Below are positions 1 to 64,000 of a stretch of DNA of 64,000 bases, in pieces; within the stretch, counting starts at the first letter, position 1; every line of letters starts with the position of its first letter. The DNA is from Myxococcota bacterium (lineage in GTDB: Bacteria; Myxococcota_A; UBA9160; JAFDDA01), in contig OZ245817.1 in the NCBI GenBank assembly GCA_965228475.1, forward strand, positions 2,516,209 through 2,580,208, in the 5' to 3' direction. A model generated the notes under the pieces. It made no database searches. It was given only the letters and a program-made list of their open reading frames with translations, and was not told the DNA's origin. The position numbers and the translations under genes were made by a program.

Positions 1-309
1 GGGGAACTCGAACGCCTGGGCGTCCCGGTCGCCCGGACCTACCACTGCCCGCACGCGCCCGACGCGGGCTGCGATTGCCGCAAGCCCGAACCGGGCATGC
101 TGCTGCGCGCCCGCGACGAGCTCGGGGCCGACCTCGCCGCGAGCTGGGTGGTCGGCGACAAGCCGAGCGACGTGGGCCTGGCCGAGCGCGGCGGCTGCGC
201 GGGCGGGCTCCTCGTCGGGCGTGGCCTCGAGCCGGGCACGGTCACGGACCTCCGGGAGGCGGCGGACCGGATCCTCGGCGAGACCGGGGGGAAGCCCGGG
301 CGCCCCTAG
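1..309 (+). CDS. gmhB: HAD-IIIA phosphatase, D,D-heptose-1,7-bisphosphate phosphatase-like (GmhB family); 5' end cut by window edge
   Basis: Frame 1 is open from nt 1. The translation GELERLGVPVARTYHCPHAPDAGCDCRKPEPGM has the Cys/His zinc-site pattern followed by RKP, and later VVGDKPSDV (HAD motif III). Stop at 307-309. Confidence 0.7.
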   Translation, partial: GELERLGVPVARTYHCPHAPDAGCDCRKPEPGMLLRARDELGADLAASWVVGDKPSDVGLAERGGCAGGLLVGRGLEPGTVTDLREAADRILGETGGKPGRP

Positions 310-1100
310 CGCGCCGACCAGACCGGATGGGTCTGCGGGATCACCCGGACGTCACGCAAGGTGCCGCCGAGGCGGCGCTCGAGCGCGAGCATGCGCTCCG
401 CACCCGGCCGCTCCCTCACGCGCGCGGCCGGTGTCACGGGCTGCAGGACGAGCGGGATCTCCGGGTCGACGGCCGCGATCCGCCGCGCCATCTCGTCGAG
501 CTCCGCGTCGCTCGACGCCGGCGTCACCACCGCCTTCACGTAGACCTCGGCGCCTTCGCGCGCGGTCCGAAGGAACCGCTCGTGGGCTTCGTGAAAGTCC
601 GGAACGTCGCCGTGGCGGGGGTCGCTCGCGCGGCGGACGTCGCTCGCGAGCTTCCAGTCCATCGAGACCACGTCGACGTCGCCGATCACCCGGGCGAGCG
701 CCGCCTCGGCGAGCCCGTGGGTCTCGAGGTAGACGCGCGCGCCGGCCGCGCGGAGCCCGCGCGCCAGGGCGCCGACCGCCTCGGGCTGGAGCAACGGCTC
801 GCCTCCGGTGATCGAGACGAAGCGATGCTCGGCCGCCCCGAGCTTCTCGCACGCCGCGAGCAACGCGGCCACCGTGAGCGGGTTCGCGGCGGTCTCGAAG
901 TCGCCCTCCCCGGGCGTGGCCTCGAGGCGCGCCTCCGCGGCAGGCCGCCAGGTTCCGGGCGAGTCGCACCAGGCGCAGCGCAGGTCGCACTCGCCCAGGC
1001 GCACGAAGAGCGTTCGCGTGCCGACCCAGGGCCCCTCCCCCTGGATGGAGGAGAAGACCTCGACCACGTTGACCTCGACGACGGGGTCGGCCGCAGCCAT
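306..1100 (-). CDS. queE: 7-carboxy-7-deazaguanine synthase (radical SAM, QueE)
   Basis: 264-aa ORF. VVEVFSSIQGEGPWVGTRTLFVRLGECDLRCAWCDSPGTW matches the QueE IQGEG plus C-x3-C-x2-C signature. Its ATG lies 4 nt after the stop of the upstream gene. Confidence 0.85.
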   Translation of the reverse strand: MAAADPVVEVNVVEVFSSIQGEGPWVGTRTLFVRLGECDLRCAWCDSPGTWRPAAEARLEATPGEGDFETAANPLTVAALLAACEKLGAAEHRFVSITGGEPLLQPEAVGALARGLRAAGARVYLETHGLAEAALARVIGDVDVVSMDWKLASDVRRASDPRHGDVPDFHEAHERFLRTAREGAEVYVKAVVTPASSDAELDEMARRIAAVDPEIPLVLQPVTPAARVRERPGAERMLALERRLGGTLRDVRVIPQTHPVWSAR

Positions 1101-1104
1101 GCCC

Positions 1105-3936
1105 CTAGCCTTCGAGGATCGTCCGCCCCATGCCGATCTCGGCGATCAGGGCATCGAGACGCTCCGGGTGCGCATCGAGACCGTGGACGAAGACGCGCGC
1201 CACGTGATCGTCCGCGGCGAGCGCATCCACCCAGGCGAGCTTCTGCCCGAGGTGCTGTGCCATCGGCACCACGGCCATCGGTCGCGGCGTGAGGCCCTCG
1301 TGGGTGCCGAGGATCAGCAGACCATCGCCCTCGCGCCGGGCCAGGGAGAGATGCGCGCCGTAGCGCTCGCGCACGACCCGGCCCGTGAGGGAGAGATCGA
1401 ACTCCGCCGGCACGTCGATGATCACCATCGCGTAGCCGCCGAAGTGGACGATGCGGAAGTCCCGGCTCCCGACGAACTCGACCTCGGGCGGCGGCGGCGG
1501 CATCTCCGCGCGGTCGGCCTCCTGGGCCAGCTCGCTCGGACGCCCCGTCAGCAGGGCCTGGAGCTCGTTGCGATGCTCGCCCGGGCGCGCTGCGAGGTCG
1601 CCGAGGCGCCACCACCAGAGCCGGCCCCAGCGCTGGAAGTCGTGCTCCGTGAAGCGGCCCGCCGCGAGGTCCACGAGCTTGTCCGAGAAGCGGCTGCGCC
1701 GCGAGCAGCGCGGCAGCACCAGCGGAACGCAGGACTCGAGGTTCTCCCGCACGTCGACGAAGTCCGAACCGAGGGCCTCCTTCAGCTGCGCGAGGTCTTC
1801 GGGCGGCCAGGCCTGCGTGTCGTACCACTCGATGCGGCCGGCGTAGAGCGCCGCCGCCTGGAGCGCGTCGCGCGCCGGCGAGGCCTGGAAGCCGACCACG
1901 AAGATCGTGGTGTCGTCGCGCAGGTCCGTCGCCACGCTGCGGAAGAACGTCATCAGCTCTTCCTGCGGATAGATCCAGACGCCCTCGACCTGGCGCGCCT
2001 CGCGCGCGAGCAGCATGGCCGCGGCGATCGAGTGCCGGTCCGCGTGGGCGAGCACCGCGGCGCGGCGCGGGCGGTCCTGACGCAGGGGCTCGGGCTCCTC
2101 TTCGGGCTCGGGGGCCTCCGCGAGGGCGAGATCCTCTTCGTCGACGGTGACGTCTTCGTCCTGGTCCTCGACCTCCGGGGACTCTTCGTCGGAAGGGTCG
2201 GCGTCCGCAAGGCTCGGGCGGTCGCGTCCCGGAGGACCTTCGCCGTCCTCCTCCTCGCCCTCTTCCTGCCGGCGGCCCCGGCCGCCGCGGCGGCGGCTGC
2301 GCCCGCGGCGCTTGCGGCCCGCGCTTTCTCCCTCGCCGAGGCCGAAGCTGTCGTCGAGGTCGAAGCTCGAGAGCTCGGCGAAGCGCGGGCGGTCCTCGCC
2401 GGCGTCCTCCCCGCCGTCGTCGCCGGAGTCGTCCGAGGCGTCGAGTTCCAGCGCCGCCGGCCCGTCCGGGATGTCGCCGTTCTCGGAGGCCTCCGCGTTG
2501 CGGCCTCGGCCCCCGCGGCCGCGCCCGCGGCCACGGCCTTCTCGGCGGCCGCGCCCAGCGCGGGCCGGCGCCTCGGCCTCTTCGCCTTCCTCGGCGCTCG
2601 CTTCGGCTCCGGCGTCTTCACCTTCGTCTTCTTCACCGCGCTCGCCGCGGGTCCGCCGCGGTCCACGACGGCCGCGCCCGCGGCGACGCCCCGCCCGCTC
2701 GCGGCCCTCACCGACGGCCGGCGCCGAGGCCGGAGCGCTTCCGGCGGGCACGAGTTGGGTCCCGCGAACGTCGAGCCTCACGGTCTCGAGCGTCAGCCCC
2801 TCGAGCACGCGGACCGCACCCGGCGTCATGGTCTCGGCGGCCACGACCAGGCGCGGCGCGCGGTCGAGACGAACCGGAGGCAGGGCCGAGGTCAGCAGGC
2901 CCGGAACCGAGGGCTGCAGCGCGGCCCAGGCATCGAGGATCGGACCCAGCGCGGCAACGTCGAGGGCCTTACGGACGGCCACCACGACCACCGCACCGTC
3001 CTCGCCGACGCCGACCGCATCGAGCACTTCGCCATCGCTCCCGCCGAGCGGGAAGGCGACCACGGAGCGGAGGCCACAGGCCGCCGCCAGATTCGGGGCC
3101 ACGCCGGCGCGCAGGCCGTCTTCGCTGCGCGTCACCGTGCCGTCGCGGAGCCGCTTGCGGAGCTGGCCCTCTAGCCCGTCGAGGGCGTCTGCGAGGCCCT
3201 CGGCCGTGAGCCGCTGGGGCCCCGTGCGAGCGCCGAAGGTCTCGAGCTGAACCTGGTCGTCCCGGGTGGAGAGGCGCGCCACGCGGCGCGCGACCAGCAC
3301 CAGCTCGACGCCGGCCTCGGTCCCGCGGACACCGCCGGCATGCTTGGCCGCGAGCCCGGAGAGCCCCGCCAGGGCCCGGCTGAAGAGTTCGCGCGCGGTC
3401 GGGTCGGAAAGGCCCGCGCCGACCTGCTCCGGCGGCAGCGCCTTCGGCGCCGGCGCGGCCTCGGGAGCCACGCCCGGGCCCTCGAGCAGGCGCCCGGCCT
3501 CGATGGGCCCGACCTTCACGTCGAGCTCCCCGATCAGCGCCAGGCGGCGACGCGCCGCCGCGCTCCAGCGGGAGACCACGTAGGCCACGGCGGGCTTCGC
3601 CTCCGGCGTCTCCGCCGGGGCTTCGGGTTCGGCCGCGTCGCCGTCCGTCTCGGGCGCGGCGGCGGGCGCCGGCGCGCTGCGGTGCGCCGCCAGCGCGAGC
3701 AGCGCATCGCCCGCATCCTGCGGTGAGAAGACGACGAGCACCTTCGCGCCGGACTCGTCCGCGCCCTCGCCCAGCAGCGCCAGGCTCGACGGCACGTTGT
3801 CGTCGGTGATCGTTTCGAGTGTCTCGACCGGGACCAGCCCGGCCTCGGTCAGGCGGGCCAGCCAGCCCGCGTCGATCGGCTTGCGCCCATCGTCGTCACC
3901 GCCGCTGCGGCGGCGACGTCCGAATCTGCGTTTCAT
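1105..3936 (-). CDS. Large hypothetical protein (943 aa) with a central Arg/Gly- and acidic-rich low-complexity core
   Basis: SD-like GAGGGG lies upstream of ATG 3936. Globular-looking N- and C-terminal parts flank a roughly 230-aa segment (RRRGRGRRGPRRTRGERGEEDEGEDAG..., RGRGRGRGGRGR..., RKRRGRSRRRGGRGRRQEEGEEEDGEG; nt about 2040-2720). No family recognised with confidence. Confidence 0.8.
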   Translation of the reverse strand: MKRRFGRRRRSGGDDDGRKPIDAGWLARLTEAGLVPVETLETITDDNVPSSLALLGEGADESGAKVLVVFSPQDAGDALLALAAHRSAPAPAAAPETDGDAAEPEAPAETPEAKPAVAYVVSRWSAAARRRLALIGELDVKVGPIEAGRLLEGPGVAPEAAPAPKALPPEQVGAGLSDPTARELFSRALAGLSGLAAKHAGGVRGTEAGVELVLVARRVARLSTRDDQVQLETFGARTGPQRLTAEGLADALDGLEGQLRKRLRDGTVTRSEDGLRAGVAPNLAAACGLRSVVAFPLGGSDGEVLDAVGVGEDGAVVVVAVRKALDVAALGPILDAWAALQPSVPGLLTSALPPVRLDRAPRLVVAAETMTPGAVRVLEGLTLETVRLDVRGTQLVPAGSAPASAPAVGEGRERAGRRRGRGRRGPRRTRGERGEEDEGEDAGAEASAEEGEEAEAPARAGRGRREGRGRGRGRGGRGRNAEASENGDIPDGPAALELDASDDSGDDGGEDAGEDRPRFAELSSFDLDDSFGLGEGESAGRKRRGRSRRRGGRGRRQEEGEEEDGEGPPGRDRPSLADADPSDEESPEVEDQDEDVTVDEEDLALAEAPEPEEEPEPLRQDRPRRAAVLAHADRHSIAAAMLLAREARQVEGVWIYPQEELMTFFRSVATDLRDDTTIFVVGFQASPARDALQAAALYAGRIEWYDTQAWPPEDLAQLKEALGSDFVDVRENLESCVPLVLPRCSRRSRFSDKLVDLAAGRFTEHDFQRWGRLWWWRLGDLAARPGEHRNELQALLTGRPSELAQEADRAEMPPPPPEVEFVGSRDFRIVHFGGYAMVIIDVPAEFDLSLTGRVVRERYGAHLSLARREGDGLLILGTHEGLTPRPMAVVPMAQHLGQKLAWVDALAADDHVARVFVHGLDAHPERLDALIAEIGMGRTILEG

Positions 3937-3983
3937 CGTTTCCCCTCAGGAGAGCATTCATCCGGTGGGATGCGCGTTGGCTA

Positions 3984-4044
3984 GGGCACGTTGCCTTCGT
4001 GCCCTCGGGCACGTCGCCGTGCCCCCGTGGCACGCTGCCGTGCC
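3984..4044. repeat. Three tandem palindromic hairpin units (GGGCACG-N4/9-CGTGCCC) in an intergenic spacer
   Basis: Unit 1 is GGGCAC(3984-3989)/GTGCCC(3999-4004). Unit 2 is GGGCACG(4007-4013) tcgc CGTGCCC(4018-4024). Unit 3 is GGCACG(4029-4034) ctgc CGTGCC(4039-4044). Unit spacing is 22-23 nt. Confidence 0.8.
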
Positions 4045-4055
4045 GACCGCCCGCG

Positions 4056-5249
4056 TCAGGGCTTCACCACCAGAGACTCGCTCTCGGTTTCCGAATCTTC
4101 GTTTCCTGCTGCGCGGGTTTCTGCGTCCGCCTGCAGCAGCGGGGCGAGCAGCCGGCCGAGCAGCGCTCGGGCCACCGGGTTGCTCCCCGCCTCTTGTTCG
4201 CGAAAGGCGCGCGCCCCCGCCAGACAAGCCCGGGCGACTTCTTCCTCGCCCGTCTTCCAGAACACATAGGCCGATTCCGCGAATCGCGCAGCCGTGAGCG
4301 CGGAAAACCCTTCATCGTAGGCCGCTTCCGACGCTTCCCGCAGAATCTCCTCGAACCGCTCCTGCCGGGCCGGGCCGCTCACGACGATCTTCGACTCCCG
4401 GACCTCTTCGAGGGCATCGATGGCCGGCTTCAGCCGCTCGGGCGGCGGCGGCCAGGGGCCGAGACGCCCGGTCTCGATGAAGCCGAGCAGCCGGCTGCGA
4501 TCCTCGCCATCCGGCTCGGGCAGCTCTGCTTCCGCGACGGCTCCGGGCGCCGCCGTGCCTTCCGGCGCTCCGGTGATCTGGCCGCGCCATTCGCCGAAGG
4601 CCCGGGGCAGCGCGCGGTCGGTGGGCTGGGCCTTCGCCGCGTGCCCGACGAGCCAGCGGGCCTGGTCGGGCGAAACCGGGACCCCGGCGCCGGCGCCCTC
4701 CTTCGTCGCATCGCGCAGGAAGCGGCGCGCCTTGCCGCGCGTCGCCCGGTAGACGTCGCAGCGCCGGATCCCGAGCTGATCGTCGATCACGAGTTCGAAG
4801 ATCCGGGCGCCGCCCGCCGGGTTGGTGCCGACGATGACGACCGAGCGCGACCCGCCCGCGTCGAGCGGCGAGACGAAGGCCCCTTCGACGCCCTCTTCCA
4901 ACTCCGGGAGCGTGGCGACGCGCGGCGCGGCCGGCGCGTCTTCGAGCTTCACGCCGCGGCTGCGGAGCCGATGGCGAACGCGGCGGAGCGCCTTCTTCCC
5001 GGCCTTGGTGAGCTCCTCCTCACGCAGGCCGCCCACGGCCGCGAGGCCCGCTTCCTGCTCGGCCCACTCGGCCGCGAGCTCACAGCCGTCCTCGGGAACC
5101 TCGGAGAGCATCCAGACGAGGACGCTGTGGATCTGCTTCTCGTCGAGTCCGGCGAGCACGCGGTCCGGGTCTCCGTTCGCGGGCCGGATCACGTCCTCGA
5201 GTTCGGGCAGCGCCTCGGCGGCGCGGTCGAGCGCGTCCGCCAGGCTCAT
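4056..5249 (-). CDS. Hypothetical protein (397 aa)
   Basis: Start taken at ATG 5249 (MSLADALDRAAEALPELEDV...), which forms an ATGA overlap with the cutA stop. The track's upstream extension is Arg/Pro-rich and overlaps cutA. No family recognised. Confidence 0.6.
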   Translation of the reverse strand: MSLADALDRAAEALPELEDVIRPANGDPDRVLAGLDEKQIHSVLVWMLSEVPEDGCELAAEWAEQEAGLAAVGGLREEELTKAGKKALRRVRHRLRSRGVKLEDAPAAPRVATLPELEEGVEGAFVSPLDAGGSRSVVIVGTNPAGGARIFELVIDDQLGIRRCDVYRATRGKARRFLRDATKEGAGAGVPVSPDQARWLVGHAAKAQPTDRALPRAFGEWRGQITGAPEGTAAPGAVAEAELPEPDGEDRSRLLGFIETGRLGPWPPPPERLKPAIDALEEVRESKIVVSGPARQERFEEILREASEAAYDEGFSALTAARFAESAYVFWKTGEEEVARACLAGARAFREQEAGSNPVARALLGRLLAPLLQADAETRAAGNEDSETESESLVVKP

Positions 5250-5584
5250 CGGCCGGACTCCGCACAGACCCACTCGAGGTAGGGAACGCTGCCTCCCGCG
5301 GCGGGCAGGGCCAGCACCTCGGGCAGGTCGTAGGGATGGAGCGCGCGGACGCGCTCGCACAAACTTTCCATGCACTCCTCGGTCGTCTTGATCACGAGCA
5401 GGACCTCCGCATCGTCCTGCACCGCGCCTTCGTAGCGATAGATCGAACGGACCCGCGGGACGACGTTCACGCACGCGGCGAGCCGCTCGGTGACGATCGT
5501 CCGAGCCAGATCCGCCGCGACCGCCTCTTCGGGGGCCGTCACCAGCACGACCCGAATCCGTCCGGCCAGCGCCGCCTCGGTCAC
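5246..5584 (-). CDS. cutA: Divalent-cation tolerance protein CutA
   Basis: RVVLVTAPEEAVAADLARTIVTERLAACVNVVPRVRSIYRYEGAVQDDAEVLLVIKTT...HPYDLPEVLALP is CutA1-like. Start placed at GTG 5584 (112 aa) because the upstream start at 5635 would overlap the dGTPase gene by 29 nt. Confidence 0.8.
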   Translation of the reverse strand: MTEAALAGRIRVVLVTAPEEAVAADLARTIVTERLAACVNVVPRVRSIYRYEGAVQDDAEVLLVIKTTEECMESLCERVRALHPYDLPEVLALPAAGGSVPYLEWVCAESGR

Positions 5585-5606
5585 GCCGCAGCCTCTCGGG
5601 CCCGGC

Positions 5607-6755
5607 TCACCCGCCCTGCCCCACCAACCGGGCATGCTCGGACTGGGCGAAGCGGTCCGTCATGCCGGCAATGTAGTCTGCGATGGCCCTCGCTTCACCC
5701 TCCTCCGGGAAGCGGCTCCGCACGGCCTCCGGCAGCGCCGCGGGCTTCTCGGCGAAGCACTCGTAGAGCTCCGAGAGCACGCGTTCGGCGCGGCGGTTCA
5801 CTTCGGCCACCTGGGGATGGTCGTAGAGGTGCTCGAACAAGAACGTCTTGAGGGAGAGGAATCGCTCGGTGACGGAGCGCGAGAACCCGACGAAGGGGCG
5901 CTCGTCGTCGCGCACCGCATCGACGCCGGCGGGCCTCGCCTCCTCGAGCCGGGCCGAAGTCGCTTCGACGAGGTCCGTCACCAGGAGGTTGATCAGGCCC
6001 CCGACGGTCTGCGCCCGCTTCACGCGCTCCCCCGCCTCCGGCATCTCGGCCTCCACGCGGGCACGCATCTCGTTCCAGAGCGGCGCGTCCTCGAGCTGCC
6101 CGAGCGTCAGCAGGCCGGAGCGCAGGCCGTCGTCGAGATCGTGATTCACGTAGGCGATCTCGTCGGCGCGGTCAGCGATCTGGGCTTCGAGCGTGGGCTG
6201 CCGCCGGAGAGGCGGGAGCGGCACGGGGTGCGGCCAGTTCGCGCCGTGCTTGCAGAGGCCTTCGCGCGTTTCGTGGGTGAGGTTCAGACCGCCTACGTGC
6301 GGGTAGCGCTCCTCGAGCGCATCGACGATGCGCAGGGTCTGGCGGTTGTGGTCGAAGCCGCCCTCCTCCGAAAGGAGCCGGTCGAGCACGCGCTCGCCGG
6401 CGTGGCCGAAGGGCGGGTGCCCGAGGTCGTGGGCCAGGACTACGGCCTCCGCCAGATCCTCGTTCAGCCGGAGCGCCCGGGCGAGCGAGCGCGTGATCTG
6501 CCCGCCCTCGATCGTGTGGGTCAGGCGATTGCGGAAGTGGTCGCCCTCGTGAAAGACGAAGACCTGGGTCTTGTACTCGAGGCGCCGGAAGGCCGTGCTG
6601 TGGATCACGCGGTCGCGATCGCGGTGGAAGACGGTGCGGTAGCCGTGGTGCGGCTCGGGAACCACCCGGCCCCGGCTCTCGGCCGCCCGCATGGCCCAGG
6701 GCGCGAGCCGTTCGGCCTCTTCGGCCTCGCAGGCCTCCCGCGTGCGCAGGCTCAC
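5607..6755 (-). CDS. dgt: dGTPase-like deoxynucleoside triphosphate triphosphohydrolase (HD domain)
   Basis: YRTVFHRDRDRVIHSTAFRRLEYKTQVF and VLAHDLGHPPFGHAGE are dGTPase-family signatures. Start is uncertain (GTG 6755 or ATG 6692). The track's longer N-terminus is Pro/Arg/Ser-rich junk. Confidence 0.85.
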   Translation of the reverse strand: MSLRTREACEAEEAERLAPWAMRAAESRGRVVPEPHHGYRTVFHRDRDRVIHSTAFRRLEYKTQVFVFHEGDHFRNRLTHTIEGGQITRSLARALRLNEDLAEAVVLAHDLGHPPFGHAGERVLDRLLSEEGGFDHNRQTLRIVDALEERYPHVGGLNLTHETREGLCKHGANWPHPVPLPPLRRQPTLEAQIADRADEIAYVNHDLDDGLRSGLLTLGQLEDAPLWNEMRARVEAEMPEAGERVKRAQTVGGLINLLVTDLVEATSARLEEARPAGVDAVRDDERPFVGFSRSVTERFLSLKTFLFEHLYDHPQVAEVNRRAERVLSELYECFAEKPAALPEAVRSRFPEEGEARAIADYIAGMTDRFAQSEHARLVGQGG

Positions 6756-6783
6756 GGGGAGAAGGCCCCGAGCGGGAGCGGTC

Positions 6784-7056
6784 TCACGGAGAGAGGCCTT
6801 CGCGCTCGAGGAGGCCGTCGAGCTCGCGACGGGAGGCGTCGTCGATGTGTTCCCGGACCGGCGCTTCCCGTGCCTCGGTGGCACGGGGCGCGGGCTTCGG
6901 CTTCGCCGGACGCGCGCCGACGGCCGGGGCACCGCGGCTCTCGGCGGATCCGTCGCGAGCCTCGGGAACCGCCTCCGGGCCGGCCGGGGTCGAAAGCAGG
7001 AGCCAGCCGGCGAGTGCGGCGGCGGCGAGCCCGAAGGGAAGAAGGAGCCAGCGCAT
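6784..7056 (-). CDS. Possible small signal-anchored/secreted protein (90 aa)
   Basis: MRWLLLPFGLAAAALAGWLLLS looks like a signal or anchor sequence and is followed by a Pro/Ala/charged tail. It sits directly upstream of the dGTPase gene on the same strand. There is no homology support. Confidence 0.35.
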   Translation of the reverse strand: MRWLLLPFGLAAAALAGWLLLSTPAGPEAVPEARDGSAESRGAPAVGARPAKPKPAPRATEAREAPVREHIDDASRRELDGLLEREGLSP

Positions 7057-7070
7057 GGCAACGGGCACGA

Positions 7071-7076
7071 TAGGAT
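7071..7076 (+). promoter_or_regulatory. -10-like hexamer TAGGAT, 7 nt upstream of the aminotransferase start; no SD (leaderless candidate)
   Basis: TAGGAT at 7071-7076, GTG at 7084, and no purine-rich SD between them. This is part of a pattern that recurs through the window. Confidence 0.35.
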
Positions 7077-7083
7077 ATGCGCC

Positions 7084-8205
7084 GTGAGCACACCCGAAGA
7101 AGTCACCGTCCCCGAACGCCTCCTGCTCGGCCCCGGCCCCTCGAACGTGAACGTCCGGGTCCGCCAGGCGATGGGTCAGCCGCTGCTCGGGCACCTCGAC
7201 CCCGCGTTCCTCGACATCATGGAGAGCGTGAAGGCCGGCCTGCGCCGCCTGTTCGGCACCGAGAACGACATGACCCTGCCGCTCTCGGCCACGGGCAGCG
7301 CGGGCATGGAGGCGTGCTTCGTCAACCTGCTCGAGCCGGGCGACGCGGTCGTGGTCGGCGTGAACGGCGTGTTCGGCAACCGCATGTGCGAGGTCGCCCA
7401 CCGCGCGGGCGCGAACGTGCACCGGGTCGATGCGCCATGGGGCGAGCCCCTCCCCGAAGAGGCGATGGTCGCCGCGATCGAGAAGCACGGCCCGCGCGTC
7501 GTGGCCTTCGTCCACGCGGAGACCTCGACCGGGGTCTGCCAGCCCGTCGAAACGATCGCGCGGGCGGCCCGGGAGGCCGGCGCCTTCGTGCTGCTCGACT
7601 GCGTGACGTCCCTGGCCGGCCTGCCCCTCGAGATCGACGCCTGGGGCGTCGACGCCGTCTACAGCGGAACGCAGAAGTGCCTCTCGTGCCCGCCCGGGCT
7701 CTCCCCGGTGAGCTTCAGCCCGCGGGCGGTCGAGCGCGTGGCGGCCCGGCGCACGCCCGTCCAGAGCTGGTACCTCGACGTCTCGCTTCTCGCCGGTTAC
7801 TACGGCAGCGAGCGCGTCTACCACCACACCGCCCCGATCTCCGCGATCTACGGCATCGCCGAGGGCCTCCGCGTCGTCGAGGAAGAAGGGATGCCGGCCC
7901 GGGAGAAGCGCCACCGCGAAGCCTCGGCGCGGCTGCTCGCGGGCCTCGCGCCGCTCGGCTTCGAGCCGCTGGTGGCGGAGCCCTACCGCCTCCCCCAGCT
8001 GAACACCGTGAAGCTCCCGGAAGCCGTCGTGACCCACGGCGAGGGGGCACTCCGAGCCCGCCTGCTCGATCACCACGGGATCGAGGTCGGTGGCGGGCTC
8101 GGCGATCTCGCGGGGAAGATCTGGCGCATCGGCCTGATGGGCGAGAACGCTCGCCCGGAGCCCGTCGAGCGTCTGCTCGGGGCGCTTCGCCAGGAGCTCG
8201 CCTGA
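7084..8205 (+). CDS. Class-V PLP aminotransferase (serine-pyruvate / alanine-glyoxylate type)
   Basis: LLLGPGPSNV, SATGSAGMEA, HAETSTGV and YSGTQKCLSCPPGLSPVSF (PLP-Lys context) are present. Start set at in-frame GTG 7084 because the upstream 131 codons of the track ORF are Arg/Gly-rich. Confidence 0.85.
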   Translation: MSTPEEVTVPERLLLGPGPSNVNVRVRQAMGQPLLGHLDPAFLDIMESVKAGLRRLFGTENDMTLPLSATGSAGMEACFVNLLEPGDAVVVGVNGVFGNRMCEVAHRAGANVHRVDAPWGEPLPEEAMVAAIEKHGPRVVAFVHAETSTGVCQPVETIARAAREAGAFVLLDCVTSLAGLPLEIDAWGVDAVYSGTQKCLSCPPGLSPVSFSPRAVERVAARRTPVQSWYLDVSLLAGYYGSERVYHHTAPISAIYGIAEGLRVVEEEGMPAREKRHREASARLLAGLAPLGFEPLVAEPYRLPQLNTVKLPEAVVTHGEGALRARLLDHHGIEVGGGLGDLAGKIWRIGLMGENARPEPVERLLGALRQELA

Positions 8206-8271
8206 TCGCCGCCCCTGCCGGCTGGATTGACCCCACACGGGCCGGGCGGTATACCCGCTCCCGTACGAACA

Positions 8272-8460
8272 GCGCACATGGGTGCCCGGCACGTCGCCGG
8301 GGTAAAAGGGAAGGCCGTTCAAATCGGCCGCGGTCCCGCCACTGTGAACGGTTGATTCGTCCGCAAGAGGCCACTGGGGTGCGAGCCCTGGGAAGGCGCG
8401 GACGATGTTCGTAGGCTCGGTTGCCTACGGACCACCGTGAGCCAGGAAACCTGCCCACGT
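8272..8460 (+). promoter_or_regulatory. Cobalamin (B12) riboswitch
   Basis: Core GGTAAAAGGGAAGGCCGTTCAAATCGGCCGCGGTCCCGCCACTGTGAACGG (8301-8351), GCCACTGG (8370-8377) and the B12-box-like 3' element GAGCCAGGAAACCTGCCC (8439-8456) are all present. A P1-like pairing CACATGGG(8274-8281)/CCCACGTG(8454-8461) closes the element. It is followed by a TonB-dependent receptor. Confidence 0.8.
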
Positions 8461-8551
8461 GCAAACGTCAGCGCTCTCCGCGGAGGGAGCGACGCTGCGA
8501 TTCCCGCTCACAGGAATCCCGTCGGTCGTCCGTGGCGAGCATGGAGACACC

Positions 8552-10684
8552 ATGACGCCCGCAGACCGGCGCCGCGCGGAAACGGCAGCCGAACGAAGCC
8601 TTCCCTTCACCCTCGCGATCCTCGGAACCACCCTCCTCTTCGCGTACACGAACGCCGCAGCGGACCCGCCCACAGGGCCGCCTCCGAAGGCCGCCTCGGT
8701 CGGCGAGGTCACCGCGACGGCGGGCCGGACCGAACGCAACGTGCTCGAGACCGCGGGGCACGTCACCGTGCTCGAGCGGAGCGACATCGAGACCAGCGGT
8801 GCCAAGAACGTCGCGGAGCTCCTCCGGCGCGAGCCGGGCGTTCTCGTCACGAACTCCACGAGCACGCGCGGCGGCTACGAGGTCGAGGTGCGAGGCTTCC
8901 AGAACGGCTCGGGCGGGGGCTCCAGCCTGCTCGTCCTCGTGGACGGCCGACGCATCAACGAGCCCGAGACGAGCGTCACCGACTGGGGCTTGATCCCCCT
9001 CGACAACATCGAGCGGGTCGAGATCGTGCGCGGCCCGGCGAGTGCGCTCTATGGCGACAACGCCGTGGGCGGGGTCGTCGAGATCACGACGCGCAGTGGC
9101 GAAGGCCCGCCCCGAGCCACCGTCACCGGCCGGCTCGGCAAGTACCGAACGAAGGAAGGGAGCGCCTGGGCCGGGGGCAGCGCGGGCCCCGTGGCCCTGT
9201 CGGTCTTCTTCGATCACTTCGAGACCGGGGGCTACCGCGACCAGTCGAACTTCCGTTCCCGGGACTTCCAGGGTCGAACGGACATCCAGCTCGGCGACTC
9301 GGCATCGCTGTCGCTCCGCGGCGGCTACGTCACGAACGATCGGCCGCCCCCGGGGCCCCTCAACGAGCTCGAGCTCGACGCGGATCGCCAGCAGGTCGAC
9401 CCCGACAGCATCGGCAGCGATGCCATCGCACGCCGGCGCTTCGTGGATGGAACGCTCACGGCGCAGCCCGCCGAAGGCGTCACGCTCTCGGCGCAGGGCT
9501 ACTACACCCGGCGCAACGACAGCACCGTCGCGCCCTCCGCCGCGGGACTCTTCTCGCGCGGCTTCGAGACCCAGGCGCTCGGGCTGAACGGCAAGGCCCA
9601 GTTCGACTGGCAGGGCCCCGGGGAAACGAAGCTCCGCACCATCATCGGGCTCGACCTGCTCCGCGAGGATCGCAAGGGTGCCGATACGTTCGTCTCGGCA
9701 TTCAACCCGCTCTTCAACAGCGACTCGAAGCGCCGTTCCCGGAAGGACAGCGTCGGAGCGTATCTTCAAGCGGAGCTGGAAGTGCTCTCCTGGCTCCTGC
9801 TGACCGCAGGCTATCGCCACGACCGCGCCGACTACGAGATCAACGACGTCGACCGGATCACGCTGGTCAAGCAGGCCGCGGACCCGACCCATACGCTCCA
9901 TACGCCACGCTTCGGCATCGTGGCCCGCGCCACGGAGACGACCTCGGTCTACGCCTCCTGGGCCCGGGGGTTCCGTCTCCCGAACCTCGGCGAGACCGGC
10001 GGGGTCTTCGCGAACAACCCGAACATCGATCCCCAGCGCTCCAAGGGGATCGAGGTCGGCGTGAAGCATCGCAGCGAGCGGCTGCGCGCGAACCTCGCGC
10101 TCTATCGCATGGACGTCCGCGACGAGATCCTGCTCGATTCCGAGGTGATCCAGTTCGGTTTCTTCGGGCTGCAGACCGTCAACATGGACCGCGTTCGCCA
10201 TCAGGGTCTCGAGGTCTCGTGGTCCTTCGACCTGTTCCCCGCCCTCGAGCTCCACGGCGGCTACACCTGGGACGACACCCGCATCCGGCGCGACAGCACC
10301 ACGAACCTCGACGGCAAGCGCGTCCCGATCACGCCCGAGCACCGCGGCAGCCTCGGTGTCCTGGCCCGGGGCCCCTGGGGCCTCGAAGCCGGAGTCGACG
10401 TCCAGTTCGTGGGCCGGCGCTACGGTGTCAACGACTTCGGCCACCGGCTCGATCAACTCCAGGACTACCGGCGCTGGGACGTTCACCTCGGCTGGCGGCC
10501 GAAGCTCGGCGAGCACGTGGAGCTGGGCTTCACCTTCGACCTCTTGAACGCATCGAACCGCCGCTACGAGGAGACGGGCGGTCGGCCGAGTTTCGTGGCC
10601 GTCGGCGCCACCGCGGTGCCGGGCTTCTTTCCCGCTCCGCGCCGGCACTACATCGGTGGCGTTTCCGTCACGGTGCGGCGGTGA
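8552..10684 (+). CDS. btuB: TonB-dependent receptor (BtuB-like, under B12 riboswitch)
   Basis: Plug-domain signatures VTVLERSDIETSGAKNVAELLRREPGV and IERVEIVRGPASALYGDNAVGGVVEITTR are present, followed by a long beta-barrel region. Start at ATG 8552 gives a signal-like LPFTLAILGTTLLFAYTNAA. Confidence 0.85.
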   Translation: MTPADRRRAETAAERSLPFTLAILGTTLLFAYTNAAADPPTGPPPKAASVGEVTATAGRTERNVLETAGHVTVLERSDIETSGAKNVAELLRREPGVLVTNSTSTRGGYEVEVRGFQNGSGGGSSLLVLVDGRRINEPETSVTDWGLIPLDNIERVEIVRGPASALYGDNAVGGVVEITTRSGEGPPRATVTGRLGKYRTKEGSAWAGGSAGPVALSVFFDHFETGGYRDQSNFRSRDFQGRTDIQLGDSASLSLRGGYVTNDRPPPGPLNELELDADRQQVDPDSIGSDAIARRRFVDGTLTAQPAEGVTLSAQGYYTRRNDSTVAPSAAGLFSRGFETQALGLNGKAQFDWQGPGETKLRTIIGLDLLREDRKGADTFVSAFNPLFNSDSKRRSRKDSVGAYLQAELEVLSWLLLTAGYRHDRADYEINDVDRITLVKQAADPTHTLHTPRFGIVARATETTSVYASWARGFRLPNLGETGGVFANNPNIDPQRSKGIEVGVKHRSERLRANLALYRMDVRDEILLDSEVIQFGFFGLQTVNMDRVRHQGLEVSWSFDLFPALELHGGYTWDDTRIRRDSTTNLDGKRVPITPEHRGSLGVLARGPWGLEAGVDVQFVGRRYGVNDFGHRLDQLQDYRRWDVHLGWRPKLGEHVELGFTFDLLNASNRRYEETGGRPSFVAVGATAVPGFFPAPRRHYIGGVSVTVRR

Positions 10685-10688
10685 CGTC

Positions 10689-11099
10689 GTGAGGCGGTAC
10701 GGAGAGAGGTTCCCGAGCCTTGCGCGGTTCGCCGCGGTCCTCGCGCTGCTTGGGGTCGGGGCCGGGGTGCCGGCGCACGGACAGGAGCGTGTGGCCCGCG
10801 TGACCCTGGTCGACGCACTGCCCCCGAGCCCGAGCGTCGATGCGCGCCTCGAGACGATCCGCGTGCGCATCCAGAGGGCGCTCGTCTATCCGCCGAACGC
10901 GAGGGCCCGGGAGCTCGTCGGGACCTCGCGGGTGGAGTTCGAGATCGACGGCAGCGGCCAGGCGACCGGGTTGGAGACGGTCGCCTCCTCGGGCCACTGG
11001 GTGCTGGATCGCGCTGCGCGGCGCGCGGTCGAAGCCGCTTCGCCTCTCCCCTACGTCTGGGGGAGGCTGGCCGTCCCGGTCCGCTTCGAACTCGATTAG
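10689..11099 (+). CDS. TonB C-terminal-domain (energy transducer TonB family) protein
   Basis: GTG 10689 lies 5 nt after the receptor stop. There is an N-terminal hydrophobic segment and a C-terminus IQRALVYPPNARARELVGTSRVEFEIDGSGQ...LDRAARRAVEAASPLPYV typical of TonB_C. Confidence 0.65.
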   Translation: MRRYGERFPSLARFAAVLALLGVGAGVPAHGQERVARVTLVDALPPSPSVDARLETIRVRIQRALVYPPNARARELVGTSRVEFEIDGSGQATGLETVASSGHWVLDRAARRAVEAASPLPYVWGRLAVPVRFELD

Positions 11100-11135
11100 G
11101 GCCGACCCGGGCAAACCCACCGCGCCCGCGGCGGG

Positions 11136-11876
11136 CTAGCGCAGGGTCGAGGAGAAGAGCTCCTTCACGCGGCGCCAGGCGTCCTTCGCGGCATCGGCGT
11201 CGTAGGTCGCACGCTGGTCGCAGAAGAAGCCGTGATCGCTGCCCTGGTAGACCACGACCTCGTGGTCCGTCCCGGCCTTGCCGAGCGCGGTGCGGATCGC
11301 ATCGACCTGATCGGACGGGATCAGGGCGTCCTCGCCGCCGAACAGGCAGAGGATCCGCCCCTCGATGCCCTCGGTCCGCGAGACCGTCGAAGGCCCGCCC
11401 CCGAGGCCCTCGGGCGCCGCGACGCCTCCGCCGTAGAAGCTCGCCGAGGCAGCGACGTCCGCTTCGCAGGCGGTCAGGTAGGCCATGTGCCCGCCGATGC
11501 AGAAGCCCATGCAGCCGACGGCATCGGTCGTGTCGTCCCGATCCCGGGCGTAGGCGACCGCATCGCGCGCGTCCGAGACCATCTCGTCCGCGACGAGCTG
11601 GTTCAGCAGGCTCATGCCCTTCTCCATCCCCGCGTCGTCGTAGCCGAGCTCGATGCCCGCTCCGGTGCGATGGAAGAAGTCGGGCGCGATGGCGACGTAG
11701 CCCTCCCCCGCCACGCGCTGCACGACGTCCTGAATGTGGGAGTTCACGCCGAAGATCTCCATGTAGACGACGACCGCCGGGTGCGGGCCGCCCGAGGCGG
11801 GGCGTGCGACGAAGCCGCCCATCGTGCCGCCTCCGGAAAGCGGGATCTCGACGCGTTCGGTCTGGACAGGGGCCAT
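11136..11876 (-). CDS. Dienelactone hydrolase family protein
   Basis: GGFVARPASGGPHPAVVVYMEIFGVNSHIQDVVQRVAGEGYVAIAPDFF and GCMGFCIGGHMAY (nucleophile Cys context) are present. SD GGAGGA precedes ATG 11876. Confidence 0.8.
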   Translation of the reverse strand: MAPVQTERVEIPLSGGGTMGGFVARPASGGPHPAVVVYMEIFGVNSHIQDVVQRVAGEGYVAIAPDFFHRTGAGIELGYDDAGMEKGMSLLNQLVADEMVSDARDAVAYARDRDDTTDAVGCMGFCIGGHMAYLTACEADVAASASFYGGGVAAPEGLGGGPSTVSRTEGIEGRILCLFGGEDALIPSDQVDAIRTALGKAGTDHEVVVYQGSDHGFFCDQRATYDADAAKDAWRRVKELFSSTLR

Positions 11877-11991
11877 GGGTCCTCCGTGAAAAGGCGAAAG
11901 GGTCCGGGAGAGCGCGCGGCGCATCTCCCACGCCTGGGAACGTGCGCGGAACCGTGCGCCTCGTCAACTGCTCCGCAGCGCGGCCGCCGCG

Positions 11992-12846
11992 CTAGCGGGC
12001 GCGGGCGAGGTGGTCGCGGAGTGCCCGCGTCCACTCGGACGGGTTCTCGAGCTGGGGTTGGTGCCCTGCGCTCGGGATCACTTCGTGGACCGCGCCGGGA
12101 ATGGCCCGCGCCAGCTCCTCCGCGGTCTCCACGAACGGCCCGTCCTCCTCGCCCACCATGACGAGCGTCGGGCAGGAAACGGCAGCGAGCCGCTCGAGCC
12201 AATCGGGGTGCTCCGCGATGGCGCGTCCGAAGGGCTCGAGCGCGTAAGGGTCCATGCCGACCATGCGCTCGCGGCGCCACGCCCAGTAGCGCTCGGAGCC
12301 CCACTCCTGCTCCCGGCGCCGGTCGGCGGCGCTGCGCGTCGGGTCGTCGTCGCCCCGGCTCCGCAGGATCTCCTGGAGCGCCTCGACCCCCTGCTCGATC
12401 GCGATCTTCGCGCCCACGGCGAACATGTCCCCGTTCATCCAGTCCATGGCCCGGCCGGCCGTGTCCATCAGCACCAGGGAGGCGACGCGTTCGGGATGGG
12501 CCAGCACCATGCGCTGCACGACGAAGCCGCCCATCGAGTGGCCGAGCAGGTCGAAGCGGTCGATGCCGAGGGCGTCGAGCCAGCCGACGAGGTCCTCCGC
12601 CGCCGCGTCGAGCGTGTACGCGGCAGCGTTGCCCGCGTGGTAGCCGTCGCCGTGGCCCCGCAGCGCCGGCGCCAGGGTCCGGCCGAGATCCGAGAGGTCT
12701 TCGAGGCACGGCGCGAAGTCCTTGCGCGAGCCCGTGAAGCCGTGGACCAGGACGAGCGGCCGCCCGCCCTCCCCTTCTTCATCCCAGACCACGTGCACGT
12801 CGCCGACGTCGACCTGGTTCGTCTCGAAGTGATGTTCATGCTCCAT
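11992..12846 (-). CDS. Alpha/beta-fold hydrolase
   Basis: PLVLVHGFTGSRKDF and the nucleophile elbow LLGHSMGGFV are present. SD AGGAG precedes ATG 12846. Confidence 0.8.
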   Translation of the reverse strand: MEHEHHFETNQVDVGDVHVVWDEEGEGGRPLVLVHGFTGSRKDFAPCLEDLSDLGRTLAPALRGHGDGYHAGNAAAYTLDAAAEDLVGWLDALGIDRFDLLGHSMGGFVVQRMVLAHPERVASLVLMDTAGRAMDWMNGDMFAVGAKIAIEQGVEALQEILRSRGDDDPTRSAADRRREQEWGSERYWAWRRERMVGMDPYALEPFGRAIAEHPDWLERLAAVSCPTLVMVGEEDGPFVETAEELARAIPGAVHEVIPSAGHQPQLENPSEWTRALRDHLARAR

Positions 12847-12859
12847 CGAACGAGGGCTC

Positions 12860-13435
12860 CTAGCCGTGCAGCCGCACGAAGGGCGTGCGCTTGGCGATCA
12901 GGTCCGCTTCCGCGGCGAGAATCTCCGAGAGCCGCTCGCGCACGGCCGCGGCCGGCGCCACGGTCTCGGCGAGGTCGACGTAGAGCCGGTGGTGCCGCGC
13001 CTCGCAGGCGAGCAGGCTCCGGTAGAAGGCCGCGAGCTCCGCATCGCCGCAGCGCTCCGCCAGGAGCTTGAAGCGTTCGCAGCTCCGCGCCTCGATCGTC
13101 GCGCAGCAAAGCAGGGTGTCGATGAGCTTCTCGGGCTCGTAGGTCCGCGCCTGGCCGAGCAGCGCCTTCGCGTAGGGGCTCGGCTTCTGCGCGCGGTAGG
13201 GGATGCCCCGCCGCTCGAGCAGAGCGAGGAGCTGCTCGAAGTGCTCGAGTTCCTCGCGTGCGACCTCGGAGAGCGGCACGAGCAGCGCCGTGCGGTCGGC
13301 GTAGCGGGAGATCAGCCCCATGGCCATGCCGGCCGCGCGTTTCTCGCAGTGGGCGTGGTCGAGCAGGAGTTCGGGCAGATCCGAGAGCGCGGTGTCGACC
13401 CACGCCGGGTCCGTCTGGGAAGCCAGCCTCAGCAT
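12860..13435 (-). CDS. miaE: tRNA-(ms2io6A)-hydroxylase MiaE-like di-iron protein
   Basis: A 191-aa C-terminal section of a longer track ORF. LLLDHAHCEKRAAGMA, EELEHFEQL and IEARSCERF...LLACEARHHRLY are MiaE-type di-iron helices. ATG at 13435. Confidence 0.8.
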   Translation of the reverse strand: MLRLASQTDPAWVDTALSDLPELLLDHAHCEKRAAGMAMGLISRYADRTALLVPLSEVAREELEHFEQLLALLERRGIPYRAQKPSPYAKALLGQARTYEPEKLIDTLLCCATIEARSCERFKLLAERCGDAELAAFYRSLLACEARHHRLYVDLAETVAPAAAVRERLSEILAAEADLIAKRTPFVRLHG

Positions 13436-13442
13436 CGCGCGG

Positions 13443-13448
13443 AGTCTA
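13443..13448 (-). promoter_or_regulatory. -10-like TAGACT, 7 nt upstream of the miaE ATG; no SD (leaderless candidate)
   Basis: The minus strand reads TAGACT ccgcgcg ATG (ATG at 13435). Confidence 0.35.
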
Positions 13449-13507
13449 CCGAACGCCGCGCGACGCTCCGCAAGAGAGCGCGCCGGCCTCGTCGCAGCTC
13501 CGCGGGT

Positions 13508-13513
13508 TACACT
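13508..13513 (+). promoter_or_regulatory. -10-like TACACT, 6 nt upstream of the aldo/keto reductase ATG; no SD (leaderless candidate)
   Basis: TACACT ggcgcc ATG (ATG at 13520). Confidence 0.35.
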
Positions 13514-13519
13514 GGCGCC

Positions 13520-14476
13520 ATGGAATATCGGAACCTCGGACGCAGCGGCCTGAAGGTCAGCTCCGTCTCGGTCGGCTCCTGGCTGACGTTCGGCTCGAGC
13601 GTGGAGGTCCGGGAGACGGCCCGCCTGATCGAGCAGGCCTACGACCTCGGCGTGAACTTCTTCGACACCGCGGACGTGTACGCACGCGGCAAGAGCGAGG
13701 AGGCCGTCGGGGCCGCCCTGCGCTCGATTCCCCGGCCCTACGTCGTGCTCGCCACCAAGTGCTTCTTCCCGATGTCCGAGAACCCGAACGACCGCGGGCT
13801 CTCGCGCAAGCACATCGTCGAGAGCGTCGACGCCTCGCTCCGTCGGCTCGGCACCGACTACATCGACCTCCACCAGTGCCATCGCCCGGACCCCGAGACG
13901 CCGATCGACGAGACCGTGCGCGCCTACGAGGATCTGATCCGGGCCGGCAAGGTGCTCTACTGGGGCGTCTCGGAGTGGCGCTCCGCCCAGATCGTCGACG
14001 CCTGCCGGTCGGCGGCGCTCCATGGCGCCTACGCCCCGATCTCGAATCAGCCCCAGTACAACCTGATCCGGCGCGGCATCGAGCGCGACGTCCTGCCGAC
14101 CTGCGAGCGCGAGGGCCTCGGCCAGGTCGTCTTCAGCCCCCTCGCCCAGGGCGTGCTCTCGGGCAAGTACAGCGGCGGGAAGAAGCCGAGCGGGAGCCGA
14201 GCCGCGGACGAAGAACGCAACCAGTTCATGGACGACTTTCTCCGGGACGACGTCCTCTCGCGGGTCGACGCGCTCGGCCCGATCGCCGAGGCGTGCGGCC
14301 TCTCCCTGCCCCAGCTCGCCCTCGCCTGGTGCCTTCGCCAGCCCGGCGTCTCGAGCACCATCGTCGGCGTGACGAGCGAGAAGCAGCTGCGCGACAACGT
14401 CGCCGCGGCGGGCGTCACGATTTCGGAAGAATGCCTCGCACGGATCGAGGCGCTCTTCCCCGGGGCTGGCGTCTGA
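13520..14476 (+). CDS. Aldo/keto reductase (Kv-beta-like subfamily)
   Basis: MEYRNLGRSGLKVSSVSVGSWLTFG, GVNFFDTADVYARGKSEE and YIDLHQCHRPD are present. Confidence 0.85.
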   Translation: MEYRNLGRSGLKVSSVSVGSWLTFGSSVEVRETARLIEQAYDLGVNFFDTADVYARGKSEEAVGAALRSIPRPYVVLATKCFFPMSENPNDRGLSRKHIVESVDASLRRLGTDYIDLHQCHRPDPETPIDETVRAYEDLIRAGKVLYWGVSEWRSAQIVDACRSAALHGAYAPISNQPQYNLIRRGIERDVLPTCEREGLGQVVFSPLAQGVLSGKYSGGKKPSGSRAADEERNQFMDDFLRDDVLSRVDALGPIAEACGLSLPQLALAWCLRQPGVSSTIVGVTSEKQLRDNVAAAGVTISEECLARIEALFPGAGV

Positions 14477-15957
14477 GCCGGACGCTCCGGGCCGACGCGG
14501 TCGTCGTGGGGACCGGCGCCGGCGGCGCACCGGCCGCGGCCGCGCTCGCCGAGGCCGGGCTCACCGTCGTGATGGTCGAATCTGGATCCCACTGGACGTC
14601 GAAGGACTTCACCGGCGTCGAGGGCGACCTCTTCTTCCGCCTCGGACGCCTCGCCGCCACGCAAGACGGGAGCTTGAACCTCTACGCGGGCCATTGCGTG
14701 GGCGGCTCGACCGTCGTGAACGACGCCCTGTGCTGGCGAACCCCGCCCGAGATCCTCGCCGAGTGGCGCGAACGCGACGGCCTCGCCGCCTTCGAGACCG
14801 AACGCTTCGCCCCCTTCCTCGACCGCGCCTGGGCCGACGTCCACGCGAGCCCGACCGCGCGGAGCCACATCAACCGGAACGCCCACGCCCTCGAGCGCGG
14901 CGCACGGGCCCTCGGCTGGGCGGCCGAGCCGATGCACCGCAACGTGCGCGGCTGCGCGAAGCTCGGCCTGTGCAACTTCGGCTGCCCCGCCAACGCCAAG
15001 CAGTCGACGCTCCTCTCCCACGTCCCGCGCGCCCGCGCCGCGGGGGCCCGACTGCTCGCCGACACGCGGGTTCTCCGCGTCCTTTCCCAGGCCGGCCGAG
15101 CCCTCGGGGTCGCCGCCGAGCGGATCGACCCGAATACCGGCCAGGCTCTCGAGACGCTCGAGATCCACGCGCCGCTGGTCTGCCTCGCGGCCGGCGTCCT
15201 CGGCACGCCGCCGCTGCTCCTGCGAAGCGGCTTCGAGCGGGCCGGACGCGGCATCCAGTTCCACTCGAGCGTGCACGTGACCGCCCGCTTCGCCGAGCCG
15301 ATCCACGGCTACTTCGGGCCGACCATGGCCTACGCCATCTCCGAATTTGCCGACGTGCTGGGCCGCGGCGGGCCGGGCTTCATGATCGAGAACACCACCG
15401 TGCATCCCCTCGTGACGGCCCAGAACCTGCCGGCCTTCGGCGATGCCCACGAGGCGGCCATGGCCGCGCTCCCGCACCTCGCCAAGGCCGTCGTGGTGCT
15501 GCGCGATCGCGCCCGCGGGACCGTCTCCGTCGACGACGCGGGCGAAGGCCGCTTCGACCTCGCGCTGGTGAACGAAGACCTCTCGCGCATGGCCGAAGGG
15601 ATGGTGGCGACCGCGCGCGCCTACCTTGCCGCCGGTGCGGAGGAGGTCTGGCTTCCCGTGGACGGCCTCGACCCCATCCGCAGCGAGGCGGACCTCGCCC
15701 GCGTCGAGGGCCGGGTCTTCTCCCAGACCGAACTCTTCTCGCTCTACGCCGTCCATCTCTTCGGTGGCGCCTCGATGGCGCGAGGCGCCGCGGACGGGTT
15801 CTGCGACGAACGGGGCGAAGCCTTCGACCTGCCCGGCCTCTACGTGATGGACGCGGCGGGCCTGCCGGGCAACACCGGCGCGAACCCCCAGATCACGGTC
15901 ATGGCGAACGCCCTGCGGATCGCCGACGGCATCGTTCGGCGCGGAGCCGCCTCGTGA
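14431..15957 (+). CDS. GMC-family FAD oxidoreductase (large subunit-like)
   Basis: ADAVVVGTGAGGAPAAAALAEAGLTVVMVESG is a Rossmann GxGxxG motif, and GGSTVVNDALC is also present. The start is uncertain: ATG 14431 overlaps the AKR gene by 46 nt, and alternatives lie just after 14473. Confidence 0.75.
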   Translation: MPRTDRGALPRGWRLSRTLRADAVVVGTGAGGAPAAAALAEAGLTVVMVESGSHWTSKDFTGVEGDLFFRLGRLAATQDGSLNLYAGHCVGGSTVVNDALCWRTPPEILAEWRERDGLAAFETERFAPFLDRAWADVHASPTARSHINRNAHALERGARALGWAAEPMHRNVRGCAKLGLCNFGCPANAKQSTLLSHVPRARAAGARLLADTRVLRVLSQAGRALGVAAERIDPNTGQALETLEIHAPLVCLAAGVLGTPPLLLRSGFERAGRGIQFHSSVHVTARFAEPIHGYFGPTMAYAISEFADVLGRGGPGFMIENTTVHPLVTAQNLPAFGDAHEAAMAALPHLAKAVVVLRDRARGTVSVDDAGEGRFDLALVNEDLSRMAEGMVATARAYLAAGAEEVWLPVDGLDPIRSEADLARVEGRVFSQTELFSLYAVHLFGGASMARGAADGFCDERGEAFDLPGLYVMDAAGLPGNTGANPQITVMANALRIADGIVRRGAAS

Positions 15958-16556
15958 CGCCGCGCCGGGAACTCGAGCGCTCCCTCGCCCAGCTCGACCG
16001 CCGGGGCTTCCTCCGGCTCACGGGCGCCGTCGCCGCCGCGGGGCTTCTGCCCGCCGGGTGCTCGGCACCGGACCGGTTTGCCCCACCGCCGGACCTCGAC
16101 CTCCGGGTCCTCTCGCCGCGAACCTACGCCACGCTTTCGGCCGCGAGCGACCGCCTGCTCGGCGCCGAGGCCCGTGCGCGCGTCGAGGCCGCGGGCTTCG
16201 ACCTCGCCGCCCGCGCCGACGCCCGCCTCGCCGAGACGCCGGCCCTGACCGGGCTCGTCCAGCAGGCCCTGCTCGCCCTCGAGTTCGGCGTCTGGCCCCT
16301 CGTCCCGAAACTCCGGCCGTTCTCGCGCCTCGACGCGCCGACGCGGGATGCCGTGCTCGGATCGCTGGCTCGCGGCCCCCTCGACCTCTCCCGAGCCCTC
16401 TTCCAGGGCGTCCGCAGCTTCACCTGGCTCGCGTATTACGGCGACACCGTCTCGCATGCGGCGATCCGCTACCCCGGCCCCTTCGGCGGGCCGGGCGCGC
16501 GGGTCGAGGACGCCATGACCTACGATCCGGACACCGCGACAGGAGAACCCTCTTGA
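15954..16556 (+). CDS. Tat-signal small subunit (gluconate 2-dehydrogenase subunit 3-like)
   Basis: GTGA start/stop overlap with the GMC gene. The twin-arginine motif DRRGFLRLTGAVAAAGLLPAGC is present, and size and position are typical of the small partner of GMC dehydrogenases. Confidence 0.65.
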   Translation: MTPRRELERSLAQLDRRGFLRLTGAVAAAGLLPAGCSAPDRFAPPPDLDLRVLSPRTYATLSAASDRLLGAEARARVEAAGFDLAARADARLAETPALTGLVQQALLALEFGVWPLVPKLRPFSRLDAPTRDAVLGSLARGPLDLSRALFQGVRSFTWLAYYGDTVSHAAIRYPGPFGGPGARVEDAMTYDPDTATGEPS

Positions 16557-17212
16557 GCTTTCAGGTCGATTGCTACTGGTCCTTCCGAAGCCCCTACTCG
16601 TATCTCGCCACACCCCGGCTGCGGGCGCTGGCCGAGGAGCGCGGCGTCGACGTCCGCGTGCGCATCGTCCGCCCCCTGGCGATTCGCGACGGCAGCTTCT
16701 TCGCCAACGTGAACCCGCTCTGGCTGCCGTACCTCGCCCGCGACGTCCTGCGCCTGGCCGAGTTCCACGGCATGAAGATGGGCTTCCCGCGGCCGGACCC
16801 CGTCGTGCAGAAGCCCGAGAACGGCCGCATGGTGACGGACCCGAACCAGCCCTACATCCATCGTCTCTCCCGCCTGGGGCTGCTGGCTTCGGAGCGCGGC
16901 CACGGGCTCGCCTTCATCGACGAGGTCTCGCGGATCATCTGGGACGGAACGACCGAGAACTGGCACGAGGGCGACCATCTCGCGCGCGCGAGCGAGCGCG
17001 CCGGGCTCGACCTCGCCGAACTCGACGCCGCGGCCCGCGACGACGCGGCGCAGATCGACGCGAAGATCGAAGAGAACGAGCGCGCCCACGAAGCGGCCGG
17101 ACACTGGGGCGTCCCCACGATGACCTACGAAGGCGAACCCTTCTTCGGCCAGGACCGCTTCGACGTGCTCGTGTGGCGGCTCGAACAGCGCGGCCTTCCG
17201 GCGGCCGGTTGA
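16553..17212 (+). CDS. 2-hydroxychromene-2-carboxylate isomerase / DsbA-like thioredoxin-fold protein
   Basis: The TTG start overlaps the previous stop (TTGA). VDCYWSFRSPYSYLA and the C-terminal GVPTMTYEGEPFFGQDRFDVLVWRL are present. Confidence 0.75.
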   Translation: MSFQVDCYWSFRSPYSYLATPRLRALAEERGVDVRVRIVRPLAIRDGSFFANVNPLWLPYLARDVLRLAEFHGMKMGFPRPDPVVQKPENGRMVTDPNQPYIHRLSRLGLLASERGHGLAFIDEVSRIIWDGTTENWHEGDHLARASERAGLDLAELDAAARDDAAQIDAKIEENERAHEAAGHWGVPTMTYEGEPFFGQDRFDVLVWRLEQRGLPAAG

Positions 17213-17214
17213 CC

Positions 17215-17973
17215 ATGCGACTCCGACAGATCGCCCTCGCCGCCCACGTGCTCGAAGACGCGACCGACGCCTTCGAGGCCGTCCTCGGGATCGACGTCGC
17301 CTTCCAGGACCCCGGCGTCGCCGTGTTCGGCCTCGAGAACGCCGTCATGCCCCTCGGCCAGGAGTTCCTCGAGGTCGTCTGCCCGACCGCCGAGGCCGCG
17401 CCCGCGCGCCGCTACCTCGAACGCCGCGGTGGCGACTGCGGCTACATGGTCATGGTGCAGACGGAGGGCTGGGAGGCCGACCGCGCCCGCGCCGAGGCCC
17501 AGGGCATCCGCGTCGTCTGGGAGGCCGAGCTGCCCGACATCCGCGGCATGCACTTCCATCCGCGCGACACGGGCGGTGCGCTCCTCTCTCTCGACCAGCC
17601 CGACCCGCCGGAGTCCTGGCGGTGGGCCGGGAAGCGCTGGACCGAGCACGTGCGGACGGAGCGCGTGGTCGGCCTGCGCGGCGTCACGGTCGCCTGCCTC
17701 GAGCCCGGCGTCGTCGCCGCACGCTGGGGCGAGCTGCTCGACCTCACGCCCAGTGCGGGCGACGCCCTCCCGCGACTCGATCTCGAGGACACCTTCATCG
17801 AGTTCTCGACGGCGGCCAGCGCCCCCGAAGAAGGCGTCGTCTGCGTCACGCTGCGCGTGCGGGACGCGGCCGCGATCCTCGCCGCCGCCCGGGAACGAGG
17901 GCTCCCAACGGACGACACGAGCTTCACCGCGACGGGAACCCGGTTCCGGCTCGAGGCCGAAGACGCCGCTTGA
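17215..17973 (+). CDS. VOC/glyoxalase-like domain protein
   Basis: ATG lies 3 nt after the previous stop. MRLRQIALAAHVLEDATDAFEAVLGIDVAFQDPGV...FLEVVCP resembles a glyoxalase-like fold. The assignment is weak. Confidence 0.55.
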   Translation: MRLRQIALAAHVLEDATDAFEAVLGIDVAFQDPGVAVFGLENAVMPLGQEFLEVVCPTAEAAPARRYLERRGGDCGYMVMVQTEGWEADRARAEAQGIRVVWEAELPDIRGMHFHPRDTGGALLSLDQPDPPESWRWAGKRWTEHVRTERVVGLRGVTVACLEPGVVAARWGELLDLTPSAGDALPRLDLEDTFIEFSTAASAPEEGVVCVTLRVRDAAAILAAARERGLPTDDTSFTATGTRFRLEAEDAA

Positions 17974-17978
17974 AGACC

Positions 17979-17994
17979 GGCCGCGAACGCGGCC
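17979..17994. terminator. GC hairpin between convergent genes
   Basis: GGCCGCG aa CGCGGCC, a 7-bp stem, fills the 21-nt gap between the two stops. There is no U-tract. Confidence 0.4.
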
Positions 17995-18396
17995 TCAGGG
18001 CTCGCGAATCTCGATCTCGATCTTCGCGACCTTGTTTCCGTAGGAGTCGCCCTGGTAGGCGGCGAAGGAGACCGGCAGGCTGTCGCCCTCCTCGAAGGGC
18101 TGCCCGTCGTAGAGGAACGAGTTCCGGTAGTCGAGCGTGGCGCGCGAGAGCGCCGTCCCGGCCGGGTCGTAGAGCGTGTAGACCATGTACCCGATCGGAT
18201 CCTCGAGCCGGCGGGTCATGGTGGCCTCCCACTTCACGACCTTGCCGCCGATCACGACCTGCTCCCATTCCTCGAAGCGCACGATGTCCGCTCCCGCGCC
18301 CGTGACGACGACGTCCGGCATGTCCGCCGGCGCGCAGGCAGCGACGGACACCGCGAGGACCGTCGCGAGGGCCGCTCTCGACGACCGCAACGCCAT
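17995..18396 (-). CDS. Small lipoprotein (133 aa), last gene of the SPFH operon
   Basis: Signal plus lipobox MALRSSRAALATVLAVSVAAC. Its ATG lies 2 nt after the SPFH gene stop. Confidence 0.6.
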   Translation of the reverse strand: MALRSSRAALATVLAVSVAACAPADMPDVVVTGAGADIVRFEEWEQVVIGGKVVKWEATMTRRLEDPIGYMVYTLYDPAGTALSRATLDYRNSFLYDGQPFEEGDSLPVSFAAYQGDSYGNKVAKIEIEIREP

Positions 18397-18398
18397 GG

Positions 18399-19529
18399 CT
18401 AGCGCTCGGGCTCCGGCGGCGGCGGCGGGACCCGGTTGAAGAGCGCCGCGACCGAGGGCACCTCCTGCGCAGCCACCCAGGCCGGCATGCCGACCGCCCA
18501 GACCAGCGTCGTCGGAAGCACGCGCCCGTTCACGACGGCTTCTGCGAGCTGGGCCGGAGACAGCGGCCCCGAGGCGGCGCCGTTTTCGACCACGTGCCAG
18601 ACGGTGACCGCGGGCGGCGGAGGCGGCGGGGCCGCCTGGGGTGCGGGACCGGCCGGCCCGGGCGTTCCGCCCTGCACGCCCGGCGTCATGTTCTGGGCGT
18701 AGGCCATGCCCATGCCCAGACCGACACCCGCGGCCGCGAGACCACCCGCCGGATTCTCGGCCGCCGAGGGGATGGCGGCGCCGAGCTGATACTGCTGGAA
18801 GTTCGTGAGGTCCCCGACCACGTTCATGCCCGTCCGCGCATCGATGGCCTTCTCGACCTCCGGCGGGAGCGAGATGTTCACGATGTAGAGCTGCGGGATG
18901 TCGAGGCCGTACTCATCGTCGATCTTCGTGACGACGCGCTGGCGAAGCTCTTCCGAGAGCTCCTGGTAGTTCTCCGCCAGGTCGAGGGCGGCGATCTCCG
19001 CGCTCGCCACGAGCTCCGCGAAGGTGTGATTGATGATCGAGCGCAGGAGCTCGCTGATCTCGTCGGCCTCGAAGTTCGCGTCCGTCCCGACGAGCTCGCG
19101 CAGGAGCGCCCGAGGGTCCTGGGCCTTCAGCGTGTAGGTGCCGAAGGCGCGCAGGCGGATCGGCCCGAAGTCGATGTCGCGCATCATCACCGGGTTCGGC
19201 GTGCCCCACTTGAGGTCCGGGATCTGCCGGGTGCTGACGAAGTAGACCTCGGCCATGAAGGGGCTGTCGAAGCCGTACTTCCAGCCCTGGAGCGTCGAGA
19301 GGATCGGCAGGTTCTTCGTCTCGAGCCGGTACTGACCGGGCTCGAAGACGTCGGCGATCTGCCCCTGGCGGACGAAGATGGCCGCCTGGCCGGGCCGCAC
19401 GATCAGCTGGGCGCCGTACTTGATCTGGTTGTGGTAGCGCGGGAAGCGCCACACCAGCGTGTGACGGCTGTCGTCCACCCATTCGATGATGTCGATCAGC
19501 TCGCCGCGAAGCTTGTCCATGAAACCCAT
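18399..19529 (-). CDS. SPFH/band-7 (YdjI/COG4260-like) protein with a C-terminal GYF_2 domain
   Basis: MGFMDKLRGELIDIIEWVDDSRHTLVWRFPRYHNQIKYGAQLIVRPGQAAIFV is the typical N-terminus of this SPFH subfamily. After a Pro-rich linker, WHVVENGAASGPLSPAQLAEAVVNGRVLPTTLVWAVGMPAWVAAQEVPSVAALF is GYF_2-like. SD AGGGAG is present. Confidence 0.85.
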   Translation of the reverse strand: MGFMDKLRGELIDIIEWVDDSRHTLVWRFPRYHNQIKYGAQLIVRPGQAAIFVRQGQIADVFEPGQYRLETKNLPILSTLQGWKYGFDSPFMAEVYFVSTRQIPDLKWGTPNPVMMRDIDFGPIRLRAFGTYTLKAQDPRALLRELVGTDANFEADEISELLRSIINHTFAELVASAEIAALDLAENYQELSEELRQRVVTKIDDEYGLDIPQLYIVNISLPPEVEKAIDARTGMNVVGDLTNFQQYQLGAAIPSAAENPAGGLAAAGVGLGMGMAYAQNMTPGVQGGTPGPAGPAPQAAPPPPPPAVTVWHVVENGAASGPLSPAQLAEAVVNGRVLPTTLVWAVGMPAWVAAQEVPSVAALFNRVPPPPPEPER

Positions 19530-19548
19530 CGGTTGCGTCTCCCTATCC

Positions 19549-19572
19549 CTGATTCGTCGCCTGATTCGTCGC
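19549..19572. repeat. Perfect tandem duplication of a 12-mer (CTGATTCGTCGC x2) in the Zn-ribbon/SPFH intercistronic spacer
   Basis: 19549-19560 and 19561-19572 are identical. On the coding (minus) strand this reads GCGACGAATCAG x2, just upstream of the SPFH SD. Confidence 0.8.
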
Positions 19573-19594
19573 GCCGGTGCGTCGAGCCCCCGCG

Positions 19595-20506
19595 CTAGTC
19601 GAGCAGTTCCCAGATCAATCCGAGCACGCTGCGGCCGAACAGGCCGCCTCCCCCTCGGCGTTCGTGGCTCCAGTCCATCTGGAAGTCCGGTCGCGGGCGC
19701 TGCGGCGGCGGCTCGAGGGCCGGCTCCGGCGGCACGCCGCCCTGTTCGAGGATGAAGCCCGCGATGGCCTCGAGTTCGTCCGCGTCGAGCCACGTGCCGT
19801 GGTCGTGGCAGTGGTCGAGGATCACGCCGGAGCACTTCCGGTAGTTCTTCCGGTGCATGAAGGCTTCGCAGACGGGGCACTTCCGGTACCGGACGCTCTG
19901 CCGGTACGGGTTCGCACCGGCTCTTCGCGGTGCGCGCCCGGGCAGCTCCCCTTCCTCGGCCTTGCGTACGGCATCGACGGCTCGGGCCACGAGCTGTTCG
20001 AAGCGGTCTCCCGCCACCCAGAGCCCGTTGCAGTTCGGACACTCGTTGGCCGGGATGTCGCCGACCTGGCGCGAGGGCATGAGCCCGCCGCAATCCGGGC
20101 ACGGAAGCTCGTGCTCGCCCGCGACGACCGGCTGGGGGTCGAAGCCGACCCCGCAGGCCGTACAGAAACGGGAATCTTCGGCATTGCGGGCGAAGCACTC
20201 GGGACAGAGCAGCGAGAGCGCGCCCTCGCGGACGACGGGCGCCGCGCAGTAGTCGCAGACCTCCGCGTCCTCGCCGAGTCCGGCGCCGCAGGAGCCGCAG
20301 CGCACGACCCGGGCATCGATCGGCGCATGGACCTCGTTCGCGACCTTCGCGCCGCACGGGCAGGAAAGCTCCGGATCCGTCACGTGCGTGACGTCGAACT
20401 GGCGGTGGCACGTTCCGCAGGCGACCAGGCGCAAGTTGCGTCTCCCTGGAGGCGCACGGAGCACCCCCTCGGCCGGGCGCGTTCCGCCCGGCACCGCCCC
20501 TTGCAT
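19595..20506 (-). CDS. Multi-zinc-ribbon protein (double Zn-ribbon plus two TFIIB-type zf modules)
   Basis: Repeated CxxC pairs are present. LPCPDCGGLMPSRQVGDIPANECPNCNGLWVAGDRFEQLV and KCPVCEAFMHRKNYRKCSGVILDHCHDHGTWLDADELEAI fit the zf-TFIIB pattern (C-P-x-C...C-x-x-C-x-G-x-W-l-D). The exact start is uncertain. Confidence 0.7.
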   Translation of the reverse strand: MQGAVPGGTRPAEGVLRAPPGRRNLRLVACGTCHRQFDVTHVTDPELSCPCGAKVANEVHAPIDARVVRCGSCGAGLGEDAEVCDYCAAPVVREGALSLLCPECFARNAEDSRFCTACGVGFDPQPVVAGEHELPCPDCGGLMPSRQVGDIPANECPNCNGLWVAGDRFEQLVARAVDAVRKAEEGELPGRAPRRAGANPYRQSVRYRKCPVCEAFMHRKNYRKCSGVILDHCHDHGTWLDADELEAIAGFILEQGGVPPEPALEPPPQRPRPDFQMDWSHERRGGGGLFGRSVLGLIWELLD

Positions 20507-20564
20507 CGGCCCCGCGCCCGACCCTCTTGACCACGCACCGGGCGGCAGGAAACCGGCAACTCCG

Positions 20565-20575
20565 TGGTAGGATCC
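20565..20575 (+). promoter_or_regulatory. Extended -10-like element TGGTAGGATCC
   Basis: It lies 70 nt upstream of the lipoprotein ATG 20645. The identical 11-mer recurs at 23821-23831 upstream of the giant PEP-CTERM gene. Confidence 0.35.
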
Positions 20576-20644
20576 GCGGTCTTTCGCGGGCCCTCGGCCC
20601 GCGCCCGAAGTGGCCCGCGATCGGAATGCTCAGGAAGGAGTGCC

Positions 20645-21727
20645 ATGAGACCCGCGGCTCGCAGCGCGGCGCGCATCACCCTCGCGGGCCTGGCCCTGCT
20701 GTCGACCGGCTGCCAGCTCGTCGGGCCGCGCACGGTCGACATCGGCCGGGTTCACTACAACACGGTCATCCAGCGCACCGGGAACGAGCAGATGCTGCTC
20801 AACCTGGTCCGTCTGCGGTACAGCGACACGCCCTTCTTCCTTCAGGTGGCGAGCATCTCCACGGCCTTCGAGTTCAAGACCGGGGCGAACGTGGGCATCG
20901 GCGTGAGTCCCGGGACGTACCTGTTCGGCGGCGACGTCGAGCTCGCCGAACAGCCGACCGTCACGTACACGCCGCTCGAGGGCGAGCAGTTCGTGAAGAG
21001 CGTGCTCACCCCGATCGACCTCGCGACGGTGCTCCTGCTCTATCACTCCGGCTGGGCCATCGACCGGCTCCTGCGCATCACCGTCCAGGAGATGAACGAC
21101 GTCCCGAACGCGCCGAGCGCATCGGGCCCGACGCCCAAGACCGCGCCCGAGTACGAGACGTTCCTGGGCGTCGCCGAGGCCCTCCGAGAGCTCCAGTCGC
21201 GCGGCGACATCTCCCTGGCCGGCCGCGCCGGCCCGTCCGGCACCGAACTCCAGCTCACCTTGGAGCCCGACGCCGTCGGCAGCCCCGCTCACCGGGCCTT
21301 CGCTTCGGGTCTCCGGCTCGATCCGGCCCTCGCCCAGTACCGTTTGGTGACGGACGCCGGCCTGCGGGAGCCGGATCAGATCTCGGTCGTCACGCGCTCC
21401 CTGATGGCGTCCTTTTTCTACGTGTCGCAGGGCGTCGAGGTCCCGGAGGAGGACGAAACCGCCGGCCGGGTCAACACGACGCGCACGGCGGCCGGCGAGC
21501 GCTTCGACTGGAACTTCATCCAGGACGATCTTTTCCGGGTCCACCAGGCCGAGCACCTGCCGGACCAGGCGTCCGTGAGCACCCATTATCGGGAACGGTG
21601 GTTCTACATCGCCGACGCCGACCTCGAATCCGAATCTACATTCGCGTTGCTCATGCAGCTCTTCTCCCTCCAATCGGGAAACGTGCCCTCGAGCGCCCCC
21701 CTGCTGACCCTCCCGGTCAGCCGCTAG
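20645..21727 (+). CDS. Hypothetical lipoprotein (360 aa)
   Basis: SD AGGAAGGAG is present. Signal plus lipobox MRPAARSAARITLAGLALLSTGC. No family recognised. Confidence 0.7.
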   Translation: MRPAARSAARITLAGLALLSTGCQLVGPRTVDIGRVHYNTVIQRTGNEQMLLNLVRLRYSDTPFFLQVASISTAFEFKTGANVGIGVSPGTYLFGGDVELAEQPTVTYTPLEGEQFVKSVLTPIDLATVLLLYHSGWAIDRLLRITVQEMNDVPNAPSASGPTPKTAPEYETFLGVAEALRELQSRGDISLAGRAGPSGTELQLTLEPDAVGSPAHRAFASGLRLDPALAQYRLVTDAGLREPDQISVVTRSLMASFFYVSQGVEVPEEDETAGRVNTTRTAAGERFDWNFIQDDLFRVHQAEHLPDQASVSTHYRERWFYIADADLESESTFALLMQLFSLQSGNVPSSAPLLTLPVSR

Positions 21728-21793
21728 CCGCCTCCCGTCCGCCACGACAGCGCCACGACAGGCGTTGACGCATCGGCCGCCAGACCTGTAAAA

Positions 21794-21818
21794 GGAAAGG
21801 GCCGTCGGGGGCCTTTTG
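21794..21818 (+). terminator. Putative intrinsic terminator
   Basis: AAAGGGCC gtcg GGGGCCTTTT: an imperfect stem (one bulge) followed by a T-run, in a locally AT-richer spacer. Confidence 0.5.
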
Positions 21819-21875
21819 CCTCCTACTCAGCTTTTGCGCGGAAACCGACCGAGCTGTCCGGTTTAGGGGGATTGT

Positions 21876-23729
21876 ATGCGCGTGCCTCATCGACCTCTGT
21901 TCATTGCTTTCGCTCTCGTTGCCATGCACTTTCAGATCGGTGTGGGCTGCGCAGAGCCGCTCACCATCAACGTGACCTCACCGAGCCACGGCGAGTTCTC
22001 GACCGCCAGCTCGATCACGATCACCGGGTCCGTGACGGGCGTGCAGCCGGCCAACGCCGCGCTGACCATCAACGGCTCGCCGGTGACGGTCGCCGGGAAC
22101 TCGACCTTCTCCGCGAACGTCGCCCTCGATGGCAACATCGTGTTCAACCCGTTCCTGCTCGAACTCACGAACACCAACACGAACGTCACGATCCGCGATC
22201 GGATCGTGGTGATCGCCGGTGAGTCGGTCGCGGACGGAGCCCTGTCCGAGGACAGCATCGCGCTGCGCCTGAACGACTCGGGCCTCGACTCCATCGAAGG
22301 GGTCGTGAGCAGCCTGGTCAACTTCGACCTCGCCACGCTCCTCCCGGTCGGGACGGCGGTGATCAACGACTTCTGCGCGATCGACGGCGGCTTCCTCGGC
22401 TGCCTCGGCAGCGTGGACGTCGTGATCGCCAACCCGACGCCGAGCATCTCGGGCTTCTCGATCGACATCGACTCGCTGGTGAACGCCGCCGCGGGCGACG
22501 TCACGATCAACGACCTCGACGTCCGGGCGCAGATCAACGGCTCGGGCATCGCCCCGAGCTGCGGGCTCCGCCTCACCGCGAACTCGCTCGACATCCTCGG
22601 GGACTACACCCTCGAGCCCGACGCTCTTGGCGACGCGATCGACGTGAACCTCATCACGTCGCCGCCGGGCATCGTGTTCTCGGGCTTCAACAGCGAGTTC
22701 ACGAGCGGCCTGTGCGACTTCCCGCTGATCGGCAGCCTGATTCAGCTGATCATCGGCGACGTCCAGCCGATCGTCGTGAACGGCCTCCGGGACTTCCTGG
22801 ACGATCCGGACGGGGCCGGCCCCGCGGACGCCCCGCTCGCGGAAGGCATCGAGACGGCTCTGGCCGAGATCTCGATCGCCGGCCCGATCGGCGAGGGCCT
22901 CGGCCTGAACCTCGAGGCGCCGCTGTTCGCCGTGGACGAGGACAACGCGGGCATCACCCTCGGGTCCGATGGCCGCATCACCTCGACGCCGTGCACCCCG
23001 CCGCCGAACGCGCCGGACCTGCTGGCTTCCCTGGCCGTGCCGGAGCCGTTCCCGAGCTTCGGGGCGCTCACGCCGGGCGGCCTGCCCTACGGCCTCGGCA
23101 TCTGCGTCTCGACGGCGGCCTTCAACCAGCTGCTGAAGGCCGAGACCGAGTGCGGCCTGCTCCAGACCACGCTGACGGAGCTCGACCTCGATGGGCCCGG
23201 CGGCAACCCGCCGCTGCCCATCACCGCAGCCGTCCTCGCGACGTTCATCCCCGAACTGGCCAACGCCGACCCGTCGACGCCCTTCGCGATCAATCTGATC
23301 CCGACCCTGGCGCCGGCCCTGACCGGCAACCCGGGGCCTGCGGGTGAGATTGCCGAGCTCCGGCTTGGCGGTCTGGTCGTCGAGGTCGTCGAGACCATCG
23401 GAGGCCAGAAGATCATCGACGGTCAGGTCGACTTCCGCGCCGGCCTGGACTTCAGCTTCGACAGCCAGACCAGCGAGCTCGTGCCGACCATCGGCGCGGT
23501 GGGCGCCGGGGACATCAACGTCGACATCGTGAACAACACGGTGATGACGAACCCGACCCAGCTCGCCTTCATCCTGGAGATCCTGCTGCCGGGCCTGCTG
23601 CCCACCCTGGGCGACTCGCTCGGCTCGTTCCCGCTGCCGGAACTGCTGGGCCTCCAGATCCAGGGCGTGTCCGTCGAGCAGAACGGCGAGTTCGTCTCGC
23701 TCTTCGCCGACCTGGTCCCGACTCCCTAG
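21876..23729 (+). CDS. Secreted protein (617 aa) with an N-terminal Ig-like domain
   Basis: Signal peptide MRVPHRPLFIAFALVAMHFQIGVGCA. ITITGSVTG...LTINGSPVTVAGNSTFSANVALDGNIVF has the usual bacterial Ig-like pattern. The rest is unassigned, Arg-poor and Asn/Thr-rich compared with its neighbours. Confidence 0.75.
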   Translation: MRVPHRPLFIAFALVAMHFQIGVGCAEPLTINVTSPSHGEFSTASSITITGSVTGVQPANAALTINGSPVTVAGNSTFSANVALDGNIVFNPFLLELTNTNTNVTIRDRIVVIAGESVADGALSEDSIALRLNDSGLDSIEGVVSSLVNFDLATLLPVGTAVINDFCAIDGGFLGCLGSVDVVIANPTPSISGFSIDIDSLVNAAAGDVTINDLDVRAQINGSGIAPSCGLRLTANSLDILGDYTLEPDALGDAIDVNLITSPPGIVFSGFNSEFTSGLCDFPLIGSLIQLIIGDVQPIVVNGLRDFLDDPDGAGPADAPLAEGIETALAEISIAGPIGEGLGLNLEAPLFAVDEDNAGITLGSDGRITSTPCTPPPNAPDLLASLAVPEPFPSFGALTPGGLPYGLGICVSTAAFNQLLKAETECGLLQTTLTELDLDGPGGNPPLPITAAVLATFIPELANADPSTPFAINLIPTLAPALTGNPGPAGEIAELRLGGLVVEVVETIGGQKIIDGQVDFRAGLDFSFDSQTSELVPTIGAVGAGDINVDIVNNTVMTNPTQLAFILEILLPGLLPTLGDSLGSFPLPELLGLQIQGVSVEQNGEFVSLFADLVPTP

Positions 23730-23752
23730 GGGCCCGCGTCTCCGAGCCTGCG

Positions 23753-23806
23753 CCCCCGTGACGGGACGATCCCAGATCGTCCTCGTCACGGGGGCTTTCT
23801 CGTTCT
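23753..23806 (+). terminator. Strong intrinsic terminator
   Basis: CCCCCGTGACGGGACGATC cca GATCGTCC(t)CGTCACGGGGG forms a roughly 19-bp stem with one bulge, followed by CTTTCTCGTTCT. Confidence 0.7.
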
Positions 23807-23820
23807 GGCCCGGCGGTTTC

Positions 23821-23831
23821 TGGTAGGATCC
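23821..23831 (+). promoter_or_regulatory. Extended -10-like element TGGTAGGATCC (second copy)
   Basis: It lies downstream of the terminator, 58 nt before ATG 23889 and 5 nt before the alternative GTG 23835. Confidence 0.35.
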
Positions 23832-23888
23832 CGGGTGGCGAAGGGGCCACCGCCGCGCGTCCGACCGGGCGCCGGCCGGAAACCGCCC

Positions 23889-26800
23889 ATGCGCCTCCTC
23901 CTGCCCCTCCTGCTGACCCTGTTCGCTCTTCCCGCCCCGGCCCCCGCGGCGCCCGATTCGGGCGAGCTCGTCTATCTGAACGAAGGCAACCGCCTGCGGC
24001 GCTTCGACGTCGACACGCTCGGCCAGCGGCTTCCCGCCCAGGACGTCCTCGTCCAGCGCGAGGGGCCCGAGGGCCCGGGCGGAGGTGACGCCGGCGCGAC
24101 CCCGAACGGGAACGACATCAACGGGATGATCTGCCCGTTCCCGGACGGAAGCGGGCGCTTCGTCGCCGGTGAGGACACGCACCAGCCGACGCCGCCCGCA
24201 GGCTGGGGGATCTACGCGCCCGACGGCTCTCTGGTCGGCAAGATGACCCCCACCTATCCGACCGTCTCCCCCGAGACCTTCGGCTGCGGGTTCAACTCCG
24301 AGGGCCTCCTCTTCACGACCTCGACCGGCGACCCGGGCATCGGCTTCGGGAACGGGCAGCTGATCCTCTGGTTTCCGCCCTACGAGGGCTTCCCCGGCCC
24401 CCCGGGCGCCTACCCGGAGACGAACGCCCGGAGCGAGAACTTCTGCGTCCTCGCCAACGACATCGGCACCGCCACGGGCGTCGCGATCGACGACGACGAC
24501 AACGTCTACGTCGCTTCGGGCGGACTGCTCCGCGTCCTGCGCTTCGCGCCGCCCTTCCCGACCGGGCTCGGCCCGGGCGAAGGCTGCGAAGGCACCGACC
24601 CCCAGGGCTCCCCGATGGCCGACGCCGTGAACCGCTCCATCGCCGTCCAGGGAAACCTGGCCTCGCTCTACAGCACGTTCACGGGCCTCGCGATGGCACC
24701 GAACGGGAACCTCTACGCAGCGAGCATCATCAACGGGACGATCGGCGAGTTCCGGCTCGACACGGGCGACCCCTCCCAGGCCTCGACCTTCGTCCGTCAC
24801 ATCCTGCTGCCCACGGACCCGCCCTTCCCGTTCGAGACCGGCACGCCCCAGGGCCTCGCGGTGGGGGGCGACGGCAGCGTCTACTACGCCGACATCGACC
24901 TCGTCGGCACCTTCCCGAACCTCGGCCCGGGGCCGGACGGAAAGCTCCGCCGGATCCGCTTCGACGGGAGCGGTGACCCGCTCCCGCCCGAAACGATCCG
25001 GGACGGACTCGCCTTCCCGGACGGCGTGGCGGTCCTCCCGGGGCATCTGCCCTCGAAGGAGTGGCGCAGCTACGCGGGCGGTCCGGAGCGGCTCTTCCAC
25101 AACCCCGACGAGTTCATCCTCGGCGCGGCCCAGGCCGGCTCGCTCGTGCAGCGCTGGCGCTTCGAGACCGACGCCATCATCACCGCTTCGCCCATCGTGG
25201 CGCGCCTCGACGTTCCCGGAGAGGGCCCGCAGTCGATCGCGTTCATCCAATCCTGGGACGGGAACGTCTACGCCGTGCGCGTGAAGGACGGGACCGAACT
25301 CTGGCGGTTCGCCACGGAGCCCCAGCCCGGGGCGAACTTCCCGAACACCGGCTCCGCCCACGTCGAGAACGTCGACGGGCGCGAAACGGTCTTCATCGCC
25401 AGCGGACACCTGGCCTACGCCCTCGATGCGATCACCGGCGAGGAGATCTGGCGGTTCACGGCCGGCACGGGCTGCCGTGACGAGAACGGCGTGCCGCCCG
25501 GTGCGTGCACGATCGGAGGGGAGCGCAACGAGATCGAGACCTCGGCCATCGTCGCGGACGGGAAGGTCTACTTCGGGATGGACGTGAACGACACCGTGGG
25601 CGGCAAGGGCGGCTTCTTCGCCCTCGAGACGACCACCGGGCACCTCGCCTGGTTCTTCGACCTCGAGTCCGGGAAGACCTGCCGGCCCTTCCCGGGCGAT
25701 GAGATCGACCAGTTCGACGCCTACCACGACGCCGCCGATCTGAACCTCCCGGCGGACTTCTTCAGTACGCGGCCGGGCTGCGACTTCCCGCGCAGCCAGA
25801 CCGGCTGCGGCAACGTCTGGGCGACGCCCTCCTACGACGCGGGCCGCGACACCCTCTACGTCGCGGCGAGCAACTGCGACACGCGCACCGGGCCGGGGGA
25901 CGACCCGCGAAAGCCCGACCCGCCGATGCCCCCCTTCGACCTCTCGGTCTTCGCGATCACGGCGCAGGGGACCCCGACCTGGCGCTACCGCTCCTACGCC
26001 GTCGACAACGAGGACTTCGCCTTCGGCGCCTCGCCGAACCTGTTCTCGATCGACGTGCCGGGCCTCGGCTCCGTCGACGTGCTCGGCATCGGGCAGAAGG
26101 ACGGCCACTACCGGGTGCTTCCGCGCGACGGCGTGAACCCGCTGAGCGGGATCGACTGCACCGTGCTCGACGCCAACGGCGTCCCGGGCTGCGTCGACAC
26201 CAACCTCGGCGGAGCCCCGTCCGAGCCGGCCGACTTCCCCGAGTTCCCCTTCTGGGACACCCAGGTCGTCCCCGGCGGCCGCGCCGGGGGCGTGATCCTC
26301 ACCGCCGCCGCCAATCCGGTGGACCGGCGCATCGTCTTCAGCACGGCGCCGGGCTTCGACCCGCTGGCCCCTCAACAGCCGACGCTTCACATCCTCGACA
26401 TGGACACGGGCGACGTCGTGTGGGACGCGAGCCAGCTGCCCGTCCAGGACTCGGTCACCGAGAGCGCGAGCTTCGCACCGACGAGCACGGTCCCGGGCCT
26501 CGCCTTCTTCGGGACGGTGCCCTTCGACCTGCTCCGGGTGATCGCGACGGAAGACGACGACCCGCAGGAGGTCTTCGTCTATCCGCTTTCGGGCTTCCCG
26601 ATCTCCGGAGCGGCCTCGGGCGCCATCGTCGTGGACGGCACCGTGCTCGTCGGTCACGGCATCGGCGTCCGCGGGAACCCCCAGGACCAGGGGACCCTGA
26701 CCTCGAACATCCCCTCGGCCCTCGTGGCGCTGTGCGCCCCCGGCACGCCGGGCTGCGCGCCCTGCAACGACGGCATCGACAACGACCTGGACGGCCTCGT

Positions 26801-27944
26801 GGATGGCGACGACTCCGGCTGTACCGGCCCCGGGGATCTGAGCGAGCGCCCCGATTGCATGGACGGCCTCGACAACGACCACGACGGCCTCGATGACTGG
26901 CCGAGCGACCCCGGCTGCCGGAACCGCCTGCCGCGCTCCGTCGAGAGCCCCGCCTGCGACGACGGCATCGACAACGACGGCGACGGCGGGATCGACCGCG
27001 ACCCGGCGACCGGCGACCCCGACCTCCAGTGCGAGGCCGCCTGGGACGAGAGCGAAGGCGAGAGCAGCGGCCCGAGCTGCGGGCTCCTGGGCATCGAAGC
27101 GCTGGCCGCGCTCCTCTGGCTCCGCCGGCCGCGTGGACGGCGCCGCGCAAGCGCCCGGCTCGTCGCGGGCGCGACGCTCGGACTGCTTGCGGCCGGGCTG
27201 CCGGCCGGCCTGGCCGGAGCGGCCCCCATCCCCGTGAGCGTCGGCGTGACGCTCGGAGTCGAGTTCCCGGGCGCGACCCTCTTCACCGGCCCGGAACAGT
27301 TCGGCACCGTCACCGTCGATGCCACGGCCCGGACGGTGTCCCTGCCGGCGGGGGTCCTCTCGCTCTCGGGCACGGTCGCCGGCCAGGTCGGCTTCACGCT
27401 CCGAAACCCGGCGGGTACGTTCCGGCCGGGCGGTGCCTCGGCGGGCACGTGCCCCGGGCCGCTCGGCGGCCAGGGCGCCTGCATCCTCGGCGCCGCCGTC
27501 GGAGGCGGCTTCGGCGGGACGCTGCCGCTCTCGGGCACGGTCCGGATCCTGTCCGCGTCGGCGTCGCTCCCGGCGACGGCCATCGGCGCGGCGCGGACCG
27601 CCTCGGCCGCGGGGAACGTCCTCCAGGGAGCGCCCTTCACGACCCGGACCGCGGCGGTCACGACCACGGCCAACGGTTTCTGGACCACCGCCCGCGGCAA
27701 CCTTCCGGCAGGCTGGCTCACCGCTGCCGGCAACCCATCGGCACCGCCGGTCCAGAGCCTTCTTCTCGTGAGCCCGGTCCACGTCCAGCTCGCCGGGAGT
27801 GCATCCCCCGTGCCCGTTTTCGTGACCCTGTCGATTCGTGCGATACCCGAACCCGCCGCTGGGGCACTCATGCTGTGCGGCTGGCTCGCGCTCATGGCTA
27901 GCCTCCGGTGGCCGATGCTATGGTCCGCCGTTCTGCGAAGATGA
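23889..27944 (+). CDS. Giant secreted protein (1351 aa): NHL/SMP30-like and PQQ-like beta-propellers, three Cys-bounded acidic repeats, an internal sorting-signal-like TM/Arg module, a Gly/Ala/Thr-rich module, and a terminal PEP-CTERM
   Basis: Signal peptide MRLLLPLLLTLFALPAPAPAAP. Propeller repeats include DGNVYAVRVKDGTELWRF, GHLAYALDAITGEEIWRF and GGFFALETTTGHLAWFF. The C-terminus IPEPAAGALMLCGWLALMASLRW...LRR* is PEP-CTERM-like. Confidence 0.85.
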   Translation: MRLLLPLLLTLFALPAPAPAAPDSGELVYLNEGNRLRRFDVDTLGQRLPAQDVLVQREGPEGPGGGDAGATPNGNDINGMICPFPDGSGRFVAGEDTHQPTPPAGWGIYAPDGSLVGKMTPTYPTVSPETFGCGFNSEGLLFTTSTGDPGIGFGNGQLILWFPPYEGFPGPPGAYPETNARSENFCVLANDIGTATGVAIDDDDNVYVASGGLLRVLRFAPPFPTGLGPGEGCEGTDPQGSPMADAVNRSIAVQGNLASLYSTFTGLAMAPNGNLYAASIINGTIGEFRLDTGDPSQASTFVRHILLPTDPPFPFETGTPQGLAVGGDGSVYYADIDLVGTFPNLGPGPDGKLRRIRFDGSGDPLPPETIRDGLAFPDGVAVLPGHLPSKEWRSYAGGPERLFHNPDEFILGAAQAGSLVQRWRFETDAIITASPIVARLDVPGEGPQSIAFIQSWDGNVYAVRVKDGTELWRFATEPQPGANFPNTGSAHVENVDGRETVFIASGHLAYALDAITGEEIWRFTAGTGCRDENGVPPGACTIGGERNEIETSAIVADGKVYFGMDVNDTVGGKGGFFALETTTGHLAWFFDLESGKTCRPFPGDEIDQFDAYHDAADLNLPADFFSTRPGCDFPRSQTGCGNVWATPSYDAGRDTLYVAASNCDTRTGPGDDPRKPDPPMPPFDLSVFAITAQGTPTWRYRSYAVDNEDFAFGASPNLFSIDVPGLGSVDVLGIGQKDGHYRVLPRDGVNPLSGIDCTVLDANGVPGCVDTNLGGAPSEPADFPEFPFWDTQVVPGGRAGGVILTAAANPVDRRIVFSTAPGFDPLAPQQPTLHILDMDTGDVVWDASQLPVQDSVTESASFAPTSTVPGLAFFGTVPFDLLRVIATEDDDPQEVFVYPLSGFPISGAASGAIVVDGTVLVGHGIGVRGNPQDQGTLTSNIPSALVALCAPGTPGCAPCNDGIDNDLDGLVDGDDSGCTGPGDLSERPDCMDGLDNDHDGLDDWPSDPGCRNRLPRSVESPACDDGIDNDGDGGIDRDPATGDPDLQCEAAWDESEGESSGPSCGLLGIEALAALLWLRRPRGRRRASARLVAGATLGLLAAGLPAGLAGAAPIPVSVGVTLGVEFPGATLFTGPEQFGTVTVDATARTVSLPAGVLSLSGTVAGQVGFTLRNPAGTFRPGGASAGTCPGPLGGQGACILGAAVGGGFGGTLPLSGTVRILSASASLPATAIGAARTASAAGNVLQGAPFTTRTAAVTTTANGFWTTARGNLPAGWLTAAGNPSAPPVQSLLLVSPVHVQLAGSASPVPVFVTLSIRAIPEPAAGALMLCGWLALMASLRWPMLWSAVLRR

Positions 27945-27953
27945 GGGTCCGCG

Positions 27954-29777
27954 ATGAACATCCTGGGAATTTCCGCCTACTACCACGACAGTGCAGCCTG
28001 CCTGGTGCAGGACGGCCGCATCGTGGCAGCGGCCCAGGAGGAACGCTTCACCCGCAAGAAGCATGACGCGGAGTTCCCCGCCCATGCGATGCACTACTGC
28101 CTCGAAGAAGCGGGGATCGGCGTCGAGGACCTCGACCTCGTCGCCTTCTACGACAAGCCGCTCCTGAAGTTCGAGCGCATCCTCGAGACCTATCTTTCCT
28201 ACACGCCGCGCGGCTTCAAGCTCTTCATGATGGGCTTGCCCGTCTGGCTGAAGCAGAAGCTCCATACCCCTCGCGAGCTCGACAAGGGCCTCGGGGGCAA
28301 GTACGACGGCCGCTACGTCTTTCTCGAGCACCACGAGTCCCACGCCGCGAGCGCTTTCTTCCCCTCCCCCTACGACGAGGCGGTCATCCTGACCCTCGAC
28401 GGCGTCGGCGAGTGGGACACGGGCAGCATCGCCGTCGGCCGCGGCAACAAGATCGAGATGCTCGAGGAGCTGAAGTTCCCCCACTCCCTCGGCCTGCTCT
28501 ACTCCGCCTTCACCTACTTCACCGGCTTCCGGGTGAACAGCGGCGAGTACAAGCTCATGGGCCTGGCGCCCTACGGCGAGCCGATCTACGCCGACCGCAT
28601 CCGGGACAACTGCCTCGACATGAAGGAGGACGGCTCCTTCCGCATGAACATGGACTACTTCGCCTACACGCGGAAAGACGTCATGACGTCGGAGAAGATG
28701 GACTCTCTCTTCGACGGCCCGCCGCGGACGGCCGAGACCGAGATCACCCAGCGCGAAATGGACATCGCGGCTTCGATCCAGGTCGTGACCGAAGAGATCA
28801 TGCTGCGCATCGCGCGGCACGCCCACCGCAAGACGGGGATCGACAACCTCGTGATGGCCGGTGGCGTGGCGCTCAACTGCGTCGGCAACGGGAAGATCCT
28901 GCGCGAAGGCCCGTTCAAGAATCTCTGGATCCAGCCGGCCGCGGGCGACGCCGGCGGCGCGCTCGGCGCGGCCCTCTTCACCTGGCACCAGCTGCTCGAC
29001 AACCCCCGCGACAACGGGGGCAAGGACTCCCAGACCGGATCCCTCCTCGGCCCCCAGGCCAAGGAAGCCGACATCCGCTCCTTCCTCGATTCGGCGGGCG
29101 CCGTCTACCAGCACTACGACGAGGAAGAGAAGCTCTGCGACGCCGTGGCCGAGCTCATCGCCACCGAGAACGTCGTCGGGCACATGGGCGGACGCATGGA
29201 GTTCGGACCCCGCGCCCTCGGGAGCCGCTCCATCCTCGGCGATCCGCGCTCGCCGAAGATGCAGTCGGTGATGAACCTGAAGATCAAGTTCCGCGAGTCC
29301 TTCCGGCCCTTCGCTCCGGCCGTCCTCCAGGAGGACGTCCACGAGTGGTTCGACATGAAGCCCGGCCAGGAGAGCCCCTACATGCTCCTCGTCGCCCCGG
29401 TCCGCGAGGACAAGTGCAAGCCCGTCGACGACAGCAAGAGCGGGCTCGACAAGCTCAAGCAGGAGCGCTCGGTGCTGCCCGCGATCACCCACGTCGACTA
29501 CTCCGCGCGCGTGCAGACCGTCGACCCGGAACGCTACCCGCGCTTCTACGGCATCCTCAGCCGCTTCAAGGCCAAGACGGGCTGCGGCGTGATGATCAAC
29601 ACCAGCTTCAACGTCCGCGGCGAGCCGATCGTCTGCACCCCGGCGGACGCCTACCGCTGCTTCATGGGCACCAACATGGACGCCCTGGTGATCGAGAACT
29701 TCGTCCTGCGCAAAGAAGACCAGCCGGACGCCGACGTCGACCGCGAGGCCTACCTCGCGAAGTTCGACCTGGACTAG
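27954..29777 (+). CDS. Carbamoyltransferase (NodU/CmcH/SxtI family)
   Basis: MNILGISAYYHDSAACLVQDGRIVAAAQEERFTRKKHDAEFP, FLEHHESHAASAF, YKLMGLAPYGEP and INTSFNVRGEPIV are present. It starts 10 nt after the giant gene's stop, with SD GAGGG. Confidence 0.9.
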   Translation: MNILGISAYYHDSAACLVQDGRIVAAAQEERFTRKKHDAEFPAHAMHYCLEEAGIGVEDLDLVAFYDKPLLKFERILETYLSYTPRGFKLFMMGLPVWLKQKLHTPRELDKGLGGKYDGRYVFLEHHESHAASAFFPSPYDEAVILTLDGVGEWDTGSIAVGRGNKIEMLEELKFPHSLGLLYSAFTYFTGFRVNSGEYKLMGLAPYGEPIYADRIRDNCLDMKEDGSFRMNMDYFAYTRKDVMTSEKMDSLFDGPPRTAETEITQREMDIAASIQVVTEEIMLRIARHAHRKTGIDNLVMAGGVALNCVGNGKILREGPFKNLWIQPAAGDAGGALGAALFTWHQLLDNPRDNGGKDSQTGSLLGPQAKEADIRSFLDSAGAVYQHYDEEEKLCDAVAELIATENVVGHMGGRMEFGPRALGSRSILGDPRSPKMQSVMNLKIKFRESFRPFAPAVLQEDVHEWFDMKPGQESPYMLLVAPVREDKCKPVDDSKSGLDKLKQERSVLPAITHVDYSARVQTVDPERYPRFYGILSRFKAKTGCGVMINTSFNVRGEPIVCTPADAYRCFMGTNMDALVIENFVLRKEDQPDADVDREAYLAKFDLD

Positions 29778-29780
29778 CCG

Positions 29781-30227
29781 ATGGCGAAGATGGTCGAAAT
29801 CGATTGGAACCCGGATCCGGGAACCCTGCGCCAGTTCGGCTGGGTGGCTCTCGTGGGCTTCTCGCTGATCGCCCTTCTGGCGCACCAGGAGTGGCTGATC
29901 TTCGCTTTCGGCCTCGGCGATGCGCGAATGAAGGTGGTCGTGGGCCTGCTCGCCGTCGGCGCCCTCGCCGCCCTGATCGGCCTCGTCTACCCGAAGGCCA
30001 ACAAGCCCCTCTTCATCGGCCTGACGCTCCTGGCCTTCCCGATCGGGTTCGTACTCTCGTACGTCATCATGATCACCCTGTTCTTCGTGATCATCGCGCC
30101 GATCGGGATCCTCATGCGCCTCGCCGGACGGGATCCGATGGAGCGTGAGATCGACCCGAACGCCGAGAGCTATTGGACGCCGGCCAAACCCGCGCCGCCC
30201 AACAGCCGCTACTTCCGCCAGTTCTAG
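29781..30227 (+). CDS. SxtJ-like small polytopic membrane protein
   Basis: 148 aa with about 4 hydrophobic helices, N-terminus LRQFGWVALVGFSLIALL, and a position immediately after the carbamoyltransferase, as in the sxtI-J-K arrangement (recalled, not searched). Confidence 0.65.
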   Translation: MAKMVEIDWNPDPGTLRQFGWVALVGFSLIALLAHQEWLIFAFGLGDARMKVVVGLLAVGALAALIGLVYPKANKPLFIGLTLLAFPIGFVLSYVIMITLFFVIIAPIGILMRLAGRDPMEREIDPNAESYWTPAKPAPPNSRYFRQF

Positions 30228-30268
30228 GGCACCACGCCCTCCCCAAACTTCCACTCCGGGAGCCCGAC

Positions 30269-30466
30269 ATGTCCGATCAAGACGCGAAAGACTTCATCGC
30301 CGAAGCCAAGGAAGAGCGCAGCGGGCTCGTTGGCGAGTTCACCGACTTCCTGCGAGAGAACAAGAAGTGGTGGCTCGCGCCCATCATCGTCTCGATCCTG
30401 GCCCTGGGGGCTCTCGTGCTCCTCGGCGGGACGGCCGCGGCGCCCTTCATCTACACGCTCTTCTAG
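30269..30466 (+). CDS. DUF5989/SxtK-like single-TM mini-protein (65 aa)
   Basis: MSDQDAKDFIAEAKEERSGLVGEFTDFLRENKKWWLAPIIVSILALGALVLLGG: an amphipathic N-terminus plus one TM helix. It is the third member of the triad. Confidence 0.6.
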   Translation: MSDQDAKDFIAEAKEERSGLVGEFTDFLRENKKWWLAPIIVSILALGALVLLGGTAAAPFIYTLF

Positions 30467-30546
30467 AGCCGGTCTCAAAACTGTGAAGCGGGCTCGGCCC
30501 TCCTGGGCGGGCCGGACCCGCAGGAGATTTCTGAGACGGGCTCTAG
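30463..30546. repeat. Long-range 15-nt inverted repeat enclosing nested GC hairpins between convergent operons
   Basis: CTAGAGCCGGTCTCA (30463-30477) pairs with TGAGACGGGCTCTAG (30532-30546) at 14 of 15 positions. An inner CTCCTG...CAGGAG stem is present, and an adjacent perfect hairpin GCGGCCC ggaa GGGCCGC (30555-30572) abuts the EpsI-like stop. Confidence 0.6.
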
Positions 30547-30571
30547 CCGCGGGAGCGGCCCGGAAGGGCCG

Positions 30572-31219
30572 CTAGCGAGCTTCGTCCGGGAAGCAGGCGT
30601 CGCGCTGGTGCCGGTAGGCGGCGATCAGCCAGTCGCGCGTCTTTTCCCGGGCCACGGAGAGCTTGCCCGGCATGACGGGGCCCCCCGCGATCAGCAGCGT
30701 CAGCGGACGCGTGGCGTCGAGCACGAGTTCGGGAGCCCGCTTGAGCTGGGCCAGGCTCGGGTGCCGGACCGGCTCGCCTCCGAAGACGAACAGGTAGCTC
30801 GCGACGGCTCGGCGGCCGTTCGCGCGGTCGATGATGGTCTGGATCGGGAGCGTCTTGCCGTCGACCTCGACGTGTTCGACCTCCCGCTGCCCGGCCTCGA
30901 ACTGCCCGAGCAGGATGCCCGGCGGACGCGTGTAGAGCCGGATCGCATCGAAGGAGCGCACCAGCGCTCCGCGCAGCTCGACGCCCCGCTCGCCGATGTC
31001 GATCTCCGCCTGGGTCCACTGGGGCACGTCCTCGTCGTACCTCTCGAGGCGTTCGGAAAAGGTCCGGGTGAACGGCAGGCCCTTGATCTCGAGCGCCCGC
31101 TCGGGGTCCTGGCAGTCATCGTGGCGGCGCACCTCGAAGCGTGCGACCGCCAGCGGCGCGAGCAGCACCCCGACCGCCACGAGAAGCCACGGCGCGTGGC
31201 GGCCCGACAGATGGATCAT
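30572..31219 (-). CDS. Exosortase-associated EpsI-like single-TM protein (215 aa)
   Basis: ATGA overlap with the exosortase stop, an N-terminal anchor PWLLVAVGVLLAPLAVA, and the size and position of EpsI. Sequence-level similarity was not verified. Confidence 0.5.
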   Translation of the reverse strand: MIHLSGRHAPWLLVAVGVLLAPLAVARFEVRRHDDCQDPERALEIKGLPFTRTFSERLERYDEDVPQWTQAEIDIGERGVELRGALVRSFDAIRLYTRPPGILLGQFEAGQREVEHVEVDGKTLPIQTIIDRANGRRAVASYLFVFGGEPVRHPSLAQLKRAPELVLDATRPLTLLIAGGPVMPGKLSVAREKTRDWLIAAYRHQRDACFPDEAR

Positions 31220-32322
31220 GCCAGGGCTTCGCGCAGGTTGTCGCGGTCCGACACCATGAACAGGACGAGCAGCACGAGCCAGAACGTCGCGACGCCCGAG
31301 GCACCGTGGAACGCGGTGTCGAGCAGGTCCGAACCGAACCAGTGCGCCGCGACGACCAGCAGGAAGACCCGCAGCGTGTTGCAGAGCAGCGCCAGCGGCC
31401 ACGCCGCCACCAGCAGCGCCAGGCGGCGCCAGTTCGAGCGCGCATAGCGAGCGAGGATCAAGGAGAGCCCGACCGCGGCGTAGAGGGTCGAGAAGCCGCT
31501 ACAGGCGTCGGCGACCAGGAAGGTCTCCTTCGGCAGGACCAGGAGCGTGTCCTCGCGAAGCACGGGGATCCCCACGAACCGGATCATGGGCTCGACGAGC
31601 TGCGCCGTCCAGCTGCGCAGGAACAGGTGCGCGCCCATCATGTTCGGGATCGGGATCATGAACACGCCGAGCAGGAGCGGCATCGCGAGCATCCGCGTTC
31701 GACGGATGCCGAGCAGCAGCAGCGAGAGCCCGGGCAGCAGAAAGACGAAGCCGACCGCAGCCAGGTACGCGGTCCGCAGCGCGAAGTCCGCCGAGGCCGC
31801 CAGCAGCGCGGGTACGACCAGCGCCAGGCCCCAGAGTGACCCCTCGGGCCGCTCGGGATGCGGATCTGCGCGCAGCGCGTTGGCCGCGAGGTAGGCCATC
31901 AGAAAGGGCATGAAGAGCCCGTGCCCGTTCTCCCAGATGTTCCCGGTCCACTTGTCGTAGAGGAAGACGAAGGTCGGCGCGAAGAAGACGACCAGCAGCA
32001 CCAGGGCCAACCAGACCATCGGCGAAATCGAGCGGGCTGGGACGCCGAAGATCGGTGCGTCCGCGGGCGTCTCCTCGACCGGGTCCCACCACAGGCGCCA
32101 CGCCGCCACGCCGATCGCCGTTCCCACGCCGGCGATCAGTTTCACCACGAGCTCCTGGGGCACGAAGGGACTGACGGCGATGGTCACGCCGGCGACGGCG
32201 GCGAGCACGAGAGTCCGGAGCGGTTCCTGGCGCAGCAAGGGACTCCCTGGGATGAAGGGCTCGGGCCGGGGACATCGGGAAACGCCGCCACGGCCCGACC
32301 CGGCCGCGCGGAGCTCGCGCAC
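31216..32322 (-). CDS. Exosortase (polytopic membrane transpeptidase)
   Basis: NGHGLFMPF, FLVADACSGFSTLYAAV (catalytic Cys context) and CNTLRVFLLVVAAHWFG (Arg/His context) are present in a multi-TM protein. The start is uncertain: GTG 32322 gives 368 aa, ATG 32019 gives 267 aa. Confidence 0.8.
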   Translation of the reverse strand: MRELRAAGSGRGGVSRCPRPEPFIPGSPLLRQEPLRTLVLAAVAGVTIAVSPFVPQELVVKLIAGVGTAIGVAAWRLWWDPVEETPADAPIFGVPARSISPMVWLALVLLVVFFAPTFVFLYDKWTGNIWENGHGLFMPFLMAYLAANALRADPHPERPEGSLWGLALVVPALLAASADFALRTAYLAAVGFVFLLPGLSLLLLGIRRTRMLAMPLLLGVFMIPIPNMMGAHLFLRSWTAQLVEPMIRFVGIPVLREDTLLVLPKETFLVADACSGFSTLYAAVGLSLILARYARSNWRRLALLVAAWPLALLCNTLRVFLLVVAAHWFGSDLLDTAFHGASGVATFWLVLLVLFMVSDRDNLREALA

Positions 32323-32624
32323 CCGGTGGGCGGCCGGTGGCCCAACCCGACGAGTGCACTTCCTCTGGTTTCGGAGGACGTTACAGCAAACCTGAGTCGC
32401 CGCTGCCGGGGCCGGGGCGGCGAAATCCCGGCGCGCAGGTCAGGCGGGCGCGGTATGCTGGCGTTGCGGCGCGAGCCACCGGAGCGCGCCGCACCCCGAC
32501 CGGGCCGGAGAAGCCCGGCCGCGGCCAGGAGGAGCGGAAATCCTGGTCAGGATCAGCCGGTTACGGGGTATGATTGCCGGCCACGGCCACGGCGACGACC
32601 GGGCCAAGCGAAGGAGAAGGCACG

Positions 32625-32942
32625 ATGACACGATTCCTGGCCCTGGCTGCCGCGTTGGCCCTCGTCGCGGGGACCGCGGTTGCGGACATGCACGAGGGCG
32701 GTGAAGCCATGATGGAGGAGGCGCCCGCCTACCAGCTCGACACGGAGTTCGTGTGCGGCTCGGCCCTCGAATCCCAAGGCCACTACGCCGACAACCTGAT
32801 CACCTGGCTCCAAGGTCGCTGCCAGGACGGGTTCATCGGGGCGGACGTCTGCAAGGAAATCAACCACTACGTGGCCGCCTACAACGCTCAGGTCAAGGAA
32901 CAGGTCGCGGCCTGCCACGAGAAGATCAAGAGCGGCGGCTGA
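32625..32942 (+). CDS. Small secreted 4-Cys protein (105 aa)
   Basis: SD AAGGAGAAGG. Signal peptide MTRFLALAAALALVAGTAVA. The mature part has 4 Cys (FVCGS, GRCQDG, DVCKE, AACHEK). No family recognised. Confidence 0.65.
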   Translation: MTRFLALAAALALVAGTAVADMHEGGEAMMEEAPAYQLDTEFVCGSALESQGHYADNLITWLQGRCQDGFIGADVCKEINHYVAAYNAQVKEQVAACHEKIKSGG

Positions 32943-32954
32943 TCGGTCCAGGCG

Positions 32955-33019
32955 AGGACGGCGCGAGGCCGTCCTTCGTCGATCCCGAGCCGGCCCGGCA
33001 TCCGTCCGGCCGGCTCGGG
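32955..33019. terminator. Two strong hairpins between convergent genes
   Basis: AGGACGGC gcgag GCCGTCCT (32955-32975), and a 12-bp stem CCCGAGCCGGCC(32984-32995)/GGCCGGCTCGGG(33008-33019). Confidence 0.5.
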
Positions 33020-33083
33020 GCGACCTCCCGCCCGCGTCTCTCCCCTGAGGCGCCACGGGCCCGCGTCGGGCCCCTCCCCCCGA

Positions 33084-34676
33084 TCAACGTACGTAGCCGA
33101 GCGCTCGAAGCCGCTCGGTCATGGCGTCGTCGTCGACGCTCCTGCCTTCCGCAGCGGTCTCGGCGAGGCTCGGTAGATCCTCCGCCGGGACGACCCGCAC
33201 CGGATTCGCCGCCAGGTAGGCGGGCGCCAGCCACGCCTTCGGGAAGCGCCCCTCGAGATCGTCCGGGACCGGCTGGCCGGCCAGGTACGCAATGAGCGAG
33301 GCGATGTCGAGGACGGAGATCCGCCCGCGTTCGGCGACGGCCTTCAAGGGCCCGCCCGCGGCGACGAAGACCGCGATCGGATGGTGGGTGCCATCGAAGC
33401 GCTCGACGAAGGCGAGATCCCCGGCGCGGACCGGCTTTCCCGCGACGCGCAGGGTGGCGTCCGGGCCGAGCTCGGTCATGCGGCCGTCGTGGAAGCGGGC
33501 GATCACCCAGCCGTGGGCCGGCTCGTCGAACTCCGCGCCGAAGAAGCGGCGTGCCACGAAGCGCAGCCCGTACTGCTTCGCGCGCTCGAACCAGGAGCGC
33601 GCGGCCTCGGCCGGCCGCGGCGCTTCGTCGAGCTGCATCACCCGCATCAACGGAGCGCCCTCGGCGTCGGTGATGGATTCGTAGAAGGCGACCACCCGGG
33701 CCTGGACCGCGTCGCGCGCAGCGAACGGGCCGGGGTGGATGCGCACGACGGAGATGCCCCACTCCCGGATCACCGTGAAGCCATCGCGGCTTTCGTCGAG
33801 ACCCGCGGAGGCGAGGTACTCCTTCGCGCGGCCGACCCAGATCCCCTCGTCGCGTTCCGGGTCCGCCTGGAAGCCGTGGTCCGAAGCGATCATCAGCACG
33901 TCCTCGGGGCCGAGGGCCGCCGCAATCTGCCCAAGGCCCGCATCGACCTGCCGCATCGCCTCGAAGAGCAGGCTCCCCTCGCGCGGCGCCGCGCGCCGGG
34001 GCCCGTCGCCGAAGTCCTCGGGGTACGCCTCCCGCCAGAAGCGGTGCGACGCGCGGTCGACGCCGTAGAGAATCGTGGCGGCGACCTCCGGCTCGAAGCG
34101 CTCGACCAGCCGCAGGAAGAGACCGGGCTTGCGCGCGAGTTCGTCGCGGATCTGGGCGACGGCCTCCTCACGGCTGAAGGCCGGCTCCGGGTAGTCGAAG
34201 CGCCAGGGTGCGACGCCGGCCTGCTCGAAGAGGTCCGGCGGGAAGACGCTCGGGTCGCGCCGCATCCACCCCGGTGCCGCGAACCCGCCCGGCAGGCTCG
34301 GCGGCGGCCAGCTCACGAGATACTCGAAGAGTCCGACGCGAACGCCCGCCGCTGCGAGGCGTTCGAACACCGTCGGCGTCTTCACGTCGAGGCGGGTCGC
34401 CAGGAAACCGCCGATGCCATGGGCCTCCGGCGAGCGGCCCGTGGCCACGCTCGTCCAGACCACGGGCGAGACCACCGGCTCGACCGTCTCGAGCTCCGCC
34501 GAGACGCCGCGGCGCAGGAGCGCGTCGAAGGCCGGCAGGTGCCCCTCGGCGCGCATCCCGTCGATCACCCGCCAGGAGGCGCCGTCGATTCCGACCAGCA
34601 CGACCCGCGCCTCCGCCGCCGGCGGAACGAGGCCGAGCCAGAGGGACAGCATCGCGGCGCGGGCCACGCGACTCAT
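33084..34676 (-). CDS. Alkaline-phosphatase-superfamily nucleotide pyrophosphatase/phosphodiesterase-like protein
   Basis: Signal-like N-terminus. VVLVGIDGASWRVID, SPVVWTSVATGRSPEAHGI and VLMIASDHGF are type-I phosphodiesterase (NPP) signatures. Confidence 0.8.
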   Translation of the reverse strand: MSRVARAAMLSLWLGLVPPAAEARVVLVGIDGASWRVIDGMRAEGHLPAFDALLRRGVSAELETVEPVVSPVVWTSVATGRSPEAHGIGGFLATRLDVKTPTVFERLAAAGVRVGLFEYLVSWPPPSLPGGFAAPGWMRRDPSVFPPDLFEQAGVAPWRFDYPEPAFSREEAVAQIRDELARKPGLFLRLVERFEPEVAATILYGVDRASHRFWREAYPEDFGDGPRRAAPREGSLLFEAMRQVDAGLGQIAAALGPEDVLMIASDHGFQADPERDEGIWVGRAKEYLASAGLDESRDGFTVIREWGISVVRIHPGPFAARDAVQARVVAFYESITDAEGAPLMRVMQLDEAPRPAEAARSWFERAKQYGLRFVARRFFGAEFDEPAHGWVIARFHDGRMTELGPDATLRVAGKPVRAGDLAFVERFDGTHHPIAVFVAAGGPLKAVAERGRISVLDIASLIAYLAGQPVPDDLEGRFPKAWLAPAYLAANPVRVVPAEDLPSLAETAAEGRSVDDDAMTERLRALGYVR

Positions 34677-36079
34677 GCGCCCTCCCCCGGCTTCGAGCGG
34701 GTGAAGAAGTAGGCGACGCCGCCGACGGCCACGGTCAGCAGGCCGAGCGAGGATTCGAGGGGCCGGGCCTCGAAGGCCCAGAACATCGTCCAGGTCGAGA
34801 TCGCGAGGAAGAGCAGCGGCGGCAGCGGATAGGCCCAGACCCGGAAGGGCCGCGGCAGATCCGGCCGCCGGATGCGCAGCACGATCACGCTCGCGACCGC
34901 GAGACTCCCGAACAGACTCAGCGTGAACCCGGCGTACTGCATGATCTGGTCCACGGAGCCCGCCAGGATGATCGCGCTCGTCACCAGGCCCTGGAGGAGA
35001 AGCGAGCGCAGCGGGGTGCCGTCGGCCTGGGTCTGCGAGAGGAAGCCGAGCGCGGGTGTGTCGCGCCCGACGGCGTAGTAGACGCGCGGGCCCGCCAGGG
35101 TCATGGCCGAGGCCGAGGCGAGCAGCGAGACCGCGAGAACGAGGATCGTCGCCGTGACGCCGCCTTCGCCGAAGAGGCCCCGCGACGCGACGAGCCCGAC
35201 CTCGACCTTGCCGGCCAGCTCGTCGACGGAAGCGCCGTAGAAGTAGACCGCGTTCAGGCCGAGGTAGAGCAGCATCACCGTGGCCGTCCCAAACAGCAGC
35301 GCCCGCGGAAGCGTCCGCTGGGGCTCCCGCAGCTCGCCCGCGAGATAGGCCGCCGCGTTCCAGCCCGAGTAGCAGAACATCACGAAGATCAGCGAGGTCG
35401 CGAACGCCCCGAGCGCCGCGGTCCCCTCGGGCCGCGCGATCGTCTCCGATGCGCGGAACAGCCCCGCGGCGTCGCCGTCACCGACCGCCGCGGCGCCGAG
35501 CAGGATGCCGAGGATGCCCAGGACCTTCAGGGCGGTGAGGCCGTCGTTGATGCCGAGGCCCGCGCGCATGCGCAGTGCATGGGCGGCGATCAGCAGCCAG
35601 ACGAGCCCGACGGCCAGCGTGTCGTTCAACCCGAGCGAACCGACGAGATCGGCGTCGGTCCCGAGCACGGGAAAGAAGTGGCTCCCGTAGCGGACGAGGC
35701 TCTCGAGCGCCGAGGCGATCGGCGCCGAGAAACCGGCCGTCAGCGAAACCAGCGCGCTCATGAACGCGAACGCCCCGCCGAAGGCCTCGCGCAGGTAGAC
35801 GTACTCGCCGCCGGCGTGGGGCATGGCGGCGCCGAGCTCGCTGTAGGAGAGCGCGCCGCAGAGCGCGAGCACGCCGCCGAGGATCCACAGCCCGTAGATC
35901 CAGGTCGGGTCGCCGAGGGCCTGGGCCTGGAAGCCGGTCGTGGTGAAGATGCCTGCGCCGATCATGTTGGCGACGACGAGCGCGAAGGCCGACCGCAGCG
36001 GGATGGAGCGCTTCTGCGCTGCGCCGGCCGCAGGCGCGCCCGAGCCCTGCCCTTGCGGGCCTGCCGGTGAATTGCTCAT
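34673..36079 (-). CDS. APC-family amino acid permease
   Basis: FALVVANMIGAGIFTTTG and GALSYSELGAAMPHAGGEYVYLREAFG are present, with about 12 TM helices. ATGA overlap with the downstream gene. Start at ATG 36079. Confidence 0.85.
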   Translation of the reverse strand: MSNSPAGPQGQGSGAPAAGAAQKRSIPLRSAFALVVANMIGAGIFTTTGFQAQALGDPTWIYGLWILGGVLALCGALSYSELGAAMPHAGGEYVYLREAFGGAFAFMSALVSLTAGFSAPIASALESLVRYGSHFFPVLGTDADLVGSLGLNDTLAVGLVWLLIAAHALRMRAGLGINDGLTALKVLGILGILLGAAAVGDGDAAGLFRASETIARPEGTAALGAFATSLIFVMFCYSGWNAAAYLAGELREPQRTLPRALLFGTATVMLLYLGLNAVYFYGASVDELAGKVEVGLVASRGLFGEGGVTATILVLAVSLLASASAMTLAGPRVYYAVGRDTPALGFLSQTQADGTPLRSLLLQGLVTSAIILAGSVDQIMQYAGFTLSLFGSLAVASVIVLRIRRPDLPRPFRVWAYPLPPLLFLAISTWTMFWAFEARPLESSLGLLTVAVGGVAYFFTRSKPGEGA

Positions 36080-36214
36080 GGGCGCCTCATCCCCCGATCC
36101 CGTGCACAAGTGGTACGCTGCCGCGCCGGCCGACGCCGCAGTCTAACCACCCCCCGCACGATCGAGGAGTCCCGATCCGATGAAGCCCTTCGCCGCCCCG
36201 GGAGCGTCGACCCG

Positions 36215-36946
36215 ATGAAGTCCTACGCCGCTCCGCTCGGGCTCGTCGCCGTGCTGCTCGCGGGTGCCAACGTCTACCAGTGGCAGACGGCCGCGTGGTC
36301 CTCGGACCGGACGATCGCCGACCGCTTCACCTACGTCTGGGCCAACCAGCCCGACACCTGGTACCAGAACACCTTCATGGGGATCCAGACCTGGCAGAAT
36401 CCCCTCGACGTCTGGGTGACCCTCGAGATCATCTGGGACGTCAAGCCCGATGCCATCCTCGAGACCGGCACCTTCAAGGGCGGCAGCGCCCTGCTCTGGG
36501 CGATGTTCCTCGAGCACGCCAACCCGAACGGCCGGGTCGTGACGATCGACCTCCACCCCCAGGCCTTCGACGCGCGCCGCCGCAAGCTCGCCATCGAACG
36601 CATCGACTTCCACTACGGGAGCAGCACCGACGAAGAGATCGTCGGCAAGGTCTACGAGCAGCTCGAGGGCCAGAAGGTGCTCGCGATCCTGGATTCCTGG
36701 CACGCGAAGGATCACGTGCTCGGGGAGCTCCGGGCCTTCGCGGATCTGATCCCGGTCGGCAGCTACATCATCGTCCAGGACGGCGCCGTCTGCGGCCACC
36801 CGCTCGACGACGCCGAGCCCTGCCCCGGCCCCTACGAGGCCGTTGAGGCGTTCCTCGCCGAAGACGACCGCTACGTCCCGATCCGGGAGCACGAGCGCCA
36901 CCTGATGACCGCGAACCCCATGGGCTTCCTCAAGCGGGTGAAATGA
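36215..36946 (+). CDS. CmcI/cephalosporin-hydroxylase-family SAM methyltransferase with an N-terminal anchor
   Basis: FMGIQTWQNPLDVWVTLEIIWDVKPDAILETGTFKGGSALLWA and ILDSWHAKDHVLGELR are present. Confidence 0.8.
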   Translation: MKSYAAPLGLVAVLLAGANVYQWQTAAWSSDRTIADRFTYVWANQPDTWYQNTFMGIQTWQNPLDVWVTLEIIWDVKPDAILETGTFKGGSALLWAMFLEHANPNGRVVTIDLHPQAFDARRRKLAIERIDFHYGSSTDEEIVGKVYEQLEGQKVLAILDSWHAKDHVLGELRAFADLIPVGSYIIVQDGAVCGHPLDDAEPCPGPYEAVEAFLAEDDRYVPIREHERHLMTANPMGFLKRVK

Positions 36947-37581
36947 CGGGAGCAGCCTCCGAGAGGCGGCGGAAGCCGACGGGCGACACGCGGGAGCGCA
37001 TCCTCGAGGTCGCCGAGGAGCTGGTGGCCCGGCACGGCATGGAAGGCCTGCGGCTGAAGGACGTGGCCGAGCGCGTCGGGATCCAGCCGCCCTCGGTCTT
37101 CGCCCACTTCGGCGGGCGCGAGGCGATCGGCGACGCCGTCGCCCACCGCGTGCTGTCCCGGATCGCCGAAGCGCTCGGCGCCGAACTCTCCCGGCCGGAC
37201 TCCCCCGAGCGGCGCCTGCGCGCGGGCGTCCGCACCGTCGCCGAGCACCTCTACGATCACCCCGGTCACACGCGGCTGATCCTGCGCGACCTCGCCCGCA
37301 CGCGGACCGGCGACGAACTCTCCCTCTGGTCGCCGGAGGTCGTCCGCCTCGTCGACCAGGTCGATGCCCTGCTCGCGGAGGGCGCCCGCGAAGGAGCCTT
37401 CCGCGAGGTTCCAACGACCTCGTTCTTCCCCATGATCGAGGGCGCCATCGTCGCGATGATCGGCTGGGCAGGCTTCCAGGAGGACGGCCGCCCCTCGACG
37501 TCCGCCTCCCGCGCACAGATCGTCGAACGCGTCGAAGACCTCGCCTGGAGCTACGTCCGGCCGGTAGCCGCGCCGAGCTAG
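36943..37581 (+). CDS. TetR/AcrR-family transcriptional regulator
   Basis: TRERILEVAEELVARHGMEGLRLKDVAERVGIQPPSVFAHFGGREA is a helix-turn-helix motif. ATGA overlap with the methyltransferase stop. Confidence 0.85.
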   Translation: MTGAASERRRKPTGDTRERILEVAEELVARHGMEGLRLKDVAERVGIQPPSVFAHFGGREAIGDAVAHRVLSRIAEALGAELSRPDSPERRLRAGVRTVAEHLYDHPGHTRLILRDLARTRTGDELSLWSPEVVRLVDQVDALLAEGAREGAFREVPTTSFFPMIEGAIVAMIGWAGFQEDGRPSTSASRAQIVERVEDLAWSYVRPVAAPS

Positions 37582-38159
37582 ATCTCCGCGCGCTGCGCCT
37601 CGGGCCCCCAGGCCTGGAAGACGCGCTCGGCGTAGCGGCGCGGGATCGGATGCCCGCGGCGCAGGAGCCGCGCCACGCGGGTCGGGCCGGCGTTGTAGGC
37701 CGCGAGCGCCACCTGCACGTCGCCGAAGCGATCGATCAGCTCCTCCAGGTAGCGCACGCCGAGGCGCACGTTCTGGACCGGGTCATAGAGGGTTTCGGGC
37801 CCCTGCCACGGGATGCCGTGGTCGAGGGCCAGGTGGAGGCCGGTGTTCGGGAGGAGCTGCATGAGGCCCCGGGCGCCGGCGTGGGAGCGCGCGCGGATCC
37901 GGCCGCCGCTCTCGACCTCGATCACGGCCAGGACCATGGCCGGGGAGAGCCCGGCCCGCTCGGCTTCGTCCACGACGGCCGGGACGAGGCGGGCCAGGTC
38001 GCGATCGGTCAGGCCCGTCGTGCGGGCCTCGAAGTACTCGCGGACCGCGGCCTCGGGATTGCGCTCGAGGGCCGTCGCTCCCGGCATCTCGGCCGGAACC
38101 CAGTGCACCGAGGTGAGCACCAGGCTCACCGCGAACAGCAGCGCGTAGCGTCCACGCAT
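37578..38159 (-). CDS. Lytic transglycosylase (SLT domain)
   Basis: AVIEVESGGRIRARSHAGARGLMQLLPNTG and LAAYNAGPTRV are present, with a signal-like N-terminus and SD AGGAG. Confidence 0.85.
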   Translation of the reverse strand: MRGRYALLFAVSLVLTSVHWVPAEMPGATALERNPEAAVREYFEARTTGLTDRDLARLVPAVVDEAERAGLSPAMVLAVIEVESGGRIRARSHAGARGLMQLLPNTGLHLALDHGIPWQGPETLYDPVQNVRLGVRYLEELIDRFGDVQVALAAYNAGPTRVARLLRRGHPIPRRYAERVFQAWGPEAQRAEI

Positions 38160-38520
38160 CTTGGACTCCTCGGGCTCCCGCCTCGAGCCGGACCCTGCAG
38201 CGAAGCCGCAGGCTCGGCTCTCGATGGGTGCCCTCGACGCCCCTTCGGGCATCGCGGCGTTCCGTCCTGGGATTGTACCCGCCTCGGGGCTCCCGGTTTC
38301 AACCCCGGGGGCCCTGGCCGGGCGGTTTCGTCCCAGGGGGCGGCCTGGGCCCGCCCTCACGGATCTTCACGGCCGATCATCCAGGGCCCTTGACCGCCTC
38401 GGTCACAGAGTGCCCCCGCGGGGACTCTCGTGGAAGCCGGGGCGGGCCTGCCGCGAATCTTCTGCACGTTTCGCGCTGGCCGACCGATCGGTAAGCTGGG
38501 CGCGCGCCCTGGAGCCCCGC

Positions 38521-40005
38521 ATGGCAACCGAACCCGTCGACAGCGCCGTTCTCGAGACCGCCCCCCTCGCCCCCGGCGAGCTCTTCCGCATCTGGTCGAA
38601 GCACCTGACCTCGCTCTTCCTCCCCGGCCTGAGCCTCGCCTTCGTCCTGACCGGCCCGCACGCGTGGTGGGTCGCGATCCTCTTCGTGCTCCCGACCGTC
38701 TTCATGCACCACGTCGACTGCTCGCTGAAAGTCGAGCGTCGGCAGCCGTCGCGAAGCGTTCCGGCCTGGCCCTTCGACGCGCTCGTCTACGTGCTGGCGG
38801 GGCTGCAGGTCTGGGTGATCGTCGAACTCGTCCGCATGTTCGCCGCCGGCCAGGGCATCTTCTCGGTCGACATGGTGATGACGTTCCTCGTCGTCGGCGG
38901 GAGCAGCGGTTTCTCCATCATCACCGCCCACGAGCTGATCCACCGCCCGCGCAAGTGGGAGCAGCAGATCGGGCGGCTCCTGCTCTCCCTCGTGCTCTAC
39001 GAGCACTTCTACACCGAGCACCTGCGCGGCCATCACGTGCGCGTCGGCACCGCCGACGACCCGGCCACCGCGCGCTTCGGCGAGCGCTACGAGCCCTTCT
39101 TCCGGCGCACCGTGCCGGCCCAGTTCAGGAGCGCCTGGCGCCTCGAGACCCGGCGCCTCGGCGACGAGAACATGTCGCTCTTCGACGCCCGCCAGCTCGG
39201 CAACCGCGTCCTCCACGGCCTCGTCTTCGAGTGGGGGCTCGCCCTCGCGGTCCTCGGCTTCTTCGGCATCGCGGCCTTCGTGGCCTTCGTGGTGCAGGCT
39301 TTCATGGCGGTCCGCCTGCTCGAGGCCGTGAACTACTTCGAGCACTGGGGCCTCCAGCGCCGGGGCAACCGCGTCGCCCCCGTCGACTCCTGGGACACCC
39401 ACGGCTGGTTCACCTACTACGGCCTCGTCGGACTCTCGCGCCACGCGGACCACCACGCCTATCCGATCCGCCCCTACCAGAAGCTCCGCGTCTGGGAGGA
39501 GGCCCCGGTCCTCCCTTACGGCTACGTCGGCACCGTCGACCAGGTCATGGCGAAGAACGACGAGTTCATGGAGACGGCGACGGTCGAGCTCGGGCGCCGC
39601 CGCCTCGGGCCGTTCTTCGAGGAGGGCGCCGAGCCGCTCTCGAAGGAAGCGTCCCTCGCGCGCCTCGCGGAGGCGGCGGAGGCCGAAGGCGGCGAGACGA
39701 CCTACGGGCCGATCAGCGCGCTGCGCGCCTTCTTCGGATGGTTCCGTTCGCCCGCACGCATCGCCGGCCTCGTCATCGGCATGGCCTTGCTCTCGGCGGG
39801 CCTCGTGTACCTCGAGACCGGCGCGGCCGCGATGGGCCTCGGCGCGCGGGCGCTGCTCCACCTGTGGATCTTCGCGTCGGTTGCGGTGTTCATCTTCATC
39901 GGGCACCAACTGAACGTGAGGACCGAGCACGAGTCCTTCTCCTGGAGCGTGGCCATGGCCGTGCTCGCCGTACTCGGTACGGCTTCGGGAGCCCTCATCG
40001 GCTGA
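38521..40005 (+). CDS. AlkB-type membrane di-iron hydroxylase/desaturase-family protein with a C-terminal membrane extension
   Basis: His boxes HELIHRP, EHLRGHH, NYFEHWGL and LSRHADHHA are present. An extra roughly 130 aa includes additional hydrophobic helices. Confidence 0.8.
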   Translation: MATEPVDSAVLETAPLAPGELFRIWSKHLTSLFLPGLSLAFVLTGPHAWWVAILFVLPTVFMHHVDCSLKVERRQPSRSVPAWPFDALVYVLAGLQVWVIVELVRMFAAGQGIFSVDMVMTFLVVGGSSGFSIITAHELIHRPRKWEQQIGRLLLSLVLYEHFYTEHLRGHHVRVGTADDPATARFGERYEPFFRRTVPAQFRSAWRLETRRLGDENMSLFDARQLGNRVLHGLVFEWGLALAVLGFFGIAAFVAFVVQAFMAVRLLEAVNYFEHWGLQRRGNRVAPVDSWDTHGWFTYYGLVGLSRHADHHAYPIRPYQKLRVWEEAPVLPYGYVGTVDQVMAKNDEFMETATVELGRRRLGPFFEEGAEPLSKEASLARLAEAAEAEGGETTYGPISALRAFFGWFRSPARIAGLVIGMALLSAGLVYLETGAAAMGLGARALLHLWIFASVAVFIFIGHQLNVRTEHESFSWSVAMAVLAVLGTASGALIG

Positions 40006-40051
40006 GGCGCGGGCGTGTCCGAACGAGGCACTCCCGGCACGGGAGGCCCGG

Positions 40052-40519
40052 ATGGCCTGGAAGAACTGGCGCAAGGAAGTGCCGGACGTCGCCGTCGACT
40101 TCACCTGCTTCGACGTCAAGCGCCGCACGACCGGCCAGAAGCACGTCCTCTTCCGCCTGGTCGACCCGCTCGTCGTCACGCGCCACGACACCGGCGAGAC
40201 GCTCGAGCTCGCGCCGGGCTTCCTGAGCGACGGCTCGAGCGTCCCCGGCGCGCTCTGGGGCGCCCTCCACGCCGATCCGGCGGACCTGCTCGTTCCCGGC
40301 TTCGCCCACGACTACGCCTACCGGAAGAAGGCCGTCTGGCGGAAACCCGGCGGCGCGACGCGCGAGATCGACCGCTACCAGGCCGACCTCCTCCACATCG
40401 CCGTGTGCCGACGCCTACGCATCCGGAAGTCCGACCAGGAGAAGATCTTCTTCGCCCTGCGGGTGGCCGGCGGCTTCTCCTATCGCAACCGGAAGATCGG
40501 CTGGGACGGCACGGGCTAG
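40052..40519 (+). CDS. DUF1353-domain protein
   Basis: LELAPGFLSDGSSVPGALW and VPGFAHDYAYR match the DUF1353 pattern (tDgaSiP ... HDylY). Confidence 0.65.
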   Translation: MAWKNWRKEVPDVAVDFTCFDVKRRTTGQKHVLFRLVDPLVVTRHDTGETLELAPGFLSDGSSVPGALWGALHADPADLLVPGFAHDYAYRKKAVWRKPGGATREIDRYQADLLHIAVCRRLRIRKSDQEKIFFALRVAGGFSYRNRKIGWDGTG

Positions 40520-40538
40520 CGCCAGGCCGACGCGCCGC

Positions 40539-40568
40539 TTGCGCCCGCTGCACCCGCGCTCGTAGGAT
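40539..40568 (+). promoter_or_regulatory. Candidate promoter TTGCGC-N18-TAGGAT, 7 nt upstream of ATG 40576 (leaderless candidate)
   Basis: TTGCGC at 40539-40544, TAGGAT at 40563-40568, and no SD before the ATG. Confidence 0.35.
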
Positions 40569-40575
40569 CGAGCGC

Positions 40576-42798
40576 ATGAAACGATCGTCTCGGGTGCTGT
40601 ACGGCCTCTTCGTTCTGATCGCGGCGCTCGCGAGCGGTTGCGGCGGTGAGCGCACCGCGGGCGAGATCACGGGGGAACCCCGTCCGCCCGAGGCGGTGGC
40701 GGCGGCCGCCGCCGCCCAGGCGCAGGCTCGCGAAGCACTCGCGCTGCGCTCGGCCTCTGCTCCCGCCGAGAAGGCGATCCTCTTCGGCGACCTCCACGTC
40801 CACACGACCTGGTCCTTCGACGCCTTCCTCTATTCGCTGCCCGTCACCGGCGGCGAGGGTGCCTACCCGCCCGCGGACGCCTGCGACTTCGCGCGCCACT
40901 GCTCGGCCCTCGACTTCTACGCCCTCACCGACCACGCCGAGAACCTGACGCCCGCGCACTGGGCCGCGGAGAAGGAGAGCGTGCGCCAGTGCAACGCGCG
41001 CGCGGGCAACCCGGAGGATCCGGACCTCGTCGCCTTCACCGGCTTCGAGTGGACCCAGGTCGGCTTGACGCCCGAGACCCACTGGGGCCACAAGAACGTG
41101 ATCTTCCCGGGCACCGGCGAAGACGAACTCCCAGCGCGGCCGATCGGCTCCGTCGACGGGGAAGGCGGCCTCGTCTCGGGCTTCGAACCCATCGGCGGCC
41201 TGCGCTGGATCGACCCGCTCGGATTCGGGGAGTACGCGGACTTCCTGTGGCTTCTCGACGAGCTCGCCGCCCAGCCGCGCTGCGAGAAGGGCGTCGATAC
41301 CCGCTCGCTCCCCACCGAGTGCATGGAGTCGGCCACGACGCCCGCGGCGCTCTTCGAGAAGCTCGACCAGTGGGGCTTCGATGCCCTCGTCATCCCCCAC
41401 GGCACGGCCTGGGGGACGTACACGCCGCCCGGCACGACGATCGACAAGCACCTCACGGCCGAGCAGCACGACCCCGAGCGGCAGGGCCTCGTCGAGATCA
41501 TGTCCGGGCACGGGAACTCGGAGGAGTACCGCCCCTGGAACTCCGTCGAAACGGGTCCGGACGGCGCACCGATCTGCCCCGAGCCGAGCGCGGACTTCCT
41601 GCCCTGCTGCTGGCGCGCGGGCCAGATCATGCGCGAGCGCTGCGGCGACCTCCCCGAGGCCGAGTGCGAGGCGCGCGTGGAGCTCGCCCAGCAGCTCACG
41701 CTCGCGGCGAACGTCTCGCATCAGCTCGTGTTCCCGGACACCCGCGCCGAAGACTGGCTCGACTGCGACCAGTGCCGCGACTGCTTCAAGCCCGCCTTCG
41801 GCCTGCGCCCGAAGGAGACGGTCCAGTACGCGATGGCGCTCTCGAACCCCGAGGCCACCGACGAGAACGGAGACCCGCTGCGCTTCCGGTTCGGCTTCCT
41901 CTCCTCGAGCGACAACCACTCCGCGCGGCCGGGAACCGGCTACAAGCAGTACGAACGGCGCCGCATGACCGACGCGCGCGGCGTGCGCTCGGCGTTCTAC
42001 GAGAGCCTCGTCCGCCCCGAGCCGGACGTCGACCCCCAGGTGCCCCAGCCCGTCGAGGTCCGCGGCGGCCTGACCGACCGCGATACCGAGCGGGTGCAGA
42101 GCTACTTCTACACGGGCGGCCTGGTCGCCCTGCACAGCGAGGGGCGCAGCCGCGAAGCGATCTGGCGCGCGCTCAAGGCCCGCGAGGTCTACGGCACGAG
42201 CGGCCCGCGCATCCTGCTCTGGTTCGACCTGCTGAACGGCCCCGGCGGCCCGGCCCCCATGGGCAGCGAGCACGACTTCGCGGGGATCCCGCTCTTCGAG
42301 GTGCGCGCCCTCGGCGCCTTCGAACAGAAGCCCGGCTGCCCGGAGTCCGCGACGTCGGCCCTTCCCGCCGACCGCATCGAACGCCTCTGCCGCGGCGAGT
42401 GCCACAACCCGAGCGACACGCGCCACCCGATCGTCGCCCTCGAGATCATCCGCATCCGGCCCCAGGTGCACGCGGGTGAGGACGTCGGTGAGCTCATCGA
42501 AGACCCGTGGAAGCGCATCGCCTGCGAGCCGACGCCCGAAGGCTGCGTCGCCCGCTTCGAGGACGCCGAGTACCCGACCCTCGGCCGCGACGTCCTCTAC
42601 TACGCCCGCGCCATCCAGGAAGAGACCCCGGCCATCAACGGCGCCCAGCTGCGCACCACCTTCGACGAAGCCGGCAACGCCCTCGCCACCGACCCGTGTT
42701 ACGGCGACTACCGCACCGACTTCGGCGAGAACTGCCTCGCACCCGTCTCCGAGCGCGCCTGGTCCTCGCCGATCTTCCTGAACGCGAAAGCCCGCTGA
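40576..42798 (+). CDS. DUF3604-domain lipoprotein (PHP-like metal-dependent fold)
   Basis: Signal plus lipobox MKRSSRVLYGLFVLIAALASGC. ILFGDLHVHTTWSFDAF and FYALTDHAENL are present. The upstream part of the track ORF overlaps the DUF1353 gene and was rejected. Confidence 0.8.
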   Translation: MKRSSRVLYGLFVLIAALASGCGGERTAGEITGEPRPPEAVAAAAAAQAQAREALALRSASAPAEKAILFGDLHVHTTWSFDAFLYSLPVTGGEGAYPPADACDFARHCSALDFYALTDHAENLTPAHWAAEKESVRQCNARAGNPEDPDLVAFTGFEWTQVGLTPETHWGHKNVIFPGTGEDELPARPIGSVDGEGGLVSGFEPIGGLRWIDPLGFGEYADFLWLLDELAAQPRCEKGVDTRSLPTECMESATTPAALFEKLDQWGFDALVIPHGTAWGTYTPPGTTIDKHLTAEQHDPERQGLVEIMSGHGNSEEYRPWNSVETGPDGAPICPEPSADFLPCCWRAGQIMRERCGDLPEAECEARVELAQQLTLAANVSHQLVFPDTRAEDWLDCDQCRDCFKPAFGLRPKETVQYAMALSNPEATDENGDPLRFRFGFLSSSDNHSARPGTGYKQYERRRMTDARGVRSAFYESLVRPEPDVDPQVPQPVEVRGGLTDRDTERVQSYFYTGGLVALHSEGRSREAIWRALKAREVYGTSGPRILLWFDLLNGPGGPAPMGSEHDFAGIPLFEVRALGAFEQKPGCPESATSALPADRIERLCRGECHNPSDTRHPIVALEIIRIRPQVHAGEDVGELIEDPWKRIACEPTPEGCVARFEDAEYPTLGRDVLYYARAIQEETPAINGAQLRTTFDEAGNALATDPCYGDYRTDFGENCLAPVSERAWSSPIFLNAKAR

Positions 42799-42830
42799 GA
42801 CCGCCCGCACCCCCGGCCCAAGGAGCCCCC

Positions 42831-43661
42831 GTGCCCGATTCCGATGCCTACGAAACCCTCGACGTCCGCGTCGAGGACCACCTGTGCTGGCTGACCCTCG
42901 ACCGGCCCGAGTCGCTCAACGCGATGAGCCGCCAGCTCGTGACGGACCTGCGGGACTTCCTCGCGCGGCTCCCCGAGCGGCGCGACATCCGCGTCGTGCT
43001 GCTACGTGGCGCCGGGCGTGCCTTTTGCGCGGGTCTCGACCTCAAGGAAGCATCCGCCGCTCCCTCGGGCGCCGAGGCGGGCGAATCGGGCACGAACCGC
43101 GTCGGGGCCGGCCTGCGCGCGCAGCGGCGCATCTCGGAACTCGTGATCGCCATGCGGCGCGCGCCGCAGCCCTTCATCGCGTGCGTCCACGGGGCGGCCA
43201 GCGGAGGCGGCTTCGCCCTCGCGCTCGCCTCGGACGTCCGCATCGCCGGCGAATCCGCACGAATGAACGCCGCCTTCATCCGCATCGGCCTGTCCGCCTG
43301 CGACATCGGCGTGAGCTACTTCCTGCCGCGCCTGGTCGGCGCCTCCCTGGCTTCCGAGCTCCTGCTGACGGGGAAGTTCATCGGCGCCGAGCGGGCCCTC
43401 GCCCGCGGCCTCGTTTCCGACGTGGTGCCGGACGACGAACTCGACGCCGCGGGCGAAACGCTCGCGCGAGAAATCCTGCGCAACTCACCCCTGGGCGTGA
43501 AGCTCACCAAGGAAGCCCTCGGCATGAGCCTCGACGCGGGCAGCCTCGAGCAGGTCATCGCCATGGAAGACCGCAACCAGATGCTCTGCGTCCAGTCACC
43601 CGACGTCATCGAAGGAATGAAGGCGTTCCTGGAGAAGCGGACGCCGAGCTACACGGACTGA
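42831..43661 (+). CDS. Enoyl-CoA hydratase/isomerase (crotonase family)
   Basis: SD AAGGAG precedes GTG 42831. LTLDRPESLNAM, GAGRAFCAGLDLKE and ACVHGAASGGGFALALASDVRIA are present. Confidence 0.85.
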   Translation: MPDSDAYETLDVRVEDHLCWLTLDRPESLNAMSRQLVTDLRDFLARLPERRDIRVVLLRGAGRAFCAGLDLKEASAAPSGAEAGESGTNRVGAGLRAQRRISELVIAMRRAPQPFIACVHGAASGGGFALALASDVRIAGESARMNAAFIRIGLSACDIGVSYFLPRLVGASLASELLLTGKFIGAERALARGLVSDVVPDDELDAAGETLAREILRNSPLGVKLTKEALGMSLDAGSLEQVIAMEDRNQMLCVQSPDVIEGMKAFLEKRTPSYTD

Positions 43662-43709
43662 AGGCTACGTCGATGGAGGGGGTGGGATCGCCAAAGGACG
43701 GAGCGAAAG

Positions 43710-43785
43710 TGGTGACCCCAACGGGGTTCGAACCCGTGTTACCGCCTTGAAAGGGCGGAGTCCTAGGCCTCTAGACGATGGGGTC
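43710..43785 (-). tRNA. tRNA-Glu (anticodon UUC), CCA encoded
   Basis: The reverse strand reads GACCCCA TC GTC TAGAGGCCTA GGAC T CCGCC CTTTCAA GGCGG TAAC ACGGG TTCGAAC CCCGT TGGGGTC A CCA. The cloverleaf arms pair and the sequence is closely similar to canonical bacterial tRNA-Glu. Confidence 0.9.
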
Positions 43786-43823
43786 ACGGCGGCGGAGTAT
43801 GGCGGATCCGTGGGCCGGCCGCC

Positions 43824-44549
43824 CTACCCCTTCCGGGACTTCCTGGGCCTCGCGGCGGCTTCCTGCTCGGCGGCCTTCGCCCGCTTCGCCTCGGCGGCGC
43901 GCAGGTCGAGGTGGCGCCACATGTACCAGCTCCCGACGCTCCGGAAGGGCCGCCAGGGCTCGGCGATCGCCTCCATGGTCTCGGGCTTCGGCAGCTCCGC
44001 GAGGCCGTAGAGGTCCTGCATGCCCTTGCGAACGCCGTAGTCGCCCGTGGGCAGGACGTCCGGCCGGCCGAGGCAGAACATGAGGGTCATGTGGGCGGTC
44101 CATTCGCCGATGCCGCGGACCTGGATGAGGTTCTCGACGATCGCGTCGTCGTCCATGTACGGAAAGCGGCGGGGCCGGACGTCGCCGTCGCGGACGGCGC
44201 AGGCCACGGCCTTCATGGCGGCACTCTTCTGGCGCGAGAGGCCCGCCTTGCGCAGGCGCGGGTCGCGCGTGGCGAGGAGCTCCTCCGGCTCCGGGTAGCG
44301 CCCGCCGTAGAGGGCCACGAAACGGCCTTCGATGGTCTTCGCGGCGGCACCCGCGAGCTGCTGGAAGAGGATCGAGCGCAGCAGCGAGCGATACGGCGCG
44401 CCGGTCGGCCGGATCACGGGCGGGCCGTAGGCGCGCACCACGCCCCGGAGCTTCGCGTCGCGGCGCGGCAGCAGGCGATGCGCCCGGGCGAGCTGCGCCG
44501 CATCGAGGCGGACGGGGCGAGTGGACCGAGGGGTGGCTGCGGAAGGCAT
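43824..44549 (-). CDS. DNA-3-methyladenine glycosylase II-like (HhH-GPD, AlkA family)
   Basis: LLRSILFQQLAGAAAKTIEGRF, VRGIGEWTAHMTLMFCLGRPDVLPTGDYGVRKG and PWRPFRSVGSWYMW are present. Confidence 0.8.
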   Translation of the reverse strand: MPSAATPRSTRPVRLDAAQLARAHRLLPRRDAKLRGVVRAYGPPVIRPTGAPYRSLLRSILFQQLAGAAAKTIEGRFVALYGGRYPEPEELLATRDPRLRKAGLSRQKSAAMKAVACAVRDGDVRPRRFPYMDDDAIVENLIQVRGIGEWTAHMTLMFCLGRPDVLPTGDYGVRKGMQDLYGLAELPKPETMEAIAEPWRPFRSVGSWYMWRHLDLRAAEAKRAKAAEQEAAARPRKSRKG

Positions 44550-44557
44550 GCATGCGC

Positions 44558-44563
44558 ACGCTA
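44558..44563 (-). promoter_or_regulatory. -10-like TAGCGT, 8 nt upstream of the AlkA-like ATG; no SD
   Basis: The minus strand reads TAGCGT gcgcatgc ATG (ATG at 44549). Confidence 0.3.
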
Positions 44564-44615
44564 GCGCAGGCCTGCCGCAGGCCACGTGCACGGTGCTCTC
44601 CGCACGCAGCAAGGG

Positions 44616-44621
44616 TATTCT
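44616..44621 (+). promoter_or_regulatory. -10-like TATTCT, 8 nt upstream of the GT2 ATG; no SD
   Basis: TATTCT cccgagcc ATG (ATG at 44630). Confidence 0.3.
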
Positions 44622-44629
44622 CCCGAGCC

Positions 44630-45793
44630 ATGGAGCGCCCGGTCGAAGTCTCGTTCGTGATGCCGTGCCTGAACGAGGCCGAGACCCTCGCGGATTGCAT
44701 CCGCGCGGCGAAGGGCTGCATCGAACGCCACGGCCTTTCCGCCGAGATCGTCATCGCCGACAACGGCAGCACCGACGGCTCCCAGGACATCGCCCGCAGC
44801 GAAGGCGCGCGGGTCGTCGACATCGAGGAGCGCGGCTACGGCGCGGCGCTGCTCGGCGGCTTCGAGGCGGCCCACGGCGAGTTCCTCATCATGGGCGACG
44901 CCGACATGAGCTACGACTTCGGCGAAGCGTTCCCGATGGTCGAAGCCATGCGCGCAGGGGCCGACGTCGTGATGGGCTCGCGCTTCCGCGGCCGCATCGA
45001 GCCGGGCGCCATGCCCTTCCTCCACAAGTACCTCGGAAACCCCGTGCTCTCCTTCCTCGGGCGCTTCCTCTTCCGCATCGAGATCTCGGACTTCCACTGC
45101 GGCCTGCGCGGCTTCACGAAGAAGGCCTTCCACGCGATGAACCTCCGCACGAGCGGCATGGAGCTCGCGAGCGAGATCGTCGTGAAGGCGGCCACGGGGA
45201 AGATGCGCATCGCGGAAGTCCCGGTGACGCTCCGCCCCGACGGCCGCTCCCGCGCCCCGCACCTGCGCACGTGGCGCGACGGCTGGCGGCACCTGCGCTT
45301 CCTCCTCACGCTCTCGCCGCGCTACACGCTCTTCGTCCCCGGGAGCGTCCTGCTCCTGCTCGGCGGAGCCCTGCTCGCGGCGGTGGCGCCCGGCCCGCTC
45401 TCCGTGGGCTCGGTGGTCCTCGACGTCCATACGATGCTCGTCGGGAGCCTGCTCGTGATCACGGGCTATCAGGCCATCACCACCGCCTTCGCGGCACGCA
45501 TCTTCGCGCTGGAAGAGGAGATCGGGCCGCCGGCGCCCTGGCTCGAAAAGAGCTTCTCGATCTTCACGCTCGAGCGCGGAATCGTCGGCGGGCTGCTGCT
45601 CGCGCTCCTCGGCGTCGGCATCATCGGGCGCCTGATCGCGCACTGGGCCTCCCTCGACTTCGGGCCCCTCGACGCCTCGGCGACCCTCCGCCCCATGGTC
45701 TTCGGCGCGACCTTCGTCGCCCTCGGCATCCAGACCCTCCTCATGTCGTTCCTCTACAGCATGATGGGGATCAAGCGGAGACGATCCCGCTAG
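44630..45793 (+). CDS. Family-2 glycosyltransferase with C-terminal TM helices (polyprenyl-phosphate sugar synthase type, GtrB/ArnC/DPM1-like)
   Basis: VSFVMPCLNEAETL, VIADNGSTDGS and LIMGDADMSYD (DxD) are present, followed by about 4 hydrophobic helices in the last 150 aa. Confidence 0.85.
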   Translation: MERPVEVSFVMPCLNEAETLADCIRAAKGCIERHGLSAEIVIADNGSTDGSQDIARSEGARVVDIEERGYGAALLGGFEAAHGEFLIMGDADMSYDFGEAFPMVEAMRAGADVVMGSRFRGRIEPGAMPFLHKYLGNPVLSFLGRFLFRIEISDFHCGLRGFTKKAFHAMNLRTSGMELASEIVVKAATGKMRIAEVPVTLRPDGRSRAPHLRTWRDGWRHLRFLLTLSPRYTLFVPGSVLLLLGGALLAAVAPGPLSVGSVVLDVHTMLVGSLLVITGYQAITTAFAARIFALEEEIGPPAPWLEKSFSIFTLERGIVGGLLLALLGVGIIGRLIAHWASLDFGPLDASATLRPMVFGATFVALGIQTLLMSFLYSMMGIKRRRSR

Positions 45794-45814
45794 ATGACGC
45801 CGGGCTCCCGCTAG

Positions 45815-46369
45815 ATGCGCACCATCGACCACATCCTTTCGCGCTGGCGGATCGGCAAGGCCGCCGCCTGGACGCGCCCGGGCGACCGGCTCCTCGACGT
45901 CGGATGCTACGACGGAAGCCTGATCCGCGAGGTGCGCCCACGCATCGCGAGCGCGGTTGGCATCGACGCCGTGGCCGAGCCGAGCGATGCGGGCGACGGC
46001 GTGCGCATCGTGCGAGGCCACTTCCCCGAAGACCTCTCCGAGCCCGACGGGAGCTTCGACTGCATCACGGCCCTCGCGGTGCTCGAGCACGTGACGGACC
46101 CGCCGGCCTTCGCCGCCGCCTGCCATCGCCTGCTCTCCCCCGGCGGCCGGGTCGTGCTGACGGTTCCCCACCCGCGCGTCGACGGCATCGTCGACACCCT
46201 GATCGCCCTGCGCCTCGCCGACGGCATGGACTTCGAAGAGCACCACGGGTTCGACGTCGGCCGTACACGCCCCATCTTCGAGGAGGCAGGGTTCAGGCTG
46301 CGGGCCGAGCGCGCCTTCCAGCTCGGCCTGAACCGGCTCTTCGTGTTCGAGAAGCCGGGGCCCGCCTAG
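45815..46369 (+). CDS. Class I SAM-dependent methyltransferase
   Basis: RLLDVGCYDGSLI (motif I-like) and ALAVLEHVTDP...LLSPGGRVVLTVP are present. Confidence 0.75.
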   Translation: MRTIDHILSRWRIGKAAAWTRPGDRLLDVGCYDGSLIREVRPRIASAVGIDAVAEPSDAGDGVRIVRGHFPEDLSEPDGSFDCITALAVLEHVTDPPAFAAACHRLLSPGGRVVLTVPHPRVDGIVDTLIALRLADGMDFEEHHGFDVGRTRPIFEEAGFRLRAERAFQLGLNRLFVFEKPGPA

Positions 46370-48615
46370 GGCCGCCGCAGGTCGGGGCCGGCGAGCTCGC
46401 TCCCGGCCCGGACGGCGCGCTCGGAAACCGAGAGCGATCCACTCCCGCCGCGCGCTCCCACGAGCGTGAAGTCTCCCTCGCCCTGCACCGCGCTTCCCGG
46501 CGTGGCCTCCGTCGAGTACGGCAGCACGAAGACGTAGCGGCCCTCTCCGTCGGCTTCGGCCACCGCGCGGTAGCGGTGCCGCCGACCCTGGGCCGTTCGC
46601 AGGACGAGGCTCGCTTCGACGCGCTCCCCCGGCGCGGCAAAGCCCACGACCCGCGCCCCCGCGACGATCTCCCAGATCCCGAGGGCGAAGCCCGGGGGCT
46701 CCGCAGCGAATTCGAGCGCGCGGCCGCTGCGCTGGTGCCAGAGCAGCCGATGATGCGAGAGCGCCGGCACGGCGGGTGCGAGTGCATCGGCCGGCCATGC
46801 CGTCCCGAAAGCGAAGGCCAGCCGGTGCGCGAGGGTGCCCTCCGGGTACGCGGCGGTGCGGCCGGCGCCGTGGCGGTCCGCCATCACGTAGCGGACGCCG
46901 AGCGCCTCGAGCATCGCGACGGCCTCCGCCTCGTCCCGCGCCGCGAAGTAGCGTTCGGCCGCGTCGTAGTTCGCGCGCCCGCCGTAGACGCCGAAGTTGT
47001 CCTGGATGAGCGGCCGGCGCGCGCGGTAGCGCAGCATGTGGCCCGCGTCCCAGCTCGAGAGCACGGCGTACTCCGGCAGGACCTCGGGATCGAACCAGCC
47101 GGAGGTCGGCGGGGAGTTCGCACCGAGCCACCGCGAGCCGGCATCGACGAGGCGGTTGCGAACGCCGTGCGGCCCGCCGCGGGCGACCGCCGGGTCCGCG
47201 TGGGCGCGCGCGTGGCCCTGCCAGCGTTCGAGATGGAGCGCCAGGAGGCCGTCGGCGAGGAGCAGCAGGAAGACGGCCGCGAAAGCGCCTGCCGCGATGC
47301 GGCGCCCCGTGCCCCAGCGCCGCCAGGCCGCTGCGACGAGGGGCGCCGTCTCGTAGAAGAGCCATCCCCAGACCAGCACGTAGAAGATGGAGAAGCTGTT
47401 CCCGAAGCGGCGCTGCAAGCTCGTCAGGACGAAGAAGAGGAGGCTCATCCCGAGCAGGACGAAGCGGTCTGCGGACGCGCCCGTCCGCACGCTCCGCCAG
47501 GCGAGCCAGGCCCAGGCGAAGGGGAAGAGGAAGGCCAGGATCGTCAGGCGGGAGACGATGAGGTCCGGGGAGAACGGGCGCAGCTCGCGGACCTCGTGCT
47601 GGAAGGCCTCCTCCTTGGAGAACCATCCGGCCCCGGTCGCGACGACGTCCGAGAGGCCGGGGATCACGAGAAAGGCCGCCGCAAGCGCCACGACCCCGGC
47701 GGCGACGGCGGCACCGATCCGCCGGCCGCGCGTGGCCCCGAGACCGGTTCCGAACGCGAGCGCCGCCACCCCGAGCACCCCGGCCGCGACCGCGAAGAAG
47801 GCCGGCTGGAAGTTCGAGAGCACCCACGGGCTCCACGGTCCGAACTCCGGCCACGCCTGCCCCCACCCGAACGGCGCGAGGACGACCGCGGCCACCGCGT
47901 TCGCGAGGGCCAGCCACCGGGCCCGGGCGCGCGCATCCTCCGCGCGCTCCGCGAGCAAGGCGTACAGCACGAGCAGGCCGTCGAAGGCACCGACGTGGAT
48001 CAGCGCTCCCGGCCACAGCAGCAGCAGCGCCGCGAAGAGCCCCCCGAGACCGAAGGCGCTCGCCAGCCCCGGTGCACCCGCCCGCGATGCGGAAGCGAGC
48101 GCGACGCCCGTCAGAGCGACCGCCCCGAGCGCAACGGCGACGTGGTGGTCGAGCTGCCCGGCCTGGGAGTGCAGCAGGTGGACGGGCAGGACGGCGAGGA
48201 GCCCCCCGGCCAGCCACCCGGCCCCCGGCGAGAAGTGCCGCCGTCCGACCCACGCGACGCCGACCACGGCCAGGGCGCCGAGCACCGCCGGCACGCGCGC
48301 GGCGACGTGTTCGACGGCCGTCTCGTCGCCCTCGGGCGCCACGGCGCGGGCCAGCGCCGCGATGCTCCAGTCGAAGGCCGGCGGCCAGACGATGTGCCCG
48401 CCGTGCGGGTAGTTCACGTAGCGGTCGAAGTCGAGGACGTCGGGAAAGCGCTCCACCGAGTAGGCGATGCGGCGCATGTGGTAGTAGGGATCGCCGCCGG
48501 CGGTGAAGTGCACGCCGTCGGGCTGGAGGACGAGGACCTCGGACTGCGCGCGCAGGCTCCACGCGGCGGCGAAGAGCACGAGGAAACCGAGAGCGACGAG
48601 GAGCGGGCGTCTCAT
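46366..48615 (-). CDS. STT3/AglB/PglB-superfamily oligosaccharyltransferase-like GT-C membrane protein (749 aa)
   Basis: The first-loop segment GGDPYYHMRRIAYSVERFPDVLDFDRYVNYPHGGHIVWPP parallels the STT3 pattern DPWFNYR...FD..SWYPLGR. There are about 13 TM helices. LSSWDAGHMLRY sits at the position of WWDYG, followed by ...EAEAVAMLEALGVRYVMAD. Confidence 0.8.
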   Translation of the reverse strand: MRRPLLVALGFLVLFAAAWSLRAQSEVLVLQPDGVHFTAGGDPYYHMRRIAYSVERFPDVLDFDRYVNYPHGGHIVWPPAFDWSIAALARAVAPEGDETAVEHVAARVPAVLGALAVVGVAWVGRRHFSPGAGWLAGGLLAVLPVHLLHSQAGQLDHHVAVALGAVALTGVALASASRAGAPGLASAFGLGGLFAALLLLWPGALIHVGAFDGLLVLYALLAERAEDARARARWLALANAVAAVVLAPFGWGQAWPEFGPWSPWVLSNFQPAFFAVAAGVLGVAALAFGTGLGATRGRRIGAAVAAGVVALAAAFLVIPGLSDVVATGAGWFSKEEAFQHEVRELRPFSPDLIVSRLTILAFLFPFAWAWLAWRSVRTGASADRFVLLGMSLLFFVLTSLQRRFGNSFSIFYVLVWGWLFYETAPLVAAAWRRWGTGRRIAAGAFAAVFLLLLADGLLALHLERWQGHARAHADPAVARGGPHGVRNRLVDAGSRWLGANSPPTSGWFDPEVLPEYAVLSSWDAGHMLRYRARRPLIQDNFGVYGGRANYDAAERYFAARDEAEAVAMLEALGVRYVMADRHGAGRTAAYPEGTLAHRLAFAFGTAWPADALAPAVPALSHHRLLWHQRSGRALEFAAEPPGFALGIWEIVAGARVVGFAAPGERVEASLVLRTAQGRRHRYRAVAEADGEGRYVFVLPYSTEATPGSAVQGEGDFTLVGARGGSGSLSVSERAVRAGSELAGPDLRRP

Positions 48616-48685
48616 TGCGGGCGTCCGAGCCTATCAGCCGGGGCCGAGCGCGGAAACCGTGCGCAGCGGCCCTCGGGCGGCCTGC

Positions 48686-48691
48686 TAGCCT
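48686..48691 (+). promoter_or_regulatory. Extended -10-like TGcTAGCCT, 7 nt upstream of the AAA+ ATG; no SD
   Basis: TGCTAGCCT cccctcc ATG (ATG at 48699). Confidence 0.3.
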
Positions 48692-48698
48692 CCCCTCC

Positions 48699-49625
48699 AT
48701 GGCCGAACACGACCCCATCCTGATCGAGCGAGCACGGAACCTCTGGACGAGCTTCGGGCGCAAGTTCCCCGCCATCGAGAAGTCGACCCAGATCGGCTGG
48801 CCCGAGACGCGCTTCGACCAGATCGGCGGTCTCGCGGGCCCGAAGGACGAGGTCCTGACCTTCGCCTGCGCCGCCACCAGCCCCGACGTCTACGGCCGCT
48901 GGGGAACCTTCCCGCCCTCGGGCCTGCTGCTCATCGGCGCACGCGGCACCGGCAAGCAGATGCTCGCCGAGGCGCTCGCCGAACAGGCCGGCACCGGCTT
49001 CCTGAAGATCCGCATCCCGACGCTCGTGATGGAGACCCTGCGCCACGGCGGCAAGGTCGGGGAGATGACCGAAGGCTGGAGCCAGACGCTCTCGGAGCTG
49101 CCGCCGGTCACGGTCTTCTTCGGCGAGCTCGAGTTCTACCAGGCCCACGAGTTCGGTTCCCAGCGCGATGACCTCCCGATCGGCCCGGTCATGGACTTCC
49201 TGCTCGACCTCGTCGACCGCACCGTGGCGGTCGAGCACGCCCTGACCGTCGGCTCGACGAGCTACCCGGACACGCTCCGGCCGGCTTTCCTGAGCGACCG
49301 GCGCTTCGAACGCGTCGTCGAGGTGAACCCGGTCTTCCCGGGCGACGTCGTCGAGTCCCTGCGCATCCACGCCGAATCGGCCAGCAAGCGGGCGGGCCGG
49401 CCGCTGTTCGAAGAGGTCGACTGGCTCGAGGTCGTCCGGCCCTACGCCGATCATTCCATCGCCGAGTGGGTTCGGATCCTGCACGGCGTGCTGCGCCGCA
49501 AGGCGCGCTGCGAGGCGGCCGGCGAAGCCGTGACGCCCGTCGTGACCGAGGACCTGGTCAGCGAAGCCGCCCGCGTCCAGGGCACCAAGAAGCGCTTGAG
49601 CTACGGCGAGGGGACCTACCTCTAG
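48699..49625 (+). CDS. AAA+ family protein with degenerate Walker motifs
   Basis: FDQIGGLAGPKDEV..., LLLIGARGTGKQMLAEALAE (Walker A with Q in place of S/T), VTVFFGELE (Walker B position with G-E rather than D-E) and PAFLSDRRFERVVEV (second-region-of-homology-like) are present. Confidence 0.7.
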   Translation: MAEHDPILIERARNLWTSFGRKFPAIEKSTQIGWPETRFDQIGGLAGPKDEVLTFACAATSPDVYGRWGTFPPSGLLLIGARGTGKQMLAEALAEQAGTGFLKIRIPTLVMETLRHGGKVGEMTEGWSQTLSELPPVTVFFGELEFYQAHEFGSQRDDLPIGPVMDFLLDLVDRTVAVEHALTVGSTSYPDTLRPAFLSDRRFERVVEVNPVFPGDVVESLRIHAESASKRAGRPLFEEVDWLEVVRPYADHSIAEWVRILHGVLRRKARCEAAGEAVTPVVTEDLVSEAARVQGTKKRLSYGEGTYL

Positions 49626-49644
49626 GCCGGTCCGCCTCCGCGGG

Positions 49645-51696
49645 TCAGTCCGCCCGGAAGCGCCCGACCTCCTGCTCGAGGGTGCGCGAACGCGTGGAGA
49701 GGCTCTCCACCATGCGCTTCATCTCTTCGGCCTTGCGCCCGCTCTCGATCTTCACGTCGCGGAAGACGGCGAGCGCTTCGTTGATGGTCTCGGCGCTCTT
49801 GCTCTGGGCCTGGGTCGCGGCGGCGATCTGATTCACCATCGCCGTGACGTTCTCGACCGAGTTCGTGATGAGCTTGCTCTCGCGGCTCTGCTCGGAGGTG
49901 CTGCGCTTGACCTCCTGGCCGAGCTGACGCATCGCCTCGACGGCGCGCGTGATCTCGCTGCTCGCCCGGTCCTGCTCGTGGATCGACGTGTTGATGTGCT
50001 TCACGATCTCGCGCACCTGCTGCATGGCGTCGTCCACCTGCTGGATGTCCTTCGCCTGCTGCTGGTTCGCCTGGACGATCTCTCCGACCATCTGGGTCGA
50101 GAGGCGCGAGCTCCCGATGATCTCCTGGAGGAGCTTGCCGGCCTTCTCGGAGAGGCCGACCCCGCGCTCCACGGTGGTGGAGCCCTCGGCCATGGCCGCC
50201 ACGGCGTTGCCCGTCTCGGCCTGGACGTTCTGGATCAGGGCGGCGATCTCGCGGGTGGAGAGCGCCGTCTTGTCGGCGAGGCTCTTCACCTGCTCGGCGA
50301 CCACCGCGAAGGCCTTGCCGTGCTCGCCGGCCTGGGACGCGATGATGGCGGCGTTGAGCGAGAGCAGGTTCGTCTGCTCCGCGATGCCGTCGATCACCTT
50401 CACGATCTCGCCGATCGATTCCGAACGCTCCGCGAGACTGCCGACGACGTTCTCGATCGCGCCGAACTGTTCGCGGATCTCGCGCATGCCGGTGATGGTC
50501 TCGCTCACCGCGCGCATGCCCTCCTCGGCTTCGGCCGCGGCCTTGTCCGAGAGTTCCTGGCTGTGGGAGGCGTTGCTCTCGACCTGCTGGACCGACGTGT
50601 TCAGCTCGTGGACCGAGGCCGTCGTCGAATCCGTCGCCTCGTTCAGGACGTCGACGCTGCGCGCGACCTCCTTGATGCTCTGGGTCATCTCGACCACGGA
50701 GGACGAGGTCATCTCGATCGATTCCGAGAGGCCGTCCATGTTGGTCGCGATCTCGTTGACCGCGAGGTCCATCTGCACGATCGAGCCCGAGGTCTCGTTG
50801 GCCGATTCCGCGAGCCGCTCGGAGTTCTTGCTGACCTCCTTGATCGACTGGGTCACGGACACCACCGAGTCTCCGGCCTCGTCGACGGCCTGCTCCTGGC
50901 GCTGGCCTTCGACGATCATCTCGCGGCTGGCGGACTCGAGACCGTCGGTCACGAGCCGCACCGAGGCCGTGTTCTCGTGGACCTCGCCGATCAGCTTCCG
51001 GAGCCCTTCGGCCATGCCGTTGAAGGCCCGCGAGAGCGTTCCGATCTCGTCGTTGCCGTCGAAGTCCACCCGGATGCGCAGGTCGCCCCCGGCCACCGCT
51101 TCGGCGCTCTCGGCCAGATTGGCCAGCGGAACGGTGATCGCCCGCTGCAGGCGGTTCCCCAGCCCGATCGCGACCAGCGCCGCGAAGAGCGCCGTTGCCA
51201 GGCCGAGCATCAGGTAGGCATTGCGGCGCTCCGCAAGGTGGGAGATGTCGCTGGCGAGGTAGATCGTCCCGACGCGCTCGCCGTAGCTGACGACGTCGCG
51301 GAACATGCGCAGCGCGTCGGACCCGAACTCGGAGCCCGAAGCCTGCGGCGCCGGCGGACGGAAACCCTCGGAGCCCTCCCGCCGCGAGTAGGTCGCGAAG
51401 ACCTGGCCGTCCGGCGTGTAGATGGCCGCCTCGAGGATGCGCGGCTCCTTGCTCAGCGCGAAGAGGGTCTCCCGCGCGGCTTCCGGATCGTTGAAGGCGA
51501 GCGCCGCGGTCGAGTTGGTCCCGATGATCTCGGCCAGGGTCCCGGTGTCGTGGACCATCTTCTGTTCGTAGGTGACCCGTTCGTAGGTCATGAAGCCGCC
51601 GACGGCGATCGCGAGCGCCGTGAGCGACGTCACGAGCACGTTCAGCGTGAGCTTCTGTCGGATCGAGAGTTCGCCAAAAGATCGCATGGTGATCAT
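49645..51696 (-). CDS. Methyl-accepting chemotaxis protein (periplasmic sensor, HAMP, MCP signalling domain)
   Basis: Two TM helices flank a roughly 140-aa periplasmic domain. The HAMP domain is AITVPLANLAESAEAVAGGDLRIRV...IGTLSRAFNGM. The signalling hairpin is EQTNLLSLNAAIIASQAGEHGKAFAVVAEQVKSLA. Confidence 0.9.
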   Translation of the reverse strand: MITMRSFGELSIRQKLTLNVLVTSLTALAIAVGGFMTYERVTYEQKMVHDTGTLAEIIGTNSTAALAFNDPEAARETLFALSKEPRILEAAIYTPDGQVFATYSRREGSEGFRPPAPQASGSEFGSDALRMFRDVVSYGERVGTIYLASDISHLAERRNAYLMLGLATALFAALVAIGLGNRLQRAITVPLANLAESAEAVAGGDLRIRVDFDGNDEIGTLSRAFNGMAEGLRKLIGEVHENTASVRLVTDGLESASREMIVEGQRQEQAVDEAGDSVVSVTQSIKEVSKNSERLAESANETSGSIVQMDLAVNEIATNMDGLSESIEMTSSSVVEMTQSIKEVARSVDVLNEATDSTTASVHELNTSVQQVESNASHSQELSDKAAAEAEEGMRAVSETITGMREIREQFGAIENVVGSLAERSESIGEIVKVIDGIAEQTNLLSLNAAIIASQAGEHGKAFAVVAEQVKSLADKTALSTREIAALIQNVQAETGNAVAAMAEGSTTVERGVGLSEKAGKLLQEIIGSSRLSTQMVGEIVQANQQQAKDIQQVDDAMQQVREIVKHINTSIHEQDRASSEITRAVEAMRQLGQEVKRSTSEQSRESKLITNSVENVTAMVNQIAAATQAQSKSAETINEALAVFRDVKIESGRKAEEMKRMVESLSTRSRTLEQEVGRFRAD

Positions 51697-52271
51697 CCGC
51701 CCTCGACGATGGTGGCGAGCCGGAGCAGCTGGGAGCTGATCTTGAGCCCCGCCTTCTTGGCTGCCCGCTCGTTGATCTCGAACCGGATCTTCTTGTCCGA
51801 TTCGACGAAGTTGATCATGCCGCCGCGCTTCGCGAAGCGTTCGAGGTCCGCGACGAGCAGGACGGGCGAGCCCGAGAGGCTGCTCAGGATCGTGTCGACC
51901 GAGCCGCTCTCCGAGCGGCTCACGAAGAGGATCGAACAGCCGCCCGCCGCCGAGACGCTGCCGATCCGGCGCGTCTTGACCGCACGTTTCCCGACGGATC
52001 GGCCGGCGACGGTCTCGTCGAGCGTCGACCCGAAGGGGTCGTCACCGAGCACGCAGATTTCGAGGTCGCCCTTGGCGTCGGGCCACTCGACGAACTTGCC
52101 GAAGTTCAGCAGGAAGGCCGCCTTTACCTGGTACTCGGAGACGGCCGAGACGGCCGGCGCCAGCCAGAAGAGCGACGACAGGACTGCGCCCGCCAGAACT
52201 CTGTGCGCAACTTTCACTCGTTCCCCCCGCGCGGTCCCGCCGATCGGGGCCGGGTGGCCCTGCTGAAACAT
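51693..52271 (-). CDS. YfiR-family (DUF4154) periplasmic protein
   Basis: YQVKAAFLLNFGKFVEWPD and PVLLVADLERFAKRGGMINFVESDKKIRFEINERAAKKAGLKISSQLLRLA are present. Its stop overlaps the MCP start (ATGA). Start is ATG 52271 (SD GAGGGGGGA) or GTG 52217. Confidence 0.75.
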   Translation of the reverse strand: MFQQGHPAPIGGTARGERVKVAHRVLAGAVLSSLFWLAPAVSAVSEYQVKAAFLLNFGKFVEWPDAKGDLEICVLGDDPFGSTLDETVAGRSVGKRAVKTRRIGSVSAAGGCSILFVSRSESGSVDTILSSLSGSPVLLVADLERFAKRGGMINFVESDKKIRFEINERAAKKAGLKISSQLLRLATIVEGG

Positions 52272-52440
52272 CGGCAGAAGATCCCCCCTCTTGAGCGCAG
52301 CCTCCGTGGAAGACCACGGCCCCTCCGGAGAAAACCCTGGACGAGGCTGACGGGACGCCGGTCCCTTCCTCGGCGTGCCCGGCGCTCGGCGCCGCCGGTT
52401 TTGCGCTCGACGCGCGGGCCCGTTGCGTCGAAGTTTGGGG

Positions 52441-52469
52441 TTGGAAAGCCCCGAGGCCGGACCTATTCT
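52441..52469 (+). promoter_or_regulatory. Candidate sigma70-type promoter TTGGAA-N17-TATTCT
   Basis: TTGGAA at 52441-52446 and TATTCT at 52464-52469. A leader hairpin GGTCGCC gagg GGCGACC (52474-52491) and SD GGAGG follow, then ATG 52506. Confidence 0.45.
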
Positions 52470-52505
52470 GCCCGGTCGCCGAGGGGCGACCGGAGGTTCC
52501 CTCGC

Positions 52506-54917
52506 ATGCTCGCCCACCGCGCCCGCCCGACGGCCCTCGCCCTCGCCACCGCGCTCTCGCTCACGATGGCGCTCGGGTGCACCCCGGCCATCGACGCCCA
52601 GCTCGCCGAGGCGCAGTCCCTCGTCGCGGAAGGGCAGCCGCTCGCCGCCCTGCCCTTGCTCGAACGCGTGCTCGAGCGACGGCCGGCCGACGGCGCCGCG
52701 AACCTGCTGCTCGGCCAGGTCCTGATCCAGGTCGGCCGCATGCGACCCGCGGCGGCACCGCTCGCCAAGGCCATGGAGAGCGAACGCTATGCCGTTCCCG
52801 CTGGCCTGCTGCTCGCCTCGGCGCAGCTTGGCGAAGGCCGGCCGGCCGAGGCCCTCGCGACCGTCGACCAGGTGCTCGCCTCCCATCCGGACCAGCCGGC
52901 CGCGCTGCGCATCCGTGCGACGGCAAGGCTCCAGGCCGGCGACGCCGAGGCGGCGCTCGCCGACGCCCAACGTCTGATCGAGGTCGCCCCGGACGATGCC
53001 CAGGGCCCGCTGCTGCTCGGCACGGCCCTCAGCCGGCTCGGCCGCCTCGACGAAGCCGAGCAGATCCTGGGCGAGCGCGAACGCGCCGCCCGCGAAGCCG
53101 GCGGCGCCGGCCATGCCCACCTGTGTTCCGCCTTCGCGACCTTCCTCGCCGCCGGCAGGCAGGACCTCGCGCGCGCCGAAGAAACCTGGCTCCGCTGCCT
53201 CGAGACCAACCCCGCGGACGCCATGGTGCTCCAGGGCGCGACGCGCTTCTTCGACCAGCGGGGGCAGGGCCAGCGCAGCGTCGAAATCCTCCGCCGCGCC
53301 GTCGAAGCCGCCCCGGACGCTCTCGGCATCCGCCTCGGCCTGGCGACGCGGCTCTCCGCGGCGGGCGACGCGGCCGAAGCCGACGCCCTGCTCGCCGAGT
53401 TCGCCGAGAGCTCGCGAGCGCCCCAGGCCTGGCAGGCCCTGGCGCTCTTCCGCGGCGAGCGCGGGGACACCGCCGGCGCGCGGGACGCCGTCGAACGCGG
53501 CCTCGAGGCACCGGGCGAAATGGCGGACGCCCTGCGCTTCCTGCACGCGGGCTTCCTGATCGAGCTCGGCGAAGCCGACGCCGCCGAAACCGTGATCGCG
53601 GCGATCGAAACGCCGGACCTCGCGGACCTGACGACCGCTCGCCTGCAGCTGATCCGCGGCCAGGCCGCCGCGGCCCTCGACACCCTCGAAGGGATCACGG
53701 CGCGGAGCCCGACCGACGTCCGCGCCCACTACCTCGCCGGCATCGCTTCGCAGACCCTCGGCCAGGTGGACCCCGCGCTGCGCTCCTTCGAGACGGCGAC
53801 GGAGCTCGAGCCGGCCACCACGGACGCCGCCATCGCCGCCGCCCGCCTGAACGCAGCCCTCGGGAACCACGCCCAGGCCATCGAGATGGCCCAGCGGCAC
53901 CGCGCCTCGCGCCGCACGGCCCATCCCGAGACTTACCGGCTCGAAGCCCGTTCGCGCATCGCCTCGGGTCAGCCCGCCGCCGCCGTCGCGCTCCTCGAGC
54001 GGGAACTCGAGCGCGGCCCCGGAAGCGCGGACCCGACGCTCTGGCTCCTCCTCTGCGACGGCCTCGAGGCCTCGGGCGGTGCCGACGCCGCCCTCGCCCG
54101 CCTGGAACGCGAACGCCGGAACGGCCTCGACCTCACGGACCCGGCCCGGCTGCCGATCCTCGAGCGCTACGGCTGGCTCTCGGTCCGCACCGGGCAGCCG
54201 GACCGCGCCGCCAAGGCCCTCGCCGAGGCCGCCGCGCGCAGCCCCGAGTCCGTCCCGCTGACCGTGCTCGAAGGCGTCTTCGCGGCCGCCACCGGCGACC
54301 CCGAAAAGGCCGACGCCGCCTTCCGCCGCGCCGCCGAACGCGCTCCGGAGGACCCCCTGGCCCTCGCCCACCTCGGCCGCTGGCTCGCCGGCCACGGCGA
54401 AGCGGAGGCCGGTCTCGCGCTCCTCGAGAAGGCCGAGACGATCGCGCCCGGGCAACACGAGGCGGCCTTCCACTCGGCGCGCATCCTCACCGCCCTCGGC
54501 CGCAGCGACGACGCCGAGGCCCGCCTGCGCGCCGTGGTCACCCGCGACCCCTTCCACGCCGGTGCAGCGAACGACCTCGCCTGGCTCCTCGCGGAGGAGC
54601 GCCGGGACCTCGAGTTCGCCCTCACCCTCGCGCGGCGCGCCGTCCGGCTCCAGCCCGGCGACGCCACCCTCGACACCCTCGGCTGGGTGCTGCTCCAGTC
54701 GGACCAGCTCGATGCCGCGCTCGCCACCTTCGAAGAGGCGATCACGCTCGCGCCGGGCAACCCCTCCTACCGCTACCGCCTGGGCAGCACGCTCGAGCGG
54801 CTCGGCCGGGTCGAGGAGGCGCGCAAGGCCTACGAGCAGGCCCTGAACGAGCCGTCCTCCCCGGTGGCCGAGGACGCCCGGAGCGCCCTCGCACGGCTCT
54901 CGGAAGGGGCCGGCTGA
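52506..54917 (+). CDS. TPR-repeat lipoprotein (803 aa)
   Basis: Signal plus lipobox MLAHRARPTALALATALSLTMALGC, followed by continuous TPR-like Ala/Leu-rich repeats to the C-terminus. Confidence 0.8.
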   Translation: MLAHRARPTALALATALSLTMALGCTPAIDAQLAEAQSLVAEGQPLAALPLLERVLERRPADGAANLLLGQVLIQVGRMRPAAAPLAKAMESERYAVPAGLLLASAQLGEGRPAEALATVDQVLASHPDQPAALRIRATARLQAGDAEAALADAQRLIEVAPDDAQGPLLLGTALSRLGRLDEAEQILGERERAAREAGGAGHAHLCSAFATFLAAGRQDLARAEETWLRCLETNPADAMVLQGATRFFDQRGQGQRSVEILRRAVEAAPDALGIRLGLATRLSAAGDAAEADALLAEFAESSRAPQAWQALALFRGERGDTAGARDAVERGLEAPGEMADALRFLHAGFLIELGEADAAETVIAAIETPDLADLTTARLQLIRGQAAAALDTLEGITARSPTDVRAHYLAGIASQTLGQVDPALRSFETATELEPATTDAAIAAARLNAALGNHAQAIEMAQRHRASRRTAHPETYRLEARSRIASGQPAAAVALLERELERGPGSADPTLWLLLCDGLEASGGADAALARLERERRNGLDLTDPARLPILERYGWLSVRTGQPDRAAKALAEAAARSPESVPLTVLEGVFAAATGDPEKADAAFRRAAERAPEDPLALAHLGRWLAGHGEAEAGLALLEKAETIAPGQHEAAFHSARILTALGRSDDAEARLRAVVTRDPFHAGAANDLAWLLAEERRDLEFALTLARRAVRLQPGDATLDTLGWVLLQSDQLDAALATFEEAITLAPGNPSYRYRLGSTLERLGRVEEARKAYEQALNEPSSPVAEDARSALARLSEGAG

Positions 54918-54961
54918 GCGGCCGCCCCGGGCTCGGCTGCCCCTCGCGAGCTGCCTTCCTC

Positions 54962-55012
54962 CTGCGACCGCTTGCCACCCGCGACCGCTTTCCACCTGCG
55001 ACCCGTTTCGTC
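54962..55012 (+). repeat. Three in-phase 17-nt tandem direct repeats (CYGCGACCGCTTKCCAC) abutting a -10 element
   Basis: R1 is 54962-54978 ctgcgaccgcttgccac. R2 is 54979-54995 ccgcgaccgctttccac (15/17 identical to R1). R3 is 54996-55012 ctgcgacccgtttcgtc (first 8 nt identical). Confidence 0.8.
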
Positions 55013-55013
55013 G

Positions 55014-55052
55014 TAGAATCGGCCTGCGGGCGCCCGCCGCGTCCGCAGGAGG
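55014..55052 (+). promoter_or_regulatory. -10-like TAGAAT plus a 5'-leader hairpin that partly occludes the SD
   Basis: TAGAAT at 55014-55019. Hairpin CCTGCGG(55023-55029)/CCGCAGG(55043-55049). SD AGGAGG at 55047-55052. ATG at 55059. Confidence 0.45.
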
Positions 55053-55058
55053 CTTCCG

Positions 55059-57944
55059 ATGCGTCACGCTTCAGTCCGTTTTCACGTCGCCCTGCTCTGC
55101 GCCGTCCTCGCCGGCTCGCTCCAGACGGGCGCCGGCTGCAACGAGAACCCGCGCCCGGCGGTCGGGAGCCAGCTCTTCACGAGCCCCCAGACCAACCCCA
55201 TCGCGCTCTCGAGCGACGGCCAGGTCGTCTACGTGGCGAACACCACGGCCGGCAACGTGACCCTGATCGATGCCAACCCGCCCCACGCCCGGCTCGGCGT
55301 GATCCGCGTCGGCATGGACCCGGTCGGCATCGCCGTCAAGCCGAAGGCGCTCCCGACGGACGACGAGATCCTGCTCGTCACGAACCACATCTCGGACACG
55401 ATCTCCGTCGTGAACGTGAACCTCGGCCAGGTCGTGCAGACCCTCCAGGAGCTCGACGGCAACGACGTCAGCCAGACCGACGAGCCCGTCGGCGTGGCCT
55501 TCGACGGGCCGACCCGCGCCTTCGTCACTCTCGACCACCCGAACCAGGTGATCGGCATCGAGTTCGACGGCTCGGGCAACGCCACGATCTCCGAGGACCG
55601 CGCCACCCTCACCGCCCAGGCACCGCGGGCCATCGCCGTCTCGAACGGCCGTGTGTACGTGGCGGCCTTCGAGTCCGGGAACCAGAGCGAGTTCACCTCC
55701 TGCGGCGCGGGCGGCGGCCCGCCCTACGACCCGAACGGCAACGGCGGCGAGGGCACGGGCTGCGAGTTCCCGCTCAACTTCACCAACCTGCTCGCCTTCG
55801 CGACGAACCCGAACATCGGCGGCGAGGTCGTCCACAACGGCCTCCTCCCGGACCGGGACCTGTTCGTCTACGACGCGCTCGACTTCTTCGACGCCAACGG
55901 CTCGAGCCAGGCCGTCACGCCCGACGACGTGGTCGAGGGGCTCGGCACGCTGCTCTACGGCGCGACGGCGGTCGGCGACACGCTCTACCTCACGAACACC
56001 GACGCGCGGAACAAGCTCGACGGACTCAGCGCCCTCGGCAACCGGATGTTCGAGAACCGGCTCGCGATCGTCTCCTGCCCGGGCGGGAGCTGTGGCGCGC
56101 CGAGCCTCGTCGACCTCGAATCCGGCGGGGCGAACCCCTTCGGCGTGCCCGTCCCGACGCCCTACGGCATCCGCGCGGCCGACGACGGACTCGTGCTCGT
56201 CGCGAGCGTCGCCGGCTCCGACGGCGAGCCGGCGGACCTCGGCGACCCGAGCACCGTCAACGTGGACATTCCCGGCCTCGTGACGCTCGACGCGGCCGGG
56301 AACGTCCTCGGCCACGTCCAGACCGGAGCGATTCCCCAGGGCGTCGCCCTGCGCTCGGACGGCGGCGGCGCCGCCGAGACCGCCTACGTCCTGAACACGG
56401 TCGATTCGACGCTCTCCGTGGTGGACGTCTCGAACCCGGCCGCGCCCACGGTCACCGCCACGGTCTCCGCCGGCTTCGACCCGACGCCCGCCGTCGTCCG
56501 CGAGGGCCGCATCGCCTTCAGCTCGGCGCGGGCCTCGACCGGCGGCACGTTCTCCTGCGAGTCCTGCCACCCGAGCGGCAACATCGATCAGATCGCCTGG
56601 ACCATCAATTCGGACCTCGGGCCCCAGGATTCCTGCGGCGGCTCCATCGCCTGCCCCGAGCCGCGGTCGACCATGCCGATCCGCGGCCTGCGCGACACCC
56701 TCCCGCTGCACTGGGTCGGAAACCTCGCCGACCCGTTCCCGGGCGTCGGCGTCGGCGGCCCGGAAGATCCGGTCGCACCGGACTGCGACCTCCTCGTCGA
56801 CGGCGAGACCGGCTGCATCCGCCACCTCGTGAACGCGAGCCTCTCGGGCGTCATGTGCGACCAGAGCGGCGGCTGCGCGAACGGCCCCTCGGGCCTCGCC
56901 GGCGCGCTCACCGACACCGAACGCGACGCCATGGCCGAGTTCCTGGCAGCGGTCGCCTTCCCGCCCGGCCCGGCGCGGCGGGTCGACGACGTCCTCTCCG
57001 CCTCCGCGGACGCCGGCGTCGACGACTTCTTCCTCGACAACGGCGGCCTCGGCGGGATGGTCGGCGCCTTCGCGGCAACGTGTTCGAGCGACGAAGGCGG
57101 GTGCCACGCCCTGCCCCTCACGGTCTCGACGAACTCGGCGGTGGTCGGCGGCTTTGACGCGCCTTCGATCCGCGGCCTCTGGGACCGCCACATCACCTTC
57201 TCGAACGGCTTCACGAGCTCCCAGGACCACCTGCTCGAGCAGGGCTTCGACCCGGCCCCGGGCGGCATGAGCGAGCTCGGCTCGCTCTCGGCGACCTTCC
57301 CCAGCCTGTTCACGATCGCCTACGGCGTGCCCGTCACGAACATCTGGGCGCTGATCAACGAGATGAGCGTCGGACTCCCGGGCGCCACGGGCCGCCAGCT
57401 CGACCTGACGCCCACCAACTCGGGCGACGCCACGGTCGGGAGCCGGCTCGCCCAGATCGAAGCCGTCGCCGGTGAGGGCCGCGTCACGGCCACCGCTGAG
57501 GGCCTCGGCGTCAGCTACCACTACGAGCCGACGGCGAGCGCCTGGCGCCCGACCCAGGGCCCCGACGTCAGCGGCACGGACCTGCGGAACCTCGCGGTGA
57601 CCAACGGCCGGACGATCCTGGTGACGGCGCGCCTGCCCGAGGGCATGTCGATCGGCGGCGCGGACCGGCAGCCCCTGCTCTCGGCGGACGACCGGCCGAA
57701 CGTCACGGGCGGGAGCCCGTCGATGGTCGTGATCGAACAGTACGTCGACCCGGCGGCCACGATCCTGGTCGACGGCGTCCTCTGCGGCGGCTGCTCCCTG
57801 GCCCTCGGCGGCGGGAACGCGACCATCACGTTCTCGCCCCTGCCGAGCAACGGGCTCCACGTGGTGCAGGTCCACAACCCGAACAGCTACGCGAGCAACG
57901 AGTTCCCGTTCTGCGTCAACGGAGGCTGCAACACCGGCTTCTAG
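55059..57944 (+). CDS. Lipoprotein fusing YVTN-type beta-propeller repeats to a di-haem cytochrome-c-peroxidase/MauG-like region (961 aa)
   Basis: Signal/lipobox ...LAGSLQTGAGC. Propeller repeats include DGQVVYVANTTAGNVTLID and LLVTNHISDTISVVNV. GRIAFSSARASTGGTFSCESCHPSG carries a CxxCH motif, and the R-x-x-P-I-RGL and FDAPSIRGLWDR contexts resemble the CCP family. Confidence 0.8.
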   Translation: MRHASVRFHVALLCAVLAGSLQTGAGCNENPRPAVGSQLFTSPQTNPIALSSDGQVVYVANTTAGNVTLIDANPPHARLGVIRVGMDPVGIAVKPKALPTDDEILLVTNHISDTISVVNVNLGQVVQTLQELDGNDVSQTDEPVGVAFDGPTRAFVTLDHPNQVIGIEFDGSGNATISEDRATLTAQAPRAIAVSNGRVYVAAFESGNQSEFTSCGAGGGPPYDPNGNGGEGTGCEFPLNFTNLLAFATNPNIGGEVVHNGLLPDRDLFVYDALDFFDANGSSQAVTPDDVVEGLGTLLYGATAVGDTLYLTNTDARNKLDGLSALGNRMFENRLAIVSCPGGSCGAPSLVDLESGGANPFGVPVPTPYGIRAADDGLVLVASVAGSDGEPADLGDPSTVNVDIPGLVTLDAAGNVLGHVQTGAIPQGVALRSDGGGAAETAYVLNTVDSTLSVVDVSNPAAPTVTATVSAGFDPTPAVVREGRIAFSSARASTGGTFSCESCHPSGNIDQIAWTINSDLGPQDSCGGSIACPEPRSTMPIRGLRDTLPLHWVGNLADPFPGVGVGGPEDPVAPDCDLLVDGETGCIRHLVNASLSGVMCDQSGGCANGPSGLAGALTDTERDAMAEFLAAVAFPPGPARRVDDVLSASADAGVDDFFLDNGGLGGMVGAFAATCSSDEGGCHALPLTVSTNSAVVGGFDAPSIRGLWDRHITFSNGFTSSQDHLLEQGFDPAPGGMSELGSLSATFPSLFTIAYGVPVTNIWALINEMSVGLPGATGRQLDLTPTNSGDATVGSRLAQIEAVAGEGRVTATAEGLGVSYHYEPTASAWRPTQGPDVSGTDLRNLAVTNGRTILVTARLPEGMSIGGADRQPLLSADDRPNVTGGSPSMVVIEQYVDPAATILVDGVLCGGCSLALGGGNATITFSPLPSNGLHVVQVHNPNSYASNEFPFCVNGGCNTGF

Positions 57945-57965
57945 CGAGGCGGAGGGCGGGCGCGC

Positions 57966-58913
57966 CTAGTGCTCGTGCTTCCAGCCCTGGGCGAGCTCCA
58001 TCATCCCGCGGAAGAGTTCGCCGGTGTCGAACTCGGCGTCCCAGGGCTCGCCTGCGAACTCCCGATAGGCGCGGGCGACGTTGAAGTAGAGCCGCTCGGG
58101 TTCGGTCCAGTCCGCGTAGGGTCCGAGGTCGATCTTCTTGGCCGCCTCGAGTGCGGTCAGGCCCGCCTCCCGGAAGCGCTCGCTCTCGTTCCGCACGTAC
58201 TCGAGGTAGGCCTTCATCTCCTTCGGCCCCTCGTCTCCGCACAGGGGCCCGTGTCCGGGCACGATGGTCTCGGCACCGAGCTCGACGATCGTGTCGAGCG
58301 CCCGGCCCCACTGGGCGAAGGTCCCCTCCCAGCCGATCGGCGTGCACAGGCGGAAGAGCACGTCCCCCGCGAAGACCACGCCTTCCTCGGGCAGGTGGAC
58401 GATCACGTCTCCGGCCGTATGGGCGGGCCCGACGTAGAGGATCCGGGCCGCGACCCCGTCGAGATCGAGGTCGAGCCGGTCCTCGACGACCGTGGTCGGG
58501 GGCGTGAGCGCGATGCCCGTGAAGTCCCAGTCCGCGAGCCGCCGCGCCAGGGAGGCCGCGCCGGGCGGTGCGTCGGGCCGCGCGGCGAGGCCCTTCAGGG
58601 CCTGGAGCCCCTCGGGCGAGCCGTCCGCCTCGAAGCGGTCGCGGCACTCGCGGTGGCCGATGATCTCGGCACCCTCGAAGAGCTGGTTCCCCCAGCAGTG
58701 GTCGCCGTTGTGGTGGGTGTTCACGACCCTGCGCGCCGGGCCCGGCCAGACTCCGGCGTAGGTCTCGATCAGGCGACGGGTGTGCGGGAGGTCCCAGAAC
58801 GTGTCGACGACGAGCCCTCCCCCGCGGTTCACGAGGCCGGAGTTGCTATAACCCAGGCCGCGATCCTCTTGGAGGCACGCGTAGACGTCTCGCGCGAGAG
58901 GTCGAAGCTCCAT
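57966..58913 (-). CDS. MBL-fold metallo-hydrolase
   Basis: VVNTHHNGDHCWGN (HxHxDH motif) and PGHGPL are present. Confidence 0.85.
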   Translation of the reverse strand: MELRPLARDVYACLQEDRGLGYSNSGLVNRGGGLVVDTFWDLPHTRRLIETYAGVWPGPARRVVNTHHNGDHCWGNQLFEGAEIIGHRECRDRFEADGSPEGLQALKGLAARPDAPPGAASLARRLADWDFTGIALTPPTTVVEDRLDLDLDGVAARILYVGPAHTAGDVIVHLPEEGVVFAGDVLFRLCTPIGWEGTFAQWGRALDTIVELGAETIVPGHGPLCGDEGPKEMKAYLEYVRNESERFREAGLTALEAAKKIDLGPYADWTEPERLYFNVARAYREFAGEPWDAEFDTGELFRGMMELAQGWKHEH

Positions 58914-58919
58914 GGGGAC

Positions 58920-58925
58920 ATCCTA
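58920..58925 (-). promoter_or_regulatory. -10-like TAGGAT, 6 nt upstream of the MBL hydrolase ATG; no SD
   Basis: The minus strand reads TAGGAT gtcccc ATG (ATG at 58913). Confidence 0.35.
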
Positions 58926-58955
58926 GACCGACCGCGCCGCCCACGGACCGCCAAA

Positions 58956-58972
58956 TGCGCACGGAGTGCGCA
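58956..58972. promoter_or_regulatory. Perfect 7-3-7 palindrome TGCGCAC gga GTGCGCA upstream of serC
   Basis: It lies 12 nt upstream of ATG 58984 in the divergent MBL/serC spacer. It could be an operator or a small hairpin. Confidence 0.35.
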
Positions 58973-58983
58973 CAGGAAACGGA

Positions 58984-60126
58984 ATGAAGCCCGCCGACCG
59001 ACCGCTGAACCCGAACTTCTCCTCCGGCCCCTGCGCCAAGCGCCCGGGCTGGTCCCTCGACGCCCTCTCGGACGCGTGCCTCGGCCGCTCCCACCGCGGC
59101 AAGCCCGGCAAGGCCAAGCTCGCCGAGGCCATCGAACGCCAGCGCGAGATCCTCGGCATCCCCGCGGACTGGCGCGTCGGCATCGTCCCCGGCTCGGACA
59201 CCGGCGCCTTCGAGATGGCGATGTGGTCGCTGCTCGGGCCGCGCGGGGTCGACGTGCTCGCCTGGGAGAGCTTCGGCAAAGGCTGGGCGACGGATGCCAC
59301 GAAGCAGCTCCCGCTCGACTCCCCGCGCGTCCTCGAAGCGGACTACGGCCAGCTGCCGGACCTCGGCAGCGTCGATTTCTCGCGCGACGTGCTCTTCACC
59401 TGGAACGGCACGACCTCGGGCGTCTGCGTCCCGGACGGCGACTGGATCCCGGCGGACCGCACGGGCCTCACGCTCTGCGATGCGACCTCGGCGGTGTTCG
59501 CCATGGACCTGCCCTGGGAGAAGCTCGATGCGGTGACGTGGTCCTGGCAGAAGGTGCTCGGGGGCGAGGCCGCCCACGGCATGCTCGTGCTCTCGCCGCG
59601 CGCCGTCGAGCGGCTCGAGACCTACACGCCGCCATGGCCGATGCCGAAGATCTTCCGCCTGACCAAGGGCGGAAAGCTGATCGACGGCATCTTCACCGGC
59701 GCGACGATCAACACGCCGTCGCTCCTGTGCGTGGAAGACGCCCTCGACGCCCTGCGCTGGGTCGAGTCCATCGGCGGCCGCGCGGCCGCCGAGAAGCGCT
59801 CGCGCGAGAACCTCGCGGTGCTCGAACGCTGGGTCGCGCAAACGCCCTGGGTCGATTTCCTCGCCGGCGACCCGGCCACGCGCTCGCGCACGTCGGTCTG
59901 CTTCACGATCGCGGACCCGGAGTGCAAGGACCCGGCGGAAGCCGCGAAGGCCGTGAAGACCCTGCTCGAGCAGGAAGGCGTCGCCTTCGACATCGGCGCC
60001 TACCGCGACGCCCCGCCCGGCCTGCGCATCTGGTGCGGCGCGACGGTCGAGGCCCGAGACCTCGAGGCCCTCACGCCGTGGCTCGACTGGGCCTACGCAG
60101 AAGCCAAGACCCAGCTTCAGGGCTAG
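58984..60126 (+). CDS. serC: Phosphoserine aminotransferase (long, actinobacterial-type SerC)
   Basis: [42 protein letters not shown] and [22 protein letters not shown] are present. Confidence 0.85.
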
Positions 60127-60129
60127 CCG

Positions 60130-62055
60130 CTAAGCCGTTGGTTCGGTGTCGTTTTCCGGATCGGCGCCGGAGGCGGCGACGGGCTCCTCGCCGGGGGCCC
60201 AGCCGATCCGCGCGAGCGCCGTCAGCGCGTCGTTCGCCTCGGGCTTGTGGAGCGCCACCAGGGCGCCGTCGCCCATGCGCGGCGCGACGCCGGCGTGCAT
60301 GACCTGCCAGGCGTTGCCGCGGCGCAGCGCGAGGATCACGTAGGGGTCGACCTCGCGCGGGCTGCGCAGACCTTCGGCATCGGCCGCCGAGGGGGGCTCC
60401 GTGCCTTCGGGCAGGCCGACCCAGTGGAAGTCCCGGATCTCGGCGCTCGCGTGGCGGAAGCGCACGTTCCAGCGCTCGACGTCCTTCGGCCCGTCGAAGA
60501 GCATGTGCGTCCCCTGCTTCTCGAGCAGCGAGGGCGTCATGCCCGCGGTCACCCGGTTGATGGCCGCGAAGGTGTTCGGCACGCCGAAGTCCTCGCGGGC
60601 CTCCCGGGCGAACAGGCTGTTCACCTCGTCGTTGGCCGTGAGGCCGACCACCGCCTTGGCCTGACCGAGCCTCGCCCGCGCGAGCACGGTGGCCTGGAGT
60701 GCGTTGCCGAACACGACGGGGAAGTTCTCGTCCTGGGCTGCACGGCAGTGGCCGGGGTTCGAGTCCACGAAGCCGACCGGGACCGTCTCGTCCCGGAGCG
60801 CCTTGCCGAAGGCGATCCCGAAATCCTCGGCGCCGAGGATCACGACACCGTCCCGCGGCGGCGCCCGCACCGCGAGGATGCGCGCCACCAGCGGCGCCGT
60901 CGTGCCCTGGGCGAGTACCGTCACCGCGATCGTCAGGAAGACCAGGGCCCGGAGCTGGGCTCCGCCCTCCGCCCCGTTGGCCTCGAGCGCCGCCGCGAAG
61001 ATCGAGGCGATCGCCGCGGCCACGATGCCTCGGGGCGCCATCCACGAGAGGAACGCCCGCTCCCGCAAGGTCAGCTCGGTCCCGAGCGTCGAGACCGCCA
61101 CGCACAGCGGGCGCACGAGGAAGACGAGCGCACCGACGGTCCACAGGCCCGGCCAGCCGAGGGCCATGACGTCGGCCACGCGCACGTCGGCGGCGAGCAG
61201 GACGAACAGCAGCGCGATCAACGCGAGGGTCAGGTGGTCGTTGAACTCGCGCAGCTCCCGCGCGACGCCGGCGCCCGAGTTGCCGACCACCACGCCGGCC
61301 AGGGTCACGGCGAGGATGCCGCTCTCGGGCACCTGGGCGTCGCAGAGCGCCGAGAGCGCGAGGACCAGGCCGAGCGTCACGACGTTCTCGAGCCCTTCGG
61401 GCACGAGGCGCGGTACGCGCAGGAGGAGCGCCAGGAAGCCGCCGCCGAGCAGCCCCGCCGCCGCGCCGAAGGCCAGGCGCTCGGCCAGGTGCGTCAGGCC
61501 GACCGAGAGGATCCCGCTCGCGCCGGCCTCGAGCACGACCGTCAGGGCGACCGCGGCGACGATCGCGCCGATCGGGTCGATCAGGACGCCTTCGGCCTCG
61601 AGCACCGTGGCAACGCGCGGCGAGAGCCGGACGTTCTGGAGGATCGGGCGCACCACCGTGGGGCCGGTCACGATGACGAGGGTCCCGAACAGGATCGACT
61701 GCCCCCAGGACCAGCCCATCCAGGTGTGTGCCGCGAGCGTGCCGCCCGCCGCCGTCACGACCGCCCCCGTCGTCACGAGCATGCGGATCGAGCGGGCCTC
61801 GCGCCGCAGGCGGCGGATCTCGAGGTTCATGGCGCCCTCGAAGAGGATCACCGCGACGGCCAGGGTCACGAGGCCGACGAGCCCCTCGCCGAGCAGCTCG
61901 GGCTTGATCCAGCCGAGGCCGTCGGGGCCGAGGGCCACGCCGGTCGCCAGGAGCGGGACGATGCTCGGAAGCCGGAGATGCCGCGCCAGCGCCTGGGCGA
62001 TGACGCCGGCACCGAGCGCCAGGGCGATGACGAAGGTCGGGCCGAGCTCGTGCAC
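60130..62055 (-). CDS. Cation:proton antiporter (CPA family) with C-terminal RCK/TrkA-type domains
   Basis: About 12 TM helices (LPSIVPLLATGVALGPDGLG..., ILFEGAMNL), then VVILGAEDFGIAFGKAL (a Rossmann-like TrkA-N motif) and a C-terminal TrkA-C-like part. GTG start at 62055. Confidence 0.85.
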   Translation of the reverse strand: MHELGPTFVIALALGAGVIAQALARHLRLPSIVPLLATGVALGPDGLGWIKPELLGEGLVGLVTLAVAVILFEGAMNLEIRRLRREARSIRMLVTTGAVVTAAGGTLAAHTWMGWSWGQSILFGTLVIVTGPTVVRPILQNVRLSPRVATVLEAEGVLIDPIGAIVAAVALTVVLEAGASGILSVGLTHLAERLAFGAAAGLLGGGFLALLLRVPRLVPEGLENVVTLGLVLALSALCDAQVPESGILAVTLAGVVVGNSGAGVARELREFNDHLTLALIALLFVLLAADVRVADVMALGWPGLWTVGALVFLVRPLCVAVSTLGTELTLRERAFLSWMAPRGIVAAAIASIFAAALEANGAEGGAQLRALVFLTIAVTVLAQGTTAPLVARILAVRAPPRDGVVILGAEDFGIAFGKALRDETVPVGFVDSNPGHCRAAQDENFPVVFGNALQATVLARARLGQAKAVVGLTANDEVNSLFAREAREDFGVPNTFAAINRVTAGMTPSLLEKQGTHMLFDGPKDVERWNVRFRHASAEIRDFHWVGLPEGTEPPSAADAEGLRSPREVDPYVILALRRGNAWQVMHAGVAPRMGDGALVALHKPEANDALTALARIGWAPGEEPVAASGADPENDTEPTA

Positions 62056-62061
62056 CGGGAG

Positions 62062-62067
62062 ACGCTA
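62062..62067 (-). promoter_or_regulatory. -10-like TAGCGT, 6 nt upstream of the antiporter GTG; no SD
   Basis: The minus strand reads TAGCGT ctcccg GTG (GTG at 62055). Confidence 0.3.
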
Positions 62068-62138
62068 AGCAACCCTCCGCGGCTTGACCAGCGCGGAAGA
62101 CGATTCCCGCGACCCCGCCGGGCGGGTTTCGGCCCGCC

Positions 62139-62726
62139 CTAGCTCGAGAGCTTCTCCTCGAGGAAGTCGAGGCGGTCGTTGCCGAAGAACATCTCGCCCT
62201 CGACGTAGAAGGTCGGCGCCCCGAAGGCGCCCCGCTCGACCGCTTCCTCGGCGTTGGCCTTGAGCTGGTTCTTCACGTCCTCCTCGCCGATCCGCGCGAG
62301 GATCCCGTCCGCATCGAGACCGGCCGAGCGCAGGACGTTTCCGAGCACCTCGGCGTCGCCGACGTTCTGCTCTTCCTGCCACATGGCGCGGAACATCGCC
62401 GCGTGGAAGTCCGGGAAGACGCCCTGCTCGAGGGCCACCAGGGCCGCTCGCATGGGCTTCACGGTCATCACCGGGAAGTGCGGGTTGAACTTGATCTCGA
62501 CGCCGTAGCGCTGACACCAGCGGGCGATGTCCACGAACATGTACTTGCCCTTGGCGGGCACCGTGGCCGGCGGGCTGTTCCCCGAGGCCTGCATCACGCC
62601 CCCGAGGAAGAACGGGCGGTAGACGAGCTCCGCCCCGGTGCGTGCGACGAGCGCCGGCACCTGGCTGTCGGCCAGGTACGAGAAGGGACTCACGTAGTCG
62701 AAGAAGTACTCGAGTTTCTTGCCCAT
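62139..62726 (-). CDS. 2-hydroxychromene-2-carboxylate isomerase / DsbA-like protein (second paralogue in the window)
   Basis: MGKKLEYFFDYVSPFSYLA and GAFGAPTFYVEGEMFFGNDRLDFLEEKL are present. SD GGAG. The upstream part of the 418-aa track ORF is Arg/Pro-rich and was rejected. Confidence 0.8.
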   Translation of the reverse strand: MGKKLEYFFDYVSPFSYLADSQVPALVARTGAELVYRPFFLGGVMQASGNSPPATVPAKGKYMFVDIARWCQRYGVEIKFNPHFPVMTVKPMRAALVALEQGVFPDFHAAMFRAMWQEEQNVGDAEVLGNVLRSAGLDADGILARIGEEDVKNQLKANAEEAVERGAFGAPTFYVEGEMFFGNDRLDFLEEKLSS

Positions 62727-62734
62727 GGTGCTCC

Positions 62735-64000
62735 TCAGCTCCCGGCCGCACGCAGGCGGCACGGGACGTAGCGGTGGTGGGGAATGCCGGTGAAGGGGTC
62801 GCGGTCCGCGGCGTCGGTCAGCTCGTTCAGGTTCAGGCCGTCGACGGCGACGTCGCCGGAAGCGCTCGAGTGGACCATGCCGAAGCCGTTCGGCACCCAG
62901 ACGTGGCCGCGCCGCAGCTTCGCGTCGAGGGCCAGCGGCAGCTCTGCAGCACCCCGGCGCGTCTCGAGGACGACTTCCTCGCCGGCGTCGAGGCCGAGCT
63001 GGGCCGCGTCGTCCGGGTGGACGCTCACGGTGCAGTGCGGCCCGCGGCCCTTGCGCCAGTTCGGGTCGCGCTGGATCAGGTTCGCCGTCCAGCGCGTGCG
63101 CAGACCGGCGGCCAGGACGAAGGGATACTCCGGGTCCTCTTCGAGGCTCGCGTCGAGGGCGCGGCCGATCTCGGGCATCACGGCCTCGGGTGCGAGGCGG
63201 ATCTTGCCGTCGCTGTGGCCCACGTGGTCCGAGAGCGCGTCCTCCTCGTTGGCCCGGGCGATCGCGACGCCCTCGGGGTGCTCGAGGATGCGCCGGAAGA
63301 GTTCGTTCCCTATGGCGAAGGGGTTCTCGTCCGCGAAGTCCGGGCCGAGCTCCCGCAGGACGCTCTCGCGCCGCATCATCGCGTTCAGGTGGCACTGGGC
63401 CCAGATCCCGGCCAGGGCCGGAGAAGGCAGGTGCGGCCCGACGGTCCGGTAGGCCCAGAAGATCATCGCGTTCTCGCCCGCCTCGGCGGACTTCTCACGC
63501 GCCGTCGCGAGCCAGCGCATGGCGGCAGCCGGATCCTCGGTGGCGGTCTTGCCGAGTTCGAAGAGCTCCTCGGCGGGCTCGCCGAAGAGGTCGAGGGCCG
63601 AAACCAGCCGCGCGTAGATCTCCGGCTCGGGCAGCGCCTCGGGCGGCCCCGCGACGACCGGCGGCCGCACCTGGACGTGCACCTCCGGCCAGCCCTTCGG
63701 GAAGAGCGCCATCTCCCACTTCTCGTAGCCGACCGGGGTCGGCAGCACGTAGTCGGCCAGGCGCGCGGTCTCGGTCATGGCCGGGTCGATCACCACCACG
63801 AGGTCGAGCTTCGCGAAGGCCTCGCGCCAGCGCGGCGCATCGGAGAAGGAGAGCAGCGGGTTCGAGCCCTCGACGACGACCGCCCGGATGCGTTCGGGGT
63901 GGTCGATCATCACCTCTTCCGGGAACAGGTTCGGCGAGAACATGCCGGCGTTGCCGAGCGCGCGGATGGCGGGGATGCCCGAAACGAGGGCCCGCTCGGG
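62735..64000 (-). CDS. Molybdopterin-dependent oxidoreductase, C-terminal part (N-terminus lies beyond the window)
   Basis: The frame stays open to nt 64000 (…PERALVSGIPAIRALGNAGMFSPN…). RAVVVEGSNPLLS, LDLVVVIDPAMTETARLADYVLP and the C-terminal VSVHPDDAAQLGLDAGEEVVLETRRG...LRRGHVWVPNGFG are typical of the molybdopterin and dinucleotide-binding domains. Confidence 0.8.
   Translation of the reverse strand, partial: PERALVSGIPAIRALGNAGMFSPNLFPEEVMIDHPERIRAVVVEGSNPLLSFSDAPRWREAFAKLDLVVVIDPAMTETARLADYVLPTPVGYEKWEMALFPKGWPEVHVQVRPPVVAGPPEALPEPEIYARLVSALDLFGEPAEELFELGKTATEDPAAAMRWLATAREKSAEAGENAMIFWAYRTVGPHLPSPALAGIWAQCHLNAMMRRESVLRELGPDFADENPFAIGNELFRRILEHPEGVAIARANEEDALSDHVGHSDGKIRLAPEAVMPEIGRALDASLEEDPEYPFVLAAGLRTRWTANLIQRDPNWRKGRGPHCTVSVHPDDAAQLGLDAGEEVVLETRRGAAELPLALDAKLRRGHVWVPNGFGMVHSSASGDVAVDGLNLNELTDAADRDPFTGIPHHRYVPCRLRAAGS

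Follow-up and report, generated by a model that had tools for sequence, protein, structure and literature searches.

Can an open reading frame (ORF) that carries one sorting-type signal in its middle and another at its end be a genuine bacterial gene, and what would become of its product? The ORF in question lies in a 64 kb stretch of Myxococcota DNA, which is hereafter called the window. Its parts and its relevant neighbors are as follows.

23889..27944 (+): fused ORF of 1351 aa, with residues 1-1090 as the cargo and 1091-1351 as the partner
23889..23954 (+): N-terminal Sec-type signal peptide, residues 1 to ~22 (read from the sequence by eye: MR, LLLPLLLTLFAL, PAPAPA; hydrophobic segment 1-17)
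23961..26708 (+): two β-propeller regions, NHL/SMP30-like (~25-400) and PQQ-like (~420-940), from Pfam and PDB sequence matches
26751..27059 (+): three acidic double-disulfide repeats (CxDGxDNDxDG...C; NF033662), suggested to serve in docking of the type A partner
27078..27158 (+): internal sorting tail, with a C1064-G-L-L-G-I-E1070 signature, hydrophobic residues to L1078 and Arg cluster R1079-R1090 (motif conservation, independent profile)
27159..27221 (+): former partner signal peptide, h-region L1091-A1111 with an AxA site (A1109-G-A1111, then AP)
27222..27839 (+): type A partner module, ~205 aa, β-rich, with conserved CPGPLxGxGAC and QGAPxTTRTAAVTTT (homology to stand-alone partners)
27843..27944 (+): divergent tail of the PEP-CTERM type, made up of IPEP, a helix, WPML and late basic residues, then the stop codon
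27954-29777 (+): carbamoyltransferase (Pfam)
29781-30227 (+): SxtJ-like membrane protein (Pfam)
30269-30466 (+): DUF5989 (Pfam)
30572..31219 (-): 215-aa ORF overlapping the end of the exosortase gene
31216..32322 (-): exosortase, a candidate for processing the PEP tail and possibly both tails

Translation agrees with an earlier, sequence-only reading, which had described a single uninterrupted frame with an internal Cys/transmembrane/Arg segment, a signal-peptide-like segment and a PEP-type tail: there are 1351 codons plus a stop, and zero internal stops. GC3 remains high (0.86-0.98) in a single frame spanning the junction, which indicates that both halves are coding and in the same frame. As had also been pointed out, no ATG or GTG start is in frame at the junction, and TTG is absent too (27120-27230). 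The layout stands except for the claimed lack of a spacer, since three residues (SAR) separate the RRRA cluster from the h-region. As for an assembly or frameshift artefact, which the reading had wanted excluded, a second, 99.1%-identical assembly (L084) carries the same unbroken ORF, with 26 differences (22 synonymous and four non-synonymous) and no indel. Homologues from other samples are fused likewise, namely P0002 (71% identity), P0003 (70%) and P0006 (49%). On sequence comparison, the ORF almost certainly arose naturally, by in-frame fusion of the two genes of a conserved cassette.

The cargo half starts with the expected Sec signal, the predicted signal peptide reading MRLLLPLLLTLFALPAPAPA as judged by eye. 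Of the two propeller types proposed, the PQQ-like one is recovered by PF01011 (54.5 bits, residues 450-767) and PF13360 (42.5 bits), whereas the NHL match is faint (13.3 bits), and the PDB sequence matches of this half are to PQQ-type propeller blades only. The protein is not a recognized PQQ dehydrogenase (TIGR03075, 38.6 versus a cut-off of 480). The three Cys-bounded acidic repeats were found where they had been placed, as three stretches matching NF033662 with 38.2 bits (cut-off 41).

The internal tail that follows reads C1064-GLLGIE-ALAALLWL-RRPRGRRRASAR, with seven Arg among the 12 residues of its Arg cluster. Its helix is short (~15 residues from the Cys to the last hydrophobic residue) and contains the Glu. 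The C, G, L, G and E do not vary across 32 tails, terminal and internal, and Pro frequently follows the Glu (GPEP in P0004, GIEP in most). In P0004, P0005 and many others, the CGLxGxE tail is the true C-terminus. An independent profile was built solely on 125 true C-terminal tails from other proteins. When the six-frame translation of the window was searched with this profile, the internal segment scored 36.0 bits (E 2.9e-11) and the second-best fragment 5.1 bits. This shows that the segment is no chance match. Among cluster representatives, a profile of the segment retrieved 150 proteins of 37-1700 aa (E ≤1e-3), in about 140 of which the motif lies ≤50 residues from the C-terminus. Their architectures include PA14, FG-GAP, TSP3, Big_3_5, NHL and PQQ+dockerin, and the ten examples that we looked up are all of metagenome origin only. 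No NCBIfam or Pfam model matches the internal segment. TIGR02595 matches 0 of the 32 tails, hhalign finds no aligned register between CGLxGxE and PEP tails, and PEP tails score ≤5.6 bits on the tail profile. The internal signal, which had been likened to PEP-CTERM or MYXO-CTERM, is thus neither by any profile tested, and the label “exosortase-type” is consequently unproven. Instead, the CGLxGxE tail is a distinct, widespread Cys-plus-Glu class, present in neither family catalogue searched (NCBIfam, Pfam), and a general sorting-type signal on many unrelated surface-protein architectures.

The partner half begins with an h-region, LVAGATLGLLAAGLPAGLAGA, whose n-region is supplied by the Arg cluster of the preceding tail. 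This former signal peptide aligns with those of the second gene of locus L002, P0122 and P0123. In the 14 fused proteins, the predicted topology comprises the tail helix, a loop with 5-13 Arg/Lys and a second hydrophobic segment (h-region of ~13-20 residues), with an Ala-x-Ala motif after the h-region in most of them, by eye. In the window protein, the automatic call of 34 residues has run on into the module. Residues 1108-1340 are 48% identical to a separate 281-aa gene (L002:9333-10178, E 6e-40), and P0122 and P0123 are stand-alone type A homologues. The dN/dS values, 0.42-0.47 for the module and 0.25-0.30 for the propellers, are rough because dS is compressed by extreme GC3. The AlphaFold model of the module is poor (pLDDT 63), and no fold match was found for it. 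The terminal tail, IPEPAAGALMLCGWLALMASLRWPMLWSAVLRR followed by the stop, is less canonical than had been thought. It scores 11.1 bits on TIGR02595 (threshold 16), resembles several PEP-CTERM families weakly and has no Pfam match. Homologous tails pass the same threshold (19.7 bits for the second gene of L002 and 24.1 bits for P0122). The WPML variant is common to the window, P0002, P0003 and P0121, and the window tail, with its WPML and late basic residues, may work differently or less well.

Orthologues are both split and fused at the junction, the former in L002 and L086 and the latter in P0002, P0003 and P0006. In relatives, the propeller gene ends right after the internal-type tail, and a separate gene of 254-281 aa, located between a 4 nt overlap and 14 nt downstream, encodes its own signal peptide and a PEP-CTERM tail above threshold. 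Where the partner gene overlaps the cargo stop, it does so by 1 or 4 nt. The L002 cargo terminates in CGLMGPE...RKKR, with an ATGA overlap between it and the 281-aa partner gene, and in L086 the overlap is TGATG. Split cassettes of the cohesin type occur in L009, L046, L057, L090 and L091, and in L001 the flanking genes are as in the window and the module is absent. Of the 120 best homologues, 14 have the fusion and 18-24 terminate with the tail. The fused-A proteins branch at two separate points of the tree, and the fused-B proteins group in a single clade of ten. Inside the P0048 ORF, the former spacer and start Met can still be recognized. These comparisons indicate that the fusion dates far back, is subject to purifying selection and arose at least three times in the propeller-cargo family. 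In the window lineage, the gene 1 stop is missing, as are the start codon and n-region of gene 2, and the Arg cluster of the tail now takes the place of that n-region. The earlier proposal of two cargos fused head-to-tail is correct genetically, given the split loci, the recurrent fusion and the conservation of both signals. However, the second half is not just any other cargo but corresponds to the conserved, translationally coupled partner gene of the first.

In nearly every locus examined, tail-bearing genes are followed by a small PEP-CTERM partner, adjacent or fused. This extends to the unrelated cargo P0254, whose ATGA-overlapping PEP-CTERM partner has a weak cohesin match. Co-variation is perfect in the 19 cargos with a known partner, dockerin-like cargo modules going with cohesin-fold partners and the three acidic repeats with type A partners. 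The three repeats are found in every type A-paired cargo and in zero cohesin-paired cargos, in which a dockerin-like duplicated Ca-binding segment adjoins the tail. The type B partner model has a pLDDT of 85.6, and its top 25 PDB matches include cohesins. This co-variation, and the analogy with the dockerin-like modules and their cohesin-fold partners, suggest that the acidic repeats may dock the type A module.

Downstream, the exosortase is indeed 3.3 kb away (PF09721, 171.7 bits). It passes the general family model (TIGR02602, 126.3 versus 105.55) and no named subfamily model, falling below the XrtA cut-off (146.9 versus 208). It adjoins the cargo only in the window's clade: it occupies the same place in the window, L084 and L088, and a search of the other 82 loci found no exosortase near a cargo gene. 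The 215-aa ORF, which has no Pfam or NCBIfam match, is a called gene in L084 and has a 203-aa counterpart at the same position in L088. The carbamoyltransferase/SxtJ-like/DUF5989 trio between cargo and exosortase (27954..30466) has an identical order in L001 and L088. No CPBP protease gene is present within the window, and polysaccharide-export genes are not evident at the locus.

How might such a protein be handled? We lean towards processing of the fused polypeptide into two proteins, with putative cleavage at each of three sites. Sec export would be begun by the N-terminal signal peptide and halted by the tail helix, the Arg cluster being left in the cytoplasm. The following hydrophobic segment would re-start export for the partner module, until the PEP helix stops transfer a second time, yielding a net N-out, C-in protein with three spans. 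Signal peptidase I would then cut at the retained AGA|AP site. The CGLLGIE tail would be removed by a sorting enzyme, either a CPBP/myxosortase-like protease with the invariant Cys as its target or the exosortase encoded close by, and the PEP tail would be processed by the exosortase. Through its acidic repeats, the propeller protein would then be tethered to the anchored partner. Taken as a whole, this account of fusion, partner-anchoring and processing seems to us a likely one.

Three other explanations have to be weighed against it. In the first, errors of assembly or sequencing created the fusion, or a stop was lost recently by pseudogenisation and the result has no function. This is made conceivable by the scarcity of chance stops in high-GC genomes, where read-through ORFs form easily, and P0164, P0189 and P0214 do resemble read-throughs into non-secreted or junk sequence. 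We nevertheless regard it as extremely improbable, because two assemblies concur with mainly synonymous differences, the fusion is kept in homologues at 49-71% identity, the module and both signals are under constraint, and the partner n-region is cleanly deleted, not read through. A fused protein that is real might still escape cleavage and, as a three-span inner-membrane protein, show its propellers and type A module periplasmically, its conserved motifs serving helix packing or partner contact and not proteolysis. The predicted topology is self-consistent without any cut, the window PEP tail is sub-threshold and atypical, and an enzyme for the CGLLGIE tail was not found at the cargo loci or in the window. 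However, the same tail is at the extreme C-terminus in about 140 of 149 other proteins of typical surface architectures, a hallmark of sorting signals that can be removed. Furthermore, most of the 14 fused proteins have an AxA site after the h-region, split cassettes yield two separate proteins, and internal sorting tags of other systems are cleaved (PMC11980579). We therefore consider the absence of cleavage unlikely.

The remaining alternative accepts cleavage but assigns both tails to the one exosortase 3.3 kb downstream, CGLLG-IE(P) being a divergent PEP-CTERM and the two halves tandem cargos. The invariant Glu with Pro often after it, the conserved position of the exosortase in the window, L084 and L088, its fit to the general model and to no named subfamily including XrtA, and the lack of a CPBP gene in the window are all compatible with this. 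Against it stand the low scores of PEP tails on the tail profile, the failure of hhalign to align the two tail types and of TIGR02595 to match any of the 32 tails, and the other 82 loci, where no exosortase lies near the cargo. Moreover, the invariant Cys and the acidic helix residue recall the MYXO and JDVT signals, which are assigned to CPBP proteases (10.1101/2023.06.07.544157). A single enzyme for both tails is thus possible, although rather doubtful.

The architecture, for which the earlier reading knew of no description, has one published precedent as regards a tag made internal by fusion. In Myxococcus xanthus MXAN_5598, an internal MYXO-CTERM has been attributed to the fusion of a TraA-like adhesin and a TraB-like gene, its authors proposing that the tag is still processed, and internal LPXTG and ArtA tags are functional (PMC11980579). 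MXAN_5598 and the window protein are both large surface proteins in which a tripartite tag became internal by fusion with an overlapping downstream partner gene. In contrast to MXAN_5598, the window tag is CGLxGxE instead of GCGC, a separate signal peptide and a tail of another class (PEP-CTERM) belong to the downstream half, the partner would be a small docking-type protein rather than an OmpA/β-barrel, and fusion recurs at least three times, defining whole clades. The C-terminal half has genuine PEP-CTERM proteins as homologues, members of the exosortase system (Haft et al. 2006, PMC1569441; TIGR02595, PF07589, PF09721), with which it shares the tripartite layout and a nearby exosortase. It departs from them by its sub-threshold tail with a WPML insert and late basic cluster, an exosortase outside the named subfamilies and a locus without evident polysaccharide-export genes. 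Like the Cys-type MYXO and JDVT signals, the CGLxGxE tail has an invariant Cys opening the signature, a short helix, an Arg cluster and many unrelated surface architectures, and like JDVT-CTERM (DP) it has a conserved acidic residue in the helix, often followed by Pro. However, no model of these families matches it and no CPBP gene was found nearby. The MYXO-CTERM helix lacks charged or Pro residues, and the JDVT-CTERM DP is at +9, whereas the E (often EP) is at +6/+7 here.

The pairing is reminiscent of cellulosomal and non-cellulosomal cohesin-dockerin pairs, since related loci have a cohesin-fold partner and a dockerin-like cargo segment. The window pair differs in consisting of acidic double-disulfide repeats and a type A module without a fold match, and its anchoring would use PEP-CTERM in a diderm, unlike the SLH or sortase anchoring in Firmicutes. 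In viral envelope polyproteins (flavivirus prM-E-NS1, alphavirus E2-6K-E1, bunyavirus Gn-Gc), a stop-transfer helix, a short basic loop in the cytoplasm and an internal signal form a hairpin, and a signal peptidase cut frees two ectodomains. However, those are polyproteins by design in the eukaryotic ER, whereas the window ORF appears to be two ordinary bacterial genes fused, in which extra sorting-enzyme cuts would be expected. If our account is true, the fused gene would give the same two proteins as the split cassette, in a forced 1:1 ratio and in the same place.

The feature at 23889-27944 (plus strand) translates without a stop into 1,351 residues, which confirms that it is a single ORF with an internal Cys/transmembrane/Arg segment. 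Third-position G+C is 0.86-0.98 in one frame on either side of the junction, which places the coding sequence of both halves in that frame. The junction itself reads C1064-GLLGIE-ALAALLWL-RRPRGRRRASAR-LVAGATLGLLAAGLPAGLAGA-APIPVSV, and the protein ends in IPEPAAGALMLCGWLALMASLRWPMLWSAVLRR. As noticed in the sequence-only reading, the junction contains no ATG or GTG, no in-frame start codon being found at 27120-27230. The same reading saw no spacer between the Arg cluster and the following h-region, which has to be amended since three residues (SAR) intervene. As for the upstream modules, the PQQ-type propeller is supported by Pfam (PF01011, 54.5 bits, residues 450-767), while the proposed NHL/SMP30-like propeller is represented by a faint NHL match only. 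The three Cys-bounded acidic repeats were recovered as three stretches of an acidic double-disulfide repeat, though at 38.2 bits vs. an NCBIfam cut-off of 41. Profiles of PQQ-dependent dehydrogenases score far below threshold (TIGR03075, 38.6 bits vs. 480; TIGR03074, 33.1 bits vs. 833), and the ORF shares only the propeller fold with these enzymes. We also considered a minus-strand ORF of 1,934 aa antisense to this gene (21978-27782), which was rejected because its codon-position G+C is unlike that of a gene; such stop-free shadow frames are usual in a genome with 71% G+C, the value for the window.

The window ORF is a fusion of two neighboring genes, a propeller-bearing cargo (residues 1-1090) and a small downstream partner. 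In a related protein that is 62% identical (P0005, locus L002), the gene ends with ...CGLMGPELLPVLFGARRLRRLQRPGRKKR, and the next gene, which overlaps its stop (ATGA), codes for a 281-residue protein that has a signal peptide of its own, MSEASPMQEQKRRKIRGRRTRVAVTALALLALAGSDVATA. Window residues 1108-1340 match this partner at 48% identity (E 6e-40), and the partner's PEP-CTERM tail passes the model threshold at 19.7 bits. A second split cassette (L086) has a TGATG overlap, and two stand-alone module proteins (P0122 and P0123) have signal peptides and canonical PEP-CTERM. Split cassettes are found at L002, L086, L009, L046, L057, L090, and L091, and fused genes in the window and at L084, L085, L088, L089, L004, L006, L013, and L025. 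The halves are therefore separate, adjacent, and co-oriented in relatives, and the fusion is present in independent sequences, which is the pattern of a Rosetta-stone-type fusion of adjacent genes. The idea of two cargos fused head to tail was thus right in outline, the orthologues being both fused (P0002, P0003, and P0006) and split (L002 and L086) at this point. In the window lineage, the stop codon has been lost, along with the start codon and n-region of the second gene. What stands before the h-region of the second signal peptide is now the Arg cluster from the tail of the first protein.

The following window features surround the fused gene:
20564-21727, ORF of 387 aa with an N-terminal hydrophobic segment
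21876-23729, ORF of 617 aa with an N-terminal hydrophobic segment
27954-30466, trio of carbamoyltransferase, SxtJ-like membrane protein, and DUF5989 genes (5270-7909 in L001; 6176-8700 in L088)
31216-32322, minus strand, exosortase (PF09721, 171.7 bits; TIGR02602, 126.3 bits vs. 105.55)
44552-45793, GT2 glycosyltransferase adjoining the STT3/AglB-like gene
45815-46369, small ORF between these two genes
46366-48615, minus strand, STT3/AglB-like oligosaccharyltransferase (PF02516, PF18079, PF22627)

Neither upstream ORF has a significant family match; the 617-aa gene has a lipoprotein-like start (...GVGC) and is syntenic in L001, with 64% identity. L001 carries P0004, a relative 72% identical to the window protein and flanked by the same genes (the 617-aa gene upstream, carbamoyltransferase and SxtJ downstream), which ends after CGLLGPEP...RRS, the module being wholly absent. 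Within this clade, the trio keeps its place, with the cargo gene on one side and the exosortase on the other. The contig that carries the surface-protein cassette also has, further downstream at 44552-48615, what looks like a bacterial N-glycosylation-type locus.

An assembly artefact or pseudogene was rejected on the strength of a second assembly, fused homologues, and dN/dS. A protein collection led to a 99.1% identical but non-identical contig from ENA sample ERZ25074506, in which the ORF has equal length and no indel, with mostly synonymous differences (22 synonymous and 4 non-synonymous among 26 positions). Three homologues, each from another sample, are fused likewise: P0002 (71% identical, 1,348 aa), P0003 (70%, 1,361 aa), and P0006 (49%, 1,355 aa). 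Comparison of the fused genes gave dN/dS ratios of 0.25-0.30 in the propellers and 0.42-0.47 in the C-terminal module, values that are rough because extreme GC3 compresses dS. In these high-GC genomes, the stop codon after the CGLxGxE tail has evidently been lost often, and not all such fusions are meaningful.

Among the best 120 homologues, 14 are fused and 18 (strict motif pattern) to 24 (looser pattern) end at the tail. The module is the window's own (type A) in four of these fused proteins and a different one (type B) in ten. In a neighbor-joining tree of the N-terminal 940 residues, P0001-P0003 are nested within unfused relatives and P0006 is placed elsewhere, while the ten type B fusions group in a single clade. 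Split type B cassettes have in-frame spacers of 3 and 9 nt (L057 and L091), a 14-nt spacer (L009), or an ATGA overlap (L090 and L046), and fused P0048 still shows the former start Met and the spacer, now translated. At the long-motif loci of species-representative genomes, the partner is present in 7/7 (four fused, three split). All 14 fused proteins keep the tail C-G-L-x-G-x-E and a loop of 5-13 Arg/Lys, with an h-region of ~13-20 residues (the automatic call of 34 in the window protein arose because it extended into the module), after which most have an Ala-x-Ala motif, as read by eye. Fusions of this kind also occur in other families. A 460-aa metagenomic protein (P0127), unrelated to the propeller family, contains two full units of signal peptide, PA14/GLEYA domain, and CGLLGIE tail in one ORF, with a tail-to-signal-peptide junction as in the window, and P0251 and P0126 each combine a cargo that bears a dockerin with a type B partner. 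In P0164, P0189, and P0214, the frame continues beyond the Arg cluster of the tail, running into a cytoplasmic zinc-ribbon protein or into Arg/Pro/Ser-rich junk.

The second half had been regarded as a cargo in its own right. The fusion stands, but the second half is no arbitrary cargo; it is the partner that belongs to the first. A model of the type B module (pLDDT 85.6) has cohesins as all of its top 25 PDB matches (Foldseek; E 2e-5, probability 1.00, TM 0.5-0.69), while the cohesin profile PF00963 gives only 13.3 bits vs. a cut-off of 24.1; type B partners occur in related loci, not in the window. All cargos with a type B partner have a dockerin-like duplicated Ca-binding segment just upstream of the tail, which in P0163 is above threshold for Dockerin_1; all cargos with a type A partner have three acidic double-disulfide repeats and no dockerin. 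Partnerless P0004 has two acidic repeats only, and the contig of P0165 ends directly after the gene. An unrelated cargo of 1,700 aa with the same tail (P0254) is followed by an ATGA-overlapping gene for 189 aa with a signal peptide, a weak cohesin match, and a PEP-CTERM above threshold. For the type A module, modeled with a pLDDT of 63, Foldseek found no fold match at E <= 1e-3. Directly after dockerin-bearing cargos ending in the CGLLGIE tail, there are genes for partners of ~180-195 aa, with a signal peptide, a predicted cohesin fold, and PEP-CTERM:
L057, 11007-11579
L090, 6218-6802
L091, 11100-11678
L009, 11159-11707
L095, 8509-9078

This suggests that diderm bacteria have a cohesin-dockerin display system whose anchoring depends on exosortase; a literature search found no paper joining cohesin, dockerin, and PEP-CTERM.

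The first of the two sorting signals (residues 1064-1090) is of a tail class absent from the catalogues searched. It had been described as MYXO-CTERM/PEP-CTERM in style, which did not hold, there being no profile match, no PEP register, and no fit to the MYXO definition. Because no NCBIfam or Pfam sorting domain matched the window tail, nine homologous tails, 32 aligned tails, or ten full-length proteins, we have not filed it as PEP-, MYXO-, or JDVT-CTERM. At E values up to 10, the PEP-CTERM profile matched none of the 32 tails; aligned to local PEP tails with hhalign, the tail profile gave 26% probability over 7 columns, out of register; and PEP tails score <=5.6 bits on the tail profile, compared with 30-54 bits for CGLxGxE tails themselves. 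By its invariant Cys and an in-helix acidic residue, often followed by Pro, the tail is reminiscent of the Cys-type signals MYXO-CTERM and JDVT-CTERM, both of which were rejected. The published MYXO-CTERM definition has a helix without charged or Pro residues (10.1101/2023.06.07.544157), and the internal tail, despite its Cys, does not match TIGR03901, and its helix contains a Glu that is invariant and, frequently, a Pro. In JDVT-CTERM, a DP motif comes nine residues after the only Cys, and a CPBP protease, MrtJ, is encoded next to it (10.1101/2023.06.07.544157); the internal tail also has a single Cys but, in contrast to DP at +9, E at +6 (often P at +7), and does not match NF033191.

An exhaustive HMMER search of 1.84 billion cluster representatives with the tail profile (E <= 1e-3) retrieved at least 150 proteins of 37-1,700 residues. 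Among the 150 matches listed, the motif lies <=50 residues from the C terminus in ~140, and the commonest form, CGLLGIE, occurs 79 times. Their architectures include PA14/GLEYA, FG-GAP, thrombospondin type 3, Big_3_5/LVIVD, NHL with acidic repeats, and PQQ with dockerin, and the ten whose origin was looked up all come from metagenomes only. One short tail ends many otherwise unrelated secreted proteins, as is generic for tripartite signals. A profile rebuilt from 125 terminal tails, leaving out proteins of propeller-family length, gives the window's internal segment 36.0 bits (E 2.9e-11 within the window) and no other window fragment more than 5.1 bits. Judged by these profiles, the internal segment appears to behave as a general C-terminal sorting signal. 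Word-indexed searches gave only three matches with the type A module and two with the tail profile as query, because low-complexity Ala/Gly/Arg/Leu words presumably swamped the candidate lists. No other tail-bearing ORF was found near propeller genes in 1.25 Mb of loci, and a literature search on the motif returned unrelated papers only. A shorter variant, CG[LIVM]G[AFWVP]E, ends six propeller-family members (P0007, P0025, P0054, P0104, P0108, and P0111). These score only 0-12 bits on the long-motif profile, and a PEP-CTERM partner is absent after the short-variant gene in 5/5 loci (L012, L023, L030, L031, and L055).

The second signal (residues 1319-1351) has IPEP, a 17-residue helix, and a C-terminal position. 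Described as canonical-looking, it scores only 11.1 bits vs. 16 for TIGR02595 and does not match PF07589. Homologous PEP tails pass the cut-off in P0122 (24.1/23.3 bits) and in the second genes of L002 and L095 (27.6 bits in the latter). The basic cluster of the window tail is delayed (LRW-PMLWSAVL-RR), a variant common to P0002, P0003, and P0121, and it is this W-P-M-L segment with late basic residues that puts the tail below model thresholds. W-P-M-L is kept after the helix in the window (27843-27941) and these three proteins, the basic residues coming ~10 later than in canonical PEP-CTERM. The exosortase expected downstream is indeed there, in the same genome as the PEP tail. It passes the general model and fits no named subfamily model (XrtA, TIGR03109, 146.9 bits vs. 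208). An exosortase is adjacent to the cargo in the window, L084, and L088, and absent near the cargo in the other 82 loci searched; a metagenome scan with the exosortase found two short loci. Motif and transmembrane scans and Pfam revealed no CPBP protease in the window. To our knowledge, the PEP-CTERM cut site is still not known.

Processing of the fused protein into two proteins is a mechanism that we infer, and it is unproven. Sec export would begin at the N-terminal signal peptide, the tail helix would halt transfer with the Arg cluster left in the cytoplasm, the former signal peptide would restart export for the module, and the PEP helix would halt transfer a second time. Signal peptidase I would cleave between AGA and AP, a sorting enzyme would take off the CGLLGIE tail, and the PEP tail would be processed by exosortase. 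The products would be those of the split cassette, with a fixed 1:1 ratio. The recurrence of the fusion fits, because a preserved topology should cost little. That the protein instead stays uncleaved, with three spans, seems unlikely to us. As for processing at an internal tag, sorting tags of other systems function when internal, and an internal tag acquired by fusion has one published precedent in MXAN_5598, with an internal MYXO-CTERM arising by gene fusion (PMC11980579).

Taken together, we tentatively propose, as a possibility short of an even chance, that CGLxGxE-CTERM is a Cys/Glu-type sorting signal not catalogued before, belonging to uncultured diderms that are probably Myxococcota-like, with a dedicated PEP-CTERM-anchored partner downstream (cohesin for dockerin cargos, type A for acidic-repeat cargos). 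Two distinct sorting machineries would jointly display one complex, and repeated cargo-partner fusion would yield true bacterial polyproteins, cut by signal peptidase and two sorting enzymes. Fusion at the tail/signal-peptide junction keeps the membrane topology, which may explain why it recurs. Since a terminal PEP-CTERM shares one chain with a sorting tag and a signal peptide that are both internal, the ORF is a natural test substrate, which could show whether exosortase-type and Cys-type tags work away from the C terminus and at which positions they are cut. In metagenomes, the CGLxGxE tail is carried by surface proteins with many different architectures, and its profile would aid both annotation and the search for the enzyme. 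Finally, the type of small PEP-CTERM protein encoded after a cargo matches the module preceding the cargo's tail, which hints at cohesin-dockerin-like display in Gram-negative bacteria.

Follow-up and report, generated by a model that had tools for sequence, protein, structure and literature searches.

A 749-residue membrane protein from a Myxococcota bacterium appears to belong to a large clade of bacterial AglB-type glycosyltransferases in which the catalytic machinery is conserved and the pocket for the Ser/Thr of the sequon is missing. On balance, we favor the view that this protein is an active AglB-type glycosyltransferase that works with a neighboring family 2 glycosyltransferase (GT2) and a methyltransferase, and that it transfers a short glycan, linked to a lipid monophosphate, to an acceptor outside the canonical N-x-S/T sequon. 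To our knowledge, recognition of N-x-S/T via the WWD pocket has been treated as universal for STT3, AglB, and PglB, in all three domains of life. The gene lies in a stretch of 64,000 nucleotides that we analyzed (the window); its features are listed in Table 1.

Table 1. Features of the STT3-family gene and its neighbors, with positions in the window. AfAglB is AglB-L of Archaeoglobus fulgidus; residues are those of the 749-residue protein unless marked.
Feature	Position	Strand	Evidence
AglJ/DPMS/ArnC/GtrB-type GT2 polyprenyl-phosphate glycosyltransferase; four hydrophobic segments at the C-terminus	44552..45793	+	Pfam, NCBIfam, and PDB matches
Class I SAM-dependent methyltransferase, 184 aa	45815..46369	+	Pfam Methyltransf_23, 1.4e-23; its stop overlaps the stop of the convergent STT3 gene
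AglB-type STT3-family GT-C glycosyltransferase, 749 aa	46366..48615	-	ORF, GC3, Pfam, AF2, Foldseek, profile
VRYVMADRHGAGRTAAY, expected DK/MI region	46846..46896	-	AfAglB alignment; K618 column variable or gapped in the clade
Clade-specific R534-P-L-I-Q-D539-N540-F541-G542 (RPxVQDNFG)	46990..47016	-	Alignment; adjoins SWDAG
SWDAG, a degenerate WWDYG (S521 W522 D523 A524 G525), followed by invariant H526	47041..47055	-	HMMER and AfAglB alignment, clade counts
Q401-R-R403-F404; R403 corresponds to AfAglB R426	47404..47415	-	Alignment; Q401 and R403 each 118/118
EL5 element HEVRELRP, residues 340-347; E341-V-R-E344 aligns with T357-I-A-E360 (TIXE) of AfAglB	47575..47598	-	Alignment
W201, aligned to AfAglB W215	48013..48015	-	Alignment; 114/118 in the clade
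Second DXD motif D156-H157-H158 (EL2), the same as Asp161-His162-His163, which form the metal site in AfAglB	48142..48150	-	Alignment
EL1 motif GGDPYYH, residues 40-46; D42 is the first "DXD" metal/acceptor-binding Asp (AfAglB D47)	48478..48498	-	Alignment

An earlier note on this DNA had described the open reading frame, without its strand, as an STT3/AglB-type enzyme. The ORF is indeed present, on the minus strand; it begins with ATG, and its GC content at the three codon positions (0.77/0.54/0.92) is typical of real genes in this window, which is 71% GC. Pfam identifies the N-terminal domain of STT3 (E = 3.5e-13), an AglB_core-like domain (6e-12), and AglB_L1 (3e-15), each scoring above its gathering cut-off, and returns nothing but STT3 and AglB domains at E values of up to 1: there are no matches to the PMT, PMT_2, or ArnT models. 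TIGR04154 from NCBIfam (archaeo_STT3; oligosaccharyl transferase, archaeosortase A system-associated) matches residues 11-581 with 289 bits, which is below its curated cut-off of 450 bits. The AF2 model has a pLDDT of 94.2; in it, 13 long helices occupy the part before residue 473, and a mixed alpha/beta domain comes next. The predicted architecture, with 13 transmembrane helices and a periplasmic AglB_core and AglB_L1 domain, is that of the STT3/AglB/PglB superfamily (GT66). When we searched for similar structures with Foldseek, the top match was AfAglB (7e9s; TMq 0.77, E = 2e-29), followed by eukaryotic STT3, DPY19, and PglB; ArnT was far weaker. A profile of the family aligns with AfAglB-L at E = 3.6e-102 across residues 11-743, with the catalytic residues in register, as compared to 1e-4 for PglB from C. 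lari. These results bear out the earlier description. Chance resemblance to STT3 is excluded by the Pfam scores and the HMMER alignment, and by its profile and predicted fold the protein is an archaeal AglB-type enzyme, not a PglB-like or ArnT/PMT-like one.

AfAglB-L (3WAJ/5GMY/7E9S) is a euryarchaeal single-subunit N-oligosaccharyltransferase with the same arrangement of 13 transmembrane helices and periplasmic core and peripheral domains. The bacterial protein is about 120 residues shorter and is missing several insertions that are specific to AfAglB. The earlier note had looked to the PglBs of Campylobacterota and Desulfovibrio for comparison, which was off target, given the two profile scores. 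PglBs do belong to the same superfamily; they too are single-subunit enzymes of the Gram-negative inner membrane that transfer glycans in the periplasm, and the YGGR of our protein resembles the DGGR of the Desulfovibrio PglBs (PMC12229607). But in structure they are remote (Foldseek TMq of 0.47-0.49), and they retain WWD along with an MI or NL motif, which our protein does not. Also, PglBs use Und-PP-oligosaccharides from a pgl cluster with an initiating phosphoglycosyltransferase and an ABC flippase, whereas all that we see here is a GT2 of the polyprenyl-monophosphate type along with a methyltransferase.

We examined 118 strict members of the clade, defined by D539-N540-F541, and 76 wider relatives. 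The metal, catalytic, and phosphate-site residues D42, D156-H-H158, E344, and R403 map one-to-one onto those of AfAglB, and they are near-invariant in the roughly 190 relatives. D42 (in GGD) aligns with D47 of AfAglB (in GND; D56 in PglB) and is Asp in 113 of the 118 strict members, with the other five being gapped. D156 and H157 are present in all 118 and H158 in 114. In EL5, V342 (105/118), E344 (117/118), and P347 (106/118) are conserved, while the first position of TIXE is not Thr or Ser; E344 is predicted to be the catalytic Glu, equivalent to E360 of AfAglB. In AglB and PglB, the acceptor peptide's backbone pairs with the C-terminal half of EL5; this half is kept across the clade as [x]-V-x-E-[L/S]-x-P (TIAE-VYP in AfAglB, EVRE-LRP here). 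We take W201, like W215 of AfAglB, to be at the lipid-phosphate site. The roles given for D47, for the DHH metal site, and for R426 (close to the phosphate site) are from a previous study (PMC8342417). Of the 118 strict members, 108 have the whole D-D-H-E-R set, and in five others it is complete except that the first Asp falls in an N-terminal gap. The set is also present in nearly all of the 76 wider relatives. The pattern is one of strong purifying selection on these residues throughout a large clade. The earlier note had placed the EL1 Asp, the TIXE-like element in EL5, and the WWDYG position correctly, as judged by the alignments to AfAglB, and the peptides that it quoted are all present (GGDPYYH, 40-46; HEVRELRP, 340-347; SWDAGH, 521-526; VRYVMAD, 574-580).

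The acceptor side is a different matter. The Trp-Trp-Asp of WWD bind the hydroxyl group of the Ser/Thr at +2, and the DK/MI motif completes this Ser/Thr pocket. SWDAG aligns column-for-column with the WWDYG of three C-terminal domains of A. fulgidus AglB, and H526 corresponds to H555 of AfAglB. The variant is not isolated: the protein belongs to a large uncharacterized clade from uncultured Myxococcota-type MAGs, in a family with 440 cluster representatives at E < 1e-30, and across the clade the motif reads x-W-x-x-G-H. The first Trp is found in just 1 of the 118 strict members, the second Trp in 111, the Asp in 30, and the Gly in all of them. Position 523 is variable (G45/D30/S13/A8/T6), and some members do not have even the second Trp (NTRAGH, PLRYGH, HPTLGH). 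Furthermore, neither the DK pattern (DxxKxxxM/I) nor the MI pattern (MxxIxxxI/V/W) is found in VRYVMADRHGAGRTAAY, and K618 of AfAglB falls in an insertion or variable column, whose commonest states in the strict clade are a gap (25), H (24), R (13), and S (13). H81 of AfAglB is also replaced, by a hydrophobic residue. With the first Trp lost, the Asp not conserved, and no recognizable DK/MI, the Ser/Thr(+2) pocket appears to have been dismantled across the clade. The nearest relatives of our protein read xWDAGH and keep W522 and D523, which are two of the three residues that bind the +2 hydroxyl in the PglB literature. Because both residues survive in the 749-aa protein, a residual preference for Ser/Thr is possible. 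The earlier note had argued for altered acceptor recognition from a single sequence, and the clade as a whole strengthens this proposal. The change from Tyr to Ala, which had been offered as part of the argument, carries no weight because the fourth position of the motif is the known variable one (WWDXG), as seen in the WWDNG of methanogens and the WWDWG of functional PglBs from Desulfovibrio (PMC5131992, PMC11407970, PMC12229607).

The clade also has motifs of its own: Y45-H46-x-R48-R49 (YHxRR) follows D42 in EL1, and RPxVQDNFG lies next to the degenerate WWDYG site. At the place of DGGK/DGGR, which is presumed to bind the lipid-linked donor in PglB and euryarchaeal AglB, the protein has Y544-G-G-R547; G546 is conserved in 92 of the 118 strict members and R547 in 48, and another subclade reads GDDV. 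Within RPxVQDNFG, R534 (R563 in AfAglB) is present in 117 of the 118 and G542 in 108. G542 sits in the column of Q571 of AfAglB, which was described as "close to the peptide site" (PMC8342417). These counts suggest that RPxVQDNFG represents a new constraint on the surface next to the degenerate WWDYG site.

The conserved GT2 and methyltransferase are the most informative part of the genomic context, and they were overlooked in the earlier note. The GT2 probably starts at M27 (nt 44630). It matches Glycos_transf_2 from Pfam (3.6e-25) and, in the PDB, DPMS (5mlz, 2e-16) and ArnC (6e-11); its best match in NCBIfam is AglJ (3e-36), at 125 bits, far below the equivalog cut-off of 325. GT2_TM_C (PF26629) is carried by the GT2's orthologue in locus L019 and by a homologue in L018. 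Of 22 loci, about 11 have the GT2 next to an STT3 homologue, with 58-69% identity in the closer ones. The methyltransferase's nearest relatives in the PDB are UbiG-type O-methyltransferases (2e-9), but the similarity is generic. All three genes occur together in L001-L004, L006, L013, L018, and L019, and they form same-strand operons in L002, L004, and L018, even at only 38-40% identity of the STT3 protein. About half of the related loci have the GT2-methyltransferase pair beside the STT3 gene, and the pair is missing from the rest. The MAGs often have two paralogues of the STT3 gene, only one of which is beside this pair. One distant relative (P0048), which keeps the W-D, is encoded in a full cluster for oligosaccharide assembly that includes an initiating phosphoglycosyltransferase, GT4s, a GT28, and an ABC exporter. 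Among the neighbors of our gene there is no initiating phosphoglycosyltransferase or ABC flippase. Nor is there a flippase of the GtrA, ArnE/F, or GtcA type between 43.8 and 49.6 kb in the window or among the genes tabulated for L018 and L019; one may be encoded elsewhere. In the loci that we examined, the STT3 gene is not flanked by conserved genes for polysaccharide synthesis or LPS.

A GT2 with a C-terminal transmembrane domain that is genetically linked to a GT-C enzyme is also how three-component periplasmic glycosylation systems are recognized (PMC11127046), and this arrangement is found here. As in GtrA/GtrB/Gtr*, ArnC/ArnT, CsbB/YfhO, and Ppm1/PMT, the GT-C enzyme would act outside the cytoplasm; in the known systems, however, an STT3/AglB-type enzyme is not known to serve as the GT-C partner, and our cluster differs in having no GtrA-like flippase gene and in having the methyltransferase as an extra conserved component. 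The Agl pathway of Haloferax volcanii contains the same three types of enzymes: AglJ (a GT2 that is a Dol-P hexosyltransferase), AglP (a SAM methyltransferase that acts on a lipid-linked sugar), and AglB. But that pathway includes several more glycosyltransferases and yields a pentasaccharide, and our methyltransferase is matched to AglP by enzyme type. Euryarchaeal AglBs, the closest characterized relatives of our protein, use monophosphate-linked donors (PMC8342417), and the donor of AfAglB fits the polyprenyl-phosphate GT2 next door.

For the clade's enzymes, we infer the donor sugar, the acceptor, and the sequon as follows. At the cytoplasmic face, the GT2 would use a nucleotide sugar to load undecaprenyl (polyprenyl) monophosphate with a sugar, like AglJ, DPMS, ArnC, or GtrB. 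The methyltransferase may then methylate the lipid-linked sugar, although this substrate is a guess, and a flippase, perhaps encoded elsewhere, would carry the product across the membrane. In the periplasm, the AglB-like enzyme would transfer the short glycan, with a divalent metal and the D42/E344 pair activating the acceptor nucleophile. The acceptor would most likely be the amide of a protein Asn, in an extended peptide held under EL5, and would be selected by a rule that does not have the canonical dependence on Ser/Thr at +2. The glycan may not be short, as about half of the related loci do not have the GT2-methyltransferase pair and more glycosyltransferases could be encoded elsewhere. 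We also propose, tentatively, that a Myxococcota-centered clade rebuilt the acceptor site of an archaeal-type AglB, losing WWD and DK and gaining RPxVQDNFG and YHxRR, and paired it with the GT2 and the methyltransferase to give a new periplasmic system that attaches a short methylated sugar by a rule other than N-x-S/T. It is quite possible, but far from assured, that this is so; the rule might rest on a new Asn sequon or on a different nucleophile.

Could the protein instead be an enzyme of another GT-C family, or no enzyme at all? The idea that it belongs to the ArnT, PMT, or DUF2723 type, with a superficial likeness to STT3, draws on nothing beyond the general GT-C fold that is common to all of these families, and we give it almost no credence. 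The earlier note had said that its assignment would fall if the best matches were to such a family and the STT3 catalytic residues did not align; we found the opposite with Pfam, with Foldseek (TMq of about 0.35 for ArnT and AftA, with ArnT at 0.34-0.35, versus 0.77 for AfAglB; PMT was not significant, E > 0.1), and with the full-length profile alignment to AfAglB, which includes all of the catalytic residues. This type of GT-C enzyme is thus ruled out. A dead or decaying remnant of STT3 would account for the degenerate signature motif and for the archaeo_STT3 score that falls short of its cut-off. Yet the ORF is full-length with a strong coding signal in GC3, the family has hundreds of representatives, the AF2 model is confident, the biosynthetic neighbors are conserved, and near-invariant metal, catalytic, and phosphate residues are accompanied by a newly-arisen invariant motif, so a pseudo-enzyme seems very unlikely.

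Two other explanations deserve more weight. The protein might be an ordinary N-oligosaccharyltransferase that still reads N-x-S/T, with W522 and D523 being sufficient and the changes from Trp to Ser and from Tyr to Ala being neutral drift. The retention of both residues here and in the nearest relatives (xWDAGH), the variability of the fourth motif position in functional enzymes (PMC5131992, PMC12229607), and the intact catalytic site and peptide-pairing motif of EL5 all fit with this. We nevertheless consider it unlikely because the Asp column is not under selection across the clade, some members have no Trp, and the DK/MI partner is unrecognizable while neighboring residues are invariant. 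Nor do the exported proteins encoded in the window, which the earlier note had thought unusually rich in N-x-S/T, show any enrichment beyond their amino acid composition. When compared to 500 shuffles of each protein, which is a test of low power, the protein at 21876-23729 has 7 sequons versus 4.5 expected (z = 1.3) and the one at 55059-57944 has 9 versus 7.4 expected (z = 0.7); the higher sequon density of both follows their higher content of Asn, Ser, and Thr. Alternatively, the STT3 fold might have been re-purposed as the GT-C arm of a three-component system, which would transfer a single sugar to an acceptor other than Asn (another side chain, a polysaccharide or LPS, or a lipid). A conserved GT2 partner of the GtrB/ArnC/DPMS type is a hallmark of such systems (PMC11127046), the sequon pocket is lost, and the pairs of paralogues, with one beside the GT2 and methyltransferase, recall families in which a single donor serves several acceptors. 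The C-mannosyltransferase DPY19 (7ZLG-7ZLI; structural match with E = 7e-10) shows that an STT3-like fold can come to serve a different acceptor, without N-x-S/T recognition, and to use a Dol-P-monosaccharide donor. DPY19 is eukaryotic, does not have AglB-type periplasmic core and peripheral domains, and is much more distant than AfAglB; it is a precedent for re-purposing rather than a relative. Our protein, in contrast, retains and conserves the large periplasmic AglB core and peripheral domains, the peptide-pairing [x]-V-x-E-x-x-P of EL5, and the D42/E344 pair that activates the Asn amide, and has no conserved polysaccharide-synthesis or LPS genes beside it. Hence, we see the re-purposed fold as improbable too, and we prefer an AglB-type enzyme with a modified acceptor rule.

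A large natural clade in which the catalytic machinery is conserved and the WWD pocket is missing would be a ready-made experiment on how oligosaccharyltransferases encode their acceptor specificity. For glycoengineering, it could provide a single-subunit transferase whose site requirements are relaxed or novel, along with a minimal donor pathway of two genes. The clade would also bring enzymes of the AglB type, as opposed to the PglB type, into Bacteria, a matter of relevance to how N-glycosylation evolved. It could reveal a new bacterial code for protein glycosylation or a new role for the STT3 fold.

The open reading frame at 46366..48615 of the minus strand, which the earlier note had read as a gene for an STT3/AglB-like oligosaccharyltransferase, is real: it has an ATG start, it encodes 749 amino acids, and its codon-position GC contents (0.77/0.54/0.92) are those of true genes in a window with 71% GC. 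All of the peptides that had been quoted from it are present in the protein, and SWDAG lies at nucleotides 47041-47055 as claimed. Pfam gave matches to the STT3 N-terminal (E = 3.5e-13), AglB_core-like (6e-12), and AglB_L1 (3e-15) families, and none to PMT or ArnT-type families at E values of up to 1. The top NCBIfam model was TIGR04154 (archaeosortase-A-associated oligosaccharyltransferase) at 289 bits, which is under its 450-bit cut-off. When we compared the protein to PDB sequences with phmmer, the sole matches were C-terminal domains of Archaeoglobus fulgidus AglB, and in this alignment the columns of SWDAG coincide with those of WWDYG, as had been proposed. A family profile built from 45 homologues matched full-length A. 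fulgidus AglB-L (AfAglB) with E = 3.6e-102 (residues 11-743), as compared to about 1e-23 for human STT3A, about 1e-12 for yeast STT3, and only 1e-4 for C. lari PglB. The AlphaFold2 model from the 45-homologue alignment was confident (pLDDT 94.2, pTM 0.93). Its nearest structural neighbours were four AfAglB entries (TMq 0.73-0.77, E ~1e-29), followed by eukaryotic STT3s, DPY19, and PglB; ArnT and AftA ranked much lower, and matches to PMT structures were not significant. The Pfam, profile, and structural results thus place the protein in the STT3 family and not in another GT-C family, and it is AglB-type, not PglB-type.

Residue equivalences were taken from the HMMER alignment to AfAglB, with roles from the paper on the AfAglB ternary complex (PMC8342417). 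Q571, the counterpart of G542, is described in that paper as "close to the peptide site". K618, the lysine of the AfAglB DK motif, has no counterpart in the window protein; HMMER treats it as inserted with respect to the family profile.

Features of the window and of related loci (L003, L015, L022, and L023, from other MAGs), with residues of the STT3-like protein and their AfAglB counterparts
Feature	Position	Strand	Match, role, or context
GT2 (polyprenyl-phosphate glycosyltransferase), 413 aa	44552-45793, probable start 44630	+	precedes methyltransferase gene
Class I SAM methyltransferase, 184 aa	45815-46369	+	convergent with STT3-like gene
Exosortase	31216-32322	-	EpsH family, 2.4e-50
PQQ-like beta-propeller protein, 1369 aa	23835-27944	+	C-terminal PEP-CTERM sorting signal IPEPAAGALMLCGWLALMASLRWPMLWSAVLRR*
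TPR protein	52203-54917	+	best match XrtA-system PrsT, under cut-off
Sulfatase/alkaline-phosphatase-superfamily genes	L003 6574-7992, 10108-11802; L015 12178-12861; L022 11900-14029; L023 10387-11700		
GGDPYYH	residues 40-46		
HEVRELRP	residues 340-347		
SWDAGH	residues 521-526		
VRYVMAD	residues 574-580		
AfAglB D47	D42		first DXD
AfAglB D161-H162-H163	D156-H157-H158		metal site, DHH identical
AfAglB W215	W201		presumably lipid-phosphate site
AfAglB T357-I-A-E360	E341-V-R-E344		TIXE
AfAglB R426	R403		phosphate site
AfAglB W550-W-D-Y-G554	S521-W-D-A-G525		WWDYG
AfAglB H555, R563, F570	H526, R534, F541		conserved flanking residues
AfAglB Q571	G542		near peptide site

We scanned 1.84 billion cluster representatives exhaustively with HMMER and obtained 2697 matches with E <= 1e-3, including 440 with E <= 1e-30. 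We counted conservation in the window protein and 193 relatives of at least 600 amino acids; 118 of these sequences share a DNF motif (D539-N540-F541) and are referred to here as the clade, and the other 76 lack it. D42, D156, H158, E344, and R403 are all intact in 108 of the 118 clade sequences (5 more are gapped N-terminally at D42 only), and nearly all of the remaining 76 sequences retain them as well. At the WWDYG position, the clade has x-W-x-x-G-H, with Gly and His invariant. The first position is usually Pro (40), Ala (23), Ser (13), Arg (10), or Asn (7), with Trp in just 1 of 118; the second is Trp in 111 of 118; and the third is Gly (45), Asp (30), Ser (13), Ala (8), or Thr (6). In the DK/MI region, the K618 column is gapped or variable across the clade. 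With this motif and the variable K618 column, the clade as a whole has lost both sides of the canonical Ser/Thr(+2) pocket. Just downstream of the WWDYG position there is a clade-invariant stretch, R534-P-x-V-Q-D539-N540-F541-G542, and EL1 has a conserved Y45-H46-x-R48-R49. Judging from these alignments, a new conserved surface has arisen beside the old Ser/Thr pocket, and strong selection still acts on catalysis, on donor binding, and on the part of EL5 that pairs with the peptide ([x]-V-x-E-x-x-P). The change from Tyr to Ala, which the earlier note had taken as a sign of altered recognition, is meaningless alone because the motif is WWDXG, with a fourth position that varies among functional enzymes: methanogens have WWDNG, and functional Desulfovibrio PglBs have WWDWG (PMC5131992, PMC11407970, PMC12229607).

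Clade members with names are from "Myxococcota bacterium" or "Deltaproteobacteria bacterium" MAGs, and the databases label them as "STT3 domain-containing protein" or "hypothetical protein". For the homologue scan of genomes, we used a closer alignment (A2). Among GTDB species representatives there were 17 loci, all from MAGs and none from cultured organisms. Two loci, L002 (59% GC) and L014, are from MAGs that are labelled Spirochaetaceae/Spirochaetales yet carry the clade enzyme, which means either that the gene was transferred horizontally or that the bins are mislabelled.

The best NCBIfam match of the neighbouring GT2 was AglJ (3e-36, under the cut-off), followed by PpgS, haloarchaeal Dol-P hexose transferase, and ArnC, and its closest solved relatives are the Pyrococcus Dol-P-Man synthase (2e-16) and ArnC (6e-11). 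These family matches, four hydrophobic segments at its C terminus, and the presence of Pfam GT2_TM_C in relatives (the L019 orthologue and an L018 homologue) identify it as a polyprenyl-monophosphate sugar synthase. In about 11 of 22 loci, the STT3 homologue has a GT2 as its neighbour, usually together with the methyltransferase, and the three genes form same-strand operons in L002 (despite its spirochaete label), L004, and L018. In the closer loci, the GT2 is 58-69% identical to that of the window, while the STT3 homologue is only 38-54% identical. The window also encodes a second sugar-type methyltransferase (36110-36946, + strand; rhamnosyl O-methyltransferase/CmcI family, 1e-47), about 9 kb from the cluster. 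Divergent from the STT3-like gene is an AAA ATPase with a single CDC48/PAN-like AAA domain (48615-49625, + strand); only two close relatives, L001 and L019, have it in the same position. The TTG given as its start lies right against the STT3 start codon, so translation probably begins at a downstream Met (MAEHDPI) instead.

We found no second STT3-like copy in the window by tblastn. Four MAGs have two paralogues each (L001/L015, L004/L009, L005/L008, and L007/L016), which differ in their motif variant (RWDAG and NWGVG, for example). In three of these four pairs, one copy is next to the GT2 and methyltransferase genes and the other is not; for L007/L016, these genes are beside neither copy in the sequence examined. 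More distant STT3 paralogues lack the GT2-methyltransferase pair altogether. Genes of the sulfatase/alkaline-phosphatase superfamily recur beside STT3 homologues that are without this pair or separated from it, and the window itself encodes a type I phosphodiesterase (33084-34676). A distant relative in L024 (P0048, 825 aa) keeps Trp-Asp in its motif, which is aligned as either AWDLG or FWDLG, and lies in a complete pgl-like cluster (L024 8001-18478) with an initiating Glycos_transf_4 enzyme, two GT4s, a GT28, a GT2, and an ABC exporter. With Trp-Asp kept and a full set of genes for oligosaccharide assembly, it is a telling contrast to the setting of the window enzyme. The alignment of P0048 has Pro in the E344 column and His in the R403 column, which might be an alignment error.

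The earlier note had also remarked that several exported proteins were rich in N-x-S/T. We compared each of 37 predicted window proteins to 500 shuffles of itself. The protein at 21876-23729 has 7 sequons versus 4.5 expected (z = 1.3), and the one at 55059-57944 has 9 versus 7.4 (z = 0.7). The PEP-CTERM protein, at 3 versus 5.1, falls short of expectation. The density in the highlighted proteins reflects a composition rich in Asn, Ser, and Thr, not selection for sequons, and since the counts do not exceed this expectation, we do not use them as evidence. Given the small sample, the result is neither for nor against N-glycosylation. The protein at 55059-57944 (+ strand) is a 961-aa lipoprotein without a Pfam match; it has N-terminal YVTN beta-propeller repeats and a CESCH haem-c-like motif. 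Two other MAGs have homologues of it, in L014 (2469-5735, - strand) and L017 (3069-6098, - strand), which share 24-25% identity over about 700 amino acids and are each some 2 kb away from a distant STT3 paralogue. The protein may act with the enzyme or be its acceptor, or the genes may be neighbours by chance; with just two independent contexts and no sequon excess, a role as dedicated acceptor is kept only as a lead.

The exosortase, the PEP-CTERM protein, and the PrsT-like TPR protein of the window are a curious parallel to the "archaeosortase A-associated" model TIGR04154. We did not adopt a link between the two systems because a tblastn search of 24 other loci (L001-L024) detected no exosortase in the neighbourhood of their STT3 homologues. 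The PEP-CTERM protein gene is followed immediately by genes for a NodU/CmcH-type carbamoyltransferase (E = 1.7e-97) and for a small membrane protein resembling SxtJ (27954-30227, + strand). A long open reading frame at 40015-42798 (+ strand) matches DUF3604 (7.6e-24) in the +1 frame and is overlapped by a 155-aa frame (40052-40519) with even stronger GC3; the gene boundaries given here are tentative.

The window enzyme combines an AglB fold, a complete active site, and a remodelled acceptor pocket, and its gene lies beside those of a lipid-monophosphate sugar synthase and a methyltransferase. In the pathway that we infer, the GT2 would make Und-P-sugar, the methyltransferase may O-methylate it, some flippase would translocate the lipid-linked sugar, and the AglB-like enzyme would transfer the sugar in the periplasm. 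The conservation of EL5 and of the D42/E344 pair makes a peptide Asn the most likely acceptor, probably chosen by a rule that does not rest on Ser/Thr at +2. W522 and D523 remain in the window protein, so it may retain a partial preference for Ser/Thr; a serious, though less likely, alternative is an ordinary N-oligosaccharyltransferase that still reads N-x-S/T. The other serious alternative, a non-Asn or non-protein acceptor within a classical three-component system, has a precedent in DPY19, one of the structural matches, where the STT3 fold has been re-purposed in this way. That the protein is a pseudo-enzyme is very unlikely, given the conservation across the clade.

Our full-text searches turned up no account of an AglB-type enzyme from Myxococcota, nor of any STT3 homologue without WWD. 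The window protein belongs to the STT3 superfamily by its fold and its catalytic residues, yet it fails the WWDXG and DK/MI features. No cultured host of the clade is known, and the function of its enzymes is entirely inferred. A large clade with intact catalytic residues but no sequon pocket would surprise a specialist, and because the cluster is a minimal one of three genes, the question is directly testable.
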